Shown: piece after piece, positions 1 to 64,000 of the stretch
Layout of the letters: each line of letters begins with the position of its first letter
Position numbering within the stretch: position 1 is the first letter of the stretch
Sequence record: NC_052662.1
DNA: 64,000 nt
Direction: 5' to 3' (one strand)
Source of the DNA: Escherichia phage Mt1B1_P17
The notes under the pieces: model-generated
Told to the model about the DNA's origin: nothing
Seen by the model: the letters and a program-made list of their open reading frames with translations, nothing else
Databases searched by the model: none
Made by a program: the position numbers and the translations under genes

Positions 1-51
1 AACGCGAATTTTCGGGCCGTCAGGTCCACGCAGCGACAATTCCCAAATATC

Positions 52-255
52 ATGCGAATGAGAATAATTATCATTCGTATTCAATGACTTATGCAAGGCT
101 CATGCCAACGTAGCGACAAGGTGGGCCACTTGATTATAAATCACACAAACACTTATTTATCAATAGGTTGGCAACTTCATCATATGACGGAACAATGTCA
201 ACTAATCCCGCTCATGACAAGCAGACTATTATTCATATGAGAATGATTATTATTT
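52..255. repeat. two Fur-box-like imperfect palindromes (ATGCGAATGAGAATAATTATCATTCGT at 52..77; ATGAGAATGATTATTATTT at 237..255) in AT-rich non-coding DNA
   Basis: Read directly; near match to the 7-1-7 Fur-box pattern TGATAATnATTATCA; same motif family recurs at 13293..13407. Confidence 0.4.
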
Positions 256-564
256 AAACGTTTATTAACATAAAAACCAGAATAAATCAAGAATTTTCTG
301 ATTTTATTTACGTTTAAGAGAAGATGCTCAACATATCGCTACGCGATAGTATTCGCCCCCAAAAGTATTGACTTTTATTCTATTATGTGCACACTATGCA
401 ACCTGTCGCTATTCGCTCATGTTGCTACGTGCAATTATTCATCTTGCTAATGATTTCATATTGTAATTATTACAATGATTATTGTTATTGCGCTAATGTT
501 ATGATCTTGGTAATTACATATAATGCTAATAATAAGCCAGCGCAATAAGTGTAAGCGTCATTAC

Positions 565-583
565 GCTTGCAATTATTGCAAGC
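565..583. repeat. perfect palindrome GCTTGCAAT-T-ATTGCAAGC
   Basis: 9-bp arms read directly; adjacent second inverted repeat TAAGCGT/ACGCTTA at 552..568. Confidence 0.5.
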
Positions 584-1200
584 TACGCAGTAACAAGAAA
601 TAACCATCACCGATGGTTATGATTGTTGGGGTGTAGTTGGCTTATTATTAGCTCGCTATGTGTCCGGCATAGCGTGCTAATGATGATCCTGGGAATGATT
701 CGTTTTGTAATGATTTCATTCAGTCACTATTATGGCAATAGTTATTATTTTAATGGTTTCGTTTGTTATTGTTCGTTAGTTGGTTGTTTTGTCGTGTTAT
801 CGTTATCTTGCTTAGTATTCATCATGGTTTGATTGTTTCTTGTTATCAATCATCTTGCTATTATTCCTTTTATTATGATTAGTTTGCTTATTGTTTTAGG
901 TTGTTGGTTAGTTAGTTGTTGCGAACTGTTATCAACATTATAGTTATGCGCTTATATTGCATATATAATCATGTATAGATGATAATGGTTATCATTGCAC
1001 TAGAAAGGAGGTAAAAGGGTGTTTTTGATGGTTTGTTGTTGGTTGTTGATCGATTTTAACCGCTATAAATGGCTCTCTAACAGCCTGTTACCCTGGGAGG
1101 TATGGTTATTCGTTTAATGGTTGATTAGCTCGATACCGCGATTTATTCAATTTTGTTCTGTGTCGGTTTTTCATAGGCGAAAGCTATCAACATTGTTCGG

Positions 1201-1228
1201 GCAAAAAGAAAGGGCGCTTGGTGCGCCC
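1201..1228 (-). terminator. intrinsic terminator hairpin GGGCGC-TTGGT-GCGCCC (copy 1 of 3)
   Basis: Stem-loop with T-rich flanks just downstream of the stop of CDS 1245..1664; identical hairpin at 1776..1794 and 7207..7225. Confidence 0.5.
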
Positions 1229-1244
1229 CTTGTTTTGTTGTCAA

Positions 1245-1664
1245 TTATAACGCTTCATAGATTGAGTAGATCCGGTTTGCCAGGTCATTACGAAAGCGGA
1301 ATTTTTCATCACGTTTGATCATCAGATCCTTAAAACCGCATTCTTTCAGTGCTTCATTAACTTTATGGCGGCAAACGTTCATATTATCCTGCGCGTCACC
1401 AATAAACTTATTGCTGTGATGCATTGCTTTGATCTCTTCCTCTAATACCAGGGCAACTACACGGATCGGATCAAGCTGATATGCGGTAACATCCATGCGG
1501 CATTGTAAACGGCTTTTAACATCGTTTACCGGATATACTGCAACCTCTTCCCCGTCAACGTTCACGATAACCAATTTACCATCGATTTCGAAGCCTTTGG
1601 CGGCGCTACCGTGACAAAAAGCGTTATCGAAGGAGTAAGCTGGATTATTTGATTTAATGTTCAT
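1245..1664 (-). CDS. hypothetical early protein (139 aa)
   Basis: ORF with own TTGACA-N17-TATATT promoter upstream (about 1720..1750). Confidence 0.5.
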   Translation of the reverse strand: MNIKSNNPAYSFDNAFCHGSAAKGFEIDGKLVIVNVDGEEVAVYPVNDVKSRLQCRMDVTAYQLDPIRVVALVLEEEIKAMHHSNKFIGDAQDNMNVCRHKVNEALKECGFKDLMIKRDEKFRFRNDLANRIYSIYEAL

Positions 1665-1775
1665 GTTTTTATCCTTTGTTTCGTTTCGTTGTTTGCTGCC
1701 AGTGAGTTAAATATAATATAACGCCGATCCCCTGTCAATAGGGGATAGCGCATTATTTACATTTCTTTACGTTAA

Positions 1776-1794
1776 AGGGCGCTTGGTGCGCCCT
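1776..1794 (-). terminator. terminator hairpin copy 2 (AGGGCGCTTGGTGCGCCCT)
   Basis: Same hairpin as 1212..1228; lies between stop of 1804..2172 and the promoter of the next gene. Confidence 0.45.
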
Positions 1795-1803
1795 TGTATA
1801 ATC

Positions 1804-2172
1804 TTACTTTGTGCTGTTGTAAACGTTATCGCGTTCAACCATCACGGCAAGGCGGATCAGTTGATCAGTTGTATCGCGTAAACTGTCGGGCCATGTTTTA
1901 CTGTTCCAGTTATCCAGGTTTGACTGTATATAGGTTTCAATGGCTTGATCCATATTATCAAACAAGTTTTCCTCCAGGCTCTCGGCTGTTTCACACTGGA
2001 AAGCATTAGCGACACTATTAATCAATAAGCAAGCCAGTAAATCAGCATTACGCCAATTTTTACGGATAGTTTCATCTGTCAAATAACCAACGAGATTAAC
2101 CTTTGCGCCAGTGGTTGACGTTGCGATCACTTCTTGTGCTTTTTCAAGTGCTTTAATTACTGATTTGCTCAT
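1804..2172 (-). CDS. hypothetical early protein (122 aa)
   Basis: ORF; RBS AGAGGAAAAG; TTGCTT-N17-TATAGT promoter upstream. Confidence 0.5.
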   Translation of the reverse strand: MSKSVIKALEKAQEVIATSTTGAKVNLVGYLTDETIRKNWRNADLLACLLINSVANAFQCETAESLEENLFDNMDQAIETYIQSNLDNWNSKTWPDSLRDTTDQLIRLAVMVERDNVYNSTK

Positions 2173-2250
2173 CTTCTTTTCCTCTTTGTGGGCTTGCTGT
2201 ATTGCTCGCCCTACGCAATAACTATAAGTTAACAGGAGCTAGAAAGCAAG

Positions 2251-2484
2251 TTATTTTTTATAAAATTTTTCTGCTGTGATATTCTTCCCAGTAGGCTTAA
2301 CCACTTGCAAGATCTTATCATGTGCCGAACGTCCAAAAGAGTAAGATCCGTACACGGTAAACCAATAATCCCCGTTCGGTTGAACGGTTACGGCGGCGTA
2401 CGGTGTACCTCTTTCATTATCCCCGATAAAGTGAGAAACATTACCGTTAACATTTGGTTTAGTGCTTTTAATTTGTTCGATCAT
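2251..2484 (-). CDS. hypothetical early protein (77 aa)
   Basis: ORF; RBS AGGAG; promoter/hairpin cassette 2503..2562 upstream. Confidence 0.5.
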   Translation of the reverse strand: MIEQIKSTKPNVNGNVSHFIGDNERGTPYAAVTVQPNGDYWFTVYGSYSFGRSAHDKILQVVKPTGKNITAEKFYKK

Positions 2485-2502
2485 GATATGACTCCTAAAT
2501 CA

Positions 2503-2562
2503 GGCGGGAAACATTCCCGCCCTACGTGATAAATGATAATGTAAGCGTGATCCGGTGTCAAT
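2503..2562 (-). promoter_or_regulatory. early promoter cassette: TTGACA-N17-TATCAT, then TAGGGCGGG and 5' stem-loop GGCGGGAA-ACA-TTCCCGCC
   Basis: Read on minus strand; -35 at 2557..2562, -10 at 2533..2538, hairpin 2503..2521. Confidence 0.6.
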
Positions 2563-2867
2563 AGGTAGGATTGTAAAGATTTGATAGTTTATCTCTTTGA
2601 TGTTTTGTTGTTTGATAGATGTTAGCTATCAATATATAGCGGGGTCGTCCGGTGATTATCTTCCCCTGCTTCCAGGTGCCGCCCGTTCAATAAGTATAAC
2701 AAAAAACAGGACAAAAACAAGCCCTGTTTATTTATCTTAAAACCAGTTGCCAACCGTTTCCAATAGGTCACTGACTACCAGGACAACATTGATCAGCACA
2801 TGTTCAACCATGAAGGGGATAAGCGCCAGCGTTGCTACTACGATCCCCATTGTGATGATTACCTTTC

Positions 2868-3158
2868 TCATTGTTGGCGGTTTACGTAAGCTTTACCGTT
2901 TACGGTCATCGGTATGGCCTCAAGGTCTGGATCTTCCTTAAGGTCGCGTGCAAGCTCACCGCAGCGGATACCCTCGAATCCGTGGTATTCTGTCGTGCCG
3001 TCCTGGAAAGTTTTAGCGGCAAGGCATAGGCGATAATTAACGCCGATCCGGTTCACTGCGTTAATATCGGTTAACGTGATGGATTCTGGCAACTCTTTCG
3101 CCATTACAGGCGCGTTAATACCAACAACCAGGGCAACTACTGCGATCATCTTTTTCAT
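2868..3158 (-). CDS. secreted/periplasmic small protein (N-terminal signal peptide MKKMIAVVALVVGINAPVMA)
   Basis: ORF with hydrophobic signal-like N-terminus; 5' hairpin GGGGCGGTAACGCCCC and RBS upstream. Confidence 0.5.
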   Translation of the reverse strand: MKKMIAVVALVVGINAPVMAKELPESITLTDINAVNRIGVNYRLCLAAKTFQDGTTEYHGFEGIRCGELARDLKEDPDLEAIPMTVNGKAYVNRQQ

Positions 3159-3213
3159 GCTTTCTAGCCTCTTCCTATTGCGTTTAATGGGGCGTTACCG
3201 CCCCGCTTATGGT

Positions 3214-3450
3214 TTATTGATTGATGTTATAATGAAAATTATTTTCTTCAATAGCTTTTAAAATAAAAGCCGTGATCGCTTTCGTGTCTACTTGTTCGAA
3301 CGTATCGGAATAGCACCAATAATGATCATCCCCTACTTTCGGCGGGTAAACCTGGACAAGGAGATCGCCACCTGGTTGATCTATAAGCTCAACATGCAAG
3401 CCGGATGATTCAGCGGTTTTAACGGCGTTTAATACTGTTGCAATACTCAT
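3214..3450 (-). CDS. hypothetical early protein (78 aa)
   Basis: ORF; RBS; 5' hairpin GGGGCGGCAACGCCCC upstream. Confidence 0.45.
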   Translation of the reverse strand: MSIATVLNAVKTAESSGLHVELIDQPGGDLLVQVYPPKVGDDHYWCYSDTFEQVDTKAITAFILKAIEENNFHYNINQ

Positions 3451-3494
3451 AATCTTTCCCTTTCTGATGTGGGGCGTTGCCGCCCCTTTGTTGA

Positions 3495-3794
3495 TTAGAT
3501 CGCTGTTTCCAGTAGTTCGGCTAACGTCTTACCGCCTGATAGTTGGTCTAACGTTTGCTCTTCTGGCAAGAAATTAGCTGATATTAAACCGACTTGATTC
3601 CCTTTGTGCCAATTAGCTTGACGGATGATTCCATCCTTTAAGGATTTTACCGCCATTGTGCAACCGTCGCCAAATGATTCATTTTTATGATCCATCACTT
3701 CGTAAGCGCCCAGTTTGCTGCTGTTAGGCACCATTAACGCGAATACATCACCAACAACCAGTTTTTCTACGGTAACAATAGCGATAGTTTCCAT
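3495..3794 (-). CDS. hypothetical early protein (99 aa)
   Basis: ORF; RBS GAGGAAAG; cassette 3813..3869 upstream. Confidence 0.5.
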   Translation of the reverse strand: METIAIVTVEKLVVGDVFALMVPNSSKLGAYEVMDHKNESFGDGCTMAVKSLKDGIIRQANWHKGNQVGLISANFLPEEQTLDQLSGGKTLAELLETAI

Positions 3795-3812
3795 TTTACT
3801 TTCCTCATTATT

Positions 3813-3869
3813 GGCGGCACCATTGCCGCCCTACGTGGTAAATATTAGCACACTGGCGATCTGTGTCAA
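3813..3869 (-). promoter_or_regulatory. early promoter cassette: TTGACA-N16-TAATAT plus 5' stem-loop GGCGGCAATGGTGCCGCC
   Basis: -35 at 3864..3869, -10 at 3842..3847, hairpin 3813..3830 (minus-strand reading). Confidence 0.6.
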
Positions 3870-3875
3870 TACTTT

Positions 3876-4262
3876 TTATTCAATATAAATCAAATTATCT
3901 TCACCAATGTAAGCCGACACGTTCGGCATAAACTTAGCTGCATTGGTTAGGCGGTTCGCCGTGTTAGTGGTGTATATCTCAGGGCGATCCCAAAAGCCTA
4001 CGCCGTGACCGTTACGGGTAAAATGTAAATCATTCCCGATCTGGTTGGCTGTTGCGCCGTCGCTCATTGCCTCAGAGATAGCGGCAAGATTAGCATTAAT
4101 AAAGGCTGTTACATCCTGGGCGATCCGTTCGTCCGCGCTAGGAGAAAAATCATAATCGTCTAAGTTATCAATAAAATTACCTTCATGATCCCTTGCTGAT
4201 TCAGCAAAAATAAAGGCTTCTTTATAGCCGTTGATGATTTCAATAATGATTTCTGTTTTCAT
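3876..4262 (-). CDS. hypothetical early protein (128 aa)
   Basis: ORF; start overlaps stop of upstream gene. Confidence 0.5.
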   Translation of the reverse strand: MKTEIIIEIINGYKEAFIFAESARDHEGNFIDNLDDYDFSPSADERIAQDVTAFINANLAAISEAMSDGATANQIGNDLHFTRNGHGVGFWDRPEIYTTNTANRLTNAAKFMPNVSAYIGEDNLIYIE

Positions 4263-4483
4263 GCTGTACGCTCGACAATAATAATAGTTTGCGGGATCTC
4301 GTTTTCTACTACTAACAAGGCTTTTTTCTGTGTGATAGATATTTTAACACGTTGTAAAGTAGCGGTAAAATCTTTCATTTCATTATGCGCGGACTTCGTG
4401 CAATGCCAGATCTCAGGCTTACCAACTTGTAAGCCGCGTAAAAATTCCGTTTTGCCTGTTTTGTTCGTGATCATTTGTTTCAC
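4259..4483 (-). CDS. hypothetical early protein (74 aa)
   Basis: ORF in operon-like arrangement. Confidence 0.4.
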   Translation of the reverse strand: MKQMITNKTGKTEFLRGLQVGKPEIWHCTKSAHNEMKDFTATLQRVKISITQKKALLVVENEIPQTIIIVERTA

Positions 4484-4484
4484 C

Positions 4485-4589
4485 TTAACCGATACCGTGG
4501 GAAGATAGGATCATATTAGCCATAGTTGCAACTACTCCAACCGATAACGCTAGGCCAACCACTGCAACCGTGAAAATTTTCTCTAACAT
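4485..4589 (-). CDS. small hydrophobic (membrane) protein, about 35 aa
   Basis: Start moved to internal Met (MLEKIF...) downstream of the 5' hairpin; the track ORF 4485..4688 translates the hairpin. Confidence 0.35.
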   Translation of the reverse strand: MLEKIFTVAVVGLALSVGVVATMANMILSSHGIG

Positions 4590-4672
4590 GATTCTACCCT
4601 CATTAATGGGCGTTGCACCATTGCCCCGCCCTACGTAATACACTTTACTAGATAACAAATTATTGTCAAGCT

Positions 4673-4810
4673 TTATTTTACTTCCCAAACGGAAAATTCG
4701 CTGCCTGTTGGGATCATTTTTTTAATCTTGTTTGCTGCCGCTACCAGGTCAACGGCTTGTACTGTAATAATATAACCAATTGTCGAGGCTGTTGCGTTGA
4801 AAGTTTTCAT
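4673..4810 (-). CDS. small protein, about 45 aa (below track cut-off)
   Basis: ATG at 4810 with RBS AAAGGGCAA and 5' hairpin GGCGGGATTAATCCCGCC upstream. Confidence 0.4.
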   Translation of the reverse strand: MKTFNATASTIGYIITVQAVDLVAAANKIKKMIPTGSEFSVWEVK

Positions 4811-4854
4811 TATATTGCCCTTTAATACAGGCGGGATTAATCCCGCCTTGTTGA

Positions 4855-5025
4855 TTACTCTTCATTGTCGCCGTTATAGTATTCAATGCCGTTTTCATCG
4901 GTTACGGTGATGTTAACGCCACCGATAGCAACACGATCACGGGCAAACGTCATAGCTTCATTTAAATCTTCAGACCAAAAAATATTGTGACCTTTGCGCG
5001 ATACATAAAACATAGTCGGGATCAT
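4855..5025 (-). CDS. hypothetical early protein, about 56 aa
   Basis: Track ORF N-terminus (YHIGRRNGPP) is translated hairpin; start set to internal Met. Confidence 0.4.
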   Translation of the reverse strand: MIPTMFYVSRKGHNIFWSEDLNEAMTFARDRVAIGGVNITVTDENGIEYYNGDNEE

Positions 5026-5110
5026 GATTTGTTTCTCTTCTGTTATGAGCGGTGGACCATTCCGCCGCCCTATGTGGTAAACTTTACTACGTTGTTTGCG
5101 TGCTGTCAAA

Positions 5111-5395
5111 TTATTTTTTAATGTTTTGCCCTACAAAATTGATCACTTCCTTAAGCTGTCTCTCTGTCATGATCGTACCTGGTAACTCTTCTTTAATTTC
5201 TTCCGGTAAATAGATATTACCGCGCCAGGTTAACAAACAACCGTTTTGATCTTCGCAGATAGAATAAGAAAACATCCACTCGCAATCATTTTCAAGCTCC
5301 CAAAAACACAAAAAGTCTTCTTTCCCTAAGTTTTCAACGGTTAAACATAATCCGCGACGTGCTGCATAATTAGTTAGGCTTTTTGTAATTTTCAT
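5111..5395 (-). CDS. hypothetical early protein (94 aa)
   Basis: ORF; RBS; cassette 5418..5472 upstream. Confidence 0.5.
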   Translation of the reverse strand: MKITKSLTNYAARRGLCLTVENLGKEDFLCFWELENDCEWMFSYSICEDQNGCLLTWRGNIYLPEEIKEELPGTIMTERQLKEVINFVGQNIKK

Positions 5396-5417
5396 GATTT
5401 TTCTCTCTTCTTGTGAG

Positions 5418-5472
5418 CGGCACCATTGCCGCCCTACAAGATATATATTATCAGACTAGGCGGACTTGTCAA
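5418..5472 (-). promoter_or_regulatory. early promoter cassette: TTGACA-N16-TAATAT plus 5' stem-loop GCGGCAATGGTGCCGC
   Basis: -35 at 5467..5472, -10 at 5445..5450, hairpin 5418..5433. Confidence 0.6.
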
Positions 5473-5473
5473 A

Positions 5474-5584
5474 CTATTTTTTCTTTTTCTTTGCTTCCAA
5501 CCGTCTAAGGTTACGGCTTGACTTATTGCGCAAGGCGCTTAGATCGTCGTACCCTTTCCATGCTTGCATATCTTTCGGATTCAT
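5474..5584 (-). CDS. small basic protein, about 36 aa (MNPKDMQAWKG...KKKKK)
   Basis: Internal Met with strong RBS AAGGGGGAT; weak call. Confidence 0.3.
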   Translation of the reverse strand: MNPKDMQAWKGYDDLSALRNKSSRNLRRLEAKKKKK

Positions 5585-5594
5585 GTTATCCCCC

Positions 5595-5873
5595 TTAACG
5601 ATTATAAACATTATGGATGGCTTCAAAGGCAAGATGACCATAAGCCGCCAAATCGGGATTGATCCAAGCGTTATCCAACATCGTTTCAAGGACTGTGGAA
5701 TCATCGTATAAAGCATCATAGAAATCTGCACGGATGATCGTTTCAATGTCGTCCGGTGTTAGTTTGTCGTTCAACTTGCACACTGTTTCAACGTCAACAC
5801 CAATTTTCCAATTTTGTAAATTAGTGGTTAACATTGTTTTCATTTCTTCGGTTGTTAATTTAACGATGGTCAT
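5595..5873 (-). CDS. hypothetical early protein (92 aa)
   Basis: ORF; RBS AGAAGAGAG; TTGACA promoter and 5' hairpin GGGGCGACAAGCGCCCC upstream. Confidence 0.5.
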   Translation of the reverse strand: MTIVKLTTEEMKTMLTTNLQNWKIGVDVETVCKLNDKLTPDDIETIIRADFYDALYDDSTVLETMLDNAWINPDLAAYGHLAFEAIHNVYNR

Positions 5874-5953
5874 GATTTTTTCTCTCTTCTGTTAGGCGGG
5901 GCGCTTGTCGCCCCTATGTGATACATCTTATCAGGTTGATTCAGCTTGTCAAA

Positions 5954-6115
5954 CTATTTGTTAGCCGGATTATATGCCAGGACCGCGCCACTTGCTTTCA
6001 CGCTTTCCGCTTCATAGTTGCGCAGATCGTTTTCTGTAAGATTGAGCGCGATCACTTCCTCGATCTCAACGCCAGCGGCAAGGGCGATCTCTTTGATAAT
6101 ATCTGTTGTTTTCAT
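5954..6115 (-). CDS. hypothetical small protein, about 53 aa
   Basis: Internal Met (MKTTDIIKEI) with RBS AAGGTG. Confidence 0.4.
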   Translation of the reverse strand: MKTTDIIKEIALAAGVEIEEVIALNLTENDLRNYEAESVKASGAVLAYNPANK

Positions 6116-6127
6116 GGTGTGCACCTT

Positions 6128-6247
6128 ATAAGATGATTGATAAGATAGTGACAACGAAAGCGATTATACTGATGGCAAATGTCATCTTTTTACCTTCGGA
6201 TACTGCCGGATTCTCTACCGTGTATTCTACTGTGTACTTGCTCATCG
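6128..6247 (-). CDS. small membrane protein, about 39 aa (C-terminal hydrophobic helix)
   Basis: ATG at 6247 with RBS; TTGCAA-N18-TATTTA promoter and 5' hairpin upstream. Confidence 0.4.
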
Positions 6248-6343
6248 TGTAATCCTCTCGTTTGCTTTGGGAACTATTCCCGCCGCCCTATGAATTAAAT
6301 ATACACTATCTCAAAATGATTGCAAGCCTTTTTCTAAATTATT

Positions 6344-6628
6344 TTATGCAGTAAACAAACCATCATTTACAACGGCGGCGATGATCTCCCGTGCCATTGA
6401 TTCAGGGAAAGGGGCGCTATAGTCCTGGCTTGTCTCATCGGTATCGGTGATCCAATGATAAGCTAACGAGTAAAAGCCTTTACTAACTGTTTTCAGTGAG
6501 ATGATGATCACTCGGTCAAGCTTATTGGTGAATGTTGCCGTTAATGTGTTACCCTCCTGCGTCATGTTGGACAAGTAAGCGAGATCATTAATCAGGGAAA
6601 ACATTAGCACGGTGTTAGCTTTACTCAT
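6344..6628 (-). CDS. hypothetical early protein, about 94 aa
   Basis: Start moved to internal Met (MSKANTV) after the hairpin; RBS GAGGATG. Confidence 0.5.
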   Translation of the reverse strand: MSKANTVLMFSLINDLAYLSNMTQEGNTLTATFTNKLDRVIIISLKTVSKGFYSLAYHWITDTDETSQDYSAPFPESMAREIIAAVVNDGLFTA

Positions 6629-6699
6629 GATTGCATCCTCAAAGGGGCGCGGCACCATTGCCGCCCTACACGATAACTATAACACAATGTAAAACAGGA

Positions 6700-6906
6700 T
6701 CAACCTTTATTTTTCCACGGTGTCAGCTTGTTAATCATTGGTGATAAATAGCGTTTACCAACGTAAAACAGTACGCCAACTGATGCAACGGCGGCGACCT
6801 CATGCAAGGAGGAAGGACGCGCGGTGTCATAGTAGGTACCAATAATAGCAATAGCGGCTACTGCGGCAATGTCTGTAATAATTTTTTCTTGTTTTGTTGT
6901 GATCAT
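6700..6906 (-). CDS. small membrane protein (68 aa)
   Basis: Hydrophobic stretches; RBS; 5' hairpin GGCGGGGAATAGTTCCCCACC upstream. Confidence 0.45.
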   Translation of the reverse strand: MITTKQEKIITDIAAVAAIAIIGTYYDTARPSSLHEVAAVASVGVLFYVGKRYLSPMINKLTPWKNKG

Positions 6907-6991
6907 AATATTTACCTTTTTGTATGGTGGGGAACTATTCCCCGCCTGATGTAATACAGTTTAACAGGTCCGGTTATGGTGTCAACCACTT

Positions 6992-7177
6992 TTAAAGATA
7001 TTTTATGCTAATGACGTTTTCAGGTTTTACCTTGTTATGATGTGCATCAACATAGATCAAACCATCGTCAGAAAAGCCCAGGATCACACCCTGCGCGATA
7101 AAACCATACGCATCACGGTAACGCACGGCTATTTTTAATGTTGCGTTATAGGCTGTTTTAAGCTCGCTTAAAGTCAT
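6992..7177 (-). CDS. hypothetical early protein (61 aa)
   Basis: ORF; RBS GAGGATAAACA. Confidence 0.45.
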   Translation of the reverse strand: MTLSELKTAYNATLKIAVRYRDAYGFIAQGVILGFSDDGLIYVDAHHNKVKPENVISIKYL

Positions 7178-7206
7178 CTTTGTTTATCCTCTACATATAA
7201 AAAGAA

Positions 7207-7225
7207 AGGGCGCTTGGTGCGCCCT
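7207..7225 (-). terminator. terminator hairpin copy 3 (AGGGCGCTTGGTGCGCCCT)
   Basis: Identical to 1776..1794; T-tract on minus strand. Confidence 0.45.
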
Positions 7226-7233
7226 TGTTATGT

Positions 7234-7380
7234 TAATCCTCTAAATCCATCCAATTATATTTGTCACTCTTCCCGCGCTTTGTTTTATTGCGCTTGTCGC
7301 CTTTGCGGATCACTTCCTCGTTCCAGGCCTTGCGGATCTTGGAAGATTGAATTTTTTCTGCGCGATTAGATGTATTCATT
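7234..7380 (-). CDS. small basic protein, about 48 aa (K/R-rich)
   Basis: ATG at 7380; RBS GAGGAAAC; TTGACA-N17-TAAATT promoter and 5' hairpin upstream. Confidence 0.4.
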
Positions 7381-7458
7381 TTGTTTCCTCTTCATATGAG
7401 CGGCACCATTGCCGCTATATTGTTAATTTAAACTGTTTTGTAAAATTGTCAAGGTTTA

Positions 7459-7812
7459 TCATTCATAAGAGCAAGCAAGGATCACGCCTGCAATATAAAG
7501 CCAATAATTTTCCCTTTCTCGTTGGATTTTATCATCGCTGCTATTCTCTTTAATGTATCCCCAGGATGTTAACAAACGATCAATTTCCCAATATTCGAAA
7601 GCTATATTAATATCTGATGGCAAGCCTTGTAACCATGATGCAAGTGCTTTAACAATACTATAATTAAAACGTGATTGATTATCAGGGTACCAGTACTCGG
7701 AATTAAAACGGCGCATCAATTCCGCGATCTTCTCTTTTTCGGTTGTAATACCATAATCATTAAAATCGATAGCGGCAAGGATGTACTCTTTAATTGCATT
7801 TTGTGCTTTCAT
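7459..7812 (-). CDS. hypothetical early protein (117 aa)
   Basis: ORF; RBS; cassette 7831..7887 upstream. Confidence 0.5.
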   Translation of the reverse strand: MKAQNAIKEYILAAIDFNDYGITTEKEKIAELMRRFNSEYWYPDNQSRFNYSIVKALASWLQGLPSDINIAFEYWEIDRLLTSWGYIKENSSDDKIQRERENYWLYIAGVILACSYE

Positions 7813-7830
7813 GGTCTTTCTCTCTTTTTA

Positions 7831-7887
7831 GCGGGAACTATTCCCGCCCTACGTGTAACAGTTTACTGAAAATTAAATCCGTGTCAA
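7831..7887 (-). promoter_or_regulatory. early promoter cassette: TTGACA-N16-TAAACT plus 5' stem-loop GCGGGAATAGTTCCCGC
   Basis: -35 at 7882..7887, -10 at 7860..7865, hairpin 7831..7847. Confidence 0.6.
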
Positions 7888-7890
7888 GCT

Positions 7891-8112
7891 TTATTTTGTT
7901 ACTACCATTTGGTACCCTGTTTCAATGTTAGTAAATACTGTTATCCCGTCCTGGCGTTCACTCATTAGCATACAAGGCGCTAACATCCTTTCTACTGCCT
8001 TGCACTCATTGTAAACGGCGGTTATGTCTCCTGCGGCCTTGTCTTCTGTGGTGAATGTATCGTTTATGTAAACTTGACCAGCGACAACGGCGACAATAGC
8101 GAAAGTGATCAT
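7891..8112 (-). CDS. hypothetical protein (73 aa), hydrophobic N-terminus
   Basis: ORF with RBS. Confidence 0.4.
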   Translation of the reverse strand: MITFAIVAVVAGQVYINDTFTTEDKAAGDITAVYNECKAVERMLAPCMLMSERQDGITVFTNIETGYQMVVTK

Positions 8113-8185
8113 GATGTCTTTCTCTTTATGTGTTTCTATTAGTTGATATTACAGCAATTCGCAGATTAGTTTTTAGCAATTCGTG

Positions 8186-8404
8186 CTATTTACTCATAAC
8201 AGTATCGAAAACAAATTTTTCTTTGTTGTCAAAGCTCACGTATCCGATTCGACCACGCAAGCCGCAAGTAGTGCCGTATTCGTAACCGTCAAGACCTTTA
8301 ACCTTCCAATCCACGCCCATTAAAACCGCATTATATTTCTGACCAACTACAAACGCGCCACCAGTTGATTCAATGCAAACAACTTTAATTTTACGGATTG
8401 CCAT
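8186..8404 (-). CDS. hypothetical early protein (72 aa)
   Basis: ORF; 5' hairpin TATAGCGCC-TTACAAT-GGGCGCTATA upstream. Confidence 0.45.
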   Translation of the reverse strand: MAIRKIKVVCIESTGGAFVVGQKYNAVLMGVDWKVKGLDGYEYGTTCGLRGRIGYVSFDNKEKFVFDTVMSK

Positions 8405-8485
8405 TTTCTTTCTCTCTTTCTGGTGATTGGTTTCTCTTCTCTATAGCGCCCATTGTAAGGCGCTATAACGAAAAGTCAACGATTA

Positions 8486-8650
8486 TTTTTTAAGGCTTAA
8501 AGTACCTAACTTGTCAGCATGACGTAGACCAGGGAAGATCCATTTTCCTGATTCATCTTTTACAGGGGCTTTAAACGTAGCGCCCAGGTTGGCGGCGTTA
8601 ACTTTACGGGCAACGTTGCGAGCGGCTTCACGGGTAGCGAAAGTGATCAT
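8486..8650 (-). CDS. small protein, about 54 aa (below track cut-off)
   Basis: ATG at 8650; RBS GAAGAGGAAAAC; TTGCAA-N16-TAAACT promoter and 5' hairpin upstream. Confidence 0.4.
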
Positions 8651-8741
8651 GGTGTTTTCCTCTTCTCTTTGTTAGGCGGTGGACCATTCCGCCGCCTTGA
8701 TGTAATACAGTTTACTTTATTTTTGCAGTATTGCAAGCGTT

Positions 8742-8954
8742 TTATGAAATAATCGTCAAAGTAAAATTGTAATCACCTGATTGGTACAATACTTTATCAC
8801 CGAAAGTTCCAACACGTTTAACATTGCAATATATACCCATAACACTTTTTACATCTTTGATATTCTTCACGCCTGTAATATCTTTATTAAAATGATCGTG
8901 ATCAGAAAATAAAACTTGACTTGCATTTTTTAACAGTGTACGGATATTAGCCAT
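8742..8954 (-). CDS. hypothetical early protein (70 aa)
   Basis: ORF; TTGACA-N16-TAAACT promoter and 5' hairpin upstream. Confidence 0.45.
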   Translation of the reverse strand: MANIRTLLKNASQVLFSDHDHFNKDITGVKNIKDVKSVMGIYCNVKRVGTFGDKVLYQSGDYNFTLTIIS

Positions 8955-9044
8955 CGTGATAATCTCTCTTCTGTTGTGAGCGGCACTATTGCCGCCCTAC
9001 GTAATACAGTTTACTCTTTTTCTTTCCCGTGTCAACAATCTTTT

Positions 9045-9272
9045 TCAGATTAATTCATCCAGGCATAACAGGCGATCAACGTTGAGATCTGTTAGGCTGA
9101 TGGTTGGCACCTGGTAGGATTCGATGTACTCGACGCTTGCATATTCCCCAAAATTAGCAACAGCCCACTTATTCAAGATCTCACATACATCATTAATCTT
9201 TTTGTTTGTTACAACTGCTACAACCTGGGAATAGCCAACGGTGCCGGATACGCGAACAATATTGATAGCCAT
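9045..9272 (-). CDS. hypothetical early protein (75 aa)
   Basis: ORF; promoter/hairpin cassette upstream. Confidence 0.45.
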   Translation of the reverse strand: MAINIVRVSGTVGYSQVVAVVTNKKINDVCEILNKWAVANFGEYASVEYIESYQVPTISLTDLNVDRLLCLDELI

Positions 9273-9363
9273 AATCTTTAATCTCTCTGTTGTGAGCGGG
9301 AAACCATTTCCCGCCTTATGTGATACATCTTACACTAATTTTAAACGTTGTCAACTGTTTTTA

Positions 9364-9603
9364 TTACATTCCAACCATCGCGGCGCGGATCGCTGTAGTG
9401 CTATACTTGAAACCGTCTGGAGTTTTATCTTGTCCAGTTTGTTCCAGGAATAACATCATATCACGGGCAGCATCATTACGATTAGTATTAGCGGCGATAA
9501 ATTCTTTCGCCAACCGATATAATGATTCGTCATTATTAATCCAAAGGCTTACATTCCAGTGAGTTTTATTTTTGTGACCTAAGAACATTTTTGATTTAGC
9601 CAT
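9364..9603 (-). CDS. hypothetical early protein (79 aa)
   Basis: ORF; promoter/hairpin cassette upstream. Confidence 0.45.
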   Translation of the reverse strand: MAKSKMFLGHKNKTHWNVSLWINNDESLYRLAKEFIAANTNRNDAARDMMLFLEQTGQDKTPDGFKYSTTAIRAAMVGM

Positions 9604-9692
9604 GATATTAATCTCTTTTTCAGTGAGGCGGGAAGTATTCCCGCTCTCTATGTAATACAGTTTACTCTTTTTATTCGTGCTGTCAATGCTTT

Positions 9693-10058
9693 TTATAAAT
9701 CTTTTTTACGTTTAACATCACTCGCATGACTGTATACAGTGATCCCATTGTCACGGCAAAAACGGGAAAGATACGCGCCGCGTGAAAACTCTTTACCTTC
9801 CATATTAATAACCTTGCTAAATTCTTCCAGGGCGACGGTATCAAAATGATCACCATAGCCATATTGAAACGGAACGTTAACCACCTCGATCAGTTTACCG
9901 CCGATCTCAACGTCAACCATTAAAGAAAAATATGTGTTACCGTAGGACTGTTGAAACCAGCGACGGGCGCTAATGTGCACCGCTTCAATGCTGGATAATT
10001 CAATTTTAGCCGTGTTAGCCAGGGTAGCATAAGCGGAAACATTGATATTAATAGCCAT
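9693..10058 (-). CDS. hypothetical early protein (121 aa)
   Basis: ORF; TTGACA-N17-CATAAT promoter and 5' hairpin upstream. Confidence 0.5.
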   Translation of the reverse strand: MAININVSAYATLANTAKIELSSIEAVHISARRWFQQSYGNTYFSLMVDVEIGGKLIEVVNVPFQYGYGDHFDTVALEEFSKVINMEGKEFSRGAYLSRFCRDNGITVYSHASDVKRKKDL

Positions 10059-10155
10059 GATGATAATCTCTCTTTTTGGTTAGTGGGAAGTATTCCCGAT
10101 AAAAGTTATTATGCTTATACTATCACTCATTGTCAATAGTATAAGACTAAAACTT

Positions 10156-10335
10156 TTAACGATAATCGTTATAGGCTTTATTGACCTGGCGAATGTAACA
10201 TTCGAAAGCAAGATCAATGTATTCGTATTCACGCACATAATCACCATAGGTCACTACATACATTTTTAAAGTTTCCTCATAAGCCAGGAGGATCGAATCT
10301 AAACCTATAATCTCAGTTTTTGCAATGATAGCCAT
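10156..10335 (-). CDS. small protein, about 59 aa (below track cut-off)
   Basis: ATG at 10335; RBS; TTGACA-N16-TATAGT promoter and hairpin GGCGGCAATGGTGCCGCC upstream. Confidence 0.4.
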   Translation of the reverse strand: MAIIAKTEIIGLDSILLAYEETLKMYVVTYGDYVREYEYIDLAFECYIRQVNKAYNDYR

Positions 10336-10418
10336 GATGTTAACCTTTTATTGTTGGCGGCACCATTGCCGCCCTACGTGATAAACTATACCAGAAGTTT
10401 AAACAGTGTCAACCGTTT

Positions 10419-10781
10419 TTATTCGTAAATTTTACCGCTTTCGGCCCATACCATAACGCGGCGCATACTATCCCAAGTGTTTTGATCCAGGTTTAAGCCG
10501 TGCAACTCTTCGGTACTTCCCAGACCAGGTACCGCTTTGTTGTAAGTCGCATATAAGCGCCCTTGATACTCATACACCAGAGTAAGATCCGTTTGAATCA
10601 TCTTTTTAAGCATAGCATTAAGCATCATATTAGCGGCATGTTGATCACGTTTTAGCGGTAACATATCAATAAGGGCGCGATAAGCTGAAACATGGATATC
10701 AACCGTTTCACGTGGTAAATTTTTCATATCATCGCGGAAAGATACCAGATTAAACATGATAGTATTGATTTGCTTGCTCAT
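10419..10781 (-). CDS. hypothetical early protein (120 aa)
   Basis: ORF; cassette 10803..10863 upstream. Confidence 0.5.
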   Translation of the reverse strand: MSKQINTIMFNLVSFRDDMKNLPRETVDIHVSAYRALIDMLPLKRDQHAANMMLNAMLKKMIQTDLTLVYEYQGRLYATYNKAVPGLGSTEELHGLNLDQNTWDSMRRVMVWAESGKIYE

Positions 10782-10802
10782 TGTGTTACCCTTTTTTGTT
10801 TT

Positions 10803-10863
10803 GGCGGGGAAGTATTCCGCCGCCCTATGTGATACATCTTATCAGATTAAAAAACGTTGTCAA
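10803..10863 (-). promoter_or_regulatory. early promoter cassette: TTGACA-N16-TAAGAT plus 5' stem-loop
   Basis: -35 at 10858..10863, -10 at 10836..10841, hairpin 10803..10824. Confidence 0.6.
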
Positions 10864-10871
10864 GAATATTT

Positions 10872-10967
10872 TTAGAAAATAATAGCCGCTACTACAACCC
10901 AAAATGGAACGGCTAGAATGATAGCGTTAATCGTTCCAACCGTCAAGCTATTTTCTTTATTAATCAT
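10872..10967 (-). CDS. very small membrane protein, about 31 aa
   Basis: ATG at 10967; RBS AAGAGGCTT; TTGACA-N17-TAATAT promoter and hairpin upstream; hydrophobic C-terminal half. Confidence 0.35.
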   Translation of the reverse strand: MINKENSLTVGTINAIILAVPFWVVVAAIIF

Positions 10968-11049
10968 TGTAAGCCTCTTGCATAATTTCACTATGAGCGG
11001 CACCATTGCCGCCCTACGTGGTAAATATTATGCCAGTGGCGGCGATATG

Positions 11050-11616
11050 TCAAAGACTATTTTCAAAGTTTTCTAGTGCTATCCTTTTTTCTTCCTCTGT
11101 CGGCTGATAATCAGGAAAAGCATCAACACACAACAACGGCGGGATCTCTTCGTACTCTTCCTCTTCCGTTGTCTCCTCGTCTTCCTCCTGGGCTATGGCT
11201 GCAATTTTGGCTAATTTTCTTTCGGCTTGAATCAATTTACCATCAAGTACGTTTTTTGCCATGTTGTAAGCGGTCCAGGTGATGCGCTTACTTTCCAGAG
11301 CTTCATCAAGCGCCGCTATCTTGCTGGGGTATTCATCCAGGACACGAAAAGCCGGATCAACTTTGTACAAAGGATTATCTTTCGCGCCGTCGCTCGCATC
11401 TTCTGCACTGGATAAATCAGCGTTACCATTTGCCAGCCAGCCAGGGCGCACATAACGCGCTTTTACGTTGCCGTTACTACGTGCTAATCTGTTACCTATT
11501 TGCTCACCGCTATATCCCGTGGATTCATCGATAAGATGATCGGGAATGATGCGCGGATCATCTGCTTCATGTTTTACCCAAGACTGGATCACATATTCGC
11601 GGCCCATATTAACCAC
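11050..11616 (-). CDS. hypothetical acidic protein (188 aa; E/D-rich C-terminus)
   Basis: ORF; RBS AAAGGTGG; start overlaps stop of upstream gene. Confidence 0.5.
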   Translation of the reverse strand: MVNMGREYVIQSWVKHEADDPRIIPDHLIDESTGYSGEQIGNRLARSNGNVKARYVRPGWLANGNADLSSAEDASDGAKDNPLYKVDPAFRVLDEYPSKIAALDEALESKRITWTAYNMAKNVLDGKLIQAERKLAKIAAIAQEEDEETTEEEEYEEIPPLLCVDAFPDYQPTEEEKRIALENFENSL

Positions 11617-11866
11617 CTTTTTTCAACAATTGGCATACTTTAAAAAGACTTGCTGAATCCTTGCAAGGGTAGAAAGATGTACGATAGTCACGTACGCCAA
11701 CCTTGCGGATCTCGATGTTCTCGCATGTTGTTTGATCAAAGATATTTATTTCATCACGCCCCCTTATATAAACATAGTGGGGATGTATTAACGCATATTT
11801 TGCTAATCTGTAAAAAGCGTTATCTTTGAACGCGATCACGTGACCTTTTAATTTGATGTAAAACAT
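11609..11866 (-). CDS. hypothetical early protein (85 aa)
   Basis: ORF; RBS AAGGTGG; TTGACA-N16-TAATAT promoter and 5' hairpin upstream. Confidence 0.45.
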   Translation of the reverse strand: MFYIKLKGHVIAFKDNAFYRLAKYALIHPHYVYIRGRDEINIFDQTTCENIEIRKVGVRDYRTSFYPCKDSASLFKVCQLLKKGG

Positions 11867-11942
11867 TCTACCACCTTACAAATAGCGGGAACTATTCCCG
11901 CTTTATGTAACATATTAACAAATTATTCGTTAATGTCAAGCC

Positions 11943-12215
11943 TTAAAGCAAAAACGCTACATCTTGCGCTTTTAGTGTAGTATCAACCATTTTCGGGCTT
12001 TTATAATCAACAAAGCGCGCGGTTTTTTCAATAGCGAAACCGAGATAATCTTGCTTGTTGAAATTACATTCTTTCTTAAATGTTTCCCGTGCAATGGCAA
12101 TCGCTGCGTCCAGGGATAAACGCCCGTCAATATTGATATTAGCGAAAGATCCGCCACCGCTCATAGGTTTACCAGTGGTGCCAGCTACGATCATTGTTGC
12201 GCTATATGATGCCAT
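11943..12215 (-). CDS. hypothetical early protein, about 90 aa
   Basis: Track ORF N-terminus (YHIGRRNGPA) is translated hairpin; start set to internal Met MASYSAT. Confidence 0.45.
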   Translation of the reverse strand: MASYSATMIVAGTTGKPMSGGGSFANINIDGRLSLDAAIAIARETFKKECNFNKQDYLGFAIEKTARFVDYKSPKMVDTTLKAQDVAFLL

Positions 12216-12304
12216 GATGATAATCTCTCTGTTGTGAGCGGCTGGACCATTCCGCCGCCCTATGTGATACATCTTATCAGGTTGTTGTTTGTTGTCAATA
12301 CTTT

Positions 12305-12502
12305 TTATTCTATCCCTGCAATTTGATTAACGCGCTTGCATTTTGTAGCGTGCTGGTCTTCTGTAATGACTCCCATTTCTAACAGGGAATCAATGAAAGA
12401 TAAAACCGTTTCATGATCATCCTGGGGATGACTGAACTCAGTAAAACCGTTTACTATTACGTTGATTTGTCCAGCTTTCGCCACAATATGCAATGTTGCC
12501 AT
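12305..12502 (-). CDS. hypothetical early protein (65 aa)
   Basis: ORF; RBS; TTGACG-N17-TAGTAT promoter about 150 nt upstream. Confidence 0.4.
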   Translation of the reverse strand: MATLHIVAKAGQINVIVNGFTEFSHPQDDHETVLSFIDSLLEMGVITEDQHATKCKRVNQIAGIE

Positions 12503-12775
12503 GATCTTAACTCCAGGTGATGAATGATGTTTTTTGTTGGTGGACGGTGGATTATGGAGATCCTCACCTTTGCCCGTCCTGCATTGCGCCCTCCTGTTGT
12601 TTATTGTCGTTGTGCCGCGCCCCCCTCGACAAGATGAATACTACGCTACCAGGTGAGGAACGTCAACCACTTTTTCAATCTTTTTTATTTTCTTTTTGCT
12701 TGCTATGTATAAAGGAAAGGGCTATTATCTTTCTACCGCGCCAACCAGGGCGCACAACAAAGAAAGGGCGACACC

Positions 12776-13042
12776 ATGACAAATACTACATTACACCTTA
12801 TGCACTCATTGGGCTGGCAAGGCGGAACGGTGCACCAGGTAGCAAGCGCAACGGGCTTAAAGGTTGAAACAGTTCTCAACCTGGGCGATCATAAGGTGGA
12901 AGAGATAGATCATTTTGATACGTTCGCAAATGGTTATCTATGGGCTTGCAGTGGCGGCGGGGAAAGCAAGATACCACCAGGGGCGCGGGGCGATATGTAT
13001 TTTTGGTTAGGTGTCCTATCCTGGCAAGAAAACAAAAAATAA
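12776..13042 (+). CDS. hypothetical protein (88 aa), plus strand inside a minus-strand block
   Basis: ORF with weak RBS; GC-rich surroundings; uncertain. Confidence 0.3.
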   Translation: MTNTTLHLMHSLGWQGGTVHQVASATGLKVETVLNLGDHKVEEIDHFDTFANGYLWACSGGGESKIPPGARGDMYFWLGVLSWQENKK

Positions 13043-13044
13043 TC

Positions 13045-13073
13045 TTGACAAGCCCAGGGATCGGGCTTATACT
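13045..13073 (+). promoter_or_regulatory. near-consensus sigma70 promoter TTGACA-N17-TATACT with no downstream ORF
   Basis: -35 at 13045..13050, -10 at 13068..13073; followed by about 200 nt of GC-rich untranslated sequence. Confidence 0.5.
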
Positions 13074-13292
13074 GTTTTACATACAGAAGAGGAAGCGCCA
13101 CCCCACGGCGTAAAGGCGGGGCTAACATACCAGGGGGCACTGGTTGGAAGGTTGATCGCCGGTAGGCTGGGCGCTATATATTTGTAAAGAAATGTAAAGA
13201 TAAAATAATCACTTGCTTTCCTGGCTGGATCTGTTATTCTTATTACATGGCGAGGGGACACGGGAGCGCGAGACAAACACCGCCCCTGCGCG

Positions 13293-13407
13293 TCATTCTC
13301 TAAATGAGAATGATTATCATTTACTTTATTAAATAAGAATCAATCTCATTTATAAACTTAAATGCGAATCATTATCATTTGCATTTCCACATGAGAACTC
13401 TTCTCAT
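13293..13407. promoter_or_regulatory. cluster of four Fur-box-like imperfect palindromes
   Basis: ATGAGAATGATTATCATT (13304..13321), AGAATCAATCTCATT (13335..13350), ATGCGAATCATTATCATTTGCAT (13362..13384), ATGAGAA-CTC-TTCTCAT (13391..13407); read directly. Confidence 0.45.
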
Positions 13408-13427
13408 TCCCACCTGCATAAATTTTT

Positions 13428-13606
13428 GTAAACTTTAAATTTTGGTTTTGTACTTTCATTTTTGTAAAAGCAAAAAAACTTTAAATACTGTGGGCGCGCA
13501 AAATTTTTAAAATTTTCCTTGACTTTTGAGTTTTGTTTTGTATCTAACATTTTAAGATAATTTTCCTAAACTTTAAATTTTGGTTTTCAACTTTCACTTT
13601 TGTAAA
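13428..13606. repeat. two about 40-bp direct repeats (AAACTTTAAATTTTGGTTTTG/CAACTTTCA...TTTTGTAAA) in AT-rich intergenic DNA
   Basis: Copies at 13428..13468 and 13566..13606; extra AAACTTTAAAT-type and TTTGAGAT motifs nearby. Confidence 0.5.
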
Positions 13607-13857
13607 TTCTTAAAAAGTTTAAATAATTTGAGGAATTTTTGAGATAATAGGTAGTGGGAATTTGAGATAACCTTTAATCTTGTTGGTAAACCTTCAGGAA
13701 CCCACCTAGATCAAATCTTAGCAATGCAAACTGAAAAAGATAAGTGTTCGTATAGGACAAAATAATAGGCTCTCTACGGTGCTGTAGGAGCCTTATTTCT
13801 GTGCTACAAAGTGACGCCTTTGTTCTAAAAATGAAAAAAGTTAAAATATCACAAATA

Positions 13858-14391
13858 TCATCTTTGCGGTATTTTGTCTGGGAAAAGTATTTCTATCAGT
13901 TTGTTATGATATTTACCTAAAAGATTCTGTCCTTTCCAGGTGGCAGGGTTTAGCACCCCTGGTTCATACATCCCCATTCCAATTCCGTATACCTTATCGT
14001 AAGGACTTGCTTCAACAAATGTTTTGTATTGATATAGACGTAAATCGGCATACAAGTCTGGATTCTGTACATACTTCAAGCATAAACCTCGCATAACAAT
14101 ACGCTCACGATTCTCTTCCCATATTTTGTTATCGAAACCTGCTACTGCCCTACCCATACGTTTGTAATAAGCTTGTATCTTCTCATCTTCTCGTTTTAAG
14201 CTATGAGTCAGAATAGCTTGTGCGTTGTTGTGATCGTTAAAGAGCAAAGCTTTACGCCACATCATATATTGTTCTACACAGTTAAATGTTTCATTGTAAC
14301 CTGGTTCGGTTTCTGTAAAGGGTGCAATATACCAATTACTAAACACATCTTTATGTGAAAAGAAGAATACATATTCATCAGTTATTCTCAT
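13858..14391 (-). CDS. NADAR / YbiA-like (DUF1768-type) domain protein
   Basis: Motifs FFF...FSNWY, ...MMWRKALLFND, GRAVAGFD, LVEASPYD..YGIG match the NADAR family pattern from memory; not confirmed by search. Confidence 0.55.
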   Translation of the reverse strand: MRITDEYVFFFSHKDVFSNWYIAPFTETEPGYNETFNCVEQYMMWRKALLFNDHNNAQAILTHSLKREDEKIQAYYKRMGRAVAGFDNKIWEENRERIVMRGLCLKYVQNPDLYADLRLYQYKTFVEASPYDKVYGIGMGMYEPGVLNPATWKGQNLLGKYHNKLIEILFPDKIPQR

Positions 14392-14567
14392 TTTTTCATG
14401 CCTCCTAAGACTTCAGCTTGCCCGTCTTGAAAAGCTTTCATCAGAACTATCTTAAGATTGACTTCCAAACGTTCTTCATCCTCTCTATAACAATCCAACA
14501 CTGCTTTAAGTTCATCATAGTGGTTCAGAATAGGTTTAAAGATTTCATGATCTGCTAAACGTGCCAT
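14388..14567 (-). CDS. hypothetical protein, about 59 aa
   Basis: Internal Met with RBS AAAGGAG. Confidence 0.4.
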   Translation of the reverse strand: MARLADHEIFKPILNHYDELKAVLDCYREDEERLEVNLKIVLMKAFQDGQAEVLGGMKK

Positions 14568-14580
14568 AGTTTCTCCTTTG

Positions 14581-14946
14581 TTAGTCCATCCACCAGTAGC
14601 CATAAACTGCGTCTGCGTCGATGAGTTTGTGTTTGTTGTTCCGCATGTAGTCTAAGATAAGTAGACGTTTATTGTATCTGGAGAGATTATGACCCTCTTT
14701 TCCGCCATAGTCAAAATATTTTGCAAGATCTTTGCACTCAAACAAAATTAGTTCGGGAGTTTCTTCACACTGGTCTGTCTGGTACACTTGACGAATGATC
14801 ATGTATACATCATCGTCTTCCGCTAAATGCTCTACTGGTCCACATCCAGCAGGAACAAATTCATAGTCCCATCTGATCAGATGTTTCTCTACTGCTTCAA
14901 AGAAGTCCATTCTTTCGTTGCGCATAATTTGAACGTCAACTAACAT
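14581..14946 (-). CDS. hypothetical protein (121 aa)
   Basis: ORF; RBS CAGGAGGAAAC. Confidence 0.45.
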   Translation of the reverse strand: MLVDVQIMRNERMDFFEAVEKHLIRWDYEFVPAGCGPVEHLAEDDDVYMIIRQVYQTDQCEETPELILFECKDLAKYFDYGGKEGHNLSRYNKRLLILDYMRNNKHKLIDADAVYGYWWMD

Positions 14947-15947
14947 GTTTCCTCCTGTAATATTCCACCATAAAGTTTATAAATGTTTTGTATTGATGCC
15001 AGACAAGATAGCTCCACTGTTTCTGTGTAGCCGTCTGGCATAGCATATTTGCTCACTGCTTCTGTGTCTAACACCTTTTTGCAATACTTTTCTGAATTTT
15101 TGCACTGCTTCACAGTGGGGAACTGCCACACTTGAACTTGTCTCATAGTAAACACATTGCGGCTATTCTGTTCTTTGATACGGCGATCACTACTATTGGC
15201 AATACCAAACTTCAGTGCACAAAGAATACCATCTTCATCATAAATATGATTAATGTAACATTGTTGTTGGTTTTGGCCCCCGCACTGCGGACACCCACTC
15301 CCCTTATGTAGCAAACCATCTGCACGCCCTATCTGTTCCCCGTGCTCCTTACATCCATATTTAAACTTACCCATTGTTGAAGGTTTACCGATCCATCCTA
15401 CCCATATATATCCTCTCCTTTCTACTTCCTTTCTTGTTCTATAGGTGGTCTGATCCTCTGTGTATTTGTAACTTGTAGAACAGCGGCAAGGGAGACACCC
15501 ACGTTTAAGATGACTTCCGGTAGCATAGAATTTACCATCACACACCCCAGCTTCCACATATTCATCATGAGAGCAAACAGGACATTCAACCATCCATACT
15601 ATATCACACCCTTTACGTTCCCCTGTATTGGTGAAAATAGTGCCTTCCTTAAATTTACCTACCTTCATAAAATCTTGTATGTGTTGCTGGTCTGGAATAG
15701 TGATAGCTTTGCTTCTCTTTTTCGAACGTTCCCTGTAGGCGCACTTAGGACAACCTCGACCATCTTTAAAACTGTGAAACGTTGTAGTATTCCATTCATG
15801 ACCATGCTCACAACGATTGATCATCTTCGTATGCACACCTTTATCTTCTCCATACGTGCCGAGAATGGTAATCCCTTTAGCCTCAGCTATCGGCTTACAT
15901 TCTTCCATATATGTTTCAATACTCTTCTTTACTGACATATCTAACAA
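14940..15947 (-). CDS. Cys-rich (multiple CxxC zinc-ribbon-like) protein with C-terminal T5orf172-type domain
   Basis: C-terminal FGIANSSDRRIKEQN...PDGYTET motif shared with CDS 20722..21708; several CxxC pairs in N-terminal half. Confidence 0.5.
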   Translation of the reverse strand: MLDMSVKKSIETYMEECKPIAEAKGITILGTYGEDKGVHTKMINRCEHGHEWNTTTFHSFKDGRGCPKCAYRERSKKRSKAITIPDQQHIQDFMKVGKFKEGTIFTNTGERKGCDIVWMVECPVCSHDEYVEAGVCDGKFYATGSHLKRGCLPCRCSTSYKYTEDQTTYRTRKEVERRGYIWVGWIGKPSTMGKFKYGCKEHGEQIGRADGLLHKGSGCPQCGGQNQQQCYINHIYDEDGILCALKFGIANSSDRRIKEQNSRNVFTMRQVQVWQFPTVKQCKNSEKYCKKVLDTEAVSKYAMPDGYTETVELSCLASIQNIYKLYGGILQEETC

Positions 15948-15967
15948 TTCTCTTCCTATTAAACTGA

Positions 15968-15998
15968 AATCAATATAACAAAACCCGCCGAAGCGGGT
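15968..15998 (-). terminator. intrinsic terminator AAACCCGC-TTCG-GCGGGTTT plus T-tract
   Basis: Perfect 8-bp stem; minus-strand U-tract TTTTGTTATATT. Confidence 0.55.
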
Positions 15999-16016
15999 TT
16001 AGCTATTTGTGCTGTA

Positions 16017-17156
16017 TCAGAATACGCTACCCAGTGTGGTAGATCGCTGCGTTACAGGCTCCAGCACCACTCGCAGAGTGTTTCCTGGTGTAGTGCTCAT
16101 CACCAGGATCTTACCACCTTCAATCAGATCACAAGTTAGACCATCAGCAGTTGCACATAGATCAATATGTGGGTCGCCATCTTCGTCTAGGATAACATAA
16201 CTATTGGTTTCCATTGCTTCCACTTCATCATCTTTCAAGCTTTGTAGATAGATGTTCAAGGAACAAGCACCCGACAAAAACTTAGTAGGGGTAAAGTCGT
16301 GCCAGTTATTGATCCAATTCACCTTCAAGGTTTTGCCATTAGCTACAATAGAAGCCACATTCCATTTAGCATCATTGCCTAAAGAAATACCCATCATTTC
16401 AAGACATTCTTTAAAAGTCATTTTTGGATAGAAATTCAATTCTTCTACAATGCCTTGAATAACATCGAAAGACAACTCTGTGCTAACATCCCATAAACGT
16501 TGGAAGTTATCTACGTGTTTTTTATTTACCAAGTTCTTATCCAAGTAATCTAACATAGTTTCACTAGACAGTTTATCGTAATTGAAACTGTAGTAGATAC
16601 GACTAGGACGGTTTACAAAATATTCCGAGATATAGCCACTATTTTTAGTGAGGATGTAAAGTTTATTCCCACTTCCTGTTCCATCCAACAAGGTCAACAG
16701 TGCTTCCTGATCTTCTTTCTTAGCGTACACTTTATCAAATTCGTCAAATAAAACAACAGCACGATCTGTAATTTTACTCATAAATTCTAAGAAGCCAGCA
16801 TCTGTGTAAGGCTGTGTAACCAAAATGGTTGGAATACCTAAACCTTCTGTGGACATTAGAGACATGCTAATCAGTTTAGCTAACATCGTCTTACCACTGC
16901 CTTTTGTCCCTGTCAGTAACACCCCAGTATTTTTACCTTCTTTACTACGACGAGCAAATGTTTTAATAACATGTGCGGCGCGATCTTTAGTTTCCCCATA
17001 AAGAGTGTTCGGAAGAGAGAAACTTTCACCACGCACTAAAGAGTAGTTACCGTGCGGATCGCAGTTGACAACCCAAACTCCAGCAGGAAGTTTATTAGCT
17101 TCAACACCATATTCCTTATTTACAACAGCCACATCTCCAAAAATAGTGTATTTCAT
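16017..17156 (-). CDS. AAA-type P-loop ATPase
   Basis: Walker A GTKGSGKT and Walker B VVLFDEFDK. Confidence 0.6.
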   Translation of the reverse strand: MKYTIFGDVAVVNKEYGVEANKLPAGVWVVNCDPHGNYSLVRGESFSLPNTLYGETKDRAAHVIKTFARRSKEGKNTGVLLTGTKGSGKTMLAKLISMSLMSTEGLGIPTILVTQPYTDAGFLEFMSKITDRAVVLFDEFDKVYAKKEDQEALLTLLDGTGSGNKLYILTKNSGYISEYFVNRPSRIYYSFNYDKLSSETMLDYLDKNLVNKKHVDNFQRLWDVSTELSFDVIQGIVEELNFYPKMTFKECLEMMGISLGNDAKWNVASIVANGKTLKVNWINNWHDFTPTKFLSGACSLNIYLQSLKDDEVEAMETNSYVILDEDGDPHIDLCATADGLTCDLIEGGKILVMSTTPGNTLRVVLEPVTQRSTTLGSVF

Positions 17157-17512
17157 TAGAACGTTTCTCCTTTTAAAATAATTACTGTAAACTTTGCAGT
17201 TTTTTCACTCTTAATATTCTTGACTAATAAGTATTCTCCTCCAGGGGCATCTTTATATTGTTTAATAGCTACTATTTCATTTTTGCAAGTGGCTATAATC
17301 GAATAAAAAGGACGTTCCGTGTTATCTTCTTTTCCTGTATATGCCTCAACATCTTTACACTCTTCTAGAACACCATTTCCAGGTGTATAGTAAAACTTGT
17401 TGCCTGTGATCACAACATCTTTACCAATATCTGTTTTAACTGCTACAAATTTTTGAGCGTAAGTGGTGAAGCTTACGGTAGCCAGCAATGTGGCTAAGAT
17501 TAATTTTTTCAT
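17156..17512 (-). CDS. secreted protein with signal peptide (MKKLILATLLATVSFTTYAQ)
   Basis: Start set at internal Met with RBS AGGAGGG. Confidence 0.5.
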   Translation of the reverse strand: MKKLILATLLATVSFTTYAQKFVAVKTDIGKDVVITGNKFYYTPGNGVLEECKDVEAYTGKEDNTERPFYSIIATCKNEIVAIKQYKDAPGGEYLLVKNIKSEKTAKFTVIILKGETF

Positions 17513-17523
17513 AAACTTCCCTC

Positions 17524-17688
17524 CTATTCCCACAACATACAAATCGCAGCGACAAACATGTTAGCAACAGCCGCACCAAGAACTATAAACATCGCCAGTT
17601 CAGAACAATATTCACCAACCAGAGGGGATACTATTGCACAGAGTAGTCCCAATGTCAAACACAAGTTGATGATGAAGTTTAAAATCAT
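17524..17688 (-). CDS. small membrane protein, about 54 aa (below track cut-off)
   Basis: ATG at 17688 with RBS AAGGAGAG; hydrophobic throughout. Confidence 0.35.
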   Translation of the reverse strand: MILNFIINLCLTLGLLCAIVSPLVGEYCSELAMFIVLGAAVANMFVAAICMLWE

Positions 17689-17697
17689 ATTCTCTCC

Positions 17698-17862
17698 TTA
17701 CAACCAACCCTTTGCCTGGTAGCCTTTAGAAAATCCATCTTCCCATTCTTCGAATTCCTTTTTGTGTGTCATTGGACAGTATGGATTTACTTTATTAAAC
17801 ATACCAAACTTGAACCCTGCGGTATACCCTTTCTTAAAAGCTATTGATTCTAAAGAGATCAT
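17698..17862 (-). CDS. hypothetical small protein, about 54 aa
   Basis: Internal Met with RBS AGAGGAG. Confidence 0.4.
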   Translation of the reverse strand: MISLESIAFKKGYTAGFKFGMFNKVNPYCPMTHKKEFEEWEDGFSKGYQAKGWL

Positions 17863-17875
17863 ATTCTTTCTCCTC

Positions 17876-18127
17876 TTAGAACTCGACAATGATTTTGTCT
17901 AAGTGTTCTGCTTCAACTTGGGATAATGTTAACACCTGCACCAAACCTCTGTCAATGCCTAATTTGATCACTTGCAAATAATCACCGAAAAGATCAGAGA
18001 TTTCAATCTGGTGTTCAGTAACCACCACGACCTCGTTACCCTTGGTATACTCTCTCCAGATTCGTCCACACTTGTAAATGAAATCTTTCTGGTCTTCACT
18101 GATCATCTTAGGCTTAACGCTTAACAT
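17876..18127 (-). CDS. hypothetical protein (83 aa)
   Basis: ORF in operon; start overlaps upstream stop. Confidence 0.45.
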   Translation of the reverse strand: MLSVKPKMISEDQKDFIYKCGRIWREYTKGNEVVVVTEHQIEISDLFGDYLQVIKLGIDRGLVQVLTLSQVEAEHLDKIIVEF

Positions 18128-18465
18128 TACATACTCCCGTATTCTGGTTCAATATTATGTTTACGACAAATGGTATCCCAACGTTCATTACCAAAACTTC
18201 TTCCATGTAGAGCGTTAAATGCGAAATGCTCTGCCAACCACAATACTACATCATCAGGATCTGTGTCAAGAGGAATTCTAAACTCTCGATCATAACGCAT
18301 ACGCAGAATAAAATCCTTATCATCTTCAAGGAGATACATGTGACTTTTAGCCCGTGATGCCAAATCAAAGAAAGGAGGCTCATCTTTCCAAACGTGACGC
18401 TCAACTTCAACACCATGATCAACTACCAGAGTAGCGATTACCTCTCTCATTTCTTTACTAAACAT
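18127..18465 (-). CDS. hypothetical protein, about 112 aa
   Basis: Start at internal Met with RBS GGAGGT. Confidence 0.45.
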   Translation of the reverse strand: MFSKEMREVIATLVVDHGVEVERHVWKDEPPFFDLASRAKSHMYLLEDDKDFILRMRYDREFRIPLDTDPDDVVLWLAEHFAFNALHGRSFGNERWDTICRKHNIEPEYGSM

Positions 18466-18475
18466 ATTACCTCCA

Positions 18476-18652
18476 TTAACCAATTAGTTCAACCGATTTG
18501 CAAATGTAAATCCAAACTGGAGTGAGCATAAGAGCTATACCGAATACACAATTCCACTTAATTCCCATTTCCTCTATTAGAGACATGATTAAGCCAACAG
18601 CACTAATAATCAGATAGATCCCTAAGAAAGCCATTGTGAAGAATTCAGACAT
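18476..18652 (-). CDS. small membrane protein, about 58 aa
   Basis: Two hydrophobic segments; start at internal Met with RBS. Confidence 0.4.
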   Translation of the reverse strand: MSEFFTMAFLGIYLIISAVGLIMSLIEEMGIKWNCVFGIALMLTPVWIYICKSVELIG

Positions 18653-18654
18653 AT

Positions 18655-19011
18655 TTAGCTCCAAAGATTATCAAAATAACTAGCGAATAAAAGACGGCCC
18701 TCTAATCGTGCCTTCCTTTGATCTTCAGCATACACGATTTCTGGATTACCACTATCAATAAAAGCATTCTCCATCTTTTCTAAAATATTTAACCACTCTC
18801 TTCTACCTGTCTCCTCTTCTTCATCTGTATACGGCGCACTTCTATTTGGATACAAAACACGCATCAGTTTAGTGGGGATCATGACAAACGTGCTATTGTT
18901 TGCCTTCTCACGGAAGGCTTTAATTCCTGCATAGATTACCTTCCCCAAAGCTGCATCCAAATCCATCAGGTCACTTTCTTCTATTTGAATTTCATCGTGT
19001 ACAATTTTCAT
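18655..19011 (-). CDS. hypothetical protein (118 aa)
   Basis: ORF; RBS GGGAGAAGG. Confidence 0.45.
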   Translation of the reverse strand: MKIVHDEIQIEESDLMDLDAALGKVIYAGIKAFREKANNSTFVMIPTKLMRVLYPNRSAPYTDEEEETGRREWLNILEKMENAFIDSGNPEIVYAEDQRKARLEGRLLFASYFDNLWS

Positions 19012-19295
19012 CGTGCCTTCTCCCGATCTGCATCTAATTTCAACAAGAAAGCTGTATACTCTTCCGAACCTTGGTGTAAAAACATGCGATAAGAGCTTAC
19101 CAGTTTCTTGGTCGTTGTATAACGTTCCATTTCCCCAACAACACCTCCACCTAGTGTGTAGAGCACAATACCTTCAACTCCAACATGGGTTACTACTTCA
19201 ACCAAGTCTGTGTTATCCCAATGATAGTTAGGTGACACAATAAGATCGCCAACTGCCAGTTTAATGTTTGCTACTTCATTTTGTGAATAATACAT
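19008..19295 (-). CDS. hypothetical protein, about 95 aa
   Basis: Start at internal Met (MYYSQNEV) with RBS AGAGGAG. Confidence 0.4.
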   Translation of the reverse strand: MYYSQNEVANIKLAVGDLIVSPNYHWDNTDLVEVVTHVGVEGIVLYTLGGGVVGEMERYTTTKKLVSSYRMFLHQGSEEYTAFLLKLDADREKAR

Positions 19296-19332
19296 TTGGT
19301 TCTCCTCTCTTAATTGATGGAAGTAGTATACC

Positions 19333-19824
19333 TTACCACATAATCTCGCGCAACTCTTTTTCTTCTTTGAAATTACGTAAGTTTTCCAGTGCACGATTTA
19401 GGTCTTCTTCCGTCTCTGCTTTCTGGACTTTTTCCATCATTTTCGCAACAATATTTTTCTTAACTTGCAAATCTGGAACAGGCATACGTTTTTCCATTTC
19501 ATAAGCTTCTCGTTTATGACGTTCCTCCATCTCTGCTTTTTCTTTCACCCAATCCGCCTCGTCCATTGCACCTTTGCAGACACAAGTGTAACCTTTAATA
19601 GTATAATCACCATGTTCAATACCAGGTTGAAGAGCTAAAGCTTCATTACCACAATACGCGCACAACGGACGACCTGGCATTTTCAAAGTTTTGGTAGCCT
19701 TAGCGCCACATTGACTATCCCAGCTTGTTTTATAACTGGAACCGTTGTCTCCGTGAGAACGACCAACCAAGAAGTTACGGAAGAAACCCATAGCACGTTC
19801 GTCAATGTAATCAGGGTAAGCCAT
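19333..19824 (-). CDS. hypothetical Cys-containing protein (163 aa; CAYCGN...CVCKG)
   Basis: ORF; RBS AAGGAG. Confidence 0.45.
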   Translation of the reverse strand: MAYPDYIDERAMGFFRNFLVGRSHGDNGSSYKTSWDSQCGAKATKTLKMPGRPLCAYCGNEALALQPGIEHGDYTIKGYTCVCKGAMDEADWVKEKAEMEERHKREAYEMEKRMPVPDLQVKKNIVAKMMEKVQKAETEEDLNRALENLRNFKEEKELREIMW

Positions 19825-19836
19825 TATATTCTCCTT

Positions 19837-20130
19837 TCACATTAAGACACGTTTTGTGTCGATGGGTGCATTATCAAACATGTTAAGAACATTGTCAAGC
19901 AGTTTTACTAATTCATTTGTAATTTGTTCTTTTGAACGGGAGGAAGTGAGCACTTTGCTTTCACCAACGATATGCATAACTTTTATAGGGGCATCTAAAA
20001 TAATGTTGTGTTGACGATCCTCTTCAAAAGAAGCCAACCATTTCTCATTGTTACCGTGCAAGGCTACAATCACACCAAAACCGTTAATTGTTTCAGAAAT
20101 ATTCTTAGTTGCTAAAGTAATGTTCATCAT
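19837..20130 (-). CDS. hypothetical protein (97 aa), first gene of leftward operon
   Basis: ORF; RBS AGAGAGG; promoter immediately upstream. Confidence 0.45.
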   Translation of the reverse strand: MMNITLATKNISETINGFGVIVALHGNNEKWLASFEEDRQHNIILDAPIKVMHIVGESKVLTSSRSKEQITNELVKLLDNVLNMFDNAPIDTKRVLM

Positions 20131-20156
20131 CTACCTCTCTTGTTAATGTTCATACA

Positions 20157-20214
20157 TGATACCTGAAAATAATTTCAGATCAAGTGTTGACATGCTTTTT
20201 AGTCCTGTTAAGAT
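20157..20214. promoter_or_regulatory. back-to-back divergent sigma70-type promoters
   Basis: Leftward: -35 TTGATC (20178..20183) and -10 TATCAT (20157..20162); rightward: TTGACA (20187..20192)-N16-TAAGAT (20209..20214). Confidence 0.5.
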
Positions 20215-20244
20215 CAACTCATACAAAACGAGAGGAGAAAACAA

Positions 20245-20670
20245 ATGCAAAACATGACTTGGACCGAAGCTAAAGAAGCGATGCAGAATGGCAAACGTGT
20301 GAAGCACGAATACTTCTGTAGTGATGAGTGGTTTGAGATGCAATACGGTGTTATTCTGGATGAGCATGGCTACAATATGTCAAACTGGTTCCGAGGGGAA
20401 GCTTGGCAGGAACAGGGTTGGTTTGTAATTGAAAAAGAAGACAGTAAGGAAGAAGGCGTGTTGTCTAATGTAGAACGCGAGATGAGGGAAACAAAGATAC
20501 CTGCTTTGGATTTTGTATACCTGGAAGAACTTGTGGCAGCCTCTTTTGTAGCAGGGAATCTTTGGAAGACGCCTGTTAGCCGACTGGAGAATCAAAATAA
20601 CCCGTCTGCTCGTAATCACAAGCTTTATAAGGGCAAAAACCACAACAAACTAAAGAAAAGGAAGAAATAA
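20245..20670 (+). CDS. hypothetical protein (141 aa; basic C-terminal tail)
   Basis: ORF; RBS AGAGGAG. Confidence 0.5.
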   Translation: MQNMTWTEAKEAMQNGKRVKHEYFCSDEWFEMQYGVILDEHGYNMSNWFRGEAWQEQGWFVIEKEDSKEEGVLSNVEREMRETKIPALDFVYLEELVAASFVAGNLWKTPVSRLENQNNPSARNHKLYKGKNHNKLKKRKK

Positions 20671-20721
20671 TCCATCCTTGTATTAGTGCCATAGAGCGTG
20701 ATTACATCAAGGAGATTTTTA

Positions 20722-21708
20722 ATGATTAATGAAGAACAATTTGTAAAAGTTCCTATGTGGATTCTAAAAATAAGCCAAGTAAACGGGCATAAATTTACAG
20801 ATAGTGCTAAAAACCTTTACTGCTATTTGAGAGGGTTTGATCGTGCATTTCCCTCTTACGCTAAGATAGGCGATGTTTTTGGCATAACACCAAGAGCAGC
20901 AGAAGAAAGGGTTAAGAAATTGCTCGAAATGGGATTAATTATAAAAGATGCACGACCAGGAAGCTCTAACCTTTATCGAGTGCTTGATATTCCAAAAGGA
21001 GAATCATCACTACCTGATCCTTCTGAGAAAGAAGAAGCTATTGTTAAAGCTGTTCAGGAACAGCTTCCCCTTATGGAATGGAAGAACTTTAAAAAATGGT
21101 ACTCACCATCTGGTAATGAATACACCGCTACACTGCCAGCCGTTGAAATCTATAGCTATATAGCTGGATTCAATGAACAAGGGCAAGAATGTTACGCTAC
21201 TCAAAAAACATTAGCTAATATTGGAATGGTTAGTGATCGTCAGGTACGCAATATTATAAATATGTTTGTTGATATGGGAGTTCTTTCTGTAGAGGCACGC
21301 CACGGTCAAACATCACTCTATAAAACCTTACCCTTTACAGAGATGAATGTTAAAAAGCAAAAAAGAGTAAAAGAGATTCCGTACACTGAAAACCAACAAT
21401 CAGATTGGTGTTTTTATATACAAAAATTGGTTTCTCCCTTTTATACCTGCCTGAAAGCAGGGATTACGGTAAACATTGATCGTAGAATCAAAGAGCAAAG
21501 TAAAAACAGCATGTTTAAACATTATCTACTTGACAGTTTTAGTGGAGATTATGCTACTATTTTCTCTTTGGAGAAAGAAGTTAAAAAAGGTTTTAACCGC
21601 TCTTTATGCTTAAAAGAGTGGCTGCCAGATGGTTATACCGAAACATATAATCTAGAAGACTATGAAAGTATAAAAAATTTTGTTAGTGAGAAATTGATTA
21701 AGGAGTAA
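20722..21708 (+). CDS. putative DNA-binding protein: two winged-helix-like repeats plus C-terminal T5orf172-type domain
   Basis: Internal sequence repeat (GFDRAFPSYAKIGDVFGIT... and ECYATQKTLANIGMVSDRQVR...) and C-terminal GITVNIDRRIKEQ...PDGYTET shared with CDS 14940..15947. Confidence 0.5.
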   Translation: MINEEQFVKVPMWILKISQVNGHKFTDSAKNLYCYLRGFDRAFPSYAKIGDVFGITPRAAEERVKKLLEMGLIIKDARPGSSNLYRVLDIPKGESSLPDPSEKEEAIVKAVQEQLPLMEWKNFKKWYSPSGNEYTATLPAVEIYSYIAGFNEQGQECYATQKTLANIGMVSDRQVRNIINMFVDMGVLSVEARHGQTSLYKTLPFTEMNVKKQKRVKEIPYTENQQSDWCFYIQKLVSPFYTCLKAGITVNIDRRIKEQSKNSMFKHYLLDSFSGDYATIFSLEKEVKKGFNRSLCLKEWLPDGYTETYNLEDYESIKNFVSEKLIKE

Positions 21709-21710
21709 AC

Positions 21711-21860
21711 ATGATTATCTACAAAAACAAGTTCACTGGTTGTCTCCGTAAATTTATCGATAAGAAAGGGTATGTTTCTCTTGACAACGGGGTTACATGG
21801 ACAGAGAATGGCACTTCAGAACAACTGATCAAAGCTTTGCCTTACTACGAGGAGGTTTAA
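21711..21860 (+). CDS. small protein, 49 aa (below track cut-off)
   Basis: ATG 3 nt after upstream stop; RBS AAGGAG; ends just before next gene. Confidence 0.3.
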   Translation: MIIYKNKFTGCLRKFIDKKGYVSLDNGVTWTENGTSEQLIKALPYYEEV

Positions 21861-22184
21861 ATGTCAAACAGTTTGTTTAGCGTGTCAATTGCACCACGTG
21901 TCAACATCCGTTGTCAGTTTGTTACTTTACCTGGTGTAACGCATATCACATTAGAATACGATCCTCGCTCACGAGACAACCCAATCACAGGGAAAATTGA
22001 TTGTGCTTATGGAGACTTTGTTATGGATCACCAAACCCTCTTATGCTGTGTGCAACGCTTACAGGCAGGATCTTTATACATCTTTAAGAAAACAGTGTTC
22101 CAAGAGATTGCTCAAGCAGTTGAAAGCGGTATGGAGACTCTTAACGTTATGATTGAAGCAGCCAACCAGAAGGAGGTTTTATGA
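21861..22184 (+). CDS. hypothetical protein (107 aa)
   Basis: ORF; RBS GAGGAGG. Confidence 0.5.
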   Translation: MSNSLFSVSIAPRVNIRCQFVTLPGVTHITLEYDPRSRDNPITGKIDCAYGDFVMDHQTLLCCVQRLQAGSLYIFKKTVFQEIAQAVESGMETLNVMIEAANQKEVL

Positions 22185-22438
22185 CACTTTATCACGTAAC
22201 CACTGAAGGCGATACCGAAGGTCGTACTACGAAAGATTTAGGGTATGTTGAAGCAGATTCCCCTGAACACGCAATTAAGTATTTGCATTCCATCGGTAAA
22301 TATGCGACTTATGAATATACTATCTACAAGGTTGAAGTTAGCCCTATACAAGTGGCAACTCCTATGGCAGAGTTGAAACATCTTAAGGCAAAAGTAAGAC
22401 CTGGTATAGTGTCCGATTACAAAGGGGAAGTAAAGTGA
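22181..22438 (+). CDS. hypothetical protein (85 aa)
   Basis: ORF; RBS AAGGAGG; overlapping start/stop. Confidence 0.5.
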   Translation: MTLYHVTTEGDTEGRTTKDLGYVEADSPEHAIKYLHSIGKYATYEYTIYKVEVSPIQVATPMAELKHLKAKVRPGIVSDYKGEVK

Positions 22439-22647
22439 GTGGATGGATTAAAGTATCTGGTACCGAGGATGTTCCTATCGGAGAATGGCTCGTAATCATG
22501 GCAAACGGCAAGAAGGGATTCTGTGAAGTTAACAAAACACGCAATGGCACGATAGCTGTTATCAATGGTCATTTTTATTTTGACTTGGCACCTGTGATCG
22601 CATACCATGCACTACCAACATATGAAGAGGAGATTAACAATGGCTAA
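22435..22647 (+). CDS. hypothetical protein (70 aa), GTG start
   Basis: ORF; RBS; overlapping start/stop. Confidence 0.45.
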   Translation: MSGWIKVSGTEDVPIGEWLVIMANGKKGFCEVNKTRNGTIAVINGHFYFDLAPVIAYHALPTYEEEINNG

Positions 22648-22963
22648 CAAAGAACCACATGTATATACTGCACTGGTAAAGCACTTGAACAAAGAACGTA
22701 ACAGGATCATTGCAGATTATCGTAAATTTAAACGTAGTAGTCTAAATCGTAAATACATGCCACATGCAGCTTTTGACGCTACACGTGCAGTATTTCGTGC
22801 AAAGATTGCGGAAATGGATAATCTGCTTAAGCTTGCACGATTATCTATTCATGCATCCAAAGTAACAGGAGTCACTCACTTCTTTGACTTCGATACTAAA
22901 GCACTATATGCACCAGAGGCAGGTGAACAATTGATTTATCTACTTACCAAAAATAAGTGTTGA
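22640..22963 (+). CDS. hypothetical protein, about 107 aa
   Basis: Start set at MANKEP with upstream RBS. Confidence 0.45.
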   Translation: MANKEPHVYTALVKHLNKERNRIIADYRKFKRSSLNRKYMPHAAFDATRAVFRAKIAEMDNLLKLARLSIHASKVTGVTHFFDFDTKALYAPEAGEQLIYLLTKNKC

Positions 22964-23132
22964 CTTTTTTCAAAAAATATGCTACCCTAACCCCGAAGGG
23001 TCGAGCGATAGCGAGTATAGATTATGTAATAGATTAATCTCTATCGTTAGATGTTCGAAGAACAGAGATTTAAGTACTTGTTCTTATCGGTAGATGATCG
23101 TAAGATCAAGAACAATAATAGGAGAGTGTGTT

Positions 23133-23330
23133 ATGTTAGTCAGTGAAATACTACCTGACTCTAATGGTAATCAGATCACTGTTGATTGGTTTCCTGGTAC
23201 TGGTACACTAGATCTAACTGCTGAATGGTCTGGTGATATTTATGGAGAAGGTGTATTATCATTGTCTACAGAACAAATGATCATCCTTCGTGACTTCTTA
23301 ATTAGTTTAGATCTAGGAGAAAACAAATGA
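23133..23330 (+). CDS. hypothetical protein, about 65 aa
   Basis: Internal Met with RBS AGGAGAG. Confidence 0.4.
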   Translation: MLVSEILPDSNGNQITVDWFPGTGTLDLTAEWSGDIYGEGVLSLSTEQMIILRDFLISLDLGENK

Positions 23331-23596
23331 GTAAAACTTCTGTTGAGTTTATCGAGAAATCCCCTGTTCCAAAGTTATACCGTTTATCTGAAATTGAACC
23401 TATGTCTGTTTTCTACTACTACGATTCAGAAGTAAGTGAACAAGAACGGGACTACTACTTAGCTACAGATACAGGTGCAGTGTGCTTAACAGGTTCTCGT
23501 GCAGGAGAATACATTGTGACTAGTCGTTTTAATGAAGCAGATTACTGTTGGGCTAAGGTTGAAACTAAGATTGTCATCAACATCACTAATCATTAA
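23327..23596 (+). CDS. hypothetical protein (89 aa)
   Basis: ORF; RBS AGGAGAAAA. Confidence 0.45.
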   Translation: MSKTSVEFIEKSPVPKLYRLSEIEPMSVFYYYDSEVSEQERDYYLATDTGAVCLTGSRAGEYIVTSRFNEADYCWAKVETKIVINITNH

Positions 23597-23606
23597 GACT
23601 AATCTG

Positions 23607-23648
23607 ACAAAGAGTTACTTGACATGTGCAAAGCTCTTTGTGTAGAAT
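23607..23648 (+). promoter_or_regulatory. promoter TTGACA-N18-TAGAAT bracketed by inverted repeat ACAAAGAG/CTCTTTGT
   Basis: -35 at 23619..23624, -10 at 23643..23648; 8-bp inverted repeat arms at 23607..23614 and 23634..23641. Confidence 0.45.
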
Positions 23649-23678
23649 AAAGATTCACTTACTAAGGAGATTTTATAA

Positions 23679-23876
23679 ATGGCTACAAAGAAACAGAAAA
23701 TGAAATGTCTTACTCTTACTGAACTGGGTCAAGCTTCCAACTGCGTTACTGTTGGTAAGATTTATTCTACAGTTCTTGATAAAGACAACAACAGTTTTAC
23801 TTTCAAAGATGATAACGGAAACCCTCAAGTTGGAATCTACCCTTCCTGTGCTTTTGGTACTTGGGAAAAAGTGTAA
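23679..23876 (+). CDS. hypothetical protein (65 aa)
   Basis: ORF; RBS AAGGAG. Confidence 0.45.
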   Translation: MATKKQKMKCLTLTELGQASNCVTVGKIYSTVLDKDNNSFTFKDDNGNPQVGIYPSCAFGTWEKV

Positions 23877-23919
23877 CTAATTAGAGGGTATACTTGTAAA
23901 CAAGATTAAGGAGGCATTT

Positions 23920-24093
23920 ATGGGAGATAAACAAAGTAACATCCGTTACGCGCTTTATGGAAGAATGGGTGCAGATTGTGAATGGATGCTTCTGTCGCAA
24001 CGTATACCCTCTTACAAAGAGGCTCTTGAAAAAAGAGACTATTATAAACAAACATGGCGTTTTGTCATTTGTAAACACTATTTGGAGGCGTGA
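23920..24093 (+). CDS. small protein, 57 aa (below track cut-off)
   Basis: ATG with RBS AAGGAGG; stop overlaps next start. Confidence 0.3.
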   Translation: MGDKQSNIRYALYGRMGADCEWMLLSQRIPSYKEALEKRDYYKQTWRFVICKHYLEA

Positions 24094-24401
24094 TGAGTAC
24101 ATTATCATTAGCAGTTACGGTGCACCAGTATTACGAAGAAGCTGTAAAAGATTCAGAAAACCCATCTACATTGGTGTTTGAAGATCGGACTGGTCTTAAA
24201 TGGGTAGAATCTGGGGATGAACTCTACTTTTGGTATCCACAAGGTTGCACAAGTAATTCTAATTTGTATAGTTATGAACTGGAGTATCGTGCGCCTGTAG
24301 ACGAAGATGACAATTACATCATGTATTATGTTAATAATGGTTGCGGTGAAACGTTTAATGTAGTATTCTCTAAAGCCTTGAAGTCCGACGAGGAGATGTA
24401 A
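24093..24401 (+). CDS. hypothetical protein, tandem paralogue A
   Basis: Shares TLSLAV...Y...VKD...EDD.FIM..VN.G.GE...VVF with CDS 24401..24706. Confidence 0.45.
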   Translation: MSTLSLAVTVHQYYEEAVKDSENPSTLVFEDRTGLKWVESGDELYFWYPQGCTSNSNLYSYELEYRAPVDEDDNYIMYYVNNGCGETFNVVFSKALKSDEEM

Positions 24402-24706
24402 TGCGGCACAATACGACTTTAAGTTTGGCAGTTGCAGCCCACATGCTGTACAATGATTCTGTGAAGGATGAGTTGTCGCCTGTGAGTTTAGCTTTCTATC
24501 TGATAGACAGGGATTGGATGTTCTCTGGTGAGGATGAAATCTACTACGTAAATTCACGCGGTTTTATTGAAAGTTTTGAACTTGAACATCACGCACCAAC
24601 AGCAGAAGATGATCGTTTTATTATGTTCTGTGTAAATGATGGTTACGGAGAGGTGTATGACGTAGTATTCTTCAAAAACCGACAGAAGACTGAAGAGGAA
24701 TTCTAA
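24401..24706 (+). CDS. hypothetical protein, tandem paralogue B
   Basis: Paralogue of 24093..24401; overlapping start/stop. Confidence 0.45.
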   Translation: MRHNTTLSLAVAAHMLYNDSVKDELSPVSLAFYLIDRDWMFSGEDEIYYVNSRGFIESFELEHHAPTAEDDRFIMFCVNDGYGEVYDVVFFKNRQKTEEEF

Positions 24707-25070
24707 ATGAAAAGGCTACTTTGTATCCTGATGTTGATGATTGCCACCAATGCTACAGCCGCCCGTGATGGTTTCAAGATTGGGGGTGGAAGGTAGCCAA
24801 TTCTTCACTTGGTATGGTGGTGAAGCTGTCTACCAGGTGGATGATAAAAAGTATAACTGCAAGTTTGATCGTATAGATCGTGGAGTGGATAATTGGGGTG
24901 ACGCTTACAAAGCCACAGGTTTCTATTGCACAAAAGATTTATATATTACAGTCAAAGAACCACAAGACAATAGAAAGGTGTTGTTCATTGTGGTAAACCC
25001 TGCTAAATTTGAAGAACGTAAAGCTTACTATGCAGATATGTTCATTGAATACAAAAAGGAGGAAAAATGA
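24707..25070 (+). pseudogene. secreted protein gene split by a frameshift at a G5 run (24782..24786)
   Basis: Signal-peptide ORF 24707..24796 (MKRLLCILMLMIATNATA..., RBS GAAGAGGA) is joined to ORF 24741..25070 by removing one G of GGGGG. Confidence 0.4.
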
Positions 25071-25429
25071 GAGAAACAATCGTAGATGTTGTTATTAATG
25101 GTCAACGTTATGTGCCTGTTGTAGAGAAAGCTGAACCAGATGCTTTAGATGTTGTTTTTGAAGACGATGATCTTGGCACTGTTACTGTGCGTGAATATTT
25201 CAGACGACTGCTCTCTACACTTTGGGAAGAAGAAGATAGTTTCAGTGGAAAACGCCCTTTCGGTAACTCTTGCTGGCAGTTCGATTTGATTATTGGTTTG
25301 ATCGATGCTGGGTACCTGGAAGGTAAAGTTTATCGTGACGAAGATGGTGGTATAGAAGATACCGACTATGATCGGGAAGAAGCAGATAAACTCATCCAGG
25401 GTCTGATCGCACGTATGTGTTTAGGTTAA
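25067..25429 (+). CDS. hypothetical acidic protein (120 aa)
   Basis: ORF; RBS AAGGAGGAAAA. Confidence 0.5.
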   Translation: MRETIVDVVINGQRYVPVVEKAEPDALDVVFEDDDLGTVTVREYFRRLLSTLWEEEDSFSGKRPFGNSCWQFDLIIGLIDAGYLEGKVYRDEDGGIEDTDYDREEADKLIQGLIARMCLG

Positions 25430-25430
25430 T

Positions 25431-25799
25431 ATGAAGGTATTAAACTTTTACCATTTAGGCAAAACAATCCCAGAAGGTGCTGTTTATATTGGTAGAGCAA
25501 TGCCACACATGGAATTAAAAGCCTCTAAGTTTGCAAACCCTTTTAAGTTAAAAGATGATGAACCACGAGGATCAACTATACAAAGGTATAAAGAGTGGTT
25601 GTGGGAGCAAATTCGTTGTGGTAAGATCACTCTTGAAGATTTATTAGAGTTAGAAGGGAAAGATTTAGTTTGCTTCTGCTCCCCTCAACCTTGTCATGGA
25701 GATGTATTGGTAGCAGCCGTGACTTGGGCTAGAAAAGAGTGGGACAAAAGGCATCCTACTTATGTAGACAATTATTGGATTTGGGAGGAGAATTTTTGA
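25431..25799 (+). CDS. conserved-looking hypothetical protein (122 aa; YIGR...NPF...CFCSPQPCHGDVL motif)
   Basis: Motif pattern typical of a widespread phage protein family of unknown function; from memory only. Confidence 0.45.
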   Translation: MKVLNFYHLGKTIPEGAVYIGRAMPHMELKASKFANPFKLKDDEPRGSTIQRYKEWLWEQIRCGKITLEDLLELEGKDLVCFCSPQPCHGDVLVAAVTWARKEWDKRHPTYVDNYWIWEENF

Positions 25800-26155
25800 A
25801 AAATATTATTGATGTAGATGTGTTTGGTATCACAGCACTACAAGACAAACAAGCAACATTATACTACCATAAAAAAGAGGATAAGGCTTACATCTACATC
25901 TACCTAGGAGCAGAAAAATTTGGTGTTGGAGATATGGCTCTAAATGTAGAAGGGGATCTTCCTTTAGAACAAAAGTTGAAAGTTTTTCGTTTCACAAGAG
26001 ATGTTAAACTAGACGGCGTTATCGCAATCCTACAAGAAGACCATTATTATATGGTAACTTTCGTTACTCCTGCTTTCTCTGGTCTTAATGGAGAAGAAGC
26101 TCTTAACGATGTTATTATCTTAAAGATTGGTAATGCTTTAAACGATGTAAACTAA
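25796..26155 (+). CDS. hypothetical protein, about 119 aa (TTG start)
   Basis: RBS GGAGGAG before TTG; ORF continues to 26155. Confidence 0.4.
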   Translation: MKNIIDVDVFGITALQDKQATLYYHKKEDKAYIYIYLGAEKFGVGDMALNVEGDLPLEQKLKVFRFTRDVKLDGVIAILQEDHYYMVTFVTPAFSGLNGEEALNDVIILKIGNALNDVN

Positions 26156-26169
26156 AGGAGGGAGTGTGT

Positions 26170-26679
26170 ATGTTCTTTGATGCAAATTCTCTTTTTGTAT
26201 CTACAGCAGGGCAGTCTGCTGTTAATGCAGAATTTGAGGAAAGAGAAGAATGGATTGATAATCACAACTATGATCCAAGTAATCTAAACTGGTGCAGTTT
26301 GGATGTTGGTAATCTTAGTAGAGATAATGCACTTAGAGCATACTACTCTGTATATACTGTTGACAATCTTTATCAATACTACGTGTTTCGTAGTCTTATT
26401 GTTAATCTTAATTTAGCTGGACGTTTAAAGAACAATAAGGCATTCACATTGGGACATTATATTCCCTTCCGTAAAGGTGGTGTGCATTTTCCATGTAATT
26501 GGATCATTCAAACACGAAAAGAAAACAGTTTAGCAGGAGACACCATGCCAAGATTTAAAGATAAGTGGACATGGGAAAAACAAATGGGGTACATTAATGC
26601 ACATTTGCCACCTAATCTAAAAGAACCTTATGCCAGCAGAGCTAAGGAAATGATGAGGATTGTCAAGAGTTTTTATTAA
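26170..26679 (+). CDS. hypothetical protein, possible HNH-like nuclease (GHYIPFRKGG...N)
   Basis: Partial HNH-like His/Asn motif; RBS AAGGAGGG; weak assignment. Confidence 0.35.
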   Translation: MFFDANSLFVSTAGQSAVNAEFEEREEWIDNHNYDPSNLNWCSLDVGNLSRDNALRAYYSVYTVDNLYQYYVFRSLIVNLNLAGRLKNNKAFTLGHYIPFRKGGVHFPCNWIIQTRKENSLAGDTMPRFKDKWTWEKQMGYINAHLPPNLKEPYASRAKEMMRIVKSFY

Positions 26680-26693
26680 GAGAGGAGAAATAC

Positions 26694-28286
26694 GTGTCTA
26701 CACAATTGAGTTTTACACCTACCGAGGAACAATACGCTATTGAAAGCGGGTATAAAGAAAATCGTTTCGTTACAATTCAAGCTAAATCTGGATCAGGTAA
26801 AACGTCAACACTGTATATGTTGGCTAATGGCACAAATGATAGTATTCTATATTTGGCGTTTAACAAAAGTATGGCAGAGGAAGCTCGACGTAAAATGCCG
26901 CCTAACGTTATGTGCCGAACGCTACATTCAATCTGTTACCAGCGTCTTCCACAAAACCTTCGACACAAATTGTCTCGTCCAGAAGGTCAATATGTTAACG
27001 TAGCTGGAACTGGTAGTGAGATTGCCAAAAAATTCAAGATTCAGAATTTGATTGATAAGAATGGTAAAGTGCTACTGACTCGTGCAATGATCGGGTTAAT
27101 GGTAAAACAAACTTTAGCTAAATATGAGTTTTCTGACGATGAACATATCGGACATAAACATTTTCCTAAAGTGCACATGTCAGATCTAAAACGTAAAAAC
27201 ATCAACGAACAAAAACTTATTAACGAAGTTGTTAAATATGCGAAGCAACTTTGGCGTGAGCGTATTGATCCTAAATCAGAAACCATTATGACTCATGACA
27301 CCTATGTGAAACTCTTTGAATTGAGCAAAGAAGATTTAGGATACGATATTATTTTTGGAGATGAATTCCAGGATGTTAACCCTGCATTCCTGTCTATCCT
27401 TCGTAATGCTAAATCGGCTAAACGTATTGTTGTTGTGGGTGATGAATTTCAGAGTATTTATCAGTTCCGTGGAAGCCAGAACATGATGAAGCAAACGGCT
27501 ACATATGGGGTTGAGTTGCCTCTGACAGCTTGTTTTCGCTTTGGTCCTAAAGTTGCGGACATTGCTAATGCGATCCTTTCTGATCGTTCACCTCTGAAGC
27601 ATCCGCTGGTAGGCAAAGGTTATGATACTGTCACTGGAAGTTTTCATTCTGATGTGGTAGATTATAGTAAACCTTACACCATTATTTTCCGTAAGAATTT
27701 GACTCTGTTGCTCGAAGCTATGGACCGAATCGCTAACGGAGAAGAGATTATTATTAACGTAGATACCAAAGATTTCATTTCTATGGTTGATAGTGTTAAT
27801 GCTTTACGTAGAGGCGATTTGGACAAAGTTAAGCATGAGACAGTTCTCCCTTACACTTCTTGGGAAGAATTTGTAGAGTGTGCAGAATCAGATCCTGATG
27901 CAAAACGACTTTTAAACATTGTTGTTTCTGGTAAAGCTAACAATATTGCATACACTTTACGTATGCACCGTAACTCTCCAACAGCTAAAGTTACTTTAAC
28001 TACAGCCCACAAATCAAAAGGTTTGGAATGGGATCAGGTTATTGTTGCAAATGACTTTCCTTCTAATTATGATAAGAAGGGTGAGTGGGTAGGTCTTGAA
28101 GAATCAGAACGAAACCTTCTGTATGTTGCACATACACGTTGTATTAAATGTCTACAATGGAACCGGACTGTTCAAGAGATTCTAGACATGCATCGTTTAG
28201 GTAAGAGCACGGCTCCTGTATCCGAAGAAGATAAGCTTATAGCTGCCCTTGCTCGTAAGATTAATCAAATCAGAGAGGATCGTTAA
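26694..28286 (+). CDS. UvrD/PcrA-like superfamily 1 DNA helicase
   Basis: Walker A AKSGSGKTS, motif II GDEFQDVNP, UvrD-like C-terminal TTAHKSKGLEWD; GTG start with RBS AGAGGAG. Confidence 0.7.
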   Translation: MSTQLSFTPTEEQYAIESGYKENRFVTIQAKSGSGKTSTLYMLANGTNDSILYLAFNKSMAEEARRKMPPNVMCRTLHSICYQRLPQNLRHKLSRPEGQYVNVAGTGSEIAKKFKIQNLIDKNGKVLLTRAMIGLMVKQTLAKYEFSDDEHIGHKHFPKVHMSDLKRKNINEQKLINEVVKYAKQLWRERIDPKSETIMTHDTYVKLFELSKEDLGYDIIFGDEFQDVNPAFLSILRNAKSAKRIVVVGDEFQSIYQFRGSQNMMKQTATYGVELPLTACFRFGPKVADIANAILSDRSPLKHPLVGKGYDTVTGSFHSDVVDYSKPYTIIFRKNLTLLLEAMDRIANGEEIIINVDTKDFISMVDSVNALRRGDLDKVKHETVLPYTSWEEFVECAESDPDAKRLLNIVVSGKANNIAYTLRMHRNSPTAKVTLTTAHKSKGLEWDQVIVANDFPSNYDKKGEWVGLEESERNLLYVAHTRCIKCLQWNRTVQEILDMHRLGKSTAPVSEEDKLIAALARKINQIREDR

Positions 28287-28538
28287 ATGGCGGGGTATCA
28301 CATAACAGACATTAAGAAACAACCTTATGGCAGCATAGAAAAGATTAAAGAGGAAGTAGAAGAACTTTTTGATGCTGTTGAACAGGATTGCAAAATAATG
28401 CAACTTGTTGAATTATCAGATATTATAGGTGCTGTTGAGGGAGTTTTAGAACAACAGTTCCCAGATATGACTTTACAAGATTTAATCATTATGTCCAGCA
28501 TTACTAAACGCGCTTTCCGCACAGGAGGGAGATCATGA
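28287..28538 (+). CDS. small acidic helical protein, possible MazG-like NTP pyrophosphatase
   Basis: EEVEELFDAVEQD...ELSDIIGAVEG pattern resembles MazG/HisE-type metal-binding helices; tentative. Confidence 0.35.
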   Translation: MAGYHITDIKKQPYGSIEKIKEEVEELFDAVEQDCKIMQLVELSDIIGAVEGVLEQQFPDMTLQDLIIMSSITKRAFRTGGRS

Positions 28539-29089
28539 ACGTAGCTGTTATTGCTCAAGCTATTGATTACTATGGGCGATTTGCGGAGATGTTGGAAGTC
28601 CCTTATCTTGTAGATGCGGATATCCTTGCATATACATTACCAGAAGGTAAAGAGGATCGCCCCTTGGGGCATCCTAATGGTAAGTTCTACGTAGCCAGTG
28701 CAGAGCAGTCTTTCCTCCAGATGGAGAAAGACGGGTTTGAATTTTCAACAGATCATCCTTATATGGCTCTAACACCTTGCTACCGAACAGAAGAAGAGTT
28801 AGATGATGTTCATTTTAACATTTTCTTGAAGTTGGAAATTATTGAGTTTTATCCAGGAGCATCCATCAAAGAATATGCCGAAACTATGCGCTATTTCTTT
28901 TGGACGTATTACAAAGTTCAAACTCAAATCATAGAGACAGATATTGGTCTTGACGTGGAAGATATGTATGGGTTAGAATTAGGTTCGTTTGGGATGAGAA
29001 CTTCTCCACAAGGTCATCCGTATTTATACGCCACTGGTATCGCAGAGCCTAGGGCATCTATTGCAATAAAACGAGGAGGGTTATTATGA
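28535..29089 (+). CDS. hypothetical protein (184 aa)
   Basis: ORF; RBS GGAGGGAG; overlapping start/stop. Confidence 0.5.
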   Translation: MNVAVIAQAIDYYGRFAEMLEVPYLVDADILAYTLPEGKEDRPLGHPNGKFYVASAEQSFLQMEKDGFEFSTDHPYMALTPCYRTEEELDDVHFNIFLKLEIIEFYPGASIKEYAETMRYFFWTYYKVQTQIIETDIGLDVEDMYGLELGSFGMRTSPQGHPYLYATGIAEPRASIAIKRGGLL

Positions 29090-30432
29090 ATGTATATACA
29101 CATAAGCAAGATTTGGTAACAGCGGCAAACAATCGGGGCTTGTTCGATAGGCTTTGCAAAGCTATTGAAATTGCATATGGTTGGACTAAAGAGACAGATC
29201 CTAAACTTACAGGACAATATGCTCTTTTACACGGTTGCACAAATTTTCCATACATCTGTCACACAGTCGGGACCAATGAATTTTCTGGAGAGCCGACAGT
29301 AGGAGATAATGAGCTACGTTTTACAGGAGATGCAATGCTAGATTTAATTCTTAAGAAAGCTAAAATGCTAAAAATTGAAGATGTTTACACAGACACTAGT
29401 AACCTTTCTGAAGAAGAAATTGGAGAAATGATTACTACTTTCAATAATACAACAGGGAAGAGTTTTTGGACTAAAAGCGATGCTTCCCGTCTTAAACGAG
29501 TAGACCCTGCTATTCCAGAAGACGGTAAGAAGTATCGAAAAGTTATCTTTTACGATAAAATGGCAGGTCTGGATGCTCTACATCTTGAGTGTGGAAGCCT
29601 TGTGCCTCCGGCTGTCAGAGAACATGAATTTGCAGTTGAGGTTGAAGCGCAGGAGTTTAAAGATATGTTTTATACTAAGCATGTAAGAAAAGTGGAAGAT
29701 GTGGAACAACAAAAAGAGACTTTTGAACCAGAAGACACAGAGCCTACCTATATTCCTAATACAGGTATTCAACCTTGTGAAGACTTTGTTCAAGTCCGTT
29801 ACAAAAATGGTGTTTTAGAAGTATGTAAAGCCAACCACTTCGAATGGGAGAAATACGATAGTGAATGGCAGATTGAAGAATATTTTGTTCTCCCAAGAAC
29901 AGCAAAATACCAAGCACACATCGGAGGTAGACGCCCTTGTGATGGTCCTGTTAATGTTCTTTTTCGAAATGGGGACCAAGGAAAAGGTTTGGCAGAGACA
30001 TTTTATTGGAGCCACTCTGGAGATGGATCAGATATTGTAGGTTATATTAAACTTAACCCATCTCCACGTTACCGCAAACGTCGTCAGAAGCCGCCAGTAG
30101 GTAAGAAGAGTGTCGTTCGTGTCCTCTACACTACACAACAGACCTACACATTTAAAAATGTGGTAGACGTGCAAGTAACCGAGGAGCGAGTTTATATCCA
30201 ATATGACCGTGAAGTTACAGAGGGTATCAAAGAATCGGTTACTACCGAAATTGAAAATAAGCTTGTTATGGCAATCATTGTGGAAGAAAGTAAAGTAGAG
30301 AACGGTAAAGCCTACACTGTTCGTGATAGCTTCTTGCGTAATATTGATGGAACTTGGGATTATAATGGACACGATGGGACCGCTGTAAAGAACGGTAAGA
30401 TCATGGGAAGACAATTCCTCTCCAAACGATAA
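29086..30432 (+). CDS. hypothetical protein (448 aa)
   Basis: ORF; RBS GAGGAGGG; followed by terminator. Confidence 0.5.
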   Translation: MNVYTHKQDLVTAANNRGLFDRLCKAIEIAYGWTKETDPKLTGQYALLHGCTNFPYICHTVGTNEFSGEPTVGDNELRFTGDAMLDLILKKAKMLKIEDVYTDTSNLSEEEIGEMITTFNNTTGKSFWTKSDASRLKRVDPAIPEDGKKYRKVIFYDKMAGLDALHLECGSLVPPAVREHEFAVEVEAQEFKDMFYTKHVRKVEDVEQQKETFEPEDTEPTYIPNTGIQPCEDFVQVRYKNGVLEVCKANHFEWEKYDSEWQIEEYFVLPRTAKYQAHIGGRRPCDGPVNVLFRNGDQGKGLAETFYWSHSGDGSDIVGYIKLNPSPRYRKRRQKPPVGKKSVVRVLYTTQQTYTFKNVVDVQVTEERVYIQYDREVTEGIKESVTTEIENKLVMAIIVEESKVENGKAYTVRDSFLRNIDGTWDYNGHDGTAVKNGKIMGRQFLSKR

Positions 30433-30437
30433 AACTT

Positions 30438-30461
30438 AAAGGCGCACTTTGCGCCTTTTTT
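30438..30461 (+). terminator. intrinsic terminator AAAGGCGC-ACTTT-GCGCCTTT plus T6
   Basis: Perfect stem followed by TTTTTT. Confidence 0.6.
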
Positions 30462-30532
30462 GATTTTCCTCAAAGCTTTTTTCGGTTGGAAGAGGTAGAA
30501 TAATAGTTCTACTCACAAAATAAGGATTAATA

Positions 30533-32347
30533 ATGAAAGATTTGTACCAAGATGTTTTTTCTTTTTTAGATCGCACTTCAGAAACATACACTAGAGAGAA
30601 TGCAAACAAACCTTCCCACCTCGTTAACACGCATAGGGATCTCTTGGCGGGGATTTTAAGCAAACATATGGCAATGACACAGATACTGCCAAAAAACTTG
30701 TCAGAGTGGCATACAGAAGGTTTTGGACATATTCACGACTTGGATTATCTACTCTCTCCTCTTACAAACTGTTGTCTTGTTAATTATCAAGATATGTTAG
30801 AGAATGGTTTTAAGATCGGAGCCGCACAGATAGAAAAACCAAAATCTATTGGGGTAGCTACCACAGTGCTAACTCAAATTATCCAAGCTGTTGCCTCCAG
30901 TCAGTATGGAGGTCAGACGTGTGCGCACATTGATAAAGGTCTTAGTCCTTATGTTGAAGCTAGTTTCCTTAAAAACATGGAGATAACCAAACGTCGCTAC
31001 GGTTGTTATGCAAGGAAAGAAGCCCTAGAAATGACCGAACAAGATGTATACGATGCTATGCAAACTCTCTTGTATCAGGTTAATACTTTAATGAGTGTTA
31101 ATGGACAATCTCCTTTTATTACAATCAGTATGGGTCTGGATACCTCTGTTTTTGGCAGAATGATTACAGCTAACTATCTTAAAGTGCATAGTAACGGTCT
31201 AGGCAAAGATCATGTAACGCCTGTATTCCCTAAAGTTATTTTCTTTTTACAAGAAGGTGTTAACATGAAACCTAGTGATCCTAACTATGACCTTAAGCAA
31301 CAAGCTTTGGCATGTTGTGCTGATCGTATTTATCCAGATTTTATTTCTGTTCCTTTGAACAAAGAAGTTACGGGATCAGCAGATGGTACTGTTACGAGTA
31401 TGGGTTGTCGTTCCTTTTTGTCGTACTATGCCACCGAACAAGGAGAAAAATACGATGGACGATTCAACCTTGGAGTAGTTTCTATCAACTTACCTCTGAT
31501 CGCTGCGGAAGCGAGAAGTAAAGGAGAATCTTTCACCGATCTTCTTAATAAACATATGGAGATAGCCTACGATGCTCACATGCTACGTGTAAACCGTATC
31601 AGACATACCAAAGCATCTGAAAACCCTATTCTTTTCATGGAAGGGGCTTTAGCGCGTTTAAATGCCAATGATGAAATTGGTGTTTTGTTTGAAGGTGGTT
31701 ATGCTTCTATTAGTATTGGTTATGTAGGTCTTGCCGAAGCTTTGGAAATCCTTTATCCAGAAGAAAAAGATAAAAAGGAATTTGGTAAAAGCATTCTGCA
31801 ACATATGAAAGATGTGTGTGCTGTGTTTAAAGAACGATCTAAGCTGGCGTTTAGTCTCTATGGAACTCCAGCAGAATCTTTGTGCTATAAGTTTGCAACA
31901 GCTTTAAATGAAAAATACCCAGGTTTGGTAGAAAGAGACTATCTTACTAACTCTTTTCATCAACCTGTATGGTTGGTAACAAATCCTTTTGAAAAATGGG
32001 ATTATGAAGCAGGTTTTGCACAGATTAGTAATGGTGGTAACATAAGTTATGTCGAAACACCAAACTTAAAGAATAACTTAGAAGCTTTGGAGACTTTAGT
32101 AGACTACGCTTATGAACATATTCACTATTTTGGTATTAATCAGCCCGTGGATCAATGCTTTAAGTGTGGTTTTCATGGAGAATTTAAGGCAACGGCTAAA
32201 GGGTTTGAGTGTCCTGATTGTGGCAACCATGAAGAAGAAACTATTTCTGTAGTTAGACGTGTATCAGGGTATCTTTCTGCCCCTAATTCACGGCCTTACA
32301 ACAAAGGTAAAATGCAGGAAGTTTTGCAAAGGGAGAAACATCTTTGA
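30533..32347 (+). CDS. nrdD: anaerobic ribonucleoside-triphosphate reductase (class III RNR)
   Basis: C-terminal zinc ribbon CFKCG...CPDCG followed by glycyl-radical motif RRVSGYL; size about 600 aa. Confidence 0.85.
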   Translation: MKDLYQDVFSFLDRTSETYTRENANKPSHLVNTHRDLLAGILSKHMAMTQILPKNLSEWHTEGFGHIHDLDYLLSPLTNCCLVNYQDMLENGFKIGAAQIEKPKSIGVATTVLTQIIQAVASSQYGGQTCAHIDKGLSPYVEASFLKNMEITKRRYGCYARKEALEMTEQDVYDAMQTLLYQVNTLMSVNGQSPFITISMGLDTSVFGRMITANYLKVHSNGLGKDHVTPVFPKVIFFLQEGVNMKPSDPNYDLKQQALACCADRIYPDFISVPLNKEVTGSADGTVTSMGCRSFLSYYATEQGEKYDGRFNLGVVSINLPLIAAEARSKGESFTDLLNKHMEIAYDAHMLRVNRIRHTKASENPILFMEGALARLNANDEIGVLFEGGYASISIGYVGLAEALEILYPEEKDKKEFGKSILQHMKDVCAVFKERSKLAFSLYGTPAESLCYKFATALNEKYPGLVERDYLTNSFHQPVWLVTNPFEKWDYEAGFAQISNGGNISYVETPNLKNNLEALETLVDYAYEHIHYFGINQPVDQCFKCGFHGEFKATAKGFECPDCGNHEEETISVVRRVSGYLSAPNSRPYNKGKMQEVLQREKHL

Positions 32348-32814
32348 ATTTTGCAGGATATGAACCTGTAGATCTTATTAATGGTGAGGGAGTTAGGTGC
32401 TCCCTCTGGGTTAGTGGTTGTAGCCACGGTTGTCGTGGCTGTTTTAACCAAAAAGCCTGGTCTTATTCTTATGGGAAACCGTTCACTCACGAAAATGTAG
32501 AGCAAGTTTTAAAAGATTTGTCAAGACCGTTTGTAAAAGGTTTAACAATTTTAGGAGGAGAGCCATTAGATCCGCAGAATATTTACAATGTTAAAAACCT
32601 TATAGAAAAGGTTAGAGACGTTTATGGGTCAAGCAAAGATATAATGGTGTATACAGGATATACTTTTGAGGAAGTGCCTTTGTATATTAAAAATCTTGTT
32701 GACATTATTGTAGACGGAAAGTATGAAATAAACAATCCAACTACAAAACCTTTCAGAGGGTCAGATAATCAAAGATTATGGACCAAAACGGCAAGTGGTT
32801 GGCAATCAGATTAA
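32344..32814 (+). CDS. nrdG: anaerobic RNR activating enzyme (radical SAM)
   Basis: CSHGCRGC radical-SAM cluster motif near N-terminus; 156 aa; TTG start overlapping nrdD stop. Confidence 0.8.
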   Translation: MNFAGYEPVDLINGEGVRCSLWVSGCSHGCRGCFNQKAWSYSYGKPFTHENVEQVLKDLSRPFVKGLTILGGEPLDPQNIYNVKNLIEKVRDVYGSSKDIMVYTGYTFEEVPLYIKNLVDIIVDGKYEINNPTTKPFRGSDNQRLWTKTASGWQSD

Positions 32815-32827
32815 CTTAGGAGGTTTT

Positions 32828-33019
32828 ATGGTTACATATTTTGCTGTAGGAGATAGAGTAGGGACGGCAGGAGAACTTTTGAAGAACAGTGATCGGGACG
32901 TTAAGGACATTCTTGCAACCCTTGTGGATATTTTACAAAGAAAAGAGTTGCTTTCTGATCGAGATGTTGCTAAATTACTTGATATCGGAGGAGATGAACT
33001 TCAAAGACTTCCATTTTAA
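32828..33019 (+). CDS. hypothetical small protein, about 63 aa
   Basis: Internal Met with RBS AGGAGG. Confidence 0.4.
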   Translation: MVTYFAVGDRVGTAGELLKNSDRDVKDILATLVDILQRKELLSDRDVAKLLDIGGDELQRLPF

Positions 33020-33034
33020 GTGAGGAGATAAGTA

Positions 33035-33640
33035 ATGCAACATAGTGTAGTAGTCAACATGCCGAATAGTGGGGATAAATCTTTTGGTGTCCCTGCTAAA
33101 AAAGTGTGGAAAGCCCATTTTCATCTTACTTTATCTAACGTTAGTTCTGAAGAGTTGATGAAAGCAGCTAAGATTATTGGTGCCAAATGCACAACAATTG
33201 ATTTACATCGGGATACAAAGTCTCAACGTGATCGTATGTTAACAAAGTATCAAAGCGATCTCGACACTACTTTAATGTTGCAGTGTGTAGAAAAACTTGA
33301 GAATGCAGGTTTCAATGTTGTTCGTTACAAACTGGAACGAATGTTTAAACATGTTGCCTGTGTTCTTTTCATGGATCTAAGTAAAGAAAATTACGGAGAA
33401 GTTCACATTAAGACTTCAGCAAGTGATCCCGAAGTAGAAACAAACTTCTTCCGTATTTCTTCTAATGCTGAAGAAATTGATTACCGATTTTATAATGCTC
33501 GCTTATATTCCGCAGAAGATAAGTTGCGTTTCAATGAAGCGTATGATATGCTCTTGAACAGTGGGATACAGATAAAAGGCTACCACATAGAACAAGTGGT
33601 AGTGGACAGTAATCTTAACTTAGACGCATGGTGGGCTTAA
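33035..33640 (+). CDS. hypothetical protein (201 aa)
   Basis: ORF; RBS GAGGAG. Confidence 0.5.
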   Translation: MQHSVVVNMPNSGDKSFGVPAKKVWKAHFHLTLSNVSSEELMKAAKIIGAKCTTIDLHRDTKSQRDRMLTKYQSDLDTTLMLQCVEKLENAGFNVVRYKLERMFKHVACVLFMDLSKENYGEVHIKTSASDPEVETNFFRISSNAEEIDYRFYNARLYSAEDKLRFNEAYDMLLNSGIQIKGYHIEQVVVDSNLNLDAWWA

Positions 33641-33641
33641 T

Positions 33642-34298
33642 ATGACTATTAAACATATCTCTTTTGATGTATGGAACACACTGATCACAGCAAACTCCAA
33701 TTACGCAGACATGCGAGCCTGGACTATCGCAAAATATGGAGATATTACGGAAGTGGAAGCAAGAGCAGCTTATAAAAAGATCAAAAAGGAACTGGATAAT
33801 GCAGCACTTCAAGGCAAAGCCGAGTGTGCAGCATACGCCTGGGAAAGACTTGGTTCTGAACTTGGGATAACGCCTTGGAAGTCTGCAAAGCTTCGTTTCG
33901 AGTGTGAACAGTGGTTCCTTAAGTTTCCACCACACGTAGCCGTGGATCTGCCGATGTACTTGCTGTATCTTTCAGGGCGTTATGATTTGAGTATTAAGAG
34001 CAATACCAACTTCATATCAGGGGATATCCTGCGTCGTGCTTGTAAGTTTGATAGTTGGAATTGTTTTGAGTTCACCCATTTCTCGGATGAAGCTTTACTT
34101 TGTAAACCAGATCCGCGATTCTTTGCTCGCACGCTCACGTATTCTCCGATCCCTCTGTTAGGGCACGAAGTGTTGCACGTAGGCGATAGTGAAGAATATG
34201 ATGGAAAATGTGTTGACTTAGGATTTAACTTCTGTCATATTAAGAACCCTAACGACTTACTAGAGAAACTTAAAAGAGGAGAAATTGTAAATGCGTAA
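33642..34298 (+). CDS. HAD-superfamily hydrolase/phosphatase-like protein
   Basis: HAD motifs I FDVWNTL, II IKSNTN, III KPDPRFF, IV VGDSEEYD in correct order. Confidence 0.55.
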   Translation: MTIKHISFDVWNTLITANSNYADMRAWTIAKYGDITEVEARAAYKKIKKELDNAALQGKAECAAYAWERLGSELGITPWKSAKLRFECEQWFLKFPPHVAVDLPMYLLYLSGRYDLSIKSNTNFISGDILRRACKFDSWNCFEFTHFSDEALLCKPDPRFFARTLTYSPIPLLGHEVLHVGDSEEYDGKCVDLGFNFCHIKNPNDLLEKLKRGEIVNA

Positions 34299-35118
34299 TC
34301 AAACTCAAATTTTTGCAAATAAATTTGATGACCTGGAAACTGCTACTTTTGATATCCAAGATTATTCAAAATTAAAATTTGGTAGTAACCAAGCTGCGCG
34401 TCGTATGGGTAAAGAATTAGCACTTCAGTTTTTTGCTCAAGTGGCAATGAAACATATTGGGGAACAATTTGTTATCATTCCTTCTCCTTATAACCATGTG
34501 CATAATGCTGCAACAATGATGACAGATCATTTTATTAATTATTTTAATATGTTGCAATCACAATATGATCAAGGTCGTTCAGCAGAACTGGACATTATTC
34601 ATCGTAAAGTTAGCTATATCAACGATTATGGTTTCTTGGATAAAGCTAGTCGTAAGAAACTTATTGATGGGGATACATTCTACTGCAACAAAGAATTCTG
34701 GGGTGATAAGAAGCTTGTATTCATTGATGATGTAAATATCACTGGAACGCATGAAGACAAACTGATTGAGATCCTTGATGAAAATCAAGTTAAAAATGAT
34801 GTTTACTTCTTGTATTTTGCAAAATACGAAGGTAATCAAGCAGATACCGAAGCTAAACTGAATTTTAACTACATTAATACACCAGAAGCGTTTGTTAAAA
34901 TGATTAATGAAGAACGTGATGCACAGTGTCTTGTTCGTCCTATTAAGTATCTTATGGGCCAAAATCATGAAGACTTCAAAATCATTCTTAGCCAATTGCC
35001 ACATTACTATGTAGAGCAACTTTTCTTTGGATGTTTGGGAGAAGGTTACAACCGAATTTCAAAGTATGCTGAAAACTTTGAATTCTTGGATCGTTACACA
35101 AAACAACACATTCTGTAA
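34291..35118 (+). CDS. phosphoribosyltransferase (type I PRTase) domain protein
   Basis: PRPP-binding motif KLVFIDDVNITGTHED. Confidence 0.5.
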   Translation: MRNQTQIFANKFDDLETATFDIQDYSKLKFGSNQAARRMGKELALQFFAQVAMKHIGEQFVIIPSPYNHVHNAATMMTDHFINYFNMLQSQYDQGRSAELDIIHRKVSYINDYGFLDKASRKKLIDGDTFYCNKEFWGDKKLVFIDDVNITGTHEDKLIEILDENQVKNDVYFLYFAKYEGNQADTEAKLNFNYINTPEAFVKMINEERDAQCLVRPIKYLMGQNHEDFKIILSQLPHYYVEQLFFGCLGEGYNRISKYAENFEFLDRYTKQHIL

Positions 35119-35132
35119 TAAGGAGCTAAAAA

Positions 35133-35606
35133 ATGCTTAAAATGAAAAGAGGTAATCTTATTGATGCCGCTAAAGCAGGTGAAGTAACTGTTATTGCTCA
35201 TTGTTGCAACTGTATGTGTAATATGGGGGCAGGTATTGCCCCACAAATCAAACAAGCATTTCCTTACGCATATGCAGCAGACTTAGACACAATGGCTGGT
35301 GATCAAAGTAAACTAGGTTGTTTTAGTTTAGGGGTGCCAGACGAACAATCAGACCCTTTGGTATATAATCTATACGGGCAATACCGTTACGGATACAATG
35401 CTAAAGGTCGTCAGTTGGACTATGATGCACTTTACGATGCACTAATAGCTATGGCTAACGATTTGCTTCTCCGTGACCAAAAATGTAAGATCGGCTTACC
35501 TATGATTGGCGCTGGATATGCTGGAGGTAATTGGGCTATCATCCAAGTGATGATTGAAGAAACTTTAGTAAAAACAGGTCACGATGTGACTATTTATAAA
35601 CTTTAA
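35133..35606 (+). CDS. macro domain (ADP-ribose-binding/hydrolase-like) protein
   Basis: N-terminal VIAHCCN...GAGIA and C-terminal GLPMIGAGYAGG resemble macro-domain glycine-rich motifs. Confidence 0.55.
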   Translation: MLKMKRGNLIDAAKAGEVTVIAHCCNCMCNMGAGIAPQIKQAFPYAYAADLDTMAGDQSKLGCFSLGVPDEQSDPLVYNLYGQYRYGYNAKGRQLDYDALYDALIAMANDLLLRDQKCKIGLPMIGAGYAGGNWAIIQVMIEETLVKTGHDVTIYKL

Positions 35607-35618
35607 GAGGAGATTAGT

Positions 35619-35840
35619 ATGGGTGTTTTTGCAGGTATTGTTGCAGTGGTAAGCTTTTTTGTTATTGCTTTTATGCTTAGTTTGATTCCAGCTTGGTTAC
35701 TGTTGCTGGCTTACAACTATGTTGCTGAAGTTATGGGTCATGCAGATATCACTGTCCCAGTAACCTTCTGGACCGTGGTTTGTGTTTCGTTTATTCTGGC
35801 TGTATTACGAGGAATCTTTTCCTCTCATTCAACAAAATAA
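35619..35840 (+). CDS. small membrane protein (two hydrophobic helices)
   Basis: ORF; RBS AGAGGAG. Confidence 0.45.
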   Translation: MGVFAGIVAVVSFFVIAFMLSLIPAWLLLLAYNYVAEVMGHADITVPVTFWTVVCVSFILAVLRGIFSSHSTK

Positions 35841-35843
35841 GTG

Positions 35844-35902
35844 TTGACATAGTTCTTAAAAAGAGTAAGATATATCACATGAAGCGGGGAATAGTTCCCC
35901 GC
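35844..35902 (+). promoter_or_regulatory. early-type promoter cassette on plus strand: TTGACA-N16-TAAGAT plus 5' stem-loop GCGGGGAATAGTTCCCCGC
   Basis: -35 at 35844..35849, -10 at 35866..35871, hairpin 35884..35902; same architecture as the minus-strand early cassettes. Confidence 0.6.
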
Positions 35903-35919
35903 AAAGAGAGGAGAAAAGA

Positions 35920-36894
35920 ATGCAACTTGGTTTCCCAATTATTGATGTAGTTGTTTTAGTTGGTATTTTAGCATTGTCTATTGGTATTGATTTCTTTGGT
36001 CACAAAGAAAATAAAGAAATTTCATTCAAATCCGCAGTTGGTTGGTCGATCTTTTGGATTGGTGTATCATTAGCTTATTATGGTTTTGTATACTTCCAAC
36101 ATGGTGCCGATTTTGCTAACTTGTTTTTAAGTGGATATGTGTTGGAAAAATCTTTGTCGGTAGATAACTTAGTAGTATTTGTAGCAGTATTCGCAAGTTT
36201 TGGTATTAAAAGCACACACTTGCAGCACAAGATTCTACTTTGGGGTATTGCAGGTGCGATTGTCTTCCGAGGTGTGTTTGTAGCAGTAGGCACTTACTTG
36301 TTAAGTTTGGGCTGGTATGTTAATATCTTCTTCGGTGCGGTCATCCTTTTCTGTGCAGCTAAAATGGTATTTGCTGGAGATAATGACGCAGAAGTTGATT
36401 ACTCTAAACACTGGGCTACCCGTATTGTTCGTAAACTGTTCCCTGTATCTAATAAAATGGATGGGGAGAAGTTCTTCACAATCGAAAATGGTGTTCGTGT
36501 AGCAACTCCAGCTTTGGTTTGCGTATTCGTGATGGAAATGGTTGATGTAATCTTTGCAGTAGATTCTGTTCCGGCAGTGATCGCAGTAACACAAGAACCT
36601 CTGCTTGTATTCTCTTCGATGTTATGTGCAATCTTAGGTCTACGTGCTCTGTTCTTTGTTCTTAGTGTTGCACTGAAGTATCTGGTTCACTTGGAGAAAG
36701 CAGTTATTGTGGTTCTGGTGTTTGTAGGTGTTAAACTGATGTATCACCCGTTTGCAGAAACGTTACATGAAAAAATGAGCTTCCTGCCAGCGCACATTGA
36801 TCCAACTATTAGTATGTATATTGTCCTGGGCACATTAGCTCTTGGTGTTATTGCAAGCTTTATCTTCCCTGAAAAAGAAGAAGCTACTGTTTAA
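35920..36894 (+). CDS. terC: TerC-family integral membrane protein
   Basis: Multiple hydrophobic helices and the TerC-type motif LEKSLSVDNLVVF. Confidence 0.6.
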   Translation: MQLGFPIIDVVVLVGILALSIGIDFFGHKENKEISFKSAVGWSIFWIGVSLAYYGFVYFQHGADFANLFLSGYVLEKSLSVDNLVVFVAVFASFGIKSTHLQHKILLWGIAGAIVFRGVFVAVGTYLLSLGWYVNIFFGAVILFCAAKMVFAGDNDAEVDYSKHWATRIVRKLFPVSNKMDGEKFFTIENGVRVATPALVCVFVMEMVDVIFAVDSVPAVIAVTQEPLLVFSSMLCAILGLRALFFVLSVALKYLVHLEKAVIVVLVFVGVKLMYHPFAETLHEKMSFLPAHIDPTISMYIVLGTLALGVIASFIFPEKEEATV

Positions 36895-36900
36895 TAAATG

Positions 36901-36925
36901 AGCCTCCTTCGGGAGGCTATTTTAT
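36901..36925 (+). terminator. intrinsic terminator AGCCTCC-TTCG-GGAGGCT plus T-rich tail
   Basis: Perfect 7-bp stem followed by ATTTTAT. Confidence 0.55.
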
Positions 36926-36936
36926 AGGAGAGACTT

Positions 36937-37287
36937 ATGAGTAATTTTGATGAAATTCAAGAACTTGTTTGGGATTTATCTGGTGATGTGGATTACATTT
37001 CAGATTATCTTTCAAAAGTTTACCCTGGGGTAAGCGTTATGATTGTGACCAAAGATCCAATTAATTTGCCTCCTAATGTTGTAGCTTGTTGTGGAAGTGG
37101 TTCAGGAGAAGTAGAGCCTGTATCTCGTTGGGAATTAACTAAAGCTGTTTCAAAACGAAGCGGTGAAGTTTTGAATATTGATATTGAGCAAATATGGACT
37201 TCTCCAGCAGCCAAATGGAATGATCCAAATGGTTGGGATTTGTTCTTCTGGGATAATGAGACTGATGATGAGGTGTTTTTAAAATGA
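36937..37287 (+). CDS. hypothetical acidic protein (116 aa)
   Basis: ORF; RBS AGGAGAG. Confidence 0.5.
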   Translation: MSNFDEIQELVWDLSGDVDYISDYLSKVYPGVSVMIVTKDPINLPPNVVACCGSGSGEVEPVSRWELTKAVSKRSGEVLNIDIEQIWTSPAAKWNDPNGWDLFFWDNETDDEVFLK

Positions 37288-37529
37288 AATACTTGTTGGT
37301 TGTGTTTGAAAATATCTGTTTTGCAATAGGGTTGTTTGTTGTAATTTTTGTATTGACAAGCGTAATCAACGGCAGTAAAGTGAGTTTATACCGAGATGGA
37401 GAGCAACTTTATTGCTTCTCTGGAGATTTCAAACACAGATGTATTAATAGCCAAAACGAGGAAAGCAAATATGAAAAAACTAGCCCTGATTTTAATTGGT
37501 TGTATCTTTTTAACAGCTTGCGAGGATGA
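37284..37529 (+). CDS. possible small membrane protein (81 aa; N-terminal hydrophobic helix)
   Basis: ATGA overlap with upstream stop; 3' end overlaps the lipoprotein gene by 59 nt, so uncertain. Confidence 0.3.
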   Translation: MKYLLVVFENICFAIGLFVVIFVLTSVINGSKVSLYRDGEQLYCFSGDFKHRCINSQNEESKYEKTSPDFNWLYLFNSLRG

Positions 37530-37908
37530 AACAAATCCTGCACAATACCAACAACCTCCTCAACAATACGCTCAACAAGGATCTGACGGAGATACAACTA
37601 TTATCAACAATGGTGGCGGTTCTAGTAGTAGCGGTGTTGGTGAGTTTGCTACAGGTATGTTGTTAGGGCATATGATGAGTGGCGGTAGTAATCGTAGCAG
37701 TGGGGATTATAACGATAACAGAACGATTATTAATAAGCATTATAATACACCTAAACCGAAAACTAATTTTTATGGTAAGCCTAAACAAGAGATAAAAACT
37801 TATGAAAAGCCGAGACAAACTTTTAAAACAAATAGTAGCTATACAACTCGTAAATCTTACAATAGCCCTTTAAGTAAAAAGAGTTCATCTCGTAGCAAGC
37901 GACGTTAA
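37471..37908 (+). CDS. lipoprotein (lipobox LTAC), Q/G/S/N-rich low-complexity body
   Basis: MKKLALILIGCIFLTAC signal and lipobox; RBS AGGAAAG; track ORF starts further upstream at 37396. Confidence 0.5.
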   Translation: MKKLALILIGCIFLTACEDETNPAQYQQPPQQYAQQGSDGDTTIINNGGGSSSSGVGEFATGMLLGHMMSGGSNRSSGDYNDNRTIINKHYNTPKPKTNFYGKPKQEIKTYEKPRQTFKTNSSYTTRKSYNSPLSKKSSSRSKRR

Positions 37909-37922
37909 TAAGGAGAAAAACA

Positions 37923-38516
37923 ATGACAATTTCTATTCGTACTTCCATTACAGGTGTTAAAAGTTTGCCTAATGCTTTGCAAATCACACGTGCTTTGAGG
38001 GATACGTTCTCTGCTGTGGATGAGCATAAGATGCTCGATAATCTCTCAAATTGGCCCTATTTCCATTATTTTAAAAATGAAGACGACGAGTTTATAGACG
38101 CTGTTTCTTACGGTTATGATTTCGGTAAGGAGGTTTCCCCTGAAGAATTTGTAGCTACGGTGTTCCCAAACGGTTTGCCTACTCGCAGTAAACGTAAAAA
38201 AGGACCAAAAAACAAGAAACGTGCTACTAATAAAGCTACCATTTTCTTTACTGATGGCACACAATATACGATTAAAGATTTTGAAGAGGTATCTTATACA
38301 GCAGGTGGGAGTCTTTCTTTCTACACCATCAAAAAACAAAACTATACGTTCAGCCATGTTTCTAACATGATTGAAATGTTAGTAGAAGATATTGAAAGCG
38401 TGGCTGTGTTAGGTATGCATAAAAGCTTTTTAATTACAAATATTTCAGATTTCAGTGCAAGTTTATCTGGCCCTGATTTTGAAGCCACGACCACGCATTT
38501 CGCTTTTAAGGTGTAA
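37923..38516 (+). CDS. hypothetical protein (197 aa)
   Basis: ORF; RBS AAGGAGAAAAA. Confidence 0.5.
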   Translation: MTISIRTSITGVKSLPNALQITRALRDTFSAVDEHKMLDNLSNWPYFHYFKNEDDEFIDAVSYGYDFGKEVSPEEFVATVFPNGLPTRSKRKKGPKNKKRATNKATIFFTDGTQYTIKDFEEVSYTAGGSLSFYTIKKQNYTFSHVSNMIEMLVEDIESVAVLGMHKSFLITNISDFSASLSGPDFEATTTHFAFKV

Positions 38517-38519
38517 GTT

Positions 38520-39110
38520 ATGCATACCGAGAGAGACTTGCAACTCTTGTGGTGGGAAGTGATGCAGGAAATAAAAGAAGATTTTCCTGTTTACTACAAC
38601 ATGTTACGTGAAGCAGGATATAAAGCTTGTGTTAGAAACAAAGTGAATAACTCTTTCGGTTGGTGCAACTACCGAGATAAAATTGTTGTTGTAAATTGGC
38701 ACTTGCATAAGAACTCCACAAGAGATATGATCGTGGATACAATGAAGCACGAAATTGCTCATGCTATTGATGGTTGTATGGGTAAGTTTAGTAGACACGG
38801 TGCTCATTGGCAAAAACTGGCAGCAGAGTTAGGGGCTAATCCTAAAGCCACTTCCAAAGAGCCGTTGAACCACGAATATAAATATGTTCTTGTTCTGGTA
38901 GATAGGTTTGCGACAAGATGTGTTAGAGGTTATAATCGTAAACCTAATCGCATGTACCCAGGTAAGCAACCTAATATGTGGTTGAAATCAGATAAAGAAG
39001 GGACCGAAGGAAAATTATGGTTGTATAAATGGGACGATTGGGTTAAAGTAGCTAAAGAGTACGGTGTTTCACCATATATAAGAGATGCAGAAGAGGAGAA
39101 TGAAGAATGA
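38520..39110 (+). CDS. putative zinc metallopeptidase (HExxH; SprT-like)
   Basis: MKHEIAHAIDG motif with downstream His. Confidence 0.45.
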   Translation: MHTERDLQLLWWEVMQEIKEDFPVYYNMLREAGYKACVRNKVNNSFGWCNYRDKIVVVNWHLHKNSTRDMIVDTMKHEIAHAIDGCMGKFSRHGAHWQKLAAELGANPKATSKEPLNHEYKYVLVLVDRFATRCVRGYNRKPNRMYPGKQPNMWLKSDKEGTEGKLWLYKWDDWVKVAKEYGVSPYIRDAEEENEE

Positions 39111-40219
39111 CAAGTCCATTTTTAAAAGCAGCTACTGGCGGTCAGAAGAAGCCTGAAATGAGCGTATTTGCTGCAACAACAGATGCAAGTAAATCTGTAT
39201 TCGCTCCAAGCGTGTTAGATGCCAGTCCTGTTTATGCACCAGCGGCACCGCAAGAAGTTCCAGTTTTGCCTTCTATGACCCGACAAGAGATCGAAGAGAT
39301 TGGGGCAGAGGCAGGAACAACCTTGCGTTCCTTGAATGCCGAGGTGTTAAAACATCAACGTAGTAATCAAGGCGATCAGATGAGTGAACGACTCACAGCT
39401 TTGATTAAACAGGCAAAACAACTTGATCCAAACTCTATTAAACAAAGCAAAGGTATTACTAAACTCATTAAAAAAGTTATGGGTATGAAAGAAGACCTGT
39501 TCGGGGAGTTTGATAATGTTAATAACCGTATTGAAGAGTTGGTAAAGAACCTTCAAATGGATATTCGCAAAGAAGAAGATTCCTTGGTATATCTTGAAAA
39601 GCTACATCAAGCTATTGGACAATATGCTGCAAGTTTGAACCGAGATATGCAGCTTCTAACAGCAACCTATGAAAAAGAAGAACAAGCTTTGGCTGCTCTT
39701 CCAGAAGATGCAGTAGAACAGCGACAAGTGATCCGAGATACTTTGGATCTCTTGGAGATTCGTATTGCAGATTTAAAAGCATTGCGCCTACTGTGTGTCC
39801 AAATGGGACCGCGTGTACAAGGTATGCAAAAAGTTTCTGCAAGCTTAATGCGATCTGCGCGTAACATAGTAAATAATGTTATTCCTGCTTACTCTGCTAA
39901 CTTCTCAATGTATATCGAGAGCTTACGTCAAATGAAAGCAGCAGAGACGCAGAATAACGTTCTTGATGAATTTAACCTGGCAATTAAACTGGGTAGCGAT
40001 CTTGCCACACAGAATCAGATCGAAGCAGCAGCACTGGCTAACCGTCAAGTGTTGGATATTGAAACTCTGCGTCACGATCAGGAAAACTTGGTTAAGATGT
40101 TGGAAGAAACTAACCGCATCAATACGGAAGCCCGTGCTGCTCGTGTTGATTATATTAATGAAGTTCAATCTCTGGAAGACGGGATGGTAGCTGCTGTGAA
40201 ACGAGGGCTTGGTAAATGA
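39107..40219 (+). CDS. long alpha-helical/coiled-coil protein; possibly TelA-like (unverified)
   Basis: 370 aa, helical heptad-like composition; TelA suggested only by size and Ter-gene context. Confidence 0.4.
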   Translation: MTSPFLKAATGGQKKPEMSVFAATTDASKSVFAPSVLDASPVYAPAAPQEVPVLPSMTRQEIEEIGAEAGTTLRSLNAEVLKHQRSNQGDQMSERLTALIKQAKQLDPNSIKQSKGITKLIKKVMGMKEDLFGEFDNVNNRIEELVKNLQMDIRKEEDSLVYLEKLHQAIGQYAASLNRDMQLLTATYEKEEQALAALPEDAVEQRQVIRDTLDLLEIRIADLKALRLLCVQMGPRVQGMQKVSASLMRSARNIVNNVIPAYSANFSMYIESLRQMKAAETQNNVLDEFNLAIKLGSDLATQNQIEAAALANRQVLDIETLRHDQENLVKMLEETNRINTEARAARVDYINEVQSLEDGMVAAVKRGLGK

Positions 40220-40416
40220 GAATCCGTATCTATATAATTGATGAGGACATTGGTGTCCGTTATGATGACGAAAAACGATTCGCGCCGATGGGAGGTATAT
40301 ATCCCCCAAGTGTTCTAGCAGTTTGTCGTGATTGTTATATTTATGAAGGTTGTCGTAACTTCCGTAAATTCGAACTCCTTGCAGATATTGACTTCAATGA
40401 GGAGGAGGAGGAGTAA
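40216..40416 (+). CDS. hypothetical small protein (66 aa)
   Basis: ATGA overlap with upstream gene. Confidence 0.4.
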   Translation: MRIRIYIIDEDIGVRYDDEKRFAPMGGIYPPSVLAVCRDCYIYEGCRNFRKFELLADIDFNEEEEE

Positions 40417-40590
40417 TGAAAATACTACGAGTGAATATTGAAACTGCTTGGTGTGGATGCAATGAGGTTGTGGATATCGAAATTGAAGATGATATGTCTC
40501 AAGAGGATATAGAAGATCTTGCACACGAAACCTTTCAGGATTATTGTAATTACGGGTTCCATATTTTAGAGGAGGAAGAAGATGTATAAT
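40417..40590 (+). CDS. small acidic protein, 57 aa (below track cut-off)
   Basis: ATG directly after upstream stop; RBS GGAGGAGG. Confidence 0.3.
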
Positions 40591-40980
40591 CCAACAGGTA
40601 TTCTTTTAAAACTTACAGTAACAGACCCTACTCTTTTCACTAAGTTAGCAAGTGGTGAAGTTTATGAAGTAATGAAAGATGGTGACGGTTGGTGTTATCT
40701 TTGTGGCTACTTCCTCTGTGATGCAGAAGAGTTAGAGTCCATTGTAACTAAAGGTTTTTATGAAGAACCAGGGTTCCGTGTGGAAACTACGCAGAAACCT
40801 GATACCATTACGCTGACTCGACAGGAACTGATCACAATCATTGAAGATGCTTTTATTGATGGCTGGAATACACAAGATAATGACTGGGGTGGACCCGAAG
40901 CTTTTCTGGAACATCATAAAGCTTATGGAGAATTTTGTGAAACCACTGTAGCTCTTGATAATCTGAAGGAGGGTTTGTAA
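40582..40980 (+). CDS. hypothetical protein (132 aa)
   Basis: ORF; RBS GAGGAGGAAG. Confidence 0.45.
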   Translation: MYNPTGILLKLTVTDPTLFTKLASGEVYEVMKDGDGWCYLCGYFLCDAEELESIVTKGFYEEPGFRVETTQKPDTITLTRQELITIIEDAFIDGWNTQDNDWGGPEAFLEHHKAYGEFCETTVALDNLKEGL

Positions 40981-41543
40981 TGGGTTGTTTTAGCTTTTTG
41001 TGCAAAGAATCGGGCAAAGCTGCCCTTTCTACTTCTTTCGACGGATCACCTTGCTACCTCTTTCTTTTGAAGGACGGTGTTGTTATTGAAGAGATGTATG
41101 GCAACTATGATAGTTATGGTTGTGTTTTCTCTGGAAAGGAGGATGAAAATGGTGTTCGTGAACGATTTGAATGGGCTATGGATTGGAGTAAGGTTTGTGA
41201 TTTGATGCATTCCTCAAATCCAAGGGACGGTATCGCTATGGTGCTGGAAGAGTACTTTACAGGTGAAATCCCTACAGAACAATCTGACGGAGATCCTAAC
41301 CAAGGTTGGGGTGATGGTGAAGAAGATCCAGATTGTTTTTTCAGCACAGAAAAGAATAAGTTTAAACGTGTTGACAACCCTTATCACAAAGTGCATAATA
41401 CTCTCATTGAAACAAAAGATGACAAGATGGAAATTGAAGAAGATGATCCTCTTGTAACACTTCCTATAAGTGAGTTACAAAAGATCACTAAGGAAGCTTA
41501 CGATTTGGGCTTCAAAATTGGTAGAGGAGGTATGCGTGTTTAG
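40980..41543 (+). CDS. hypothetical acidic protein (187 aa)
   Basis: ORF; RBS GGAGGG. Confidence 0.45.
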   Translation: MGCFSFLCKESGKAALSTSFDGSPCYLFLLKDGVVIEEMYGNYDSYGCVFSGKEDENGVRERFEWAMDWSKVCDLMHSSNPRDGIAMVLEEYFTGEIPTEQSDGDPNQGWGDGEEDPDCFFSTEKNKFKRVDNPYHKVHNTLIETKDDKMEIEEDDPLVTLPISELQKITKEAYDLGFKIGRGGMRV

Positions 41544-41814
41544 ATTCAATATTCAAGAAGAAAAAAGTCAGGATTTACCTATTGCTTTCGAAGATCTTGA
41601 CGTAGGGGCCACATTCATGTATTATGATGCCTATGAAGACGCAGGGTTGGATACCTACCGTAACTTGGTGTTCATTAAAAATTCCACAAACAGTGCGATT
41701 TGTATTAATGGATCACTAGCACAACGAGGCTATACTCATTGCATCCCACCAGATACAAATATGGTGGAAGTAGATTTAGAAGTTACCAATATTACACTTA
41801 AGAAGGAGAAATAA
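41536..41814 (+). CDS. small partner protein, paralogue 1 (GTG start)
   Basis: VFRFNIQEE...EDLDVGATFMYYDAYEDAGLD aligns with CDS 42836..43105; RBS GAGGAGG. Confidence 0.4.
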   Translation: MFRFNIQEEKSQDLPIAFEDLDVGATFMYYDAYEDAGLDTYRNLVFIKNSTNSAICINGSLAQRGYTHCIPPDTNMVEVDLEVTNITLKKEK

Positions 41815-41815
41815 T

Positions 41816-42610
41816 ATGTCCGAGAAAATCAGCCTGAAAAAACGTCAAGAAAACCTTGCTTTCTCTCTGAAAAAGAATAAGAACCTGAATGAAGGTAAGA
41901 TTGTTCTTCGTGTAGCATGTGCTCTAGATATTTCTGGTAGTATGCATGGTCTATATTCTAGTGGGGTAGTGAGTGATTTTGTAGGTAAACTGCTTCCTTT
42001 TGGTATGCTGTTCGACGATAATCAACAAATTGATATGTGGGCCTTCAATACGAGTTCCCAAGAGCTTACTCCAGCAACAGCAGACGTTTACGATGACTAT
42101 GTTGGTAAATGTATGCGTAATGTTCGTATCGGAGGTGGAACAAATTACGCCCCTGTAATGGCAGATATCTACGATGAGTATTTTGGCACTGTTACCAAAT
42201 ATATTACCACTAAACAAGTGGTACAAGAGGAGGCTCCAAAGAAAGGCTTCTTTAATCGTCTGCTTGGTAAAACTGAAACAGTGTCTGTAGAGCGTGAAAA
42301 AGTTGTAGCTGTATCTGAACCAGGTGCTGACGTTACCCCTGGTGTTGTATTCTTCCAGACGGATGGTGAGAATGGTGATCCTAGTGCTGTTCGTCGTCTT
42401 ATTGAAGAGAATAAGAATAAACCTATTTATTGGTTCATGGTTGGCGTTGGTAATGAGAAGTTTGGGTTCCTGAAAGAACTGGCAAATGCTTATGATAATG
42501 TTGGTTTTATTGGCATTAAAGATTTAGACTTGACAGATTCAGAGCTTTATGACAAACTCTTATCTGAAGAGTTCGGAGAGTGGGTTGTTAAAGTAGGTGC
42601 TAAAAAATGA
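41816..42610 (+). CDS. vWA-domain protein (TerY-like) with TerD-like N-terminal leader
   Basis: MIDAS motif ALDISGSM; N-terminal SEKISLKK repeats the TerD N-terminus of CDS 43121..43723. Confidence 0.55.
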   Translation: MSEKISLKKRQENLAFSLKKNKNLNEGKIVLRVACALDISGSMHGLYSSGVVSDFVGKLLPFGMLFDDNQQIDMWAFNTSSQELTPATADVYDDYVGKCMRNVRIGGGTNYAPVMADIYDEYFGTVTKYITTKQVVQEEAPKKGFFNRLLGKTETVSVEREKVVAVSEPGADVTPGVVFFQTDGENGDPSAVRRLIEENKNKPIYWFMVGVGNEKFGFLKELANAYDNVGFIGIKDLDLTDSELYDKLLSEEFGEWVVKVGAKK

Positions 42611-42855
42611 TCGACGAGCTTGCCTCTCAAGTCATAGAAAATTATTGGCGCGAGAGAGAAGCTTTCATTATGCGCAGTCTCAAAGAGTATTTCATTGGGA
42701 CTGTGCGAATGGAAGATATTGTAAGTAGAGTGGAGATTCATGTATGGCCCGATTATGAAGAATGGGTTGACAAAGAAAATGAAAATGCTATAATTCTTCG
42801 TATATACAAACCGGAGATAACATTAGGAGGAAGAAGTGTTAAACTTCGAAATTGA
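42607..42855 (+). CDS. hypothetical protein (82 aa)
   Basis: ORF with overlapping start/stop. Confidence 0.4.
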   Translation: MIDELASQVIENYWREREAFIMRSLKEYFIGTVRMEDIVSRVEIHVWPDYEEWVDKENENAIILRIYKPEITLGGRSVKLRN

Positions 42856-43105
42856 TGAGCAAAAAGTAAATAAACGATGCCTTACCATTAAAGATTTGGA
42901 TGTAGGAGATACTTTCGTCTATGAAAATGCATTTGACGAAAATGGTTTAGACCTTAGTGAAATCATTGTTTATTTAAAAGTAGATGATGGGGAAAATGAT
43001 TATTCTGCTGTAGAACTAAACCATCATGCACAATTAGTATCAATCCAAAACACATCTAAGCTTTTGGAAGTAGAATTGACTGTAACTGGTATTACACTTA
43101 AATAA
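42836..43105 (+). CDS. small partner protein, paralogue 2 (GTG start)
   Basis: VLNFEIDEQ...KDLDVGDTFVYENAFDENGLD; paralogue of 41536..41814. Confidence 0.4.
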   Translation: MLNFEIDEQKVNKRCLTIKDLDVGDTFVYENAFDENGLDLSEIIVYLKVDDGENDYSAVELNHHAQLVSIQNTSKLLEVELTVTGITLK

Positions 43106-43120
43106 TAGAGGAGACAAAAG

Positions 43121-43723
43121 ATGACTGATAAAATTTCCCTGAAAAAAGGCTCTAGCGAAAAAATTTCCCTGAAGAAAGTTGCTCCGGCTCTGAAAGAACT
43201 GCGCCTGGAATTCTCTTGGAAATCTGATTCTAAACTGGATCTGGATGTAAGTGCACTGGTTTGTCGTCACAATGCCGCTGGTAATCCTGAAATGCTGTCT
43301 GCACGTCATCTGGTTTGCTATGCTAACAAGTTTGATCCTGAACGTTCTACCTTCGCTGGTGACGATGTTCGTGATGGAACTGGCAGCATGGAGCAGATTG
43401 ATATTACTCTGGCTAAAATCTCTCCTGATGCACAAGAGATTGCCTTTGTTCTGACCATTGATGATGATACAGGTCTGAAACGTTTTGGTCATGCTTCTGA
43501 AGGTATGCTTAAAATCTTCGACTCCGAGCGCAATGTGGAAATTCTGGATTTTGACTTCCTGGCTCCTGAAGTAGCTGGCAACACAATCTGCCACGTGGCT
43601 TCCTTGGTTCGTGAAGATGGGGAATGGAAGCTGAAAGCATATGGTGTAGGTAAAGCTGGTCTGGATATTTGTGATGTGGTGATGGCCTTCGGTGGTAAAA
43701 AAGAATGGTATGAATGTCCATAA
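43121..43723 (+). CDS. terD: TerD-family protein
   Basis: N-terminal KISLKKGSSEKISLKK repeat, LDLDVSAL, acidic D-rich loops and GEWKLKAYG, matching the TerD pattern from memory. Confidence 0.75.
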   Translation: MTDKISLKKGSSEKISLKKVAPALKELRLEFSWKSDSKLDLDVSALVCRHNAAGNPEMLSARHLVCYANKFDPERSTFAGDDVRDGTGSMEQIDITLAKISPDAQEIAFVLTIDDDTGLKRFGHASEGMLKIFDSERNVEILDFDFLAPEVAGNTICHVASLVREDGEWKLKAYGVGKAGLDICDVVMAFGGKKEWYECP

Positions 43724-43741
43724 TAATTAACAAATGATTTT

Positions 43742-43766
43742 GAGGGGGAGAAATCCCCCTCTTGCA
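43742..43766 (+). terminator. terminator hairpin GAGGGGG-AGAAAT-CCCCCTC
   Basis: Perfect 7-bp GC stem after the terD stop; weak T-tract. Confidence 0.5.
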
Positions 43767-43822
43767 ATAAAGCCTCTATCGTGTTATACTAGAAATTCGT
43801 TAACTTAAAAAGGAGGCAAAAT

Positions 43823-44344
43823 TTGCTGATAAAAAACTTTGTAACAGTTGCGTTACTATCCTTAACTGCTTTTACATTTACACCTGTTGTGGCGAAAGCC
43901 GAAGCTGCAAACGTAAAAACCGCTAAAGTAGTTCACAAATGTACAAAGCAATATAATGATAAAATTCTATTAGCTTGTGCAATTTACGCAGAAGGTCGTG
44001 GTCTGGGTAAAAAAGGAATGAATGCCGTTGGGAATGTGGTAATCAACAGAAGAAATGATACCTACTTCCCTAACACAGTCAGAGGAGTCTTGTTCCAGAA
44101 AGGACAATTCTCATATGCGAAAACTTTTAACGTAACAGAGAAAGATAAGTGGCAGGAAGCAAAAGCAATAGCGGAGCGTTTACTTTATTTAGAGAAACAT
44201 TTTCCTGAATTGCGGTCTGTTTTAGATGTTACTAAAGGTGCTCTATACTTCAAGAAACGGAATATAAGGACACACTGGGAACGTGATATGCGTCTTGTTT
44301 ATCGAGATAAAGTGCATGGTTTCTATCTACCAAAGGGGAGTTAA
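43823..44344 (+). CDS. secreted cell-wall hydrolase, SleB-like domain
   Basis: Signal peptide; motifs AIYAEGRG, GMNAVGNVVINR, FPNTVRGVLFQKGQFS; TTG start with RBS AAGGAGG. Confidence 0.55.
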   Translation: MLIKNFVTVALLSLTAFTFTPVVAKAEAANVKTAKVVHKCTKQYNDKILLACAIYAEGRGLGKKGMNAVGNVVINRRNDTYFPNTVRGVLFQKGQFSYAKTFNVTEKDKWQEAKAIAERLLYLEKHFPELRSVLDVTKGALYFKKRNIRTHWERDMRLVYRDKVHGFYLPKGS

Positions 44345-44345
44345 A

Positions 44346-44630
44346 ATGCAAGAAGATAATACTGTTGTTGTAGCAAGTTACCTGGTTGTCGGTCTTACCG
44401 AAGAAGACGTATACTACACCCGTAAGCATTTGGAAGCATACGCTACTTTGTTTATGGAAGATGAAAAGGATGTAGATAAATATAGCATTGATATGATCAA
44501 CGACAGTATTTATCCTTGTATGGTTCTTAAAGTAGATGCTGTGTTGTGGGAGCGTTTTGCAAGGACTCATGATGCTGTAGAATGCTCCGCAGTAATGTCT
44601 CAAAACAACATTTTAGGGGAGATTCATTGA
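44346..44630 (+). CDS. hypothetical protein, about 94 aa
   Basis: Internal Met MQEDNT with RBS GGGGAG. Confidence 0.45.
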   Translation: MQEDNTVVVASYLVVGLTEEDVYYTRKHLEAYATLFMEDEKDVDKYSIDMINDSIYPCMVLKVDAVLWERFARTHDAVECSAVMSQNNILGEIH

Positions 44631-44860
44631 TGGGAGAAGTCATTGAAGTCAATTTTCGCACTAAACAGAAAGTGCAAAAATATGTCGTTATTAAAAACAT
44701 TTGCGTTGTCTGCTTCAATACAGTAATATACGACTCACGACGCGGAGAAAACGAAAATGAACCTTACATTGAAATTTCTAAGAACAAAGGTCAATGTATT
44801 TGTAAGAACTGTGCAGTAGCTATTAAGGAGGTTGTAAATGAAAACGCTTGGGACCAATGA
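44630..44860 (+). CDS. small Cys-pair protein (CVVCFN...CKNC), possible zinc ribbon
   Basis: Internal Met MGEVIEV; start shares one base with upstream stop. Confidence 0.4.
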   Translation: MGEVIEVNFRTKQKVQKYVVIKNICVVCFNTVIYDSRRGENENEPYIEISKNKGQCICKNCAVAIKEVVNENAWDQ

Positions 44861-45029
44861 AACTGGCGAAATCTCTCTTCAAGAAGTGACAAACGACAAG
44901 CTGATTAAACTACGGGATGTAGCTCGTGACCATCTCCAAGAATCTTTTAAAGAATATATGGAAGCACGAGATCGTGTGATCCAGATTCAACAAGAAATGA
45001 TTAAACGTGGGATTGTAGCTGACAGTTAA
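44838..45029 (+). CDS. hypothetical small protein (63 aa)
   Basis: ORF; RBS AAGGAGG. Confidence 0.4.
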   Translation: MKTLGTNETGEISLQEVTNDKLIKLRDVARDHLQESFKEYMEARDRVIQIQQEMIKRGIVADS

Positions 45030-45045
45030 TATAACGGAGGGGAGA

Positions 45046-45609
45046 ATGATTTATTATATTACTCCCTATCTGACAGGAAATATCGGCAAGGCTATCAATA
45101 AAGCCATTGCCGTTCTTCCAGATGATAGTTGGGTGTGTTTAAGAGATACCGATACAATGTTCCTCCTACCTGATCAACCATCTATGCTTGAAGAGCTTGT
45201 TATGTCAAACCCGCCTTTTGATGTAATAGGTGCAACTTGTAACAGGTTAGGCAGTGGTTATCAGCTTTTCTCTAACCAAATTAACGATGATCCAGATATT
45301 CTAAACCATATAGAATATGCTAAGATTGCAAGAGAATATCATAAAGTGAGTGTTGAAGAAGTTCCTTTCGGAACACCTCTGGCAGGTTTCTTCTTGCTTT
45401 TTAGAAAATCATTGTGGAATGAAATTCCTTTCGAAGAAAAATCTATCCAATTCGACTTAATTTTCTCTCGCACTTTACATGAAAAAGGAAAGAGGTTAGG
45501 ATTGATGCGGGGAATGTATCTGTTTCACATTTACAGATTAGGTCAAATAAATCCTCAACGGTCTATACATCATTTATTACACTGTCATGATCACAGTAAA
45601 ACTATTTAG
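45046..45609 (+). CDS. possible GT-A-like glycosyltransferase
   Basis: LPDDSWVCLRDTDTMF resembles a DxD nucleotide-sugar motif; tentative. Confidence 0.35.
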   Translation: MIYYITPYLTGNIGKAINKAIAVLPDDSWVCLRDTDTMFLLPDQPSMLEELVMSNPPFDVIGATCNRLGSGYQLFSNQINDDPDILNHIEYAKIAREYHKVSVEEVPFGTPLAGFFLLFRKSLWNEIPFEEKSIQFDLIFSRTLHEKGKRLGLMRGMYLFHIYRLGQINPQRSIHHLLHCHDHSKTI

Positions 45610-45617
45610 GAGAGAAA

Positions 45618-46301
45618 ATGGAAAATATTAAAATTGGAGTGGGTGTTATCACTGTAGGTGTCCGTCCACTTAAAGACTACCTTGTAACAGATCCACGTGC
45701 AGATTTTCGAGTATTCAACGATCCAGATCGTAAAGGTGTAGCTTATGCCAGGAATGAACTTATGCACCAGTTTTATGAAGAAGGTTATGATTATTGGTTT
45801 ATTTTTGACGACGATTGCTACCCAGTCATGGAGGGATGGGAAACATACTTTGTAGATCAAGCTGTCTCTGGAGGATGGGATTTCTTTGGTATGCCGGAGT
45901 ATTTCAAAGATAAAGTTGTTGGAAGCAAAGGAGAAGTTATTCTCTGGGAACTTGCAATGTGTCAATTTGCAATGTATTCTCGTGCCGTTGTTGAGAAGAT
46001 GGGTTATTTCCGTCCTTACACTCACGGCTATGGTTTTGAAGATGCTGAATGGGGACACCGTTTGCAAGCTGCTGGTTTGAATCATGGTATTCAGGCAACA
46101 CCTTGTCCACTTCGTATCATGGCTTATATCCACCCAGACGATGTTTTTGGAAACAACCCTATGCCTTTTGCTAATCTGACAAAAGAAGAGAAAGAAGCTG
46201 CTATCGGGATTAACTGGGAAGAATATAAAGCATCTTTAGAGGATATTAAAAATGGGAAAATCCGAATTTCCTATGAGGAGGCACTGGCACATGTCAAATA
46301 A
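45618..46301 (+). CDS. GT-A-fold glycosyltransferase-like protein
   Basis: DYWFIFDDDCYP (DxD) and GYGFEDAEWGHRL motifs. Confidence 0.45.
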   Translation: MENIKIGVGVITVGVRPLKDYLVTDPRADFRVFNDPDRKGVAYARNELMHQFYEEGYDYWFIFDDDCYPVMEGWETYFVDQAVSGGWDFFGMPEYFKDKVVGSKGEVILWELAMCQFAMYSRAVVEKMGYFRPYTHGYGFEDAEWGHRLQAAGLNHGIQATPCPLRIMAYIHPDDVFGNNPMPFANLTKEEKEAAIGINWEEYKASLEDIKNGKIRISYEEALAHVK

Positions 46302-47238
46302 AAAATGGTCTAAACTAAAAATTGATGCAAAACCTCATAGCGGTTGTGACTATCATCGTATTGTTATGCCATTTAACAACAATAATTTTCAACCTAAGAA
46401 AGATATTGTTGTGTTTAACCGTATCCACTCTAAAGGTGCAGAATACGTTTTATCTTTGAAACGTCAAGGTGTTAAGGTTGTTGTAGATTTAGATGATTTT
46501 TACCAACTTAATCCAGAGCATTATTTAGCAAGTCTATACGAGTCAAACACTCATGCTATTGTAGCTATGGTTAAGCTTGCTGATGTGGTTATTGTGACTA
46601 CAGAATATTTGGCATATAAGATCCGTCACTTAAATAGAAATGTCGTTGTGATCCGAAATGCACTTCCTTTTGATAGCGGACAATTCACTTTGTCAAATGA
46701 TCGTTCATCCGGTACCCCTGTTGTATGGGCTGGCGGTGCTAGTCACGAACCAGATTTACGACTAGTCTCTAATACTTTCGATGATGAACTTCTTACTATT
46801 GCGGGATATGAAGCATCACAAAGCATCACGGGACAAGAGTGGATTAAGATTCGCAGAAATTTACCAAATGCCAAATATAAAGCTGCTGTAAAAGATTTAG
46901 ATAATTACATGAGTGTTTACGAAAGTCATGCTATTGCTATAGCTCCTTTGGTAGACAATGATTTTAATAATTGTAAAAGTAATCTCAAAATCCTGGAAGC
47001 TGGAGCAAAAGGTATTCCGATTGTTTGTTCTAAGGTATTACCTTATTTTAACCCTGTAGATGCTCGCGCTGTTGCTTACGCAGAGAATAAAGCAGAATGG
47101 CATTACGAAATTGTTAAGCTTCTTCGCAATCCAAACTATCGGGAAGATCGTGGCTTGTTCTTGGCTGAACATGTTCGAACACATTATAATCTGGCAGATG
47201 CAAACGAGTTGCGACGCCAGGTTATTGAAAGTTTGTAG
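46291..47238 (+). CDS. GT-B-fold glycosyltransferase-like protein, paralogue 1
   Basis: C-terminal NCKSNLKILEAGAKGIPIVCS resembles the GT-B donor-binding helix; paralogue of 47246..48190. Confidence 0.5.
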   Translation: MSNKKWSKLKIDAKPHSGCDYHRIVMPFNNNNFQPKKDIVVFNRIHSKGAEYVLSLKRQGVKVVVDLDDFYQLNPEHYLASLYESNTHAIVAMVKLADVVIVTTEYLAYKIRHLNRNVVVIRNALPFDSGQFTLSNDRSSGTPVVWAGGASHEPDLRLVSNTFDDELLTIAGYEASQSITGQEWIKIRRNLPNAKYKAAVKDLDNYMSVYESHAIAIAPLVDNDFNNCKSNLKILEAGAKGIPIVCSKVLPYFNPVDARAVAYAENKAEWHYEIVKLLRNPNYREDRGLFLAEHVRTHYNLADANELRRQVIESL

Positions 47239-47245
47239 GTGAAGT

Positions 47246-48190
47246 ATGGGACAAATAATTCTTGACAATCGTAACGGAATCAATTATAGTGTCTGCGATT
47301 TCCATAGGGTAGTGCTGCCTTACTCAAGGCAGTTCTCTTCACAACCTAAATACAACGTTTTCGTTTTTAACGGAGTGCCAACAAAAGGTAAAGAGGGCTT
47401 TTTAGCCCTTAAAAACCTAGGCTTTAAAATGGTTATGGATTTGGATGACTCTTTAGTTATTCCAAAAGGACACATGTTAGAAGGTATTTTTGAATCAGGT
47501 ATTCGTGAACATTTAAAATGGTTTTTAGAGCACAGTGATCTTGTTACAACTACGACACCTGCCTTGCAAGTTGAACTTTCACAATACAATGATAATGTGC
47601 ACATAATCCCTAATGGACTTCCTTATGATGAAGGTCAATTTGTGTTGACCCGTGATCGCTACTCCAAAACTCCATTAGTCTGGGCTGGAAGTGAAACACA
47701 TAAACAAGATTTGGCTATCTTGCCCGATTTTGGTAAAGATCTTACAATATGTGGTTTTCGTAGGGATTCTGAAGTTTTAAGTAGTCGTGAATGGTCTGTA
47801 ATCAGAGAAAATGTAGCACCAACTTGTGTTTATGAAGGTGTAAGACCATATGCCAACTACATGGAATCTTACGATGGTCATCAAATCAGTCTTGCGCCAT
47901 TGATTGATAACGTGTTTAATAATGCAAAAAGCAATCTTAAAATTCTTGAGGCAGGTGCTAAGGGTTTACCTTTGATCTGTTCTCCTCGTGAGAATTATCA
48001 TACACAAGAGTTTAAAGATTTGTTATTCTTTGCTGAAACACCTTCCGAGTGGAAAGATATTACGGAATACTTATTAAGTGCTCCCGATGTTTGCATGGAG
48101 AAAGGATTAGCATTAGCTAAGTATGTCAGGACTCATTATCACATTGATGTGTTGAATGAGCGTCGTAGACTTTTATTTGAGGAGCTATAA
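47246..48190 (+). CDS. GT-B-fold glycosyltransferase-like protein, paralogue 2
   Basis: NAKSNLKILEAGAKGLPLICS; collinear similarity with 46291..47238. Confidence 0.5.
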   Translation: MGQIILDNRNGINYSVCDFHRVVLPYSRQFSSQPKYNVFVFNGVPTKGKEGFLALKNLGFKMVMDLDDSLVIPKGHMLEGIFESGIREHLKWFLEHSDLVTTTTPALQVELSQYNDNVHIIPNGLPYDEGQFVLTRDRYSKTPLVWAGSETHKQDLAILPDFGKDLTICGFRRDSEVLSSREWSVIRENVAPTCVYEGVRPYANYMESYDGHQISLAPLIDNVFNNAKSNLKILEAGAKGLPLICSPRENYHTQEFKDLLFFAETPSEWKDITEYLLSAPDVCMEKGLALAKYVRTHYHIDVLNERRRLLFEEL

Positions 48191-48468
48191 TGATTAACAC
48201 TTTTGATTTTGAATACACCACTCGTAACGGGAAAGCCTTAGTTGTGGAGGTGGATTACTATTATGAAGAGCCTAACCCGCTTTCTCGTGAAAGTGATTGG
48301 GATTACCACGGAGGGCTTTTAATTGACGGTATTCGTTTTTATGAAGGCTCTACAGAAGTTTTTGAAAAAGATTTAAATGTAACTGTAGCAGAAATTGCTT
48401 TCCAATTTAGAAAGCATATGGAAGAACTAGAAGCAGAATATATGATGGAGACTAACGAACCATTTTAA
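48190..48468 (+). CDS. hypothetical acidic protein (92 aa)
   Basis: ORF; overlapping start/stop. Confidence 0.45.
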   Translation: MINTFDFEYTTRNGKALVVEVDYYYEEPNPLSRESDWDYHGGLLIDGIRFYEGSTEVFEKDLNVTVAEIAFQFRKHMEELEAEYMMETNEPF

Positions 48469-48480
48469 CAGGAGAACAAA

Positions 48481-50259
48481 GTGTCGCACATTATAACTAA
48501 ATATGGATTTGATGTTGATCTTAGCAAGGAAGGGCATACAGGTTGTCCGCGCTGCATGAAAAATGGCAAGGATCGCTCTCGTAATAACCTGATGGTTTAT
48601 GGATTAGATTCTAATGGAGAGCATAAAGGTGCTAAGTGCTTTGCGTGTGAATACACTATTCCTAGCGTAGAATGGTTACGAGAAAATGGTGAAGTTTTAG
48701 AAGAAGAGGAGGAGATTGTGGGTTCGGAATTTAATAAACAGATTCATCGTAAAATTGTTCAAGAAACATCAACCAACCCACGTGGTTATCGAGGCATTAA
48801 AGAAAAAGTTTCATCTTTCTATGGTGTTCGTTATGAATACCGTCAGGAAGGGGATCAGATGGTAGTAGAAAGTTGTTTATATCCGACTACTATCGGTAAA
48901 GAATTGGTTGGTTTTAAGCGTCGTATTCATCCTAAAGATTTCAGTAAACCTATTGGTCAAGTAGGTAAAGATGTAGATCTTTTTGGACAAATTCGTTTTG
49001 CAGACCGTTCTCATACTGTGGTAATTACAGGTGGTGAACACGATGCTCTGGCAGCTTATCAAATGCTATCTGAAAACTTGGACAACAAGTATGAACTTCC
49101 AGCAGTAGTTAGTGGCACAACTGGTGAAACCAGTATGTATAAACAAGTTCAGGCACAATATCCTTTCTTTGAAAAATTTAAGAAGATTATTGTTTGCATG
49201 GATAATGATAAAGCAGGTAATGAGGCATTTGAAAATATTGTTAAGGTGCTGCCTCGTAACAAAGTCTACCGTATGCAGATGGATCTTAAGGATGCCAATC
49301 AGTATCTGGAAGAAGGTCGTGCAAAAGATTTCGTAAAAGCTTTTTGGAGTGCTCGTCTATACACCCCAGCAGGTGTTTATGCTTCTAATGTCTTGTATGA
49401 AGCTGCATTAGAATGCTTGGAATCCAAGATGATTACCTTGCCTCCTTTTATGCGTGTAGCTGCAAACATGCTGGGTGGTGGTTTAGTAGAGGAAGAGATT
49501 ACAGTCATCCTGGCAAAGACCAGTATCGGTAAAACTTTGATGGTGAACGAGATCACCAAACATATTATTGTTGCGCACCCAGAACATACCCTAGGTATCC
49601 TGTCCTTGGAAGCAACTTATAAGAAATATTCTCGTAACCTGTTGTCCTCGTTCCTGCATATTCCTCTACACAGGAAAACACCGGAAGAGAAATTTCAAAT
49701 CTTGGAAGAGAATAAAGAAAAAATCCTAGATTTTTACGAAAGAGAAGATGGATCACCACGTTTTTATGTATGTGATGATCGTGGAGCAGATGTGGAGTCT
49801 ATCAAAGAAAAAGTTTTGGAGATGATCATCTATTTTGGAGTAACAATTCTTGTTATCGACCCTTATTCTGATTTGCTTTCTGGTATGGATGTTCAAGCCC
49901 AAGAAGAGTTAGCAACATGGTTGAAGCGCATTATGAAAGAGTATGCTATAACTATTATCGTCATCTCACACGTTAAGAAATCGGCTAATGGTGGCAATGA
50001 ACACTTAACAGAGGACGATGCAATGGGTAGTAGTTTCTTGGCTAAAGGTGCTGGTATTACCTTGGCTTTGGAACGAGATAAAGCCGCTGAAGACCCTGTA
50101 GAACGCAATACGACTCATTGCTTTATCCTAAAAAACCGTGAGTTCTCGGAAACTGGTCCGGCAGGGCAGTTTTACTATGACATTAGAACTGCAACTCTGC
50201 ATGACAAAGAGCAGTATTTCAACAATCCTGCTAATTTGCCTACGGATAGCAACTATTAA
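48481..50259 (+). CDS. bifunctional DNA primase-helicase (T7 gp4-like)
   Basis: N-terminal zinc ribbon CPRC...CFAC, TOPRIM-like acidic motifs (GGEHD, CMDNDKAG), P-loop AKTSIGKT; GTG start. Confidence 0.8.
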   Translation: MSHIITKYGFDVDLSKEGHTGCPRCMKNGKDRSRNNLMVYGLDSNGEHKGAKCFACEYTIPSVEWLRENGEVLEEEEEIVGSEFNKQIHRKIVQETSTNPRGYRGIKEKVSSFYGVRYEYRQEGDQMVVESCLYPTTIGKELVGFKRRIHPKDFSKPIGQVGKDVDLFGQIRFADRSHTVVITGGEHDALAAYQMLSENLDNKYELPAVVSGTTGETSMYKQVQAQYPFFEKFKKIIVCMDNDKAGNEAFENIVKVLPRNKVYRMQMDLKDANQYLEEGRAKDFVKAFWSARLYTPAGVYASNVLYEAALECLESKMITLPPFMRVAANMLGGGLVEEEITVILAKTSIGKTLMVNEITKHIIVAHPEHTLGILSLEATYKKYSRNLLSSFLHIPLHRKTPEEKFQILEENKEKILDFYEREDGSPRFYVCDDRGADVESIKEKVLEMIIYFGVTILVIDPYSDLLSGMDVQAQEELATWLKRIMKEYAITIIVISHVKKSANGGNEHLTEDDAMGSSFLAKGAGITLALERDKAAEDPVERNTTHCFILKNREFSETGPAGQFYYDIRTATLHDKEQYFNNPANLPTDSNY

Positions 50260-50277
50260 GGGCTTCGGCCCTTTTAT
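50260..50277 (+). terminator. intrinsic terminator GGGC-TTCG-GCCC plus TTTTATT
   Basis: Hairpin immediately after primase-helicase stop. Confidence 0.6.
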
Positions 50278-50289
50278 TAAAAATACCTG

Positions 50290-50318
50290 TTGACAACTTT
50301 ACGGCAGAGACTTATACT
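50290..50318 (+). promoter_or_regulatory. consensus sigma70 promoter TTGACA-N17-TATACT
   Basis: -35 at 50290..50295, -10 at 50313..50318; drives CDS 50352..50783. Confidence 0.6.
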
Positions 50319-50351
50319 TGTCTCATCAACCAAACAAGAGGAGAAGTAAAA

Positions 50352-50783
50352 ATGCGTATGACAATCGATCTGAATGCAAAAGTTAAAGCTGCTGGTGCTC
50401 TGGGTGCTGGTGTTATTAAACACAAACAAGCGTTGGCATTTGCCATCCCACATATGATTGTTGAGGATCATCCTGAAGAGTTTGCTGTAAAAGTTGTTGA
50501 GAACAATGTTTCTGTTATTGAACATATCCCAACTGGACGTTCTTACCGTGTTGTTTCTTCTAAAGGTTTCCGTTTCGATGTAAGCCCTTCTTTCACAAAA
50601 GGTGCTGGTCGTAGTAAAGTGGGTATTCTTTCTTACAAATATTATATCGATAAAGTTGCAGATGGTGTTGCATTCTGTCGTGTAAGTGAAGGTAAAGTAG
50701 ATATCATCTTTAAAAATACTAAAAACATGGTTATTTCTGATGATGGTAAAGTTGACCTCACTATTGAGTTCGCTAACAACTAA
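50352..50783 (+). CDS. hypothetical protein (143 aa) behind a strong promoter
   Basis: ORF; RBS GAGGAGAAG. Confidence 0.5.
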   Translation: MRMTIDLNAKVKAAGALGAGVIKHKQALAFAIPHMIVEDHPEEFAVKVVENNVSVIEHIPTGRSYRVVSSKGFRFDVSPSFTKGAGRSKVGILSYKYYIDKVADGVAFCRVSEGKVDIIFKNTKNMVISDDGKVDLTIEFANN

Positions 50784-50792
50784 GGAGGACTA

Positions 50793-51587
50793 TTGAGCAA
50801 GTTGAACACACTTGATCAATATTACACTAACCCCGCTTATGCGGGGTTCTTATGTGATAAGATCAAAGAAATTTTTGGAGAGGAAGCTAACTACGTAGAA
50901 CCATCTGCGGGAGAAGGAGCTTTCTCTTCTTGTTTTAAAAACATAACTTCTTTTGATATTGACCCTAAGTTTGAAGATTGTATTGAGGCAGATTTTTTAG
51001 CTCAATCTGTTGAGTCTGTTGGTAGTGTAACTGCTTTTGTCGGTAATCCTCCATTTGGAAAAAATGCTAGTCTTGCCATTAAATTCTTTAACCATTGTGC
51101 TGAAATGCTGGATAACGAAGGTGGTATTTGTTTTATCTTGCCTCGCACATTTCAAAAAATCTTTTTTGCACACAAGCTAAATCCCCATATGCATCTTCTT
51201 TACGAAGAAGAATGTCCAAAAGGATCTTTTATTCTTCATGGAGAACCTTGGGATGTTCCTTGTGTATTCCAGGTATGGATTAAACGCAACGAGAAGCGTT
51301 CTCCCGTTGTTTTAGGAGAGAATCGACTATTCGTATTAGGTAACAGTAAAGACTACGATATAGCCGTTAGGAGAGCGGGAGCAAGTGCAGGTAAAGTGTT
51401 ATCAGAAGAAGATTCTTTATCTGAAGCATCTACCTATTTTTTAAAAGCCTTGACTTCTGATCTTAAAACGCGTATCATTGAGGCTTACCCGTTACTTAAA
51501 GCTGAAGCTAGTAAAACTGCGGGAGTAAGAAGTTTAAGTTTAAAAGAACTTCAGTGGGTTCTGGAGAACATTAGAAAGGAGGAATAG
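50793..51587 (+). CDS. DNA methyltransferase (N6-adenine/N4-cytosine type)
   Basis: SAM-binding motif EPSAGEGAF and catalytic motif GNPPFG; TTG start with RBS AAGGAGGA. Confidence 0.6.
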   Translation: MSKLNTLDQYYTNPAYAGFLCDKIKEIFGEEANYVEPSAGEGAFSSCFKNITSFDIDPKFEDCIEADFLAQSVESVGSVTAFVGNPPFGKNASLAIKFFNHCAEMLDNEGGICFILPRTFQKIFFAHKLNPHMHLLYEEECPKGSFILHGEPWDVPCVFQVWIKRNEKRSPVVLGENRLFVLGNSKDYDIAVRRAGASAGKVLSEEDSLSEASTYFLKALTSDLKTRIIEAYPLLKAEASKTAGVRSLSLKELQWVLENIRKEE

Positions 51588-54184
51588 TGAGTAAGTTTAC
51601 ATGGGATATTGAAGCAAACGGATTGTTGAATAATGACACTATTGATTATTTAGCTAGTCCTTATCGTCTCAAAGACACATTTCAAATGCACTGTATTGTC
51701 TTAGAGAACCATGAAACAGGAGAAATAGTAGCTTTCCACGATGGCCCTAAATACATCTTTGATGGGCGTCCTTATGAAGAGTCAGATGGTAAATACACAT
51801 ATGTTCTTAAAGAGTATGTGGCGCAAGATTACACACATTTTCAACTAAAAGATTTCCCAGATTTTATTAATCATGAAGGTTATTTTAAAGACAAGCCTGA
51901 ATATCTGGTTGAAATGGCTGTGGCTCACAACGGTATCAACTACGACTGGTTGGCTACAAAACTGTTTTATGGATTAGATTACAGTGTTAAATATAATACG
52001 TGGGGCAAAAATAAGGTAAAACTTATTGACTCCTTGATTTTGAGTAAAGTGTTAAACCCAGATCGAAAGATTGAGGGCAAATCAGGACATAGCTTGGCAG
52101 CACTTTCTCGAAAAGCAGGTGGTGATGTAAAAATAGATTTCCGTAAAGAGATTCCAGAAGAAGATCGATTTAAGACTTTTGCTGCGGATATGCTTTATTA
52201 CTGTATCTATGACAACAAAGCCAATACGAGCGTATATAATTACCTTATGGAAGAATGGGGTGATTATGATAAATGGGAAGGTCCATTTGAACTTGAACAA
52301 CGTGTAGCAGACATTATTACACGCCAGGAACACCGTGGGTTTGCTTTTAACATGAAACAAGCAGAAGAGAACCTTGCTTTTTTGGATGCAGAAATGGAGC
52401 GTCTTCGTTTACTCGTTGAGCCTATTTTGCCACCTAAACCAGCAACAAAAGGTTATCTTAAGGCTTTTATTCCACCTAAGTTGCAAATTAAAAAGAACTT
52501 AGAGCCAACTAACCATATGATCAATTTTGCTAAGAAACATGATGGTCATTTGGAAGAGAGGGATGGCGATTGGTGGTTAGTTATGTTGGGGAAAGAGTGG
52601 AAACTGCCAGTTGCAGCAGATGAGCCTCTATGTGATCCTAACATTCCTGCAACATTGAACGATACAACCCATATTAAAAACTGGCTTGTAGGATTAGGTT
52701 GGGTACCGTCTGAATATAAAGATAAAGACTTGACTCTTAAATCTGGCACCAAGATTAAAAAGAGCGAGGAAGAACTTCAGAAAGGTATTCGAGCTTACGT
52801 TGAGCAAACCCTATCTTCTAATTTTTGTCAGGATCGTTGTGATCATCTGGAGTGCACACCGGAAACCCTGGAAAGGAAGATTCAAGAGCGTATAGCAAAA
52901 GGTAAAGGTCGCGGTCTTAAAGTATTGACTAACCCGTGTTTTACCAAAGGTCAGGAAAAAGAAATTTGTCCTAACCTGCAAGCTTTGGGTGAGAAGTTTC
53001 CTTATGCTACACAGATTGTAGAATACTTAACGTATAAGCATCGTAGGAACTCTATTTTAGGTGGCGGTGCTGATTGGGAAGAAGATGAAGAAGATCAAGA
53101 ATACGATAAAGGTTTCTTAGCCGCAGTAAGGGCGGATGGGCGTATTCCTACCCCAGCCGCTACATGTGATGCTGCAACCTCTCGTATGAAGCATAGATCT
53201 GTAGCTAATATTCCTCGTGTCACATCTTTGTTTGGATGGGAGATGCGTAACTTGTTTGGTGTAGAGGTTCCTAAATACTTCCAGATCGGCTACGATTTCG
53301 ACTCTTTGGAAGCAAAAATTGAATCACACTACTGTTGGCGGTACGAGCCGGAGCCACACGAATATTGTAACGCTCTGTTGTTAGAGAAACCTAATGATGT
53401 TCACACAATGATGGCAAAACGTATCACTGAAACTATTGGACGTAAATTTGAACGTAGTCCTGCTAAATCTGTTAAGTATGGTATTACCTATGGTGCACAA
53501 GCCGACAAGGTTGCTAAAACAATTGGTAGCGATAAGTTTACAGGTCAATTGGTGTTTGATGCTTTCTGGGAAGCTGCATTCCCATTGGCGCGTCTTAAAG
53601 AACGTTTAAACGATTTCTGGGTTAAGACTGGTAAACAATATGTTTTGGGTATTGACGGTCGTAAGGTTCCTACTCGTTCTGCTCACGCGATTCTTAACTC
53701 TCTATTCCAAAGCGGCGGGGTTATCTGTGCTAAACGTGCAATGGTTATTTATGACGACATGATCGAAGAAGAAGGGCTAAGTGTTGACTTCTTTAAAGAT
53801 GACTGGAAGAATAAAGACTTCGTGCAACAAATGATCGCATATCACGATGAAGCCCAGCTTGAAGTTTCTCGTAACCTTGTAGAATTTAAATGGTTTTCAC
53901 CTGAATCATTAGGTTGGAAGAAAGTAGACGATCCTGAAGAACAAAAGAAAATTGATAAAGAATGCCTTGCTAAAGTTGAAGAATGGAAGCATAATAAGGA
54001 AAAAGAGACGGGACAAATTTGGGCTAACATTCATGAATCTCCCAAAGGTGGATGGTTTACAGCCTATAGTCGGGCAGGTGAACTCGCTGCTTTAGCTGTT
54101 ACTAAGGCTGGAGAATTTTACAATCTTAATGTTCAGCTTACTGCCGGATATGATGTGGGTAACTCCTGGGCATCCTGTCATTGA
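51587..54184 (+). CDS. family A DNA polymerase, T7 gp5-like, with 3'-5' exonuclease domain
   Basis: Exo I motif WDIEANGLL, DGRKVPTRSAHAILNSLFQSGG and C-terminal ...WASCH recalling T7 DNA polymerase; GTG start. Confidence 0.85.
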   Translation: MSKFTWDIEANGLLNNDTIDYLASPYRLKDTFQMHCIVLENHETGEIVAFHDGPKYIFDGRPYEESDGKYTYVLKEYVAQDYTHFQLKDFPDFINHEGYFKDKPEYLVEMAVAHNGINYDWLATKLFYGLDYSVKYNTWGKNKVKLIDSLILSKVLNPDRKIEGKSGHSLAALSRKAGGDVKIDFRKEIPEEDRFKTFAADMLYYCIYDNKANTSVYNYLMEEWGDYDKWEGPFELEQRVADIITRQEHRGFAFNMKQAEENLAFLDAEMERLRLLVEPILPPKPATKGYLKAFIPPKLQIKKNLEPTNHMINFAKKHDGHLEERDGDWWLVMLGKEWKLPVAADEPLCDPNIPATLNDTTHIKNWLVGLGWVPSEYKDKDLTLKSGTKIKKSEEELQKGIRAYVEQTLSSNFCQDRCDHLECTPETLERKIQERIAKGKGRGLKVLTNPCFTKGQEKEICPNLQALGEKFPYATQIVEYLTYKHRRNSILGGGADWEEDEEDQEYDKGFLAAVRADGRIPTPAATCDAATSRMKHRSVANIPRVTSLFGWEMRNLFGVEVPKYFQIGYDFDSLEAKIESHYCWRYEPEPHEYCNALLLEKPNDVHTMMAKRITETIGRKFERSPAKSVKYGITYGAQADKVAKTIGSDKFTGQLVFDAFWEAAFPLARLKERLNDFWVKTGKQYVLGIDGRKVPTRSAHAILNSLFQSGGVICAKRAMVIYDDMIEEEGLSVDFFKDDWKNKDFVQQMIAYHDEAQLEVSRNLVEFKWFSPESLGWKKVDDPEEQKKIDKECLAKVEEWKHNKEKETGQIWANIHESPKGGWFTAYSRAGELAALAVTKAGEFYNLNVQLTAGYDVGNSWASCH

Positions 54185-54202
54185 TCTAACGTATTGTTTT
54201 AT

Positions 54203-54223
54203 AAGGGGCTTCTGCCCCTTTAT
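54203..54223 (+). terminator. intrinsic terminator AGGGGC-TTCT-GCCCCT
   Basis: Hairpin directly after DNA polymerase stop. Confidence 0.55.
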
Positions 54224-54233
54224 AGGAGAAGAT

Positions 54234-54425
54234 ATGAGTTACGATTTAGATTATTTTGGTATGCCTTACCTACCAGATGAATTTGAAGGCGAAGAAGAAC
54301 GTGAATGGGACGATGGGGATATCCGTTGTTGGTCTTGTGGTAAAGATATGTCTTATGAACAACATATGCACAATGATGGTTTCTGCATACATTGTTATAA
54401 TGAAATTGATTTGGAGGAAGATTAA
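54234..54425 (+). CDS. small acidic Cys-containing protein, about 63 aa
   Basis: Internal Met with RBS AGGAGAAG. Confidence 0.4.
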   Translation: MSYDLDYFGMPYLPDEFEGEEEREWDDGDIRCWSCGKDMSYEQHMHNDGFCIHCYNEIDLEED

Positions 54426-54602
54426 TGGGAAATGGTATCATGATTTGCTATAAAATTGTGCGTATTGTCGGAGACGAAGTTACCACTCGGTATTTTATGA
54501 TAGAGTCTCAAGCCGATGAGGTTTATAATGACTGGCTTGAAAAAGGTGGATACGATTTTGTATCTAAAGAAACTTTCCGTTTAGAAGTATAAGGAGAAAA
54601 CA

Positions 54603-54821
54603 ATGCGTAAATTAGTGAGCTTTAATGTTTCAATTCTTGTTGATGAACAAAATGAAGATGTTATTAAAGGTCTTGCAAATAAGATTGCAGGTGGAATGAC
54701 GGAAGCTGAAGTGTGGGAAGAATGTGCTCGACTTTATGAGGAAGGTGTTATTGAGGTCTTGGGGGATGAGATTAATATGGACGATGTTGTAAAAGTAACT
54801 GTGGAGCGTATCAATGACTAA
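54603..54821 (+). CDS. hypothetical acidic protein (72 aa)
   Basis: ORF; RBS AAGGAGAAAA. Confidence 0.4.
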   Translation: MRKLVSFNVSILVDEQNEDVIKGLANKIAGGMTEAEVWEECARLYEEGVIEVLGDEINMDDVVKVTVERIND

Positions 54822-55407
54822 ATCAAAACAAATCAATATTGCCAAAGAAATTCTTACCGTATTAAAGATCGCTGATCCTAATTCTGTCTTGGCTGGCGGT
54901 GCTGTTCGTGATTGGCGTATTCTTGATATTGCTGGACGTGATCTGGATTTCTATACATCCCTTCCTGCACATCGGACTGAAGAACAAATACAAGGATTAA
55001 TTGCATCTGCTTTAATGGGAACCAATATTCGTAAACTAGGAAACAAAGAGGCTTCTGACAATTATGAAGGTGTTACTGGTCTTAAACACGTTTTTGAGTT
55101 TGAACGTGATGGTCAGCTTTGCAACCTTATGATTATGGAACCAAGCGTAATGACAACCTTTCTAAATGAGTTCGATCTGTCCATCTGCCAGGCTGCATTT
55201 GATGGGAAGGACTGTTATTATTCTAAAGATTTTGAAACAACCTTGGAAACAGGGATCTGCTTCTTGCACAAAGATGTTAGAGAAGATGCCAAACATGTTA
55301 TTAAAATTGCTACACGTTTTCCATATCTTCGTTTTGTGAAAGAGGTTAAGGTTCCACGTCCACCTCAAGTAGATACCAGATTGGAAGAAGATGATATTCC
55401 TTGGTAA
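54814..55407 (+). CDS. minimal nucleotidyltransferase (Pol-beta superfamily; CCA-adding/poly(A)-polymerase-like head)
   Basis: GGAVRD followed by DLD motif (LAGGAVRDWRILDIAGRDLDFYT). Confidence 0.45.
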   Translation: MTKSKQINIAKEILTVLKIADPNSVLAGGAVRDWRILDIAGRDLDFYTSLPAHRTEEQIQGLIASALMGTNIRKLGNKEASDNYEGVTGLKHVFEFERDGQLCNLMIMEPSVMTTFLNEFDLSICQAAFDGKDCYYSKDFETTLETGICFLHKDVREDAKHVIKIATRFPYLRFVKEVKVPRPPQVDTRLEEDDIPW

Positions 55408-55452
55408 TTAAAGCTTGACAATATTAAACATTTTATGATAGGATAGCATTCA

Positions 55453-55845
55453 ATGACTGAACGTTCTAAGATAGCTGTTGAAACTGTTTATGGAAACTAT
55501 ACCAGTTTGACACTAGTTGAGAAAAATGTTGTAGGTCTTGACAACTCTTTTTATTTTCAAATTTTGGTTATTCAAGGTGGAAACAAGAAGCTAACTGCTC
55601 GTGTTGAAACCTCTGAAATAATTGAAACCACTGTTACAAACAAAGAATTCATTTCACTGCAAGATACAATCCGAAACGTTATAGACGAAGAAGGCAAAGC
55701 TGCCACAATTAAACTCGGAGGTTTCCCAGTGCAAATAGTTCATTTTCCTAATGGTGAAATTGGAGTTGGAATAGGTAAAGGTAAATACCTGTTAGAGCAA
55801 GATGATATGGAAAGACTCCGCTCTTTCTGTGCAAAATTAATGTAA
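55453..55845 (+). CDS. hypothetical protein (130 aa)
   Basis: ORF with RBS. Confidence 0.45.
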   Translation: MTERSKIAVETVYGNYTSLTLVEKNVVGLDNSFYFQILVIQGGNKKLTARVETSEIIETTVTNKEFISLQDTIRNVIDEEGKAATIKLGGFPVQIVHFPNGEIGVGIGKGKYLLEQDDMERLRSFCAKLM

Positions 55846-55861
55846 TGTAGAGGAGATAATA

Positions 55862-56794
55862 ATGTCCGTAATTAATACTGAAACTGATCGTAAAGGCAAA
55901 ACCGTAACTTATGCAACTGGTATCGTAGACTACGTTAAACTGGATAAATTCGCTGAACCTAAAACTTTTCATTGGGAAGGAAAAACGATTGTTTCAACTC
56001 ACCGAGCTTCTCTTGTTCTGAAAGAGAAAGGTGCTAAACCAGATGAGAAAGGTGTTTGGATTTCTCTTGGTGACATTGAACTGAAAGAAGGTTATGAAAA
56101 CCTGCAAGTCAAAGAAGGTGATAATTGGATCACTATTGAAAAAGGTGTAGAAGTAAGTATTGATATTGATCGCGTTGATAATAAAGGCGGTAAAACTTAC
56201 TACAATACTAAAAAATCTCGTATTACAGTATTGTCTACCGATGGTGTTCAGAAGTCTAACAAATCTTCTGGCAATAAAGGTTCCAACGATGCTGCTCCTA
56301 AGCAGTCCTATAAAAAACGTGATACCGTAGGCCTGGAAACTGGTCACGCAGTAAATGGTGCACTGGAACTGATTCGTAATGGTGTTAAAGGCGATGCTTT
56401 CGATATCGCTGGGGTTGTTCAATCTGCAACTGTCACACTGAAATCGGAAATTGCTGAATCTCGTGGCGTTGATATTAATGATTATGATCTTGGGGCGTCT
56501 GTTGGTCACGCTATCCTCAATGCTTGTAAAGACCATACCATTAAGACTGTATCTGTAGAAGATTTGATTGACTCTGCTCGTAAAGTTCTAGCTTTGTCTG
56601 ATAAAGTTGCTGCTGCCATTCGTGGTTCCGTAGAACAACCTAAGAAAGAAGAGAAGAAAGAAGTTAAAAAGCCTGAACCACAACCAGAACCAACTCCAAG
56701 TAATCAAGAAGAACCTCCAATGGACTTCGATGATGATATTCCATTTGCCCCTATTGGACTGCAATATGGTCGAAACTTCCTGCATTGCTTCTAA
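55862..56794 (+). CDS. single-stranded DNA-binding protein with E. coli SSB-like acidic tail motif
   Basis: Gly/Ser-rich linker then ...EEPPMDFDDDIPF, followed by 15 further codons before the stop. Confidence 0.5.
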   Translation: MSVINTETDRKGKTVTYATGIVDYVKLDKFAEPKTFHWEGKTIVSTHRASLVLKEKGAKPDEKGVWISLGDIELKEGYENLQVKEGDNWITIEKGVEVSIDIDRVDNKGGKTYYNTKKSRITVLSTDGVQKSNKSSGNKGSNDAAPKQSYKKRDTVGLETGHAVNGALELIRNGVKGDAFDIAGVVQSATVTLKSEIAESRGVDINDYDLGASVGHAILNACKDHTIKTVSVEDLIDSARKVLALSDKVAAAIRGSVEQPKKEEKKEVKKPEPQPEPTPSNQEEPPMDFDDDIPFAPIGLQYGRNFLHCF

Positions 56795-57260
56795 GGTTTG
56801 TTTCAAGTGCGGGGTGTTAAAGCCCCTCACTGAATTTTACAAACATAAAGCTATGGCTGACGGTCACGTCAATAAATGCAAAGAATGTAATAAGAAAGAT
56901 GTTAAACAGAATCGTAAAGATAAATCTGAATATTACAAAGAGTATGATAAAAACAGAGATCAGACCCCAGAGCGCAAAGCTTTAAAAGAGGCTTACGCAA
57001 AAGGGAAAGGTAAAGATAAGGCTAATGAAGCTAAGAAACGTTACATCGAAAAGAATCCGAAAAAACGTTCTGCTCATATAGCTGTAGGTAACGCACTACG
57101 AGATGGAAAGTTAATAAAACAACCTTGCCAAGTGTGTGGGTCTGTTGATGTTCATGCTCATCATTGTGATTATGATAAACCGTTAGATGTTCTATGGCTG
57201 TGTCCTCTGCACCATGAAGCTTGGCATCAAGAACATGGGGAAGGGTTGAACGCTGAATAA
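56766..57260 (+). CDS. HNH homing-endonuclease-like protein
   Basis: N-terminal Cys cluster CFKCG...CKEC and C-terminal HNH motif VHAHHCDYDKPLDVLWLCPLHH; start uncertain (56730 or 56766), overlaps the SSB 3' end. Confidence 0.6.
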   Translation: MVETSCIASKVCFKCGVLKPLTEFYKHKAMADGHVNKCKECNKKDVKQNRKDKSEYYKEYDKNRDQTPERKALKEAYAKGKGKDKANEAKKRYIEKNPKKRSAHIAVGNALRDGKLIKQPCQVCGSVDVHAHHCDYDKPLDVLWLCPLHHEAWHQEHGEGLNAE

Positions 57261-57265
57261 AAGAA

Positions 57266-57290
57266 AGGAGCCAAATGGCTCCTTTTCTTA
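57266..57290. terminator. bidirectional terminator AGGAGCC-AAAT-GGCTCCT between convergent genes
   Basis: Perfect 7-bp stem with T-rich runs on both strands. Confidence 0.6.
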
Positions 57291-59960
57291 TTTATAACCC
57301 GAAGGAATATTGTTATAATCAGAAAGTTTTGTGCAATACCTGAATAGGTAACTATTAGCTACTCCACCTAATGTATTTGTTAATGTTGTTCCTGTTCCTG
57401 TAAGATTTGTGCATCCACTAAAGAAAGAAGATAATGCTCCACGTTTACCACAAACAGTTAACCCTGGGTTGTCATTAAAGATTTTATTAAAATCTGTAAG
57501 TGCTAAACAACCTTGGAATGTAGCTGTTAAAGAGGTCACTTTCGTTGGAATATTATCAAACATTCCTGCTGGAACTTCTGCAAGAGAGGTGCAATCTTTA
57601 AAGGTGTAAGAATATCTTGTAACTTTTGATAGATTCTTAAATAAATCTGAAGGAATAGATGTTAAAGATGTACAACCTTCAAACGTGCTTGACATTGTTG
57701 TCATTGAAGGAAATAAAGTATCACTGAATAATCCTTCAGGGATAGCTGTCAAACTTGTGCAGCCAGAGAAGATACCACTTATAGATGTTCCGGTGTAAGA
57801 TGTGTTACTAAAACAATCAGAAGTTATTCGTCTTAAGTTAGCACAACCTTTTAAGAATTGTGAGGCTGGACTTGTAGAATAACCAATTCTGTTGCCGCCC
57901 CATAATTCTAAAAGATCTGGATTTGCTTCCATAGACACATCAACACTATTCACTACTGAAGCACTTGCAAATTCAATAGCCAGTCTATATTCTCCTGCTG
58001 GATAACTATCCACTGTAGAGAAAGCTTTATTTCTAAATATTACTTTATTTGAAGGTATTACAACGTCATCCACCTTAACTACAAAGTTAGCTGGTGTGAC
58101 AGTACCCGATAAAATTGGGAACGTAATTGCCCCATCTGCCGAGTGGTTGAAATATCCGTTTAGAACCGTTAAACTACTACTCGGAGATGGAGCTAACTCC
58201 TTTCCCGCAACAGCATTCACCGTTAAATAAGAACTATCGGAAGCGGTAACAACACCTTGATACGTAGCTGTGCAACCAATCCTACAACCACCATCACCAA
58301 CACCAGTTATTACACCAGTTGTAGGATCTACTGTAGCAACACTAGGATCTGTAGTTGTATATTCAACAACCATGCCAGGTAAGCTTGCTGCCCCTGTTGG
58401 CGTTATTTCTGCTACCATTGTTTGTGTTGTTCCTACATCCATCGCAGATAAGCTAGGAGTGTAAACGCTCAATGTTGAAGCATATCCTCCAGAGGTATCT
58501 GATAAAGTTGTTCCTTCAGCGTTTAAGGCTGTCATACCTGCATCAAAACCACCTTCTGCATGGAAAGTCATTAAACCAGTAGATGATATTGTCATGTTTG
58601 CAGGGGCAGAAGAAGTGTATTTAATATTGAAAAGTTTACCTCCTTCTGGGCTAACAGAATGTGTCAACTGTTTAGTTCCACCTACAATACAAATTCCTAA
58701 AGAATCTGTAGTTAAGCCAGTTGCCAGAATATCACCCGTAATCACGGAGCTTGCTATTGGTGTGAATTTATTATAGTTTAGACCACTATTGAACAGATAA
58801 GAGGCTTTCCCATCTTTCCAAATACCGGAATAATACATATCTCCATTATAAACGAAAAAGGTTCCTTGATAACCTAATTGGTTAGTAATATCCATATTCA
58901 GCGTATGAACGCTTGTGAGCTTGTTTATATCCCAGGAACCCACTCCTTCAGGTTTAACTGGTTTTCCCACTTGGAGTGGATCTCCGCTCGCAGAATCATA
59001 CCCCAAACCTAAGTTTGCAGTATAGTTCTTACCAATAGCCCACAAGGAATTATTGATCCCAACGAAAAAAGAGTGGCGGCTTGGTGGAAATTTCCATGTT
59101 GAGAAACCTGCTGCAAAGGTATCCAGTTTAGTGTAGGTTGTTTCTGTATTAGACCTGACATATAAGTAGTTTACCGTGCCCGTACCACCGGAGGTATCTC
59201 CTACAACTATTGTCTGGGAAACTGTATTGATGTAATCTTTGACATACACTGTTTCAGTAGTGGATATCGTGGCATTGACAAAAGCGGTTGTTGTGTTATT
59301 ATTACCTGCTAAACCTTTACTGGCTCCACAAACACGCAAGGTTCCCACATTGTTGACATAAGAGCATTGGTTGTAACCTGCATCAAAAGCAATTGCTGCA
59401 CTTGTTATCTGACGAGGAGTAGAAACCTCGTTAGTAGTACTTGCACCTAAACTACCTACTGTGTTTTGACCTGATCCATAAAGAACACCACTATTCATTA
59501 ACCAGAGAGTGTTGTTATATCCTCCCTTAACCTCTTTAAGATTGGCTAAAGAGATAGTCCCTGTTATTACAGATGGAAAGCTGGTCCAAGTAGTTACACA
59601 TGCGTCCGTACCACCTGCTGCTATAGATCCTACCAATCCTGCTGTCAATCCTGAATATTGCCATCCCCCACTGTTAGTTTTAATAACAAAACAACGATCT
59701 GCGGTAAACACATCCGCTACTACAGTAGAAGCTAAGTGGAAATTATTGAATCGTGCACTACGAGTTCCATCTGCAATCTCACCAAAAAGGTTTGCGCCTT
59801 GAGTAAACAATCTACCATCATTAAGCAAAATTGCTAAACTGCTGTTAGAATTACCAGCATTATCTGGGTAATCTAAAGTGATTACTTTTTTAACAATACC
59901 TGCTGGCAGAGGAACGACACCAGTGCTGGTCATAATAGTAAATATTGGAATTGGAAACAT
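57288..59960 (-). CDS. tail fibre / receptor-binding protein with C-terminal leucine-rich-repeat-like (BspA-type) module
   Basis: 890 aa, G/T/S/N-rich; C-terminal repeats of F.GCTSLT.IP..LF about every 25 aa; RBS GGAGGG. Confidence 0.55.
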   Translation of the reverse strand: MFPIPIFTIMTSTGVVPLPAGIVKKVITLDYPDNAGNSNSSLAILLNDGRLFTQGANLFGEIADGTRSARFNNFHLASTVVADVFTADRCFVIKTNSGGWQYSGLTAGLVGSIAAGGTDACVTTWTSFPSVITGTISLANLKEVKGGYNNTLWLMNSGVLYGSGQNTVGSLGASTTNEVSTPRQITSAAIAFDAGYNQCSYVNNVGTLRVCGASKGLAGNNNTTTAFVNATISTTETVYVKDYINTVSQTIVVGDTSGGTGTVNYLYVRSNTETTYTKLDTFAAGFSTWKFPPSRHSFFVGINNSLWAIGKNYTANLGLGYDSASGDPLQVGKPVKPEGVGSWDINKLTSVHTLNMDITNQLGYQGTFFVYNGDMYYSGIWKDGKASYLFNSGLNYNKFTPIASSVITGDILATGLTTDSLGICIVGGTKQLTHSVSPEGGKLFNIKYTSSAPANMTISSTGLMTFHAEGGFDAGMTALNAEGTTLSDTSGGYASTLSVYTPSLSAMDVGTTQTMVAEITPTGAASLPGMVVEYTTTDPSVATVDPTTGVITGVGDGGCRIGCTATYQGVVTASDSSYLTVNAVAGKELAPSPSSSLTVLNGYFNHSADGAITFPILSGTVTPANFVVKVDDVVIPSNKVIFRNKAFSTVDSYPAGEYRLAIEFASASVVNSVDVSMEANPDLLELWGGNRIGYSTSPASQFLKGCANLRRITSDCFSNTSYTGTSISGIFSGCTSLTAIPEGLFSDTLFPSMTTMSSTFEGCTSLTSIPSDLFKNLSKVTRYSYTFKDCTSLAEVPAGMFDNIPTKVTSLTATFQGCLALTDFNKIFNDNPGLTVCGKRGALSSFFSGCTNLTGTGTTLTNTLGGVANSYLFRYCTKLSDYNNIPSGYK

Positions 59961-59970
59961 TTAAACCCTC

Positions 59971-59998
59971 CATAAAAAGAAAGCCCCTTTCGGGGCTT
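59971..59998 (-). terminator. intrinsic terminator AAGCCCC-GAAA-GGGGCTT plus T-tract
   Basis: Hairpin downstream of collagen-like fibre gene stop on the minus strand. Confidence 0.6.
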
Positions 59999-60001
59999 CT
60001 G

Positions 60002-62026
60002 TTATCGTGTTACAACAACCATGTCCACGATATCACCCACACCAGGATACGTTAATTGCAAAATTGTTACTGCGTTAGCAGTAGTTGCTATTTCTGTATC
60101 ATTTAGTGCTCCATAAGACGCATCTAGTGTAACCGTGTGTCCCGTTGTATCTTGAATCAAATAAATCATTGCTGAAAACGCTTTAGGTTTTGTAGAGCCA
60201 GTGACACCAGGCCATGCTCCAACTGTCAGAGCGTCAGTTACTGTAACAACATACATATTGGAAGTTCCAGAAGGAGTCCAAGATGCTCCAGAGTTGGCAG
60301 TAGTTGTTTCAAGTTCCATGAAACCTGCTGTAACTTTAGTTGGTGTTATAGCTTCCGTAGGATCTGATCCTGATATTTCGATCCAGTTTCCATCAGAACG
60401 ACCATACGTCAAGCCGTCTTGAGGGGCTTCTGGTATACTAGGAAGAGTTCCTATAAGCGTCCACGTAGAAGAATCTGTTTTCTTAAACACTGCTCCAGTG
60501 GTAGTATTGAAGGCGTAATCATTGATAACACCGTCTCCTGCGACTGGATTAGTTGTTGCTACAAACCACTGTGCGCCGTCCTTACCGTTGGTCCCATCAG
60601 TACCGTTGGTTCCGTTTGTTCCAGGATCACCCTTATCTCCTTTATCCCCTTTTTCACCTTTGTCGCCTTTAATACTTCCCATGTCAACAAAAGATGCGGA
60701 ATTGGTGTCTTGATCGTAGGTATAGATGTAAAGATTACTAGTGTCTTCAGTTAAGTAAGCATCACCATAGTTATTGTAAACAGGGAGAGCTTCACTGTTC
60801 GGAACATGACCTTTAGCTGTAATTGATGTTCCTCCAAGACTGCCAACATTCATCCATTCCGTAGCATCTTGGACCCAAACATACAAATCATTATTAATTT
60901 TATATGCATCACCTACTTCTCCAGTCGGAGGAAGTTCAGCTTCGCTGTTCAGAACCCCGATAATCTCTAAGCCTGATCCTGTTGCACCAACTGGTCCTTG
61001 TGGACCTAATTCACCTTGTGGACCTTGCTCTCCTTGATCACCCTTGTCTCCTTTTGGACCTTTAAGCGAGGCAATGAAATCTACTTCTGTCCCTTCATTA
61101 CCAGCATCCAGCCAACTTTGATATGCAGATTTCCCTTCATCTCCATCTGTTCCATCTAGACCGTCTTTACCTGCCTCACCTTGTGGACCTTGAGGACCAA
61201 CAATATTACCCATGTTGACCCAAGCTGTCCCATTGGAGACATAAAGATTACCATTGATAGAATAAGCTTGGCTTACGTTTTCAGAGTTAGGTTGTGGTAA
61301 GTTACTTGTAGAAGGCAAATCCCCACGATAATCAAAACCGTTGGCGTTAACACCAGGTGCTCCCTGTGGCCCTGTAGGACCAACATCGCCTTTATCACCT
61401 TTTATAGAGGTAAGAAAATCATAAACAGATCCTGTATTACCATCTGCCAACCATACCTCGTAAGCTGATTTACCTTCTGGCCCAAGAGAAGAAATAAGTT
61501 TCCAAACAGAACCATCCCAAGCGTAGATTACATCACCTACGATATAACCATCCCCTGCAACGTTACCTGTAGATGGTAGTTCACTAGTGCTTGCTAATGA
61601 TCCTTTAATATTAAGTTGAGCACCAGTGTCCCCTTTCAAAGAAGCAAGCCATTGTGCTTCTGTTCCAACAAAACCATTATCAAGTGCGATCTGATAAGCC
61701 GATTTACCAGCTTCAGGTATTGTTTCCGACAGATCATCAATCTGTTGCTGCATTGCCGTAAACTTGGCATTGATAATTGCTATATCATCGGCGGTCCCAA
61801 CACTTTGCCATGCAAGGGAAGAAATACCACCTGTGGTGGCTGGCGTAGAGTTTGCTGGAACTACTTTAGGAAAAGTTCCTTTCCATTGGTAATAATTCCC
61901 TTCTGCTGCTAACAGCAAAACTTCACGGGAATTACGTAATGTAAAACCTGCCTCAAAGCTGCGACGTTTTCGATAAGTAGCTTCTACCAGATCGGCTATC
62001 GCACTATTAGGTCTTGTTAAATTCAT
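60002..62026 (-). CDS. collagen-like tail fibre protein
   Basis: Multiple Gly-X-Y tracts (GPQGPQGEAGKDGLDGTDG, KGPKGDKGDQGEQGPQGELGPQGPVG, KGDKGEKGDKGDKGDPG); RBS AGGAGAG. Confidence 0.6.
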   Translation of the reverse strand: MNLTRPNSAIADLVEATYRKRRSFEAGFTLRNSREVLLLAAEGNYYQWKGTFPKVVPANSTPATTGGISSLAWQSVGTADDIAIINAKFTAMQQQIDDLSETIPEAGKSAYQIALDNGFVGTEAQWLASLKGDTGAQLNIKGSLASTSELPSTGNVAGDGYIVGDVIYAWDGSVWKLISSLGPEGKSAYEVWLADGNTGSVYDFLTSIKGDKGDVGPTGPQGAPGVNANGFDYRGDLPSTSNLPQPNSENVSQAYSINGNLYVSNGTAWVNMGNIVGPQGPQGEAGKDGLDGTDGDEGKSAYQSWLDAGNEGTEVDFIASLKGPKGDKGDQGEQGPQGELGPQGPVGATGSGLEIIGVLNSEAELPPTGEVGDAYKINNDLYVWVQDATEWMNVGSLGGTSITAKGHVPNSEALPVYNNYGDAYLTEDTSNLYIYTYDQDTNSASFVDMGSIKGDKGEKGDKGDKGDPGTNGTNGTDGTNGKDGAQWFVATTNPVAGDGVINDYAFNTTTGAVFKKTDSSTWTLIGTLPSIPEAPQDGLTYGRSDGNWIEISGSDPTEAITPTKVTAGFMELETTTANSGASWTPSGTSNMYVVTVTDALTVGAWPGVTGSTKPKAFSAMIYLIQDTTGHTVTLDASYGALNDTEIATTANAVTILQLTYPGVGDIVDMVVVTR

Positions 62027-62054
62027 TTATCTCTCCTATCATTAGACCATTCTA

Positions 62055-62082
62055 TTGGAAGAAGAGGGGGAAATCCCCCTCT
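62055..62082 (-). terminator. terminator hairpin AGAGGGGG-AAAT-CCCCCTCT
   Basis: Perfect 8-bp stem downstream of tailspike gene stop. Confidence 0.55.
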
Positions 62083-62088
62083 ATTCCA

Positions 62089-64000
62089 TTAGGTTGTTGG
62101 CACATCTACTACTGGCGTTGGGCGAATAACCGCAGTATTACCTACAGAAACATTACTGGAATCATTAGGTATGGTTTTAATTCTAACTCCAGCACTTGTA
62201 GGCGTTACAATTGGATCTGCAATGTCTATTTTAACTGGGTTAGTCCACGTATCATTATCTTGATAAGGTGCACGAGTAATAACTGTGTCCAAATCTGCTC
62301 CACCTACGCCAGCACCAGGAATACGGATACGTGTCCCTGCTGACAGAGGGTAATGATACAACCAAGAAGCATTTGTTGCTGTCCCGTTAGGAGTCAAGTT
62401 CTGTGTCAGGAAGGTATCTCCTGCCTGTGTAGCTCGAATACCGAAAGCTGGGATATCTGGAATATATGCCCCACTTGTTGTTACAAGGAAGAACGTATTA
62501 TCCGCCTTGACTATCATATCACCTTTGTCAAACTCTTTCCCTGTTGGGAAATGCATTCCATCAATGTTTCGACTAGGATTAGGCTCTAAGTAATAAACTT
62601 TGCCAGTTGTTCCTACAATAGCTCCAATACCACCTGCGATATTGGTATACATATTAGCTTCAACATTACAGTTGACACGATGAATATCCGAGTAACGGCA
62701 ACGGCTCCACTGTGGACGACCAGTAACCATCGTCTTGCCATCTGGGTAACAGTTTACGTTAACCATTTCAAGAACAGATTTTTCTCTACGGAAGAATCCA
62801 TCATAAAATGTCCCTGGACCAGATTCAGGTTGACCAACACAATCGAAGATATTACAGGTGATGTTAGACATTGAAAGCCAAGAAGCTATACCGAACAACT
62901 GCAATGCAGCGCAACGAATATTTTCAAAGCTAACTCTGTTTTCATAACCTGGCCCAGCGGAAACTCCTGCAAAAACACGCCCAGTTTTGGTGTGAATATT
63001 ACGAACAGAATAGTTAAAGCATGGGTTTGAAGGTCTACCCTGTGCCGGAACTACCGGATTACCCTCTTCGTCCAGAACTGCGTTAGTTCCCCACTCCAAA
63101 TAAATCATACGGATATTACTTGCAAGTGTGCTACCGTCTGTTTTAGGCTCTCCGTAAACACCGTCAATCGTAAAATCTTTACTTCCATACATTACAACTG
63201 CGCCAGTTGCCAAACCTGTCCCAACAGATACGGTTTGATCTGGATCGCCATGAATGTTTTCGATAGAGATATTACGACCAACTTCTACGTGGACAATCTG
63301 ACGACAACGTTTTGCAAAAACGTTACGAATTGTAATATTCTTGCAATATTGATCATCAGGGATTCCGTAACCATATGGTCCTTTACCAGCTACACCGATA
63401 CCGATACCCCAGTTGGACAGAGGAATAGGAGCGTTAGTCCCATCGATATTAGACAGGTAAATATTCTCAATCACACAACCATCGTCATAATGTTTATTGA
63501 TGACGTTCAGTTCTATTGCATCACCTTGCATGTCCATGAAGGTAAGGTTACGGAAGACACCACGTGTTACTGGTTCCCCTGTTCCTTGTTGAAGGATGCC
63601 ATACAACCCGTTTTTAAAAGTACAGTTATCAATTTCAAAAGTACCTGATATTGGGTTGCCTTGGAATACCAAGCTACCAACTTGACCTGGGCGAGGAGCA
63701 CCGTCCCACAAACAATCGAACATGCGCACAGCACCACCCCAATACATAACACGAGAGTTACGGAAAGTTGTGCCTTCTACTGTAGCATTCTGCACACGAT
63801 AGTCGCGTTGACCACGGAACACACCACCACGCAAAGTGATATCTTGAATATCAAAAGAGCTTGTCGTGAAAGTCATATCGCAACCGTAAGCATCGAGAAT
63901 CTTACTTTTCGAAGCTTTTGCTGCTAACAGTGCCGCCTGGAAAGCTGCTTCTGGTGTGGTATAGGTAGTTTTATTGTTAGCAAATTCTGACAAGTAGACA
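62089..64000 (-). CDS. tailspike-like protein with right-handed beta-helix (pectate-lyase-like) features; 5' end beyond window
   Basis: Reading frame is open to the window edge; repeated N..G/IxNxx motifs typical of beta-helix depolymerases. Confidence 0.5.
   Translation of the reverse strand, partial: VYLSEFANNKTTYTTPEAAFQAALLAAKASKSKILDAYGCDMTFTTSSFDIQDITLRGGVFRGQRDYRVQNATVEGTTFRNSRVMYWGGAVRMFDCLWDGAPRPGQVGSLVFQGNPISGTFEIDNCTFKNGLYGILQQGTGEPVTRGVFRNLTFMDMQGDAIELNVINKHYDDGCVIENIYLSNIDGTNAPIPLSNWGIGIGVAGKGPYGYGIPDDQYCKNITIRNVFAKRCRQIVHVEVGRNISIENIHGDPDQTVSVGTGLATGAVVMYGSKDFTIDGVYGEPKTDGSTLASNIRMIYLEWGTNAVLDEEGNPVVPAQGRPSNPCFNYSVRNIHTKTGRVFAGVSAGPGYENRVSFENIRCAALQLFGIASWLSMSNITCNIFDCVGQPESGPGTFYDGFFRREKSVLEMVNVNCYPDGKTMVTGRPQWSRCRYSDIHRVNCNVEANMYTNIAGGIGAIVGTTGKVYYLEPNPSRNIDGMHFPTGKEFDKGDMIVKADNTFFLVTTSGAYIPDIPAFGIRATQAGDTFLTQNLTPNGTATNASWLYHYPLSAGTRIRIPGAGVGGADLDTVITRAPYQDNDTWTNPVKIDIADPIVTPTSAGVRIKTIPNDSSNVSVGNTAVIRPTPVVDVPTT

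Follow-up and report, generated by a model that had tools for sequence, protein, structure and literature searches.

The first 1,244 bp of the window, which is the whole 64,000-nucleotide stretch of DNA analyzed here, are best explained as the right-hand end of a phi92/phAPEC8-type (Stephanstirmvirinae) genome, and we put the probability of this reading as a whole at roughly 70%. The 64-kb sequence represents a Phapecoctavirus genome (99% to “phage B15” and 96% to phAPEC8) and is the reverse complement of the phi92 orientation, with the side of window base 1 corresponding to the right genome end of phi92. Homology indicates that positions 1–328 are one copy of a direct terminal repeat (DTR), which is shown as a repeat only in relatives, the second copy of this genome lying outside the window that covers 64 kb from one end. 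By the same kind of evidence, positions 329–1244 are a gene-free, cis-acting terminal region. It is bordered on one side by the DTR and on the other by the terminator that closes the last gene block, whose transcription runs toward the genome end.

The DTR itself is already known for this subfamily, and a published passage describes DTRs as general in Stephanstirmvirinae (PMC12695924). A preliminary description of this DNA had offered four options for the region, namely a genome terminus, a packaging signal, a replication origin or a host-factor binding platform. The first of these is borne out by the records of relatives, as the physical ends on record for Schickermooser, BI-EHEC, phi92 and BME3 fall at window base 1, and their DTRs correspond to positions 1–328. 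BI-EHEC contains an exact 328-bp repeat with the same boundaries, and Schickermooser contains an exact 329-bp terminal repeat, given as 328 bp in the published passage on this phage (PMC6563267). In phi92 (FR775895.2), a DTR-R of 343 bp is annotated at the homologous place and aligns collinearly with the window. The BME3 record and the window begin on the same base, and the passage on its termini reports a DTR of 342 bp by PhageTerm (PMC12210895). The record of 10C3_SA_NWU begins at the inner DTR boundary.

Both boundaries of the repeat display the same motif. The outer junction, ..GTGCTT|AACGCGA.., is kept in 13 genomes from at least four lineages, the inner motif is located 328–352 bp from the outer site in 13 of 13 genomes, and GCTYARC occurs once in window positions 1–1300, at 326. 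The repeat ends are sequence-specific, in that the boundaries are fixed relative to TGCT|YAAC in the 13 genomes. From these record boundaries, some of which are possibly derived from coverage or assembly, we infer that TGCT|YAAC (window orientation; GTTR|AGCA in phage orientation) is a terminase cut site, the inner boundary being a candidate second site. Because the same motif is present at both repeat boundaries, the region probably contains a packaging signal, the second option of the preliminary description. The two copies are in direct orientation, which fits two double-strand cuts better than classic staggered nicks. No terminase gene was found in the 64-kb window.

The absence of a credible gene from the AT-rich first 1,120 bp, as claimed previously, holds up to position 1244, where the GC content is 35.7% versus 39.4% in the remaining window. 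The first real gene encodes a 139-aa protein (Table 1), for which no Pfam match was obtained. In circularly joined relatives the gap is larger, reaching 1.54 kb in phAPEC8 between phAPEC8_0018 and phAPEC8_0017, and the window start falls within this type of gap, exactly at the physical genome end. Where annotation was careful, as in phAPEC8, Schickermooser, phi92 and phiWec181, no gene has been placed in the gap. In addition, at least four lineages share one layout, in which the terminus motif is followed by two Fur-like boxes, the inner motif, a folded element, a C-poor tract, a further Fur-like box, a conserved block and the terminator. The palindromes, inverted repeats and T/A-rich tracts reported earlier are all present in the sequence. 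DNA curvature, for which a check had been proposed, received no support from helical phasing of AA/TT, which was not significant (maximum z of ~2.5 over 55 tests). No tRNA or tmRNA gene was detected in the window and no tandem repeat in positions 1–1400; Rfam gave nothing at the gathering score in the whole window and only chance-level matches (E ≥ 0.08) in 1–1400. In IMG/VR, a 15-mer scan returned almost solely chance matches, and a protein-based search returned only three loci.

Table 1. Coordinates of sequence features in the terminal region and of related features elsewhere in the window.
Feature	Position	Strand	Remarks
Outer DTR boundary	1..12	.	(..RRGTGCT|T)AACGCGAATTTT; TGCT half just beyond the window
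DTR, one copy	1..328	.	By homology to repeats of relatives; right end in phi92 orientation
Fur-box-like palindrome 1	59..73	.	TGAGAATAATTATCA; 19-mer at 54–72 matches 15/19 of the Fur consensus GATAATGATAATCATTATC
IHF-consensus match (putative)	158..170	+	TATCAATAGGTTG (WATCAANNNNTTR); mid-DTR
Fur-box-like palindrome 2	238..252	.	TGAGAATGATTATTA; fits the 7-1-7 form
Inner DTR boundary	318..334	.	GAGAAGATGCT|CAACAT; repeats the outer TGCT|YAAC motif
Variable AT-rich spacer	329..524	.	GCTAATRWT repeats 1 and 2 of 5 (446, 492)
GCTAATRWT repeats	446, 492, 525, 644(−), 676		Cluster conserved across genera
Folded element, six predicted helices	525..674	+	Covariation, folding z, single copy
Helices P1; P2; P3	525–539/638–652; 541–543/555–557; 565–572/576–583	+	
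Helices P4; P5; P6	584–588/631–635; 600–608/612–620; 654–661/667–674	+	
Perfect palindrome, 9-bp arms	565..583	.	GCTTGCAAT-T-ATTGCAAGC; forms helix P3
C-depleted, AT-rich unstructured tract	675..940	.	T-rich on the + strand
Fur-box-like palindrome 3	980..994	.	TGATAATGGTTATCA; overlaps −10-like GATAAT, with TTGCAT hexamer 18 nt upstream
Highly conserved block	1121..1149	.	TTGATTAGCTCGATACCGCGATTTATTCA; terminus-like motif ACCGCGATTTAT at 1135–1146; AACGCGATTTAT in other lineages
Intrinsic terminator	1209..1231	−	Closes the − strand gene block; annotated as such for phAPEC8 and Schickermooser
Last gene before the terminus	1245..1664	−	139 aa; phAPEC8_0017/phi92 gp248 ‘Gp30.8-like’; bounds the non-coding region
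Fur-like palindrome array (outside finding)	13303..13410	.	Four copies exactly 29 bp apart

Between the inner boundary and the last gene, positions 525–674 are the only strongly structured stretch in 1–1350, with a folding z of −10 on the + strand and −8 to −9 on the − strand; on the same 150-nt windows, z was −9.9 on the + strand versus −4.9 on the − strand. The predicted helices comprise 48 pairs over 24 sequences, 98.4% of the cells pair, 13 pairs are changed on both sides, and none of 500 shuffles equaled this result. Across the element, 70 G·T cells were counted versus 2 A·C cells, a wobble count somewhat biased by prediction on the + strand with G-U pairs allowed; the asymmetry says that, under this model, it is the + strand that would fold, as RNA or single-stranded DNA (ssDNA). 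The element is present in one copy per genome (covariance model R1, 171 bits), and a covariance-model search found no second copy in the window or in rV5-like contigs. The palindrome within it is indeed perfect, as described before, and its arms are kept in four lineages. It overlaps an alternative long hairpin (542–558/563–579) with 77% Watson–Crick and 10% G·T pairing, covariation at pair 547/574, and 39 G·T versus 0 A·C cells. A second structured region, at 1040–1125, was considered and rejected: small hairpins there showed some compensatory changes by eye, but its folding was no better than that of shuffled sequences (z of +0.5 and −1.5).

The Fur-box-like motifs previously placed at 52..77 and 237..255 are real, as 59–73 and 238–252 fit the 7-1-7 form, and a third copy is present at 980–994. 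Palindrome 1 is kept in phi92/BME3/inny, the Klebsiella phages and L081 despite diverged flanks; at the place of palindrome 2, phi92 carries TGATAATGATTATCA, a perfect 7-1-7 box; and palindrome 3 is kept in the phi92, Klebsiella and L081 lineages. Matches of 15/19 to the Fur consensus are found at 54–72, 981–999 and 13306. Over 64 kb, the palindrome has eight matches versus 2.1 ± 1.4 expected, seven of which are located in two non-coding regions. The array at 13.3 kb is also found in phi92, with 81–87% identical stretches in T5-like phages; further copies of the palindrome occur in rV5-like contigs and in the terminal-repeat Repeat Region 3 of one T5-like phage. The hexamers at palindrome 3 may constitute a promoter; sigma-70-like promoter sites were not enriched (11 versus 8.1 ± 3.0). 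Similarly, the IHF consensus shows no window-wide enrichment (six matches in 64 kb versus 6.75 expected), and the IHF-like site at 158 is notable only by its position and by retention of the consensus match in phi92, the Klebsiella phages and L081. The suggestion of a host-factor platform gains support at the motif level only, in that Fur-like and IHF-like motifs are kept across genera amid diverging repeat sequence.

In the AT-rich tract, positions 700–930 consist of 53% T and 10% C. The + strand of 675–940 is T-rich and C-depleted, and therefore the − strand is G-poor, with C exceeding G. C content is 10–11% here and 5–11% in the phi92, Klebsiella and L081 lineages, with a GC skew of +0.28 to +0.57; this composition is kept across lineages, whereas the sequence itself is not. 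The spacer on the other side of the folded element aligns poorly between genera.

Other readings of parts of this region have to be weighed against a genome end. A structured + strand non-coding RNA, transcribed from 525–674 and perhaps more of 329–1240 away from the terminus and convergent with the last gene block, could act in regulation, packaging or priming. The six covarying helices, the G·T excess in both the element and the alternative hairpin, and the stronger + strand folding are consistent with such an RNA, as are a perfect TATAAT at 519–524 and a terminator hairpin (1212–1228) with a + strand T-tract in Phapecoctavirus. However, that T-tract is missing in the phi92, Klebsiella and L081 lineages, a start after TATAAT would remove half of helix P1, no −35/−10 pair upstream is kept in all lineages, and neither a promoter scan nor inspection by eye yielded a convincing promoter for a + strand RNA. 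As the wobble count also has the bias mentioned above, the element has no Rfam family, and a literature search limited to Justusliebigvirus found no transcriptome for the phage group, we regard this RNA as rather unlikely. The same terminator enters a different proposal, in which 1231 down to ~675 is mainly a transcriptional insulator that combines the terminator with a Rho-utilization-like − strand tract against read-through into the terminus. The terminator and its − strand T-tract are kept in all lineages, the G-depletion of the − strand is kept although the sequence is not, and the − strand RNA of 675–940 is nearly structure-free (minimum free energy of only −3 to −7 kcal/mol per 150 nt). 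This RNA contains only 14–24% C, which is low for a classical rut site, and the proposal leaves the folded element, the Fur-like sites and the repeat unexplained; we judge it unlikely as the main function. Small proteins are very improbable products of the region, whether from GenBank-annotated ORFs, such as the 6–7 ‘hypothetical proteins’ of some automated annotations, or from the 32-aa ORF 1019..1117. The ORFs of at least 30 aa in 1–1244 differ in position, frame and strand between genera, and therefore none is conserved; likewise, a search of homologs for a conserved gene spanning the region found no ORF common across genera up to 1244. The statement in the preliminary description that ORFs here lack a ribosome-binding site fails for 1019..1117, in which a strong Shine–Dalgarno sequence (AGGAGG, 1006–1011) precedes the GTG start by 7 nt, yet the view that it is no credible gene stands: its start is lost within the genus (phiWec181) and in phi92, and it is therefore not a conserved gene. 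Moreover, tblastn similarities in the region coincide with blocks conserved at the nucleotide level.

For the palindromes, a tentative possibility is that host Fur binds them as operators, assisted architecturally by IHF, and that the genome end together with the 13.3-kb array acts as an iron-responsive switch of nearby promoters or as a Fur-titrating decoy. The consensus is matched at 15/19 positions and the relaxed 7-1-7 form at 14/14, four Stephanstirmvirinae lineages retain the sites amid diverged flanks, and box 3 overlaps a −10-like GATAAT. Sites of this kind also cluster in rV5-like contigs and T5-like Repeat Region 3, which favors a shared host protein over a phage-specific one. Against this, the promoter-like sites overlapped by boxes 1 and 2 are weak (9/12), the half-site frequently reads TGAGAAT instead of TGATAAT, other proteins can bind AT-rich palindromes, and no link of phAPEC8/phi92-type phages to Fur was found in the searched literature. 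Fur operators would be compatible with a genome end. A replication origin, in which the AT-rich tract would unwind, the GCTAAT repeats would act as iterons and the hairpins would provide a single-strand initiation (ssi) signal, seems decidedly improbable. Five GCTAATRWT repeats do lie within 240 bp (the motif has 13 matches in 64 kb versus 3.2 ± 1.8 expected, 5 of 13 within 446–684), the unstructured 675–940 tract has 70% AT, the strand specificity of folding recalls ssi signals, and an rV5-like contig (L010) carries three perfect TTATCCACA boxes in the equivalent gap. Nevertheless, GCTAAT also resembles the −10 region of the early promoters of the phage, GC skew tracks gene orientation and not the 1–1244 region, and a second repeat-rich gap at 13.0–13.9 kb is an equally good candidate. 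The origin is the weakest of the four options raised earlier. Consensus DnaA boxes are absent from 1–1244 and under-represented in the window (5 versus 10 expected). TTWTNCACA has no match in 1–1244, the sole near-match being TTATCAACA at 929–937 with one mismatch, and the promoter-associated ‘PHIRE’ motif of phAPEC8 has no copy in 1–1244.

Returning to the genome end as the preferred reading, we propose that infection produces concatemers in which adjoining genomes share one repeat copy, and that terminase would cut at TGCT|YAAC on either side of this copy, one cut giving the left end of one genome and the other the right end of the preceding genome. With one cut per side of a single copy, DNA synthesis would therefore be needed to duplicate the repeat, as it is in T7. 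T7-like replisome genes, encoding a Toprim+DnaB primase-helicase and a family A polymerase, are present in the window. Most tentatively, the folded element may be the best candidate for a recognition or priming structure in repeat processing, the Fur-like and IHF-like sites within the repeat may recruit host DNA-binding proteins to the end, and the terminator together with the unstructured tract in which C exceeds G may stop transcription entering the terminus. The palindrome and the folded element are located 197–350 bp from the inner boundary in four lineages, on the right-end side, and this position is the sole, tentative link of the element to packaging.

The cut-site motif, the folded element and the Fur-like sites appear to be undescribed in the searched literature. 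True ends and a cut-site motif allow all phAPEC8/phi92-type genomes to be oriented and annotated consistently; many of them belong to phage-therapy candidates, and their deposited records begin at arbitrary positions and list spurious small ORFs in the gap. Experiments on terminase and packaging in the group also gain a defined target in the motif, and 525–674, with its clear covariation support, is a good candidate for a previously undescribed cis-acting structure of RNA or ssDNA. If Fur does bind the Fur-like sites, lytic phages of several families would be seen to sense or manipulate the iron status of the host, and the T5 repeat region, long a puzzle, would gain a new reading open to testing. 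A broader and quite improbable conjecture is that unrelated virulent enterobacterial phages (phi92/phAPEC8-, rV5- and T5-like) carry strong host Fur operators at their ends plus one internal array, as an iron switch for first-entering DNA or a decoy derepressing iron uptake for iron-dependent phage enzymes, and that the strand-specific 150-nt element next to the repeat is a novel cofactor, RNA or ssDNA, in priming or in forming the ends.

Comparison with known systems starts with the DTRs of phi92, Schickermooser, BME3 and other Stephanstirmvirinae, which are homologous to the window repeat, share its boundaries and its position after gp248/phAPEC8_0017, and measure 328–343 bp. Records and papers on these DTRs state no more than the repeat and its length; the boundary motif, the internal conserved sites and the 900-bp flanking region are unannotated in the phAPEC8, Schickermooser and phi92 records and go unmentioned where three of the papers treat terminal repeats. 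In T7, the processing hairpin is reportedly on the right-end side of the repeat. The T7/T3 concatemer junction resembles the present one in its short repeat of a few hundred bp and the need for repeat duplication, in the encoded primase-helicase and family A polymerase, and in a palindrome on the right-end side; repeat duplication with a hairpin intermediate is described for T7 (PMC4281155, citing Chung and Hinkle, 1990 and Molineux, 2006). Unlike T7, the phage here is a ~150-kb myovirus without a phage RNA polymerase or sequence similarity to T7, the two putative cut sites carry one and the same directly repeated motif, and the folded element is a 150-nt multi-helix structure instead of a single inverted repeat. 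The + strand, whose folding is suggested by the G·T over A·C asymmetry, would not obviously be exposed in simple T7-style models.

IHF has a role at lambda cos. As in lambda cos, a consensus for a host bending protein lies within the (here putative) terminase substrate, although lambda has 12-nt cohesive ends in place of a DTR and the IHF site here is a consensus match only. The Escherichia coli Fur box (GATAATGATAATCATTATC; 7-1-7 form TGATAATnATTATCA; consensus from PMC3145626) is likewise palindromic, with 15/19 matches and the same half-site spacing as the sites here, and functional E. coli sites with 11–13/19 have been accepted (PMC3145626). The putative phage sites differ in their often TGAGAAT half-sites and in lying at the genome end of a virulent phage, where overlap with a promoter is not evident. 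A further parallel is the untranslated Repeat Region 3, or injection stop signal region, of T5-like phages (Davison, bioRxiv 10.1101/866236). T5 terminal repeats are ~10 kb, in contrast to the 328-bp DTR here, its Repeat Region 3 has paired DnaA boxes and DRD repeats that are absent here, and the two-step injection stop proposed for T5 has no known counterpart in the phAPEC8/phi92-type group. In both cases, however, a conserved, untranslated region rich in repeats and palindromes is positioned at the inner end of the terminal repeat, the AATGAGAATnATTATCATT element is common to the terminal-repeat region of the window and T5 Repeat Region 3, and the element AAATGAGAATnATTATCATTCGYATT is shared by T5 Repeat Region 3 and the window sites at 59 and 13363.

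The first 328 bases of the window are almost certainly one copy of the direct terminal repeat (DTR) of this genome (probability about 0.95), identified through the repeats of relatives, the window itself covering one genome end. The assignment follows from boundaries that match the repeats or record ends of these relatives. The Schickermooser record ends one base past window position 1 and has the same 329-bp sequence at its start and at its end, the published repeat length being 328 bp (PMC6563267). In BI-EHEC the terminal repeat is exact and 328 bp long, bounded at the equivalents of window positions 1 and 328, and the 10C3_SA_NWU record begins exactly on the inner boundary. In the sister genus, the homologous place in phi92 is annotated as a "right end direct terminal repeat" of 343 bp, and the BME3 record shares its first base with the window (both open with AACGCGA) and has a 342-bp repeat determined with PhageTerm (PMC12210895). 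Direct terminal repeats are stated to end Stephanstirmvirinae genomes in general (PMC12695924). Relative to the phi92 orientation, the window shows the right genome end as its reverse complement. The observation in the preliminary description is real and the first of its readings, a genome terminus, is correct: positions 1-328 match the relatives' repeats, and record ends coincide with position 1.

By megablast, window 1-1250 matched 71 phage records, nearly all Phapecoctavirus (phAPEC8-like, subfamily Stephanstirmvirinae), with identities of 99.1% to the unverified record "Campylobacter phage B15" and ~96% to phAPEC8. Host labels on near-identical genomes (this record, Pseudomonas phage PsgM04F and an Acinetobacter phage) look doubtful, since the genus comprises E. 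coli phages. The corresponding part of the phAPEC8 record, in which the two genome ends are joined, is a 1.54-kb gap with no annotated gene, flanked by the same-strand genes phAPEC8_0018 and phAPEC8_0017; the window starts ~285 bp inside this gap. The AT-rich composition described earlier is borne out by a GC content of 35.7% in 1-1244 versus 39.4% elsewhere in the window, and tract 700-930 is 53% T and 10% C. ORFs of at least 30 aa in the gap vary in position, frame and strand among Phapecoctavirus, Justusliebigvirus, Klebsiella phages and a fourth, metagenomic lineage (L081), and the sole tblastn similarities fall on blocks already conserved at the nucleotide level. No ORF is therefore conserved among the four lineages: the conserved gene that would have spoken against the preliminary description did not turn up, and the region can still be regarded as gene-free. 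The accompanying statement that the two track ORFs there lack a ribosome-binding site needs a small correction, as ORF 1019..1117 has a strong Shine-Dalgarno sequence; as a conserved gene this ORF was rejected, its start codon being absent in phiWec181 and phi92. The 6-7 small ORFs that several matching records place in the gap are spurious.

Coordinates of features in the window
Feature	Position	Strand	Remarks
Fur-like palindrome 1	59-73		TGAGAATAATTATCA; block kept between genera
IHF-consensus match	158-170		kept in all four lineages
Fur-like palindrome 2	238-252		TGAGAATGATTATTA; block kept between genera
Fur-like palindrome 3	980-994		TGATAATGGTTATCA
Near-invariant 29-bp block	1121-1149		contains terminus-like ACCGCGATTTAT
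Intrinsic terminator	1231..1209	-	follows the 139-aa ORF
First real gene	1245..1664	-	139-aa ORF
Hairpin motif GTAGGGCGGCAATGGTGCCG	3815, 5418, 6650, 8981, 10358, 10998 and others	-	
Perfect promoter TTGACA-N17-TATACT	~13046-13074	+	in gene-free region 13040-13860
GC-rich stretch	13078-13190		after the promoter; fold z -2.4
Four-copy Fur-like palindrome array	13303-13410		
Two ~45-bp direct repeats	~13428 and ~13567		

Comparison of 13 genomes from at least four lineages revealed an outer junction reading ..RRGTGCT/TAACGCGA.. and, 328-352 bp from it, an inner junction ..AGAAGnTGCT/CAACA.. (slash, boundary); GCTYARC occurs once in the first 1300 window bases, at position 326. The shared TGCT/YAAC (GTTR/AGCA in phage orientation) is probably the terminase cut site. 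Two cuts would be made there, one giving the left end and one the right end, and the single repeat copy of the concatemer would then have to be duplicated by synthesis. T7 faces the same repeat-duplication problem (PMC4281155), and the window also codes for a family A DNA polymerase and for a primase-helicase of the T7-like type. No terminase gene was found within the 64 kb. The central block 26694-54184 (+ strand), with a UvrD-type helicase, an anaerobic ribonucleotide reductase (NrdD), a Toprim+DnaB primase-helicase and the family A polymerase, represents a T7-like replisome gene set inside a 150-kb myovirus. In addition, L081 (positions 3427 and 3487, reverse-complement coordinates), Klebsiella phage KP2025 and L086 carry a second inner-boundary motif (GTGGCT/CAAC) 58-67 bp further in, so that their repeat could be ~400 bp long or have alternative ends.

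The repeat interior is mostly unalignable between genera, and few blocks are kept. Two Fur-box-like motifs had been described there; these and a third palindrome fit the 7-1-7 Fur box form, and 19-mers match GATAATGATAATCATTATC at 15/19 positions (54-72 and 981-999) or 14/19 (at 239), E. coli functional Fur sites with 11-13/19 matches being accepted (PMC3145626). A relaxed motif has 8 matches in 64 kb versus 2.1 ± 1.4 expected, three in the terminal gap and four, with exact 29-bp spacing, in the array at 13305-13406 of the second gene-free region. The same sites and a five-copy array are present in phi92, and the rV5-like contig L009 has four such palindromes within 135 bp of its own gap. In the T5-like phage VAH1 (MK373792.1 111959-113714), six Fur-box-like palindromes lie beside DnaA boxes in "Repeat Region 3", an untranslated stretch where the terminal repeat ends on its inner side, and the match of VAH1 site AAATGAGAATCATTATCATTCGTATTC to window site 1 extends past the palindrome. 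Davison's analysis of the T5 region stresses DnaA boxes, and Fur goes unmentioned (10.1101/866236). That phages from unrelated families with the same hosts have this motif in common suggests recognition by a host protein, with Fur the natural candidate; its predicted binding is put forward tentatively. The VAH1 palindromes include AATGAGAATGATTCTCATT and several AAATGAGAATCATT direct repeats. L009 and L010 (IMGVR_UViG_3300045988_159287), both rV5-sized (137-141 kb), encode a homologue of the 139-aa last gene (92-93% identity), flanked by a gap unrelated in sequence to the window, with non-coding DNA downstream of match 3501-3917; the L010 gap holds three perfect DnaA boxes (TTATCCACA).

The first 340 bp of the second large gene-free region, 13040-13860, recur at 70-85% conservation in 387 phage records, among them those of Vequintavirinae and of Cronobacter and Klebsiella phages. 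The region has no Rfam match and could be an ncRNA gene or a regulatory hub. The 20-nt motif GTAGGGCGGCAATGGTGCCG, annotated as "PHIRE promoter" in phAPEC8, occurs nine times (≤5 mismatches) in 2506-10998; where checked, copies lie in early-gene 5' leaders just downstream of host-type promoters (TTGACA..TGnTAATAT). Within the terminal gap, five GCTAATRWT repeats, resembling the -10 region TGnTAATAT of phage early promoters, cluster in 446-684 (13 matches in the window versus 3.2 expected). Tract 675-940 keeps its composition among lineages and not its sequence; C makes up 5-11% of its + strand, so that a - strand RNA would be G-poor, and it is predicted to be almost without structure, which is compatible with Rho loading behind the terminator or with a role as an unwinding element.

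The palindrome reported at 565..583, perfect in sequence with 9-bp arms, proved to be helix P3 of a larger structure, 525-674, the sole strongly structured stretch in 1-1350. RNAalifold on 24 distinct sequences from phage records, IMG/VR and metagenomes gave six helices with 48 pairs; as collection was anchored on the palindrome, the other helices are unbiased. Overall, 98.4% of cells pair and 13 pairs changed on both sides; 0/500 shuffles reached the observed pairing or covariation, and sliding partners by 1-3 columns lowers pairing to 26-49%. The long-range helix P1 (525-539/638-652), formed by two of the GCTAATRWT repeats, covaries at three positions (AAGCCA/TGGCTT, AACGCA/TGCGTT, AACACA/TGTGTT, ACCGCA/TGCGGT), as does P6, and hairpin P5 is fully rewritten in some lineages. 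Whether folded as RNA or as DNA, the window element scores z = -10 for the + strand and -8 to -9 for the - strand. Non-Watson-Crick cells are G.T rather than A.C (70 versus 2; 39 versus 0 in an alternative hairpin) while base composition is nearly symmetric, which argues that the + strand folds, as RNA or single-stranded DNA, with the caveat that prediction of the structure on that strand biases the wobble count somewhat. No conserved promoter for a + strand RNA was found, and a + strand T-tract accompanies the terminator in Phapecoctavirus only. With a covariance model, each genome yielded a single copy and the rV5-like contigs yielded none; Rfam gave no match. Justusliebigvirus phages and KP2025 carry an extra perfect 9-bp hairpin at the same insertion point (columns 87-108 of the element alignment, window 558/559), with unrelated sequences (ACAATATAC...GTATATTGT versus ATGATGTAT...ATACATCAT).

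Genome ends that combine a short DTR with cis-acting DNA beside it are of a known kind, and descriptions of the repeat already exist for relatives. The motif common to both boundaries, the covariation-supported element, and the Fur-like and IHF-like sites that rV5-like and T5-like phages share appear to be new, and all make directly testable predictions. The folded element is found on the right-end side of the repeat, at a distance of 200-350 bp. Chung, Nardone & Hinkle reportedly located the T7 processing hairpin, in 1990, on the right-end side of its repeat, that is, in the same relative position; on the basis of this likeness in position, we favor, as a possibility, a role of the element in packaging or end formation.

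Follow-up and report, generated by a model that had tools for sequence, protein, structure and literature searches.

The window, a 64,000-nucleotide stretch (NC_052662.1), is a Phapecoctavirus genome with 96.8% identity to Escherichia phage tuntematon, and the coliphage it comes from is a relative of phAPEC8. Its minus strand carries an array of 36 ORFs between 1245 and 12502, and inspection of every upstream region in this array showed that 22 of them (61%) are preceded by the same module, a promoter followed by a stem-loop, the copies spanning 2173-12298 (Table 1). The original prediction of at least 20 copies therefore holds, whereas its wording that nearly every small gene has one was too generous. 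The only plus-strand copy lies where it had been placed, immediately 5' of a TerC-family gene (PF03741, E = 1e-38). A strict search pattern (TTGACA-N15-19-TANNNT-N4-12-TAGGGCGG) gave 11 matches, on the minus strand only and between 2517 and 12298, against 0 expected from 100 shuffles. The genes downstream of the module are ORFan genes, and the array proteins had no Pfam matches, matched only PHROGs of unknown function, and contained no recognisable nucleic-acid-binding domain. As had been suspected, the module can produce a spurious N-terminus: the mechanical ORF 11943-12272 begins at an ATG overlapping the -10 box and reads MYHIGRRNGP through the hairpin.

The 14 genes that lack the module fall into several kinds. 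Six look translationally coupled, with little or no gap to the upstream gene, four stand behind promoter-less GC hairpins, and four have other upstream regions: two have promoters whose -35 or -10 overlaps a hairpin, a third has a promoter-like site but lacks a hairpin, and the promoter of the fourth lies some 135 nt upstream. A terminator scan found three terminator-like sites in all on the array strand, one of which splits the array.

Table 1. Cassettes and other upstream features (minus-strand genes have their start codon at the higher coordinate; variants are hairpin variants across orthologues).
Feature	Position	Strand	Gene	Promoter	Box	Hairpin	Remarks
Cassette	2173..2249	-	1804-2172	TTGCTT (degenerate), TATAGT	GCGTAGGGCG	GGGCGAGCAATACAGCAAGCCC	
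Cassette	2485..2561	-	2251-2484	TTGACA-17-TATCAT	CACGTAGGGCGG	GGGCGGGAATGTTTCCCGCC	fold -15.7 kcal/mol, z = -2.2
Cassette	3795..3869	-	3495-3794	TTGACA-16-TAATAT	CACGTAGGGCGG	GGCGGCAATGGTGCCGCC	
Cassette	4590..4669	-	4485-4589 (34 codons)	TTGACA-16-TAAAGT		GGGCGGGGCAATGGTGCAACGCCC	3 variants
Cassette	5026..5109	-	4855-5025	TTGACA-17-TAAAGT	CACATAGGGCGG	GGGCGGCGGAATGGTCCACCGCTC	
Cassette	5396..5472	-	5111-5395	TTGACA-16-(TGA)TAATAT	TTGTAGGGCGG	GGCGGCAATGGTGCCGCT	TG-extended -10
Cassette	5874..5952	-	5595-5873	TTGACA-16-(TGA)TAAGAT	CACATAGGGG	GGGGCGACAAGCGCCCC	
Cassette	6246..6325	-	6126-6245	TTGCAA (degenerate), TATATT	TTCATAGGGCGG	GGGAATAGTTCCC	weak hairpin
Cassette	6629..6703	-	6344-6628	TTGATC (degenerate), TATAGT	GTGTAGGGCGG	GGCGGCAATGGTGCCGC	
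Cassette	6907..6985	-	6700-6906	TTGACA-16-TAAACT	ACATCAGGCGG	GGCGGGGAATAGTTCCCCACC	
Cassette	7380..7452	-	7233-7379	TTGACA-16-TAAATT	ATATAGCGG	GCGGCAATGGTGCCGC	shortened box
Cassette	7813..7887	-	7459-7812	TTGACA-16-TAAACT	CACGTAGGGCGG	GGCGGGAATAGTTCCCGCT	fold z = -3.2; 5 variants
Cassette	8651..8736	-	8483-8650	TTGCAA (degenerate), TAAACT	ACATCAAGGCGG	AGGCGGCGGAATGGTCCACCGCCT	C.A mismatch fixed differently in different relatives
Cassette	8955..9035	-	8742-8954	TTGACA-16-TAAACT	TACGTAGGGCGG	GGCGGCAATAGTGCCGCT	8 variants, one with central AATAGT inverted to ACTATT
Cassette	9273..9354	-	9045-9272	TTGACA-16-TAAGAT	CACATAAGGCGG	GGCGGGAAATGGTTTCCCGCT	5 variants
Cassette	9604..9686	-	9364-9603	TTGACA-16-TAAACT		GAGAGCGGGAATACTTCCCGCCTC	
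Divergent cassette	10059..10136	-	9693-10058	TTGACA-17-CATAAT	no TAGGGCGG	GGGAATACTTCCC	short hairpin
Cassette	10336..10412	-	10156-10335	TTGACA-16-(TGG)TATAGT	CACGTAGGGCGG	GGCGGCAATGGTGCCGCC	
Cassette	10782..10863	-	10419-10781	TTGACA-16-(TGA)TAAGAT	CACATAGGGCGG	GGCGGCGGAATACTTCCCCGCC	
Cassette	10968..11053	-	10872-10967 (31 codons)	TTGACA-17-TAATAT	CACGTAGGGCGG	GGCGGCAATGGTGCCGCT	
Cassette	11867..11939	-	11609-11866	TTGACA-16-TAATAT	ACATAAAGCGG	AGCGGGAATAGTTCCCGCT	shortened box; PHIRE promoter feature in phAPEC8 record
Cassette	12216..12298	-	11943-12215	TTGACA-16-(TGA)TAAGAT	CACATAGGGCGG	GGGCGGCGGAATGGTCCAGCCGCTC	fold -16.7 kcal/mol, z = -3.3; 7 variants, flanks identical
Cassette	35844..35919	+	35920-36894 (TerC family)	TTGACA-16-TAAGAT	CACATGAAGCGG	GCGGGGAATAGTTCCCCGC	fold z = -4.3
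Different layout	1729..1744	-	1245-1664			CCCCTATTGACAGGGG	-35 box inside palindrome
Different layout	8445..8464	-	8186-8404	TTGACT-16-TACAAT		AGCGCC..GGCGCT	-10 inside palindrome
Promoter-less GC hairpin	3188..3205	-	2868-3158			GGGGCGGTAACGCCCC	intercistronic; GTAA loop
Promoter-less GC hairpin	3471-3486						GCAA loop
Promoter-less GC hairpin	4829-4848						
Terminator-like	7206..7226	-					T-tail; splits array
Terminator-like	2704-2729	-					
Terminator-like	1209-1231	-					

Each module begins with an A-rich tract, TTGACA, a spacer and a TAnnnT hexamer (TG-extended in many copies), followed by (G)TAT(C/T)AC(A/G)TAGGGCGG, a GC hairpin of 6-10 bp, a CA/AG-rich leader and the ATG. The spacer is 16-17 nt, close to the 16 to 18 nt given originally, and the -35 is degenerate in four of the 22 cassettes (TTGCTT, TTGATC, and TTGCAA twice); every hairpin and -10 variant quoted in the original prediction is present. 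Likeness between copies reaches well beyond the promoter hexamers, which excludes the possibility that these alone are shared: in the aligned cassettes the spacer carries 0.22 bit/nt and the -10 hexamer 0.98 bit/nt, while the 10 nt past the -10 carry 0.69 and GGGCGG 1.17 bit/nt. The hairpin centre is frequently AAT(G/A)GT, and sub-families can be recognised that have a common -10, discriminator and leader. In all, some 60-80 nt of near-identical sequence recur as 22 direct repeats. The conserved stretch (G)TAT(C/T)AC(A/G)TAGGG goes beyond what a stabilising hairpin requires and is left unexplained by the expression-cassette model put forward below.

In most copies the stem starts 10-11 nt past the -10, i.e. 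3-4 nt into the predicted transcript (about +4), so that the hairpin does sit at the predicted 5' end, and this offset predominates in most orthologue groups from 11 relatives. Ten predicted 5' UTRs that we folded each had one 5'-proximal hairpin (MFE -12.5 to -16.7 kcal/mol, z -1.5 to -4.3), with the RBS unpaired in most. Among 75 distinct hairpins the arms co-vary, native pairs averaging -13.4 kcal/mol and re-paired arms -9.6 (z = -12.9; the native value was reached in 0 of 2000 permutations), G.U pairs outnumber C.A mismatches by 54 to 13, and the sense strand is the more stable in 40 cases and the less stable in 14, all of these being statistics that overstate independence since the copies compared share descent. 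Relatives also show several single substitutions that give rise to G.U pairs or mend a C.A mismatch. Together with the G.U excess and the sense-strand stability, these substitutions hint, if weakly, that the sense-strand RNA may be the functional form. The constant distance from -10 to stem could be due in part to the inheritance of a single contiguous block from a common ancestor, and not to selection, although the cases of rV5 and jumbo phage G17 (see below), few as they are, argue against an account by descent only.

When related phages are compared at cassette boundaries, as originally proposed, gene gain and loss are found, with chimeric cassettes at the indel junctions. In AV126, SKA64 and PsgM04F the hairpin half of the cassette of the gene starting at 2172 is fused to the promoter half of that of the gene starting at 2484, and the crossover in AV126 lies within GTAGGGCG; in phiWec190 the promoter of the gene starting at 6906 is joined to the 6629..6703 hairpin. 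Extra genes are flanked by two copies of a cassette core, namely the 32-nt core 3814-3845 in DE16, SKA64 and PsgM04F and the core 10819-10849 in ESCO9 (the duplicated core measures 31-32 nt at the DE16 and ESCO9 genes). A whole cassette with its ORF (5598-5954) is missing from P3322, ECO340P2 and DE16, the junction being clean. The orthologue of gene 9693-10058, which here has the divergent cassette at 10059..10136, stands behind a standard one in ECO340P2, SKA64 and AV126, and the orthologue of gene 10872-10967 lacks a cassette in PsgM04F, phiWec190, PD06 and ESCO9. On a finer scale, 18 of the 22 orthologue groups have at least two hairpin variants, and for the genes starting at 12215, 5025 and 9272, among others, these differ while promoter and leader flanks are unchanged. 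As read from the chimeric junctions, related phages have evidently gained, lost and swapped genes by recombination between cassette copies, whose repetition makes them substrates for it. The suggestion of a recombination site is thereby borne out at particular gain/loss junctions but not as a preference, for it is gene boundaries at large that are enriched in homology breakpoints, which are no commoner in cassettes than at the remaining non-coding and gene-edge positions (22 of 55 observed, against 53% of the non-coding plus gene-edge length). Exchange sites include the cassettes but are not confined to them.

We propose, with a probability of roughly 0.6 for the reading as a whole, that the module is a self-contained, portable sigma-70 expression cassette with a stabilising 5' hairpin that also serves as a recombination substrate. 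Each copy would be read by host sigma-70 RNA polymerase from an A-rich tract upstream of a near-consensus -35, an often TG-extended -10 and a pyrimidine-purine start (CAC-R), followed by the GC hairpin and an unstructured CA/AG-rich leader with a Shine-Dalgarno sequence. The hairpin, which we infer to act as RNA, would leave at most about 0-3 unpaired nt at the 5' end and would thus be expected to shield short early mRNAs from 5'-initiated decay (RppH, RNase E); it probably stabilises the mRNA, and in read-through transcripts it may stop 3' exonucleases behind the upstream gene. Recurring as near-identical direct repeats, the 22 copies would also be substrates for homologous recombination and short-patch gene conversion, by which individual ORFs, along with the signals that express them, are deleted, inserted or swapped inside this phage group and with other large coliphages. 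The start site and early timing are predictions from sequence, and a literature search returned neither transcript data for this phage group nor a functional study of the cassette.

One may also consider that the TAGGGCGG box and the hairpin form a factor's binding or cleavage site, for a phage repressor that turns off early promoters or early mRNAs or for an endoribonuclease that processes early transcripts, in the manner of T4 RegA or RegB. The block from the -10 to GGGCGG is indeed conserved more than a hairpin requires, as is reflected in its 1.17 bit/nt and in the recurrent hairpin centre, and an operator shared by 22 promoters would permit coordinated shut-off. Nevertheless we consider this unlikely, given that stem and loop are free to vary (loops ATGG, TAG, TAC, TGT and ACAAG occur), that the central six bases are inverted in one variant, that rV5 and G17 have a hairpin in this position without the box, and that none of the array proteins has a recognisable nucleic-acid-binding domain. 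It is highly improbable that the cassettes have no function of their own and arose recently from one promoter region by duplication or gene conversion, with the palindrome as a passive passenger: the sub-families and the frequent patchy conversion evident between copies would agree with this, but the -35/-10 spacer is at background while the downstream block is retained, mismatches between the co-varying arms have been mended in several ways, and unrelated hairpin sequences fill the same position in rV5. The 20-mer itself is already known, being marked in the phAPEC8 GenBank record as a "putative promoter determined with PHIRE", a program that found RTAGGGCGGCAATGGTGCCG repeated in front of many genes, at a distance of about 20-40 nt. 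That it is a phage-specific promoter is scarcely credible, since PHIRE detects repeated words only, a near-consensus sigma-70 -10 invariably stands 8 nt before the 20-mer, whose chief feature is a palindrome with co-varying arms, and other genes of the same phage are driven by promoters lacking it. To judge from the rV5 paper, moreover, the group is not known to encode an RNA polymerase or an early sigma factor of its own.

In a classical PeSL the stem-loop would be a terminator or attenuator of incoming transcription, leaving each small gene insulated and dependent on its own promoter. For phi1 and RB49, inserting a PeSL stem-loop between a promoter and lacZ lowered expression to about the same degree as rrnB T1 did (PMC2839356), and the cassette hairpins are GC-rich and intergenic on a strand with only three other terminator-like sites. 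We regard such a role as unlikely here: no cassette hairpin has a T-tail, each being followed by CTCACAACAG-type sequence, none was called a terminator on the minus strand, and, as the hairpin lies downstream of its own predicted start, efficient termination would abort the cassette's transcript before the gene. Most T4-type PeSLs escape such self-termination, their stem-loop, which acts as a terminator, lying mostly within or overlapping the promoter (PMC2839356).

The original observation is thus confirmed and its interpretation partly supported. Like the T4-type PeSLs, the cassettes are repeated combinations of promoter and stem-loop upstream of ORFan genes (PMC2839356), and they differ from them in the position and non-terminator character of the hairpin; they are best read as a variant of the PeSL idea with a non-terminating hairpin. 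The layouts at 1729..1744 and 8445..8464, with a palindrome around the -35 or -10, are by contrast PeSL-typical. In rV5, unrelated hairpins without the TAGGGCGG box lie 8-10 nt past the -10. In G17, a module of TTGCAA-17-TATAAT, 10 nt and a hairpin precedes homologues of two array genes, that of gene 9364-9603 having a cassette of like architecture, and with a G17 cassette as query we found 12 matching places in G17 itself and 6-20 in other genomes of Asteriusvirus. Both rV5 and G17 have the architecture of the cassette, built from different sequences.

Direct reading of the minus strand from 1500 to 13000, in which the 110 nt upstream of each plausible start codon were inspected, yielded 22 minus-strand cassettes, and together with a plus-strand copy before terC all 23 copies can be aligned from the -35 hexamer to the ATG. 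A strict pattern, TTGACA-N15-19-TANNNT-N4-12-TAGGGCGG, matched 11 times, always on the minus strand and between 2517 and 12298, and not once in 100 shuffled sequences. The repeated promoter-plus-hairpin module of the original prediction is real, as is its plus-strand copy. The TTGACA is exact in 18 of the 22 minus-strand copies and in the plus-strand copy, the -10 boxes are all of the TAnnnT type at a spacing of 16-17 nt (slightly narrower than the 16-18 nt first proposed), and an A-rich tract with the consensus AAAAA lies upstream of the -35. When information per column was computed on copies anchored at the -10, the spacer held 0.22 bit/nt, the -10 hexamer 0.98, the ten bases that follow it, (G)TAT(C/T)AC(A/G)TA, 0.69, and the GGGCGG 1.17. 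Since the likeness is thus not confined to the -35/-10 hexamers, the observation stands. Its coverage had been overstated, as the module precedes 22 of the 36 minus-strand ORFs between 1245 and 12502 rather than nearly every one. Among the other 14 genes, six have little or no gap to the upstream gene and look translationally coupled, four lie behind promoter-less GC hairpins (two of these with GTAA or GCAA loops) and four have other upstream regions.

Coordinates of individual features in and around the array (window positions)
Feature	Position	Strand	Remark
Plus-strand cassette copy	35844-35919	+	Directly before 324-codon TerC-family gene (PF03741, E = 1e-38)
Hairpin enclosing -35 of non-cassette promoter	1729-1744		PeSL-typical layout
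Hairpin enclosing -10 of non-cassette promoter	8445-8464		PeSL-typical layout
Cassette-less gene	start 8112		Promoter-like site only
Cassette-less gene	start 12502		About 135 nt below promoter at 12666
T-tailed hairpins	1209-1231, 2704-2729, 7206-7226	-	Stronger terminator-scan calls, dividing the array
Gene absent from AV126, SKA64 and PsgM04F	2251-2484		Its promoter half joined to next cassette's hairpin half, crossover in GTAGGGCG
32-nt core	3814-3845		Extra gene between two copies in DE16, SKA64 and PsgM04F
Core	10819-10849		Extra gene between two copies in ESCO9
Gene absent from phiWec190	6700-6906		Hybrid cassette at junction
Exactly one cassette plus ORF absent from P3322, ECO340P2 and DE16	5598-5954		Stop codon abuts next gene's RBS

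By megablast against phage records, the region 1700-12700 matched 275 records, the closest relative being Escherichia phage tuntematon (Phapecoctavirus, Stephanstirmvirinae; 96.8% identity over 98% of the query), and pieces of the array's genes are common to Justusliebigvirus (phi92-like), Vequintavirus (rV5-like) and jumbo Asteriusvirus phages. Nearly all array genes are labelled "hypothetical protein" in each annotated relative, and neither Pfam nor PHROGs gave a function for the larger array proteins; the 22 copies fall within 10 kb in which the ORFs have no Pfam match and PHROGs solely of unknown function, and gene content there differs among ten relatives. Tandem-repeat and tRNA scans of the array region were empty. 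A scan of tuntematon between 60 and 150 kb, outside the window, found no cassette copies. That genome (MN850618) has a second minus-strand array at 137,957-150,306, with about 38 small, tightly packed genes whose ORFs overlap or abut, and there, unlike in the window's array, promoter-hairpin cassettes are absent. Matches of 87-97% identity to the coliphage array also occur in 19 Campylobacter phage records and in Pseudomonas phage PsgM04F, Acinetobacter phage ABPW7, Klebsiella phage ZCKP1 and Enterococcus phage heks, which may reflect mis-assigned hosts or contaminating coliphage sequence in the deposits.

The array is flanked by two ORF-poor regions. Downstream of it, at 1-1245, lies about 1.2 kb with no convincing ORF, A/T-rich and with scattered imperfect repeats, which matches a 1.6-kb unannotated gap in tuntematon (record positions 4291-5891); a "non-coding" box is also mentioned in the rV5 paper. 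On the other side, at 13045-13290 on the plus strand, a strong promoter (TTGACA-17-TATACT) holds a stem-loop at 13050-13068 within its spacer, the classical layout of the promoter-early stem-loops (PeSLs) of T4-type phages. The roughly 200 nt that come after this promoter are GC-rich and look structured; they contain no obvious ORF, have no Rfam match and may encode a small RNA. Copies of a palindromic motif, TAAATGAGAATGATTATCATTTA, sit in both regions, clustered at 13296-13410 (three of them 29 nt apart at 13301-13408) and also at 48-75, 227-254 and 981-996; for GAGAATGATTATCATT, with as many as 3 mismatches allowed, the window has 12 occurrences where 1.4 would be expected. This palindrome closely resembles the Fur box of E. 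coli (GATAATGATAATCATTATC).

In most copies the stem starts 10 or 11 nt past the last base of the -10. E. coli RNA polymerase tends to initiate at a purine with a pyrimidine before it, 7-8 nt beyond the -10, and in the conserved CAC-(A/G) this points to the purine at base 8 as the likely start. From this predicted start the stem would begin at about +4, with some 0-3 unpaired 5' nucleotides, and in variants of the form CACG...CTCAC the first two transcript bases are able to pair as well. Folding energies range from -7.8 to -21.2 kcal/mol in 21 of the 22 minus-strand hairpins, the exception being the copy at the gene whose start codon lies at 10058 (-5.5 kcal/mol). Ten predicted 5' UTRs were folded and each gave a single 5'-proximal hairpin, with minimum free energies of -12.5 to -16.7 kcal/mol and z-scores of -1.5 to -4.3 against dinucleotide shuffles. 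In most of the ten the purine-rich Shine-Dalgarno region stays single-stranded, and so the cassette hairpin does not sequester the ribosome-binding site. Covariance searches with Rfam 15 found no family in the whole window at gathering thresholds, and at E <= 1 only two chance-level matches on 1-14500. A yybP-ykoY-type riboswitch before terC was rejected, there being no Rfam match and the leader being that of an ordinary cassette.

Is the hairpin itself selected as a structure? Promoter-plus-hairpin units gathered from the window and twelve related loci comprised 126 distinct sequences downstream of the -10 and 79 hairpin sequences, of which 75 distinct hairpins were left after filtering. RNAalifold predicted no pairs on a MAFFT alignment of the 23 cores, because MAFFT places the 3' arms of stems of unequal length out of register, as it also did in a 12-sequence seed; covariation between the arms was therefore measured by re-pairing them rather than with a covariance model. 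Native arms of the 75 hairpins average -13.4 kcal/mol, compared with -9.6 when re-paired at random (z = -12.9), and the native value was reached in none of 2000 permutations. The hairpins contain 54 G.U pairs versus 13 C.A mismatches, folding favours the sense strand over the antisense in 40 of them and the antisense in 14, single changes in relatives often create G.U pairs, and the C.A mismatch of the GGCGGCGGAATGGTCCACCGCC type has been repaired in at least three different ways among relatives. These counts cover copies related by descent and are indicative figures rather than formal probabilities; the G.U excess, the sense-strand folding and the mismatch repair lean towards a structure in the sense-strand RNA.

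The repeat has been noticed before, though only as an automated and misleading label. In the GenBank record of phAPEC8 (JX561091) the 20-mers RTAGGGCGGCAATGGTGCCG and their variants are entered as "putative promoter determined with PHIRE" and the -35/-10 regions as "host dependent promoter determined with MEME", i.e. as two separate promoter classes of which the former falls on the hairpin, while the hairpin, its fixed position and a role at recombination junctions are absent from the record. The rV5 paper gives sigma-70 promoters and terminators and no such hairpin element, and the paper on the jumbo phage CBB gives RpoD-like promoters with UP elements and does not mention hairpins. We found neither transcript mapping nor the motif in the literature searched on phAPEC8, phi92, PVP-SE1, Phapecoctavirus, Vequintavirinae or Stephanstirmvirinae, and the occurrence of the cassette architecture across lineages appears to be undescribed in the literature searched. 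The hairpin also disturbs gene calling, since ORF finders that read through it, or start at its loop, misplace gene starts. The spurious N-terminus noted in the original prediction was confirmed in a mechanical ORF at 11943-12272, where an ATG overlapping the -10 leads to translation of the hairpin as MYHIGRRNGP. The cassette offers an ATG both in the hairpin loop (AATGG) and where a -10 of TAAGAT is followed by G, and phAPEC8_00259 (6051-6359 of its record) is annotated from the loop ATG; the start that a ribosome-binding site supports lies 36 nt further downstream. It is likely that N-termini of array genes are mis-annotated in many records.

The same architecture was observed in other lineages. 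In the 16 kb of rV5 (Vequintavirinae) examined, five sigma-70-type promoters have a GC hairpin 8-10 nt after the -10, with hairpin sequences that differ from those of the cassettes (e.g. GGGCAAGACGTTTGCCCC and GGGCCAAAAGGCCC) and no TAGGGCGG box. The Asteriusvirus G17, a 370-kb jumbo phage (MK327931), carries three tandem cassettes at 1070-2290, within a 1.6-kb stretch, each with TTGCAA-17-TATAAT, GTTTTACATC and then a hairpin such as GAGAGCGGGAACACTTCCCGC, and two of the three precede homologues of the window genes 9364-9603 and 10419-10781. With a G17 cassette as query, 12 places were found in G17 itself and 6-20 in other Asteriusvirus genomes. From -35 to -10 the G17 copies are nearly identical to one another, spacer included, unlike the cassettes of the window. 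The shared architecture in rV5-type phages, together with the homologous ORFs in the jumbo Asteriusvirus, suggests that coliphages draw on a shared pool of early-gene cassettes.

Chaining of blastn matches between the window and ten relatives indicated that homology ends at recurring coordinates. The clustered match ends number 66, and 55 of them fall outside gene interiors, which account for 70% of the length. Gain and loss of genes at cassette boundaries, as had been proposed, was partly borne out: chimeric cassettes with a shared core of 9-32 nt are found at the junctions (see the table), and cassettes hold 22 of the 66 ends compared with 10.5 expected over the whole region (binomial p = 4e-4). 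Among non-coding and gene-edge positions, however, there is no preference for them (22 of 55 ends vs 53% of the length), and we dropped the idea that cassettes are a preferred exchange site. It is gene boundaries in general that serve as exchange points, and cassettes are one class of these. Chimeric junctions nevertheless show that exchange between cassettes has happened repeatedly, and as the cassettes are 60-80 nt repeats in direct orientation they are substrates for recombination.

Exchange can also be followed from the genes. With orthologues defined by 78-100% identity over at least 60 of the first 90 nt, orthologues in different phages stand behind different hairpin variants, many of these between an unchanged promoter and leader; 18 of 22 orthologue groups have at least two variants, with seven for gene 11943-12215 and eight for gene 8742-8954, and some orthologues of array genes have no cassette at all. 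Before the orthologue of 8742-8954, phages SKA64 and PD06 carry GGCAATAGTGCC and GGCACTATTGCC, respectively, between which the sole difference is that the six bases at the centre are inverted (AATAGT to ACTATT). This is a rearrangement of the palindrome at the DNA level with the fold kept, a kind of change that template switching within a palindrome would produce. Hairpin, cassette and cassette-plus-ORF thus each behave as exchangeable modules.

The best-supported reading is that of a portable expression cassette, which would be read by the host RNA polymerase into a transcript that opens with a stable hairpin. In E. coli, mRNAs with a 5'-terminal stem-loop are shielded from decay that depends on RppH and RNase E, and by analogy the hairpin most likely stabilises the short cassette transcripts; it might, in addition, serve as a 3' barrier in transcripts that read through from the upstream gene. 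A terminator of the PeSL type is disfavoured by the sequence evidence: no cassette hairpin is followed by a T-run and none is among the minus-strand calls of the terminator scan, whose stronger calls are T-tailed hairpins elsewhere (see the table) and whose further calls on that strand are several weak ones inside genes, so the hairpins lack the hallmark of intrinsic (Rho-independent) terminators. The label in the phAPEC8 record would make the repeat a phage-specific promoter, which the sequence evidence likewise disfavours, and the likeness of CACATAGGG to the T7 promoter core was dismissed because sigma-70 elements occupy the upstream specificity region and the phAPEC8-related group is not known to have a phage RNA polymerase. 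Functionless duplication is disfavoured by the sequence evidence as well, and the best available argument that hairpin position matters is that it is kept relative to the promoter where the sequence is not. Another candidate that we weighed is a site at which a specific factor binds or cleaves; it would account for the TAGGGCGG box, which otherwise has no explanation.

A further possibility is that the palindrome, with its GGCGG...CCGCC outer arms and the box, is a structure-specific recombination site that folds as a DNA hairpin and is used by a phage or host enzyme for integron-like cassette exchange. Such exchange would then be common to several unrelated lineages of large virulent coliphages (Stephanstirmvirinae, Vequintavirinae and Asteriusvirus). 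Crossovers within the core, hairpin-only swaps between unchanged flanks, the variant with the inverted centre, and homologous ORFs behind equivalent cassettes in the 370-kb jumbo phage are all compatible with this, and all four are also explained by ordinary homologous recombination and by template switching at palindromes; we regard a dedicated site as very improbable. On the reading as a portable expression cassette, the array illustrates how plug-in units can serve the expression and exchange of tiny genes, each unit being made of a strong host-type promoter, a hairpin at a predicted position of about +4 and an unstructured ribosome-binding leader, and repetition of the unit allows single genes to be gained, lost or replaced with the neighbouring genes left intact. 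In the genomes of large virulent phages no part varies more or is understood less than the arrays of tiny ORFans, which probably encode many anti-defence and host-takeover functions, and the cassette is also a ready-made, compact expression part for phage engineering.

Among known systems, the ompA 5' UTR, reportedly established as a 5'-terminal stem-loop mRNA stabiliser in E. coli by Emory, Bouvet and Belasco in 1992, is similar in having a stable hairpin a few nucleotides from the 5' end (predicted for the cassette), followed by an unstructured leader with the ribosome-binding site. It differs in belonging to a single gene, whereas the cassette is repeated and mobile, with a predicted start and a stabilising effect argued by analogy. 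The array can be likened to integrons, whose gene cassettes are divided by attC sites: in both, single ORFs alternate with imperfect palindromes that vary at the centre and are conserved in the outer arms, and cassettes come and go singly. The likeness goes no further than analogy, as no integrase was identified, each unit has its own promoter and the junctions fit homologous exchange over 9-32 shared nucleotides. Lambdoid morons (Hendrix et al. 2000, discussed in PMC2839356) resemble a cassette with its ORF in being single extra genes with their own promoter; the block 5598-5954 is present or absent as a precise unit, and terC likewise carries a cassette copy of its own. Morons usually carry a terminator, are often in the opposite orientation and are not thought to move via regulatory sequences (PMC2839356), whereas here the shared cassette itself supplies the homology for exchange.

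The closest comparison, and the one drawn in the original prediction, is with the PeSLs of phages phi1 and RB49, in which a sigma-70 promoter is paired with an adjoining G/C-rich stem-loop ahead of ORFans in hyperplastic regions. PeSLs were shown to act as promoters and terminators, and a part in modular shuffling and mini-circle formation was proposed for them (PMC2839356). The concept was later widened to other T4-like phages (Comeau et al. 2014, PMC4122927), and PeSLs are described for RB49/phi1, PST/T4 and nt-1/KVP40 (Arbiol et al. 2010, PMC2839356; PMC4122927). The likeness holds for composition, location and association with indels: the cassettes have a near-consensus sigma-70-type promoter with an A/T-rich upstream region in which the gene before it has its stop codon, an adjacent stable G/C-rich stem-loop, many copies (dozens in PeSL phages) before small ORFans of a variable, hyperplastic region, and copies at the ends of insertions, deletions and replacements between close relatives. 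It fails for placement. Most PeSL stem-loops lie within or overlap the promoter (PMC2839356), a layout that in the window is seen at the 13045 promoter and two others, whereas the cassette stem-loop comes 10-11 nt after the -10, past the predicted start and within its own transcript. The cassettes also lack a T-tail, for which reason they probably fail as terminators of the PeSL type, they include the conserved box CAC-R-TAGGGCGG and a conserved leader, and they show no similarity to RB49-type elements at the blastn level. Their carriers are not T4-like; they belong to the Stephanstirmvirinae, with analogous cassettes in Vequintavirinae and Asteriusvirus. The cassette array is a real and well-delimited PeSL-like element in this group of phages.

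Follow-up and report, generated by a model that had tools for sequence, protein, structure and literature searches.

What does an orphan promoter in a gene-free part of a phage genome drive? The question is raised by a stretch of 64,000 nucleotides from Escherichia phage Mt1B1_P17 (NC_052662.1; this whole stretch is called the window below), for which a sequence-only reading had proposed that a sigma-70 promoter is followed by an untranslated, GC-rich segment encoding a structured non-coding RNA or a leader. The window represents a phAPEC8-like Phapecoctavirus (Stephanstirmvirinae), and the 1.5 kb around the promoter (P1) and its putative product (RNA A) are 93-98% identical to phAPEC8-like Escherichia phages. 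Both are located in a gap of ca. 1.25 kb between two minus-strand gene blocks. The left block starts at a promoter, TTGACG-N17-TAGTAT at 12666-12638, and the end of the right block is marked by a bidirectional terminator (ca. 13766-13792). Public records for the gap are blank or show small ORFs in mutually inconsistent frames, and such a region was labelled 'non-coding' in the rV5 genome paper, where an origin could not be located (PMC3606486). Only one ORF in the gap is credible. Its homologues in other phages share 44-76% identity, unrelated small ORFs occupy the same position in other genera, and a single-sequence structure model of the encoded protein was unusable (pLDDT 33). The left part of the gap contains the following features:

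12776..13042, plus strand: upstream small ORF of 88 aa (phrog_19316), stopping 3 nt before P1
13045..13073, plus strand: promoter P1, with -35 box TTGACA (13045-13050), 17-nt spacer and -10 box TATACT (13068-13073); 11 of 12 consensus positions
13050..13068, no strand assigned: GC-rich hairpin AAGCCC-AGGGATC-GGGCTT inside the P1 spacer, flagged as terminator-like

Further to the right, the gene-free block continues with RNA A, a second candidate promoter (P2), a second conserved unit (unit B), four palindromes and AT-rich repeats, in this order.

The segment behind P1 had been described as far more GC-rich than its surroundings. This holds in comparison with the window as a whole (0.39) and with the DNA to its right (0.18-0.31 at 13300-13650), as GC content is 0.53-0.56 over 13050-13200 and ca. 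0.50 at 13200-13300. It does not hold for the left flank (12750-13050), which is equally GC-rich at 0.43-0.55. GC content is also discontinuous within the segment, falling to 0.38 at 13150-13249 and leaving two GC-rich blocks at 13090-13175 and 13247-13296.

P1 was found on the plus strand exactly as proposed. Contrary to the earlier claim, it is outranked within the window by TTGACA-N16-TATAAT at 42767, which matches 12 of 12 positions, and twelve sites in all score 11 of 12; a sequence identical to P1 in both hexamers and spacing (TTGACA-N17-TATACT) is also present at 50290. We consider P1 functional and the plus strand transcribed mainly because the position of the promoter is retained among relatives, with no counterpart on the minus strand. 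Homologous loci were collected from annotated genomes, IMG/VR and metagenomes. Each of the 39 distinct loci, which belong to Stephanstirmvirinae and Vequintavirinae, carries a plus-strand promoter that matches at least 9 of 12 positions and has its predicted start in the same 15-nt bin, and scanning the same 39 loci for a conserved minus-strand promoter yielded none. For comparison, ca. 8% of random 63-nt windows reach 9 of 12 by chance. Likewise, in all 30 distinct upstream variants a sigma-70 promoter of at least 9 of 12 ends 20-28 nt before a conserved CCCCAC (24-28 nt in 29 of them). The hexamers themselves vary, with TTGACA, TTGCAA, TTGCGA or TTGACG found together with TATACT, TATATT, TATAGT, TATAAT or CATAAT, and the spacer differs more among homologous loci than either box. 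Showing the hexamers, the spacing of 16-18 nt and the conserved position expected of a sigma-70 promoter, 13045-13073 is, as judged from sequence comparison, a host-type promoter at a fixed position before a non-coding element of ca. 90 nt, with a predicted transcription start at ca. 13079-13081. A spacer hairpin is found in most genera with a different sequence (e.g., ACCCAGC-GCAA-GCTGGGT or GCCCCA-GGGAA-TGGGGC); the one in the P1 spacer is possibly a weak terminator for the upstream plus-strand ORF.

Using a sensitive search, we found the segment downstream of P1 in 310 phage records. Identity was 70-77% in Mydovirus, Seunavirus, Certrevirus, Henunavirus and unclassified relatives, where it is mostly unannotated. 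By these comparisons the element at ca. 13080-13165 is conserved across Stephanstirmvirinae and most Vequintavirinae genera. RNA A can be divided into the following parts:

13080..13095, plus strand: purine-rich 5' tail, CAUACAGAAGAGGAAG, in which ACAG.AG..GA is nearly invariant in 34 sequences
13096..13121, plus strand: proposed H-type pseudoknot, based on RNAalifold for its first stem (S1) and on allele comparison for its second stem (S2)
13096-13099 with 13107-13110, plus strand: S1, CGCC with GGCG, almost invariant
13101-13104 with 13118-13121, plus strand: S2, CCCC with GGGG, deduced from type-2 alleles (see below)
13111-13117, plus strand: A-rich connecting loop UAAAGGC, between the 3' strands of S1 and S2
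13126..13146, plus strand: variable hairpin CA(U)ACCAG-GGGGCA-CUGGUUG, supported by covariation
13147..13165, plus strand: conserved 3' segment, GAAGGUUGAUCGCCGGUAG, common to both allelic types

In 34 distinct RNA A sequences, ca. 30 consecutive positions (GCCA-CCCCACGGCG-N-AAAGGCGGGGCUAAC) are invariant while neighboring genes have diverged to ca. 70% identity. The bases between the -10 box and the 5' tail vary, and within RNA A the tolerated variation is confined to hairpin loops and compensated pairs. A conserved stretch of the 3' segment, AUCGCCGGUAG, is present in both allelic types.

The absence of a convincing ORF downstream of P1, noted in the sequence-only reading, was borne out. ORFs over the segment comprise 57-69 aa in several frames, they have no PHROG or Pfam match, and those annotated in public records fall in different frames from one record to the next. 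The loop of the variable hairpin ranges from 4 to 10 nt with differences that are not multiples of three, and its G-run counts 4, 5, 6 or 7 residues among near-identical phages. Because loop lengths differ in this way between close relatives, no reading frame on either strand can extend across RNA A. A coding frame conserved among homologs, named beforehand as the observation that would speak against an RNA, is thus absent, as the loop indels break every frame.

Folding with covariation from homologs had been suggested as a check, and its result is favorable. Four pairs of the variable hairpin show double changes: 12 of 34 sequences have G:C in place of A:U, and changes of C:G to G:C and of A:U to U:A or C:G are seen as well. 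Counted over the alignment, 93% of cells are paired compared with 20-46% for slid partners, and the covariation score was reached by none of 500 shuffles. Compensatory changes of the kind expected for a structured non-coding RNA are seen in this hairpin alone; the other helices are invariant and therefore uninformative in this respect. RNAalifold additionally placed the CGCC:GGCG hairpin and a long-range GGCGG:UCGCC helix in RNA A, both almost invariant.

The case for the pseudoknot comes from a second allelic type. With a covariance model built from RNA A sequences we detected divergent copies scoring 22-35 bits in Henunavirus and Klebsiella phage FKP3, and also in the phages cardinal and Ro1, where they are second copies; by BLAST, this type 2 is present in ca. 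16 records. A 15-mer scan of IMG/VR for type-2 alleles returned mostly chance matches. Type 1 reads CGCC-A-CCCC-AC-GGCG-NAAAGGC-GGGG and type 2 reads CGCC-UA-CCAA-C-GGCG-NUAAAC-UUGG, so that between types the first-hairpin loop changes in step with a segment located 6-7 nt further downstream. The pairing CCCC:GGGG is possible in 34 of 34 type-1 sequences and CCAA:UUGG, at the same relative position, in 7 of 7 type-2 sequences. Such a co-change would be expected from an H-type pseudoknot whose connecting loop is A-rich. It amounts to one independent switch, and under loose criteria comparable complementarity arises in 13% of shuffles for type 1 and in 28% for type 2; the H-type pseudoknot is thus supported by the two types, not proven. 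The comparison also weakens the long-range helix, because type 2 lacks its 5' strand. The 3' segment may pair either with GGCGG (13115-13119) or with the 3' strand of S1.

Folding energies do not discriminate between strands and were rejected as a basis for strand choice: consensus energies are -16.5 kcal/mol for the minus and -17.4 kcal/mol for the plus strand, and single-sequence z-scores are modest (-2.0 for plus, -1.4 for minus). As both strands fold similarly, we assign RNA A to the plus strand on the basis of the promoters, the orientation of an inserted endonuclease gene and G:U pairs. With regard to the latter, the long-range helix contains an invariant G:U (13119:13156) that pairs only on the plus strand, and three sequences carry a C-to-U change at the position equivalent to 13160 that keeps pairing only on the plus strand. 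We found no intrinsic terminator (GC stem followed by a U-run) after RNA A, the only terminator-like sites flagged being the P1 spacer hairpin and an AT-rich palindrome at 13292-13314. The transcript may run on into unit B.

The endonuclease gene is found in phages cardinal (Justusliebigvirus) and Ro1 (Mydovirus), where a 197-aa HNH endonuclease (phrog_953, E = 2e-81) is inserted right behind the RNA A core in plus orientation with its own ribosome-binding site. The insertion directly follows ...GAUCGCYGGUA, equivalent to a site just after 13164. Behind the endonuclease gene, a TTGACA box, a spacer hairpin and a CATAAT box form another promoter, followed by a type-2 RNA A that rejoins the common 3' segment. 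In Pectobacterium phage P7_Pc, only the 3' end of the endonuclease gene is left between a type-1 and a type-2 copy. Since the endonuclease cassette brings along a promoter of the same design and a type-2 copy, promoter and RNA behave as a gene-like cassette. The conserved core of RNA A is a homing target, with the endonuclease located where transcripts from P1 would express it.

The right part of the gene-free block contains the following features:

13183..13200, plus strand: direct repeat TGTAAAGA-AA-TGTAAAGA (period 10 bp), between RNA A and P2
13213..13240, plus strand: candidate promoter P2, TTGCTT-N16-TATTCT; 7 of 12 consensus positions, weak in this phage
13245..13300, plus strand: conserved unit B, with motif GAGACAAACACC at 13270-13281
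13303..13408, no strand assigned: four 19-bp palindromes with consensus AATGAGAATGATTCTCATT, starting at 13303, 13332, 13361 and 13390, exactly 29 bp apart
13421..13630, no strand assigned: AT-rich DNA of 18-31% GC, in which a 72-nt stretch is directly repeated (13421-13492 and 13559-13630), together with a related repeat of 29 nt

The direct repeat is kept as TGTAAAGA-N2-TGTAAAGA in nearly all loci. A P2-equivalent site of at least 9 of 12 is present in up to 27 of 39 loci (9, 8 and 10 loci in three adjacent 15-nt start bins), the Mydovirus equivalent being TTGCAA-N17-TATATT. The conserved motif of unit B across loci is GAGACAAWCACC. In rV5-like phages RNA A is absent and two B-like units are arranged in tandem. 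Unit B is likewise not coding, because the ATG codon at 13247 is replaced by ATA in Mydovirus and Certrevirus and the frame shifts by 1 nt between phages. As a single sequence it folds well (z = -3.5), RNAalifold gave no consensus structure, and a candidate closing helix of AUGGCG (13247-13252) with CGUCAU (13291-13296) is 91% paired, which is no better than in shuffles. It is possible that unit B is a second small RNA. The flagged span of 245 nt, originally treated as one segment, comprises two separate conserved units, of which RNA A is well supported and unit B is weak in this phage in terms of both structure and promoter strength.

Searches for known families and targets were largely negative. 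ARAGORN finds no tRNA or tmRNA in the window or in four homologous loci, in agreement with the earlier failure to fold a cloverleaf, and the tRNA-Ile and tRNA-Met of record OY978796 over the homologous stretch were not reproduced by the same program, so that a tRNA or degenerate tRNA was rejected. Covariance-model search, a further check proposed at the outset, gave no Rfam 15 match at the gathering threshold in the whole window. At E values of up to 10 over 12500-13900 there were only chance matches to eukaryotic snoRNA and miRNA models and none over 13080-13294; two weak miRNA-model matches start at 13295-13300 and run into the palindromes. Searching 5,426 E. coli genomes for host-derived sequence gave no long matches, the only kind this search detects. 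Homologs outside the phage group were absent from the genomes of 185,579 species (one genome per species; three chance matches and one phage contig), and a metagenome scan returned phage contigs of the same group and two short contigs with chance matches. Two conserved unpaired stretches, AUCGCCGGUAG and GAGACAAACACC, are possible seeds, and RNAduplex found no target site for RNA A or unit B in the 64-kb window above shuffled seeds. A rho-independent terminator with U-tail, as expected of an Hfq-type sRNA, is missing. Local alignment with the CRISPR repeats of types I-E and I-F, with the 3' end of 16S and with 4.5S RNA revealed no significant similarity of RNA A that would point to mimicry (p >= 0.14); the one low value for unit B in this comparison (uncorrected p = 0.027 among 16 tests) is not significant.

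Taken together, promoter conservation, non-coding indels, the covarying hairpin and the allele-based pseudoknot support the original idea of an orphan promoter driving a structured non-coding RNA or leader. That the RNA A locus is a real plus-strand non-coding RNA gene is, on this comparative evidence, very likely. The best explanation for its function, which we regard as probable with less certainty, is a trans-acting structured RNA recognized by a conserved partner. Host RNA polymerase would transcribe the plus strand from ca. 13080, probably early in infection, yielding a structured RNA composed of the purine-rich 5' tail, the H-type pseudoknot, the variable-loop hairpin and the conserved 3' segment. 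RNA A would most likely act in trans in its folded form, recognized by a conserved protein or RNA partner, and could regulate a host or phage factor or act as a decoy for it. We propose this role because ca. 30 nt are invariant and variation is found only in hairpin loops and compensated pairs. A plain antisense role is less likely. P2, unit B, the palindromes and the AT-rich repeats probably control or use transcripts of the RNA A block.

RNA A would represent a new RNA family, with no match in the searched RNA libraries, within a familiar kind of element. Species 1 and 2 of T4, i.e. RNA C and RNA D, are small stable RNAs of a virulent phage with unknown role. Together with lambda OOP and PreS, P22 sar and P1 c4, they would share with RNA A the character of short structured non-coding transcripts made by host polymerase from a phage promoter. 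RNA A differs in that it shows neither sequence nor Rfam similarity to these RNAs, is not antisense to a neighboring gene and has no evident intrinsic terminator. The proposed pseudoknot resembles the T4 gene 32 leader and the preQ1-I riboswitch in its 4-bp stem, 1-2 nt loop, second 4-bp stem and A-rich connecting loop near the transcript 5' end. In contrast to these, no regulated ORF follows RNA A, the pseudoknot is deduced from alleles and there is no Rfam preQ1 match at E values of up to 10. Within the same broad phage group, the rV5-like phage PhiTE carries a pseudo-ToxI non-coding RNA that forms a pseudoknot and acts by mimicry against a host defense protein (PMC3475682), a precedent for a decoy RNA that binds a protein. 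Pseudo-ToxI is assembled from tandem repeats of 36 nt; RNA A, in contrast, is single-copy, free of tandem repeats and unrelated in sequence. A direct link to the PhiTE locus was rejected, as the ToxI-like repeats of Certrevirus CB7 are adjacent to a tRNA gene and RNA A is not found in their vicinity.

The main rival to a trans-acting RNA is an origin-of-replication region, in which transcripts from P1 and P2 would have a priming or activating role, a G-rich plus-strand RNA would form an R-loop, the palindromes would serve as iterons for an initiator and the AT-rich repeats as unwinding element. We consider this unlikely. In its favor, palindromes at an exact 29-bp period, kept in other genera, are immediately followed by DNA of 18-31% GC with 72-nt direct repeats, and these iteron-like sites with their AT-rich neighborhood fit an origin equally well. 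A positive GC skew over 12850-13250 would make the RNA G-rich, the equivalent Vequintavirinae region contains GATC clusters and A6T6 tracts, and the rV5 paper marks a 'non-coding' box without having located the origin (PMC3606486). However, the cumulative GC-skew minimum and the flip in gene orientation are found near 20 kb and not at the RNA A locus, DnaA boxes are absent from the locus with only scattered one-mismatch sites in relatives, and the same palindrome is also present at 57, 236 and 978 in a second gene-free region. For a simple primer, 30 invariant nucleotides together with a pseudoknot and a covarying hairpin would also be superfluous. Known systems for comparison are T4 oriE and its RNA, the T7 primary origin with its two promoters and AT-rich DNA, ColE1 RNA II and the lambda ori iterons. 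The locus would resemble T4 oriE, the T7 primary origin and lambda ori in combining host-type promoters, an array of ca. 19-bp repeats and AT-rich DNA in a gene-free setting; it differs in lacking a skew or orientation switch, in having its palindromes elsewhere in the genome as well and in containing an RNA far more constrained than a primer needs.

A cis-acting leader that works on the polymerase or the downstream message, such as a put-like antitermination element or a riboswitch-like 5' UTR, is improbable. The element does begin at the transcription start directly behind a strong promoter, alternative pairings of GGCG with either CGCC copy would allow a switch, and in cardinal and Ro1 the endonuclease ORF with its good ribosome-binding site follows directly. 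Yet in the window and most relatives the plus strand has no ORF for ca. 700 nt up to the terminator at 13766-13792: no plus-strand ORF of at least 40 aa exists from 13187 to this terminator, such an ORF is present only in endonuclease-carrying phages, and beyond the terminator every gene is encoded on the other strand. Matches to riboswitch or leader families were also absent. Still less probable is a functional RNA on the minus strand or conservation at the DNA level, as for a protein-binding or packaging site. The similar fold energy and a CCCCGC:GUGGGG helix, whose G:U pairs correspond to A.C mismatches on the plus strand, would speak for a minus-strand RNA, but the plus-strand promoter is universal and no minus-strand promoter is conserved in the 39 loci, and the G:U at 13119:13156 and the three C-to-U changes described above pair only on the plus strand. 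As for DNA-level conservation, recognition of the sequence as DNA is demonstrated by the homing endonuclease, while the compensatory changes in the hairpin favor a single-stranded fold over duplex recognition. Finally, a small protein across the segment, as annotated in some records (e.g., phAPEC8 gp009 on the minus strand), is effectively refuted. Overlapping ORFs of 57-69 aa exist and several GenBank records annotate hypothetical proteins there, but single-base differences in the G-run (4-7 G) and loop lengths of 4-10 nt break every frame, the phAPEC8 ORF is split into two frames in the window, no PHROG or Pfam family matches, and the ATG at 13247 is not kept and its frame is shifted.

Phages similar to rV5, phAPEC8, phi92 and PVP-SE1 are widely isolated and are candidates for therapy and biocontrol. 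Their 'non-coding' block of ca. 1 kb has been noted before, and the papers we searched contained neither an explanation for it nor a description of RNA A or of a transcript with defined ends from its locus. With RNA A being more conserved than the surrounding proteins, the block would offer a concrete gene and an entry to early host takeover or replication control. Public records, in which it is empty or occupied by spurious small ORFs, could be corrected, and the homing insertion site together with the two alleles would provide a natural genetic handle. A bolder proposal, which we regard as speculative and unlikely, is that RNA A belongs to an undescribed class of pseudoknotted phage RNAs made at the onset of infection that might bind and neutralize, or redirect, a conserved enterobacterial factor, for example a defense nuclease, a polymerase or a ribosome-associated protein. 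The two types exchanged by the homing cassette could then be specificity variants, and Fur-like palindromes might tie RNA output to host iron status.

The likeness of the palindromes to Fur boxes is a lead only. The best two copies match 16 of 19 and 15 of 19 positions of the Fur consensus GATAATGATAATCATTATC, several other AT-rich sites in the window reaching 14 of 19, and the palindromes resemble the aerobactin Fur site. They differ from Fur boxes in that each half-site carries G where Fur boxes have T, and from Fur-regulated loci in being discrete, spaced by 29 bp and positioned behind the promoters without overlap. Other genera show the same motif at the same offset and spacing, and, in likeness to Fur-regulated loci, the palindrome motif is constant across phages of different enterobacterial hosts, as would be expected for sites bound by a host factor.

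Public annotation of the stretch homologous to the region of RNA A, the proposed structured non-coding RNA directly 3' of the sigma-70 promoter P1, looks wrong. The annotated tRNA-Ile and tRNA-Met of OY978796.1 (L003, 2616-2769) were not recovered by ARAGORN and the gp009 ORF of phAPEC8 (L001, 3306-3647) is broken into two frames in the window. In phAPEC8, GTAGGGCGGCAATGGTGCCG is annotated as 'PHIRE promoters' at the following positions:

L001 439-458, annotated PHIRE promoter
L001 1455-1474, annotated PHIRE promoter
L001 2344-2363, annotated PHIRE promoter
L001 2983-3002, annotated PHIRE promoter

These elements each form a stem-loop just after a sigma-70 -10 box and have the appearance of a 5' leader hairpin present in several copies rather than of a promoter.

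Nearly every genus has a GC-rich hairpin as the 17-18 nt spacer of P1 (at 13050-13068 in the window, and at the corresponding sites of other loci), and its sequence differs from genus to genus. Further, a small plus-strand ORF is always found upstream of P1, in the window and at equivalent loci, while its family changes between genera:

Window 12776-13042, plus strand, ORF of 88 aa
Seunavirus and Mydovirus, ORF of about 60 aa
KP12, ORF of 69 aa

By eye only, an HTH-like stretch was seen in the 88-aa protein.

Directly 3' of the RNA A core, an HNH homing endonuclease is inserted in phages of two subfamilies:

Phage cardinal (L029) 801-1394, HNH endonuclease insertion
Phage Ro1 (L014), HNH endonuclease insertion

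The inserted gene is followed on its 3' side by a separate promoter and then by a type-2 copy of RNA A. In Pectobacterium phage P7_Pc (L133, about 1080-1160), the endonuclease is reduced to a decayed remnant.

Window positions 13183-13200 hold a conserved direct repeat, TGTAAAGA-AA-TGTAAAGA, with a period of 10 bp. On the opposite strand it reads as two copies of TTTACA, a pair reminiscent of response-regulator sites.

Vequintavirus (rV5-like JLBYU08, L028 1380-1640) is without RNA A and carries two units of GGGAGACAAYCACCGGG in tandem followed by the 19-bp Fur-box-like palindrome, the second unit being preceded by a TTGCTT...TACTATAAT promoter. In the window, the 5' end (UGGCGAGGGGA, 13247-13258) of unit B, a candidate second small RNA, showed 10/11 complementarity to the type I-E CRISPR repeat of E. 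coli, a match that was not significant (uncorrected p = 0.027, 16 comparisons).

Besides the RNA A block, a second AT-rich stretch without genes was observed at window 1-1240, with numerous short repeats resembling ATTATT/TTGCTAATGAT and the same palindrome as beside unit B:

Window 57, 19-bp palindrome
Window 236, 19-bp palindrome
Window 978, 19-bp palindrome

To the right, the non-coding block is followed first by a minus-strand gene (window 13858-14391) for a NADAR-domain protein (Pfam E = 1e-35), and a nicotinamide phosphoribosyltransferase gene lies near this position in Mydovirus. A search of the phage collection found 36-nt ToxI-like repeats in 80 phage records from many genera; in phage CB7 (L050 3001-3064), a tRNA-like sequence beside tRNA-Tyr has its 3' part fused to such repeats.
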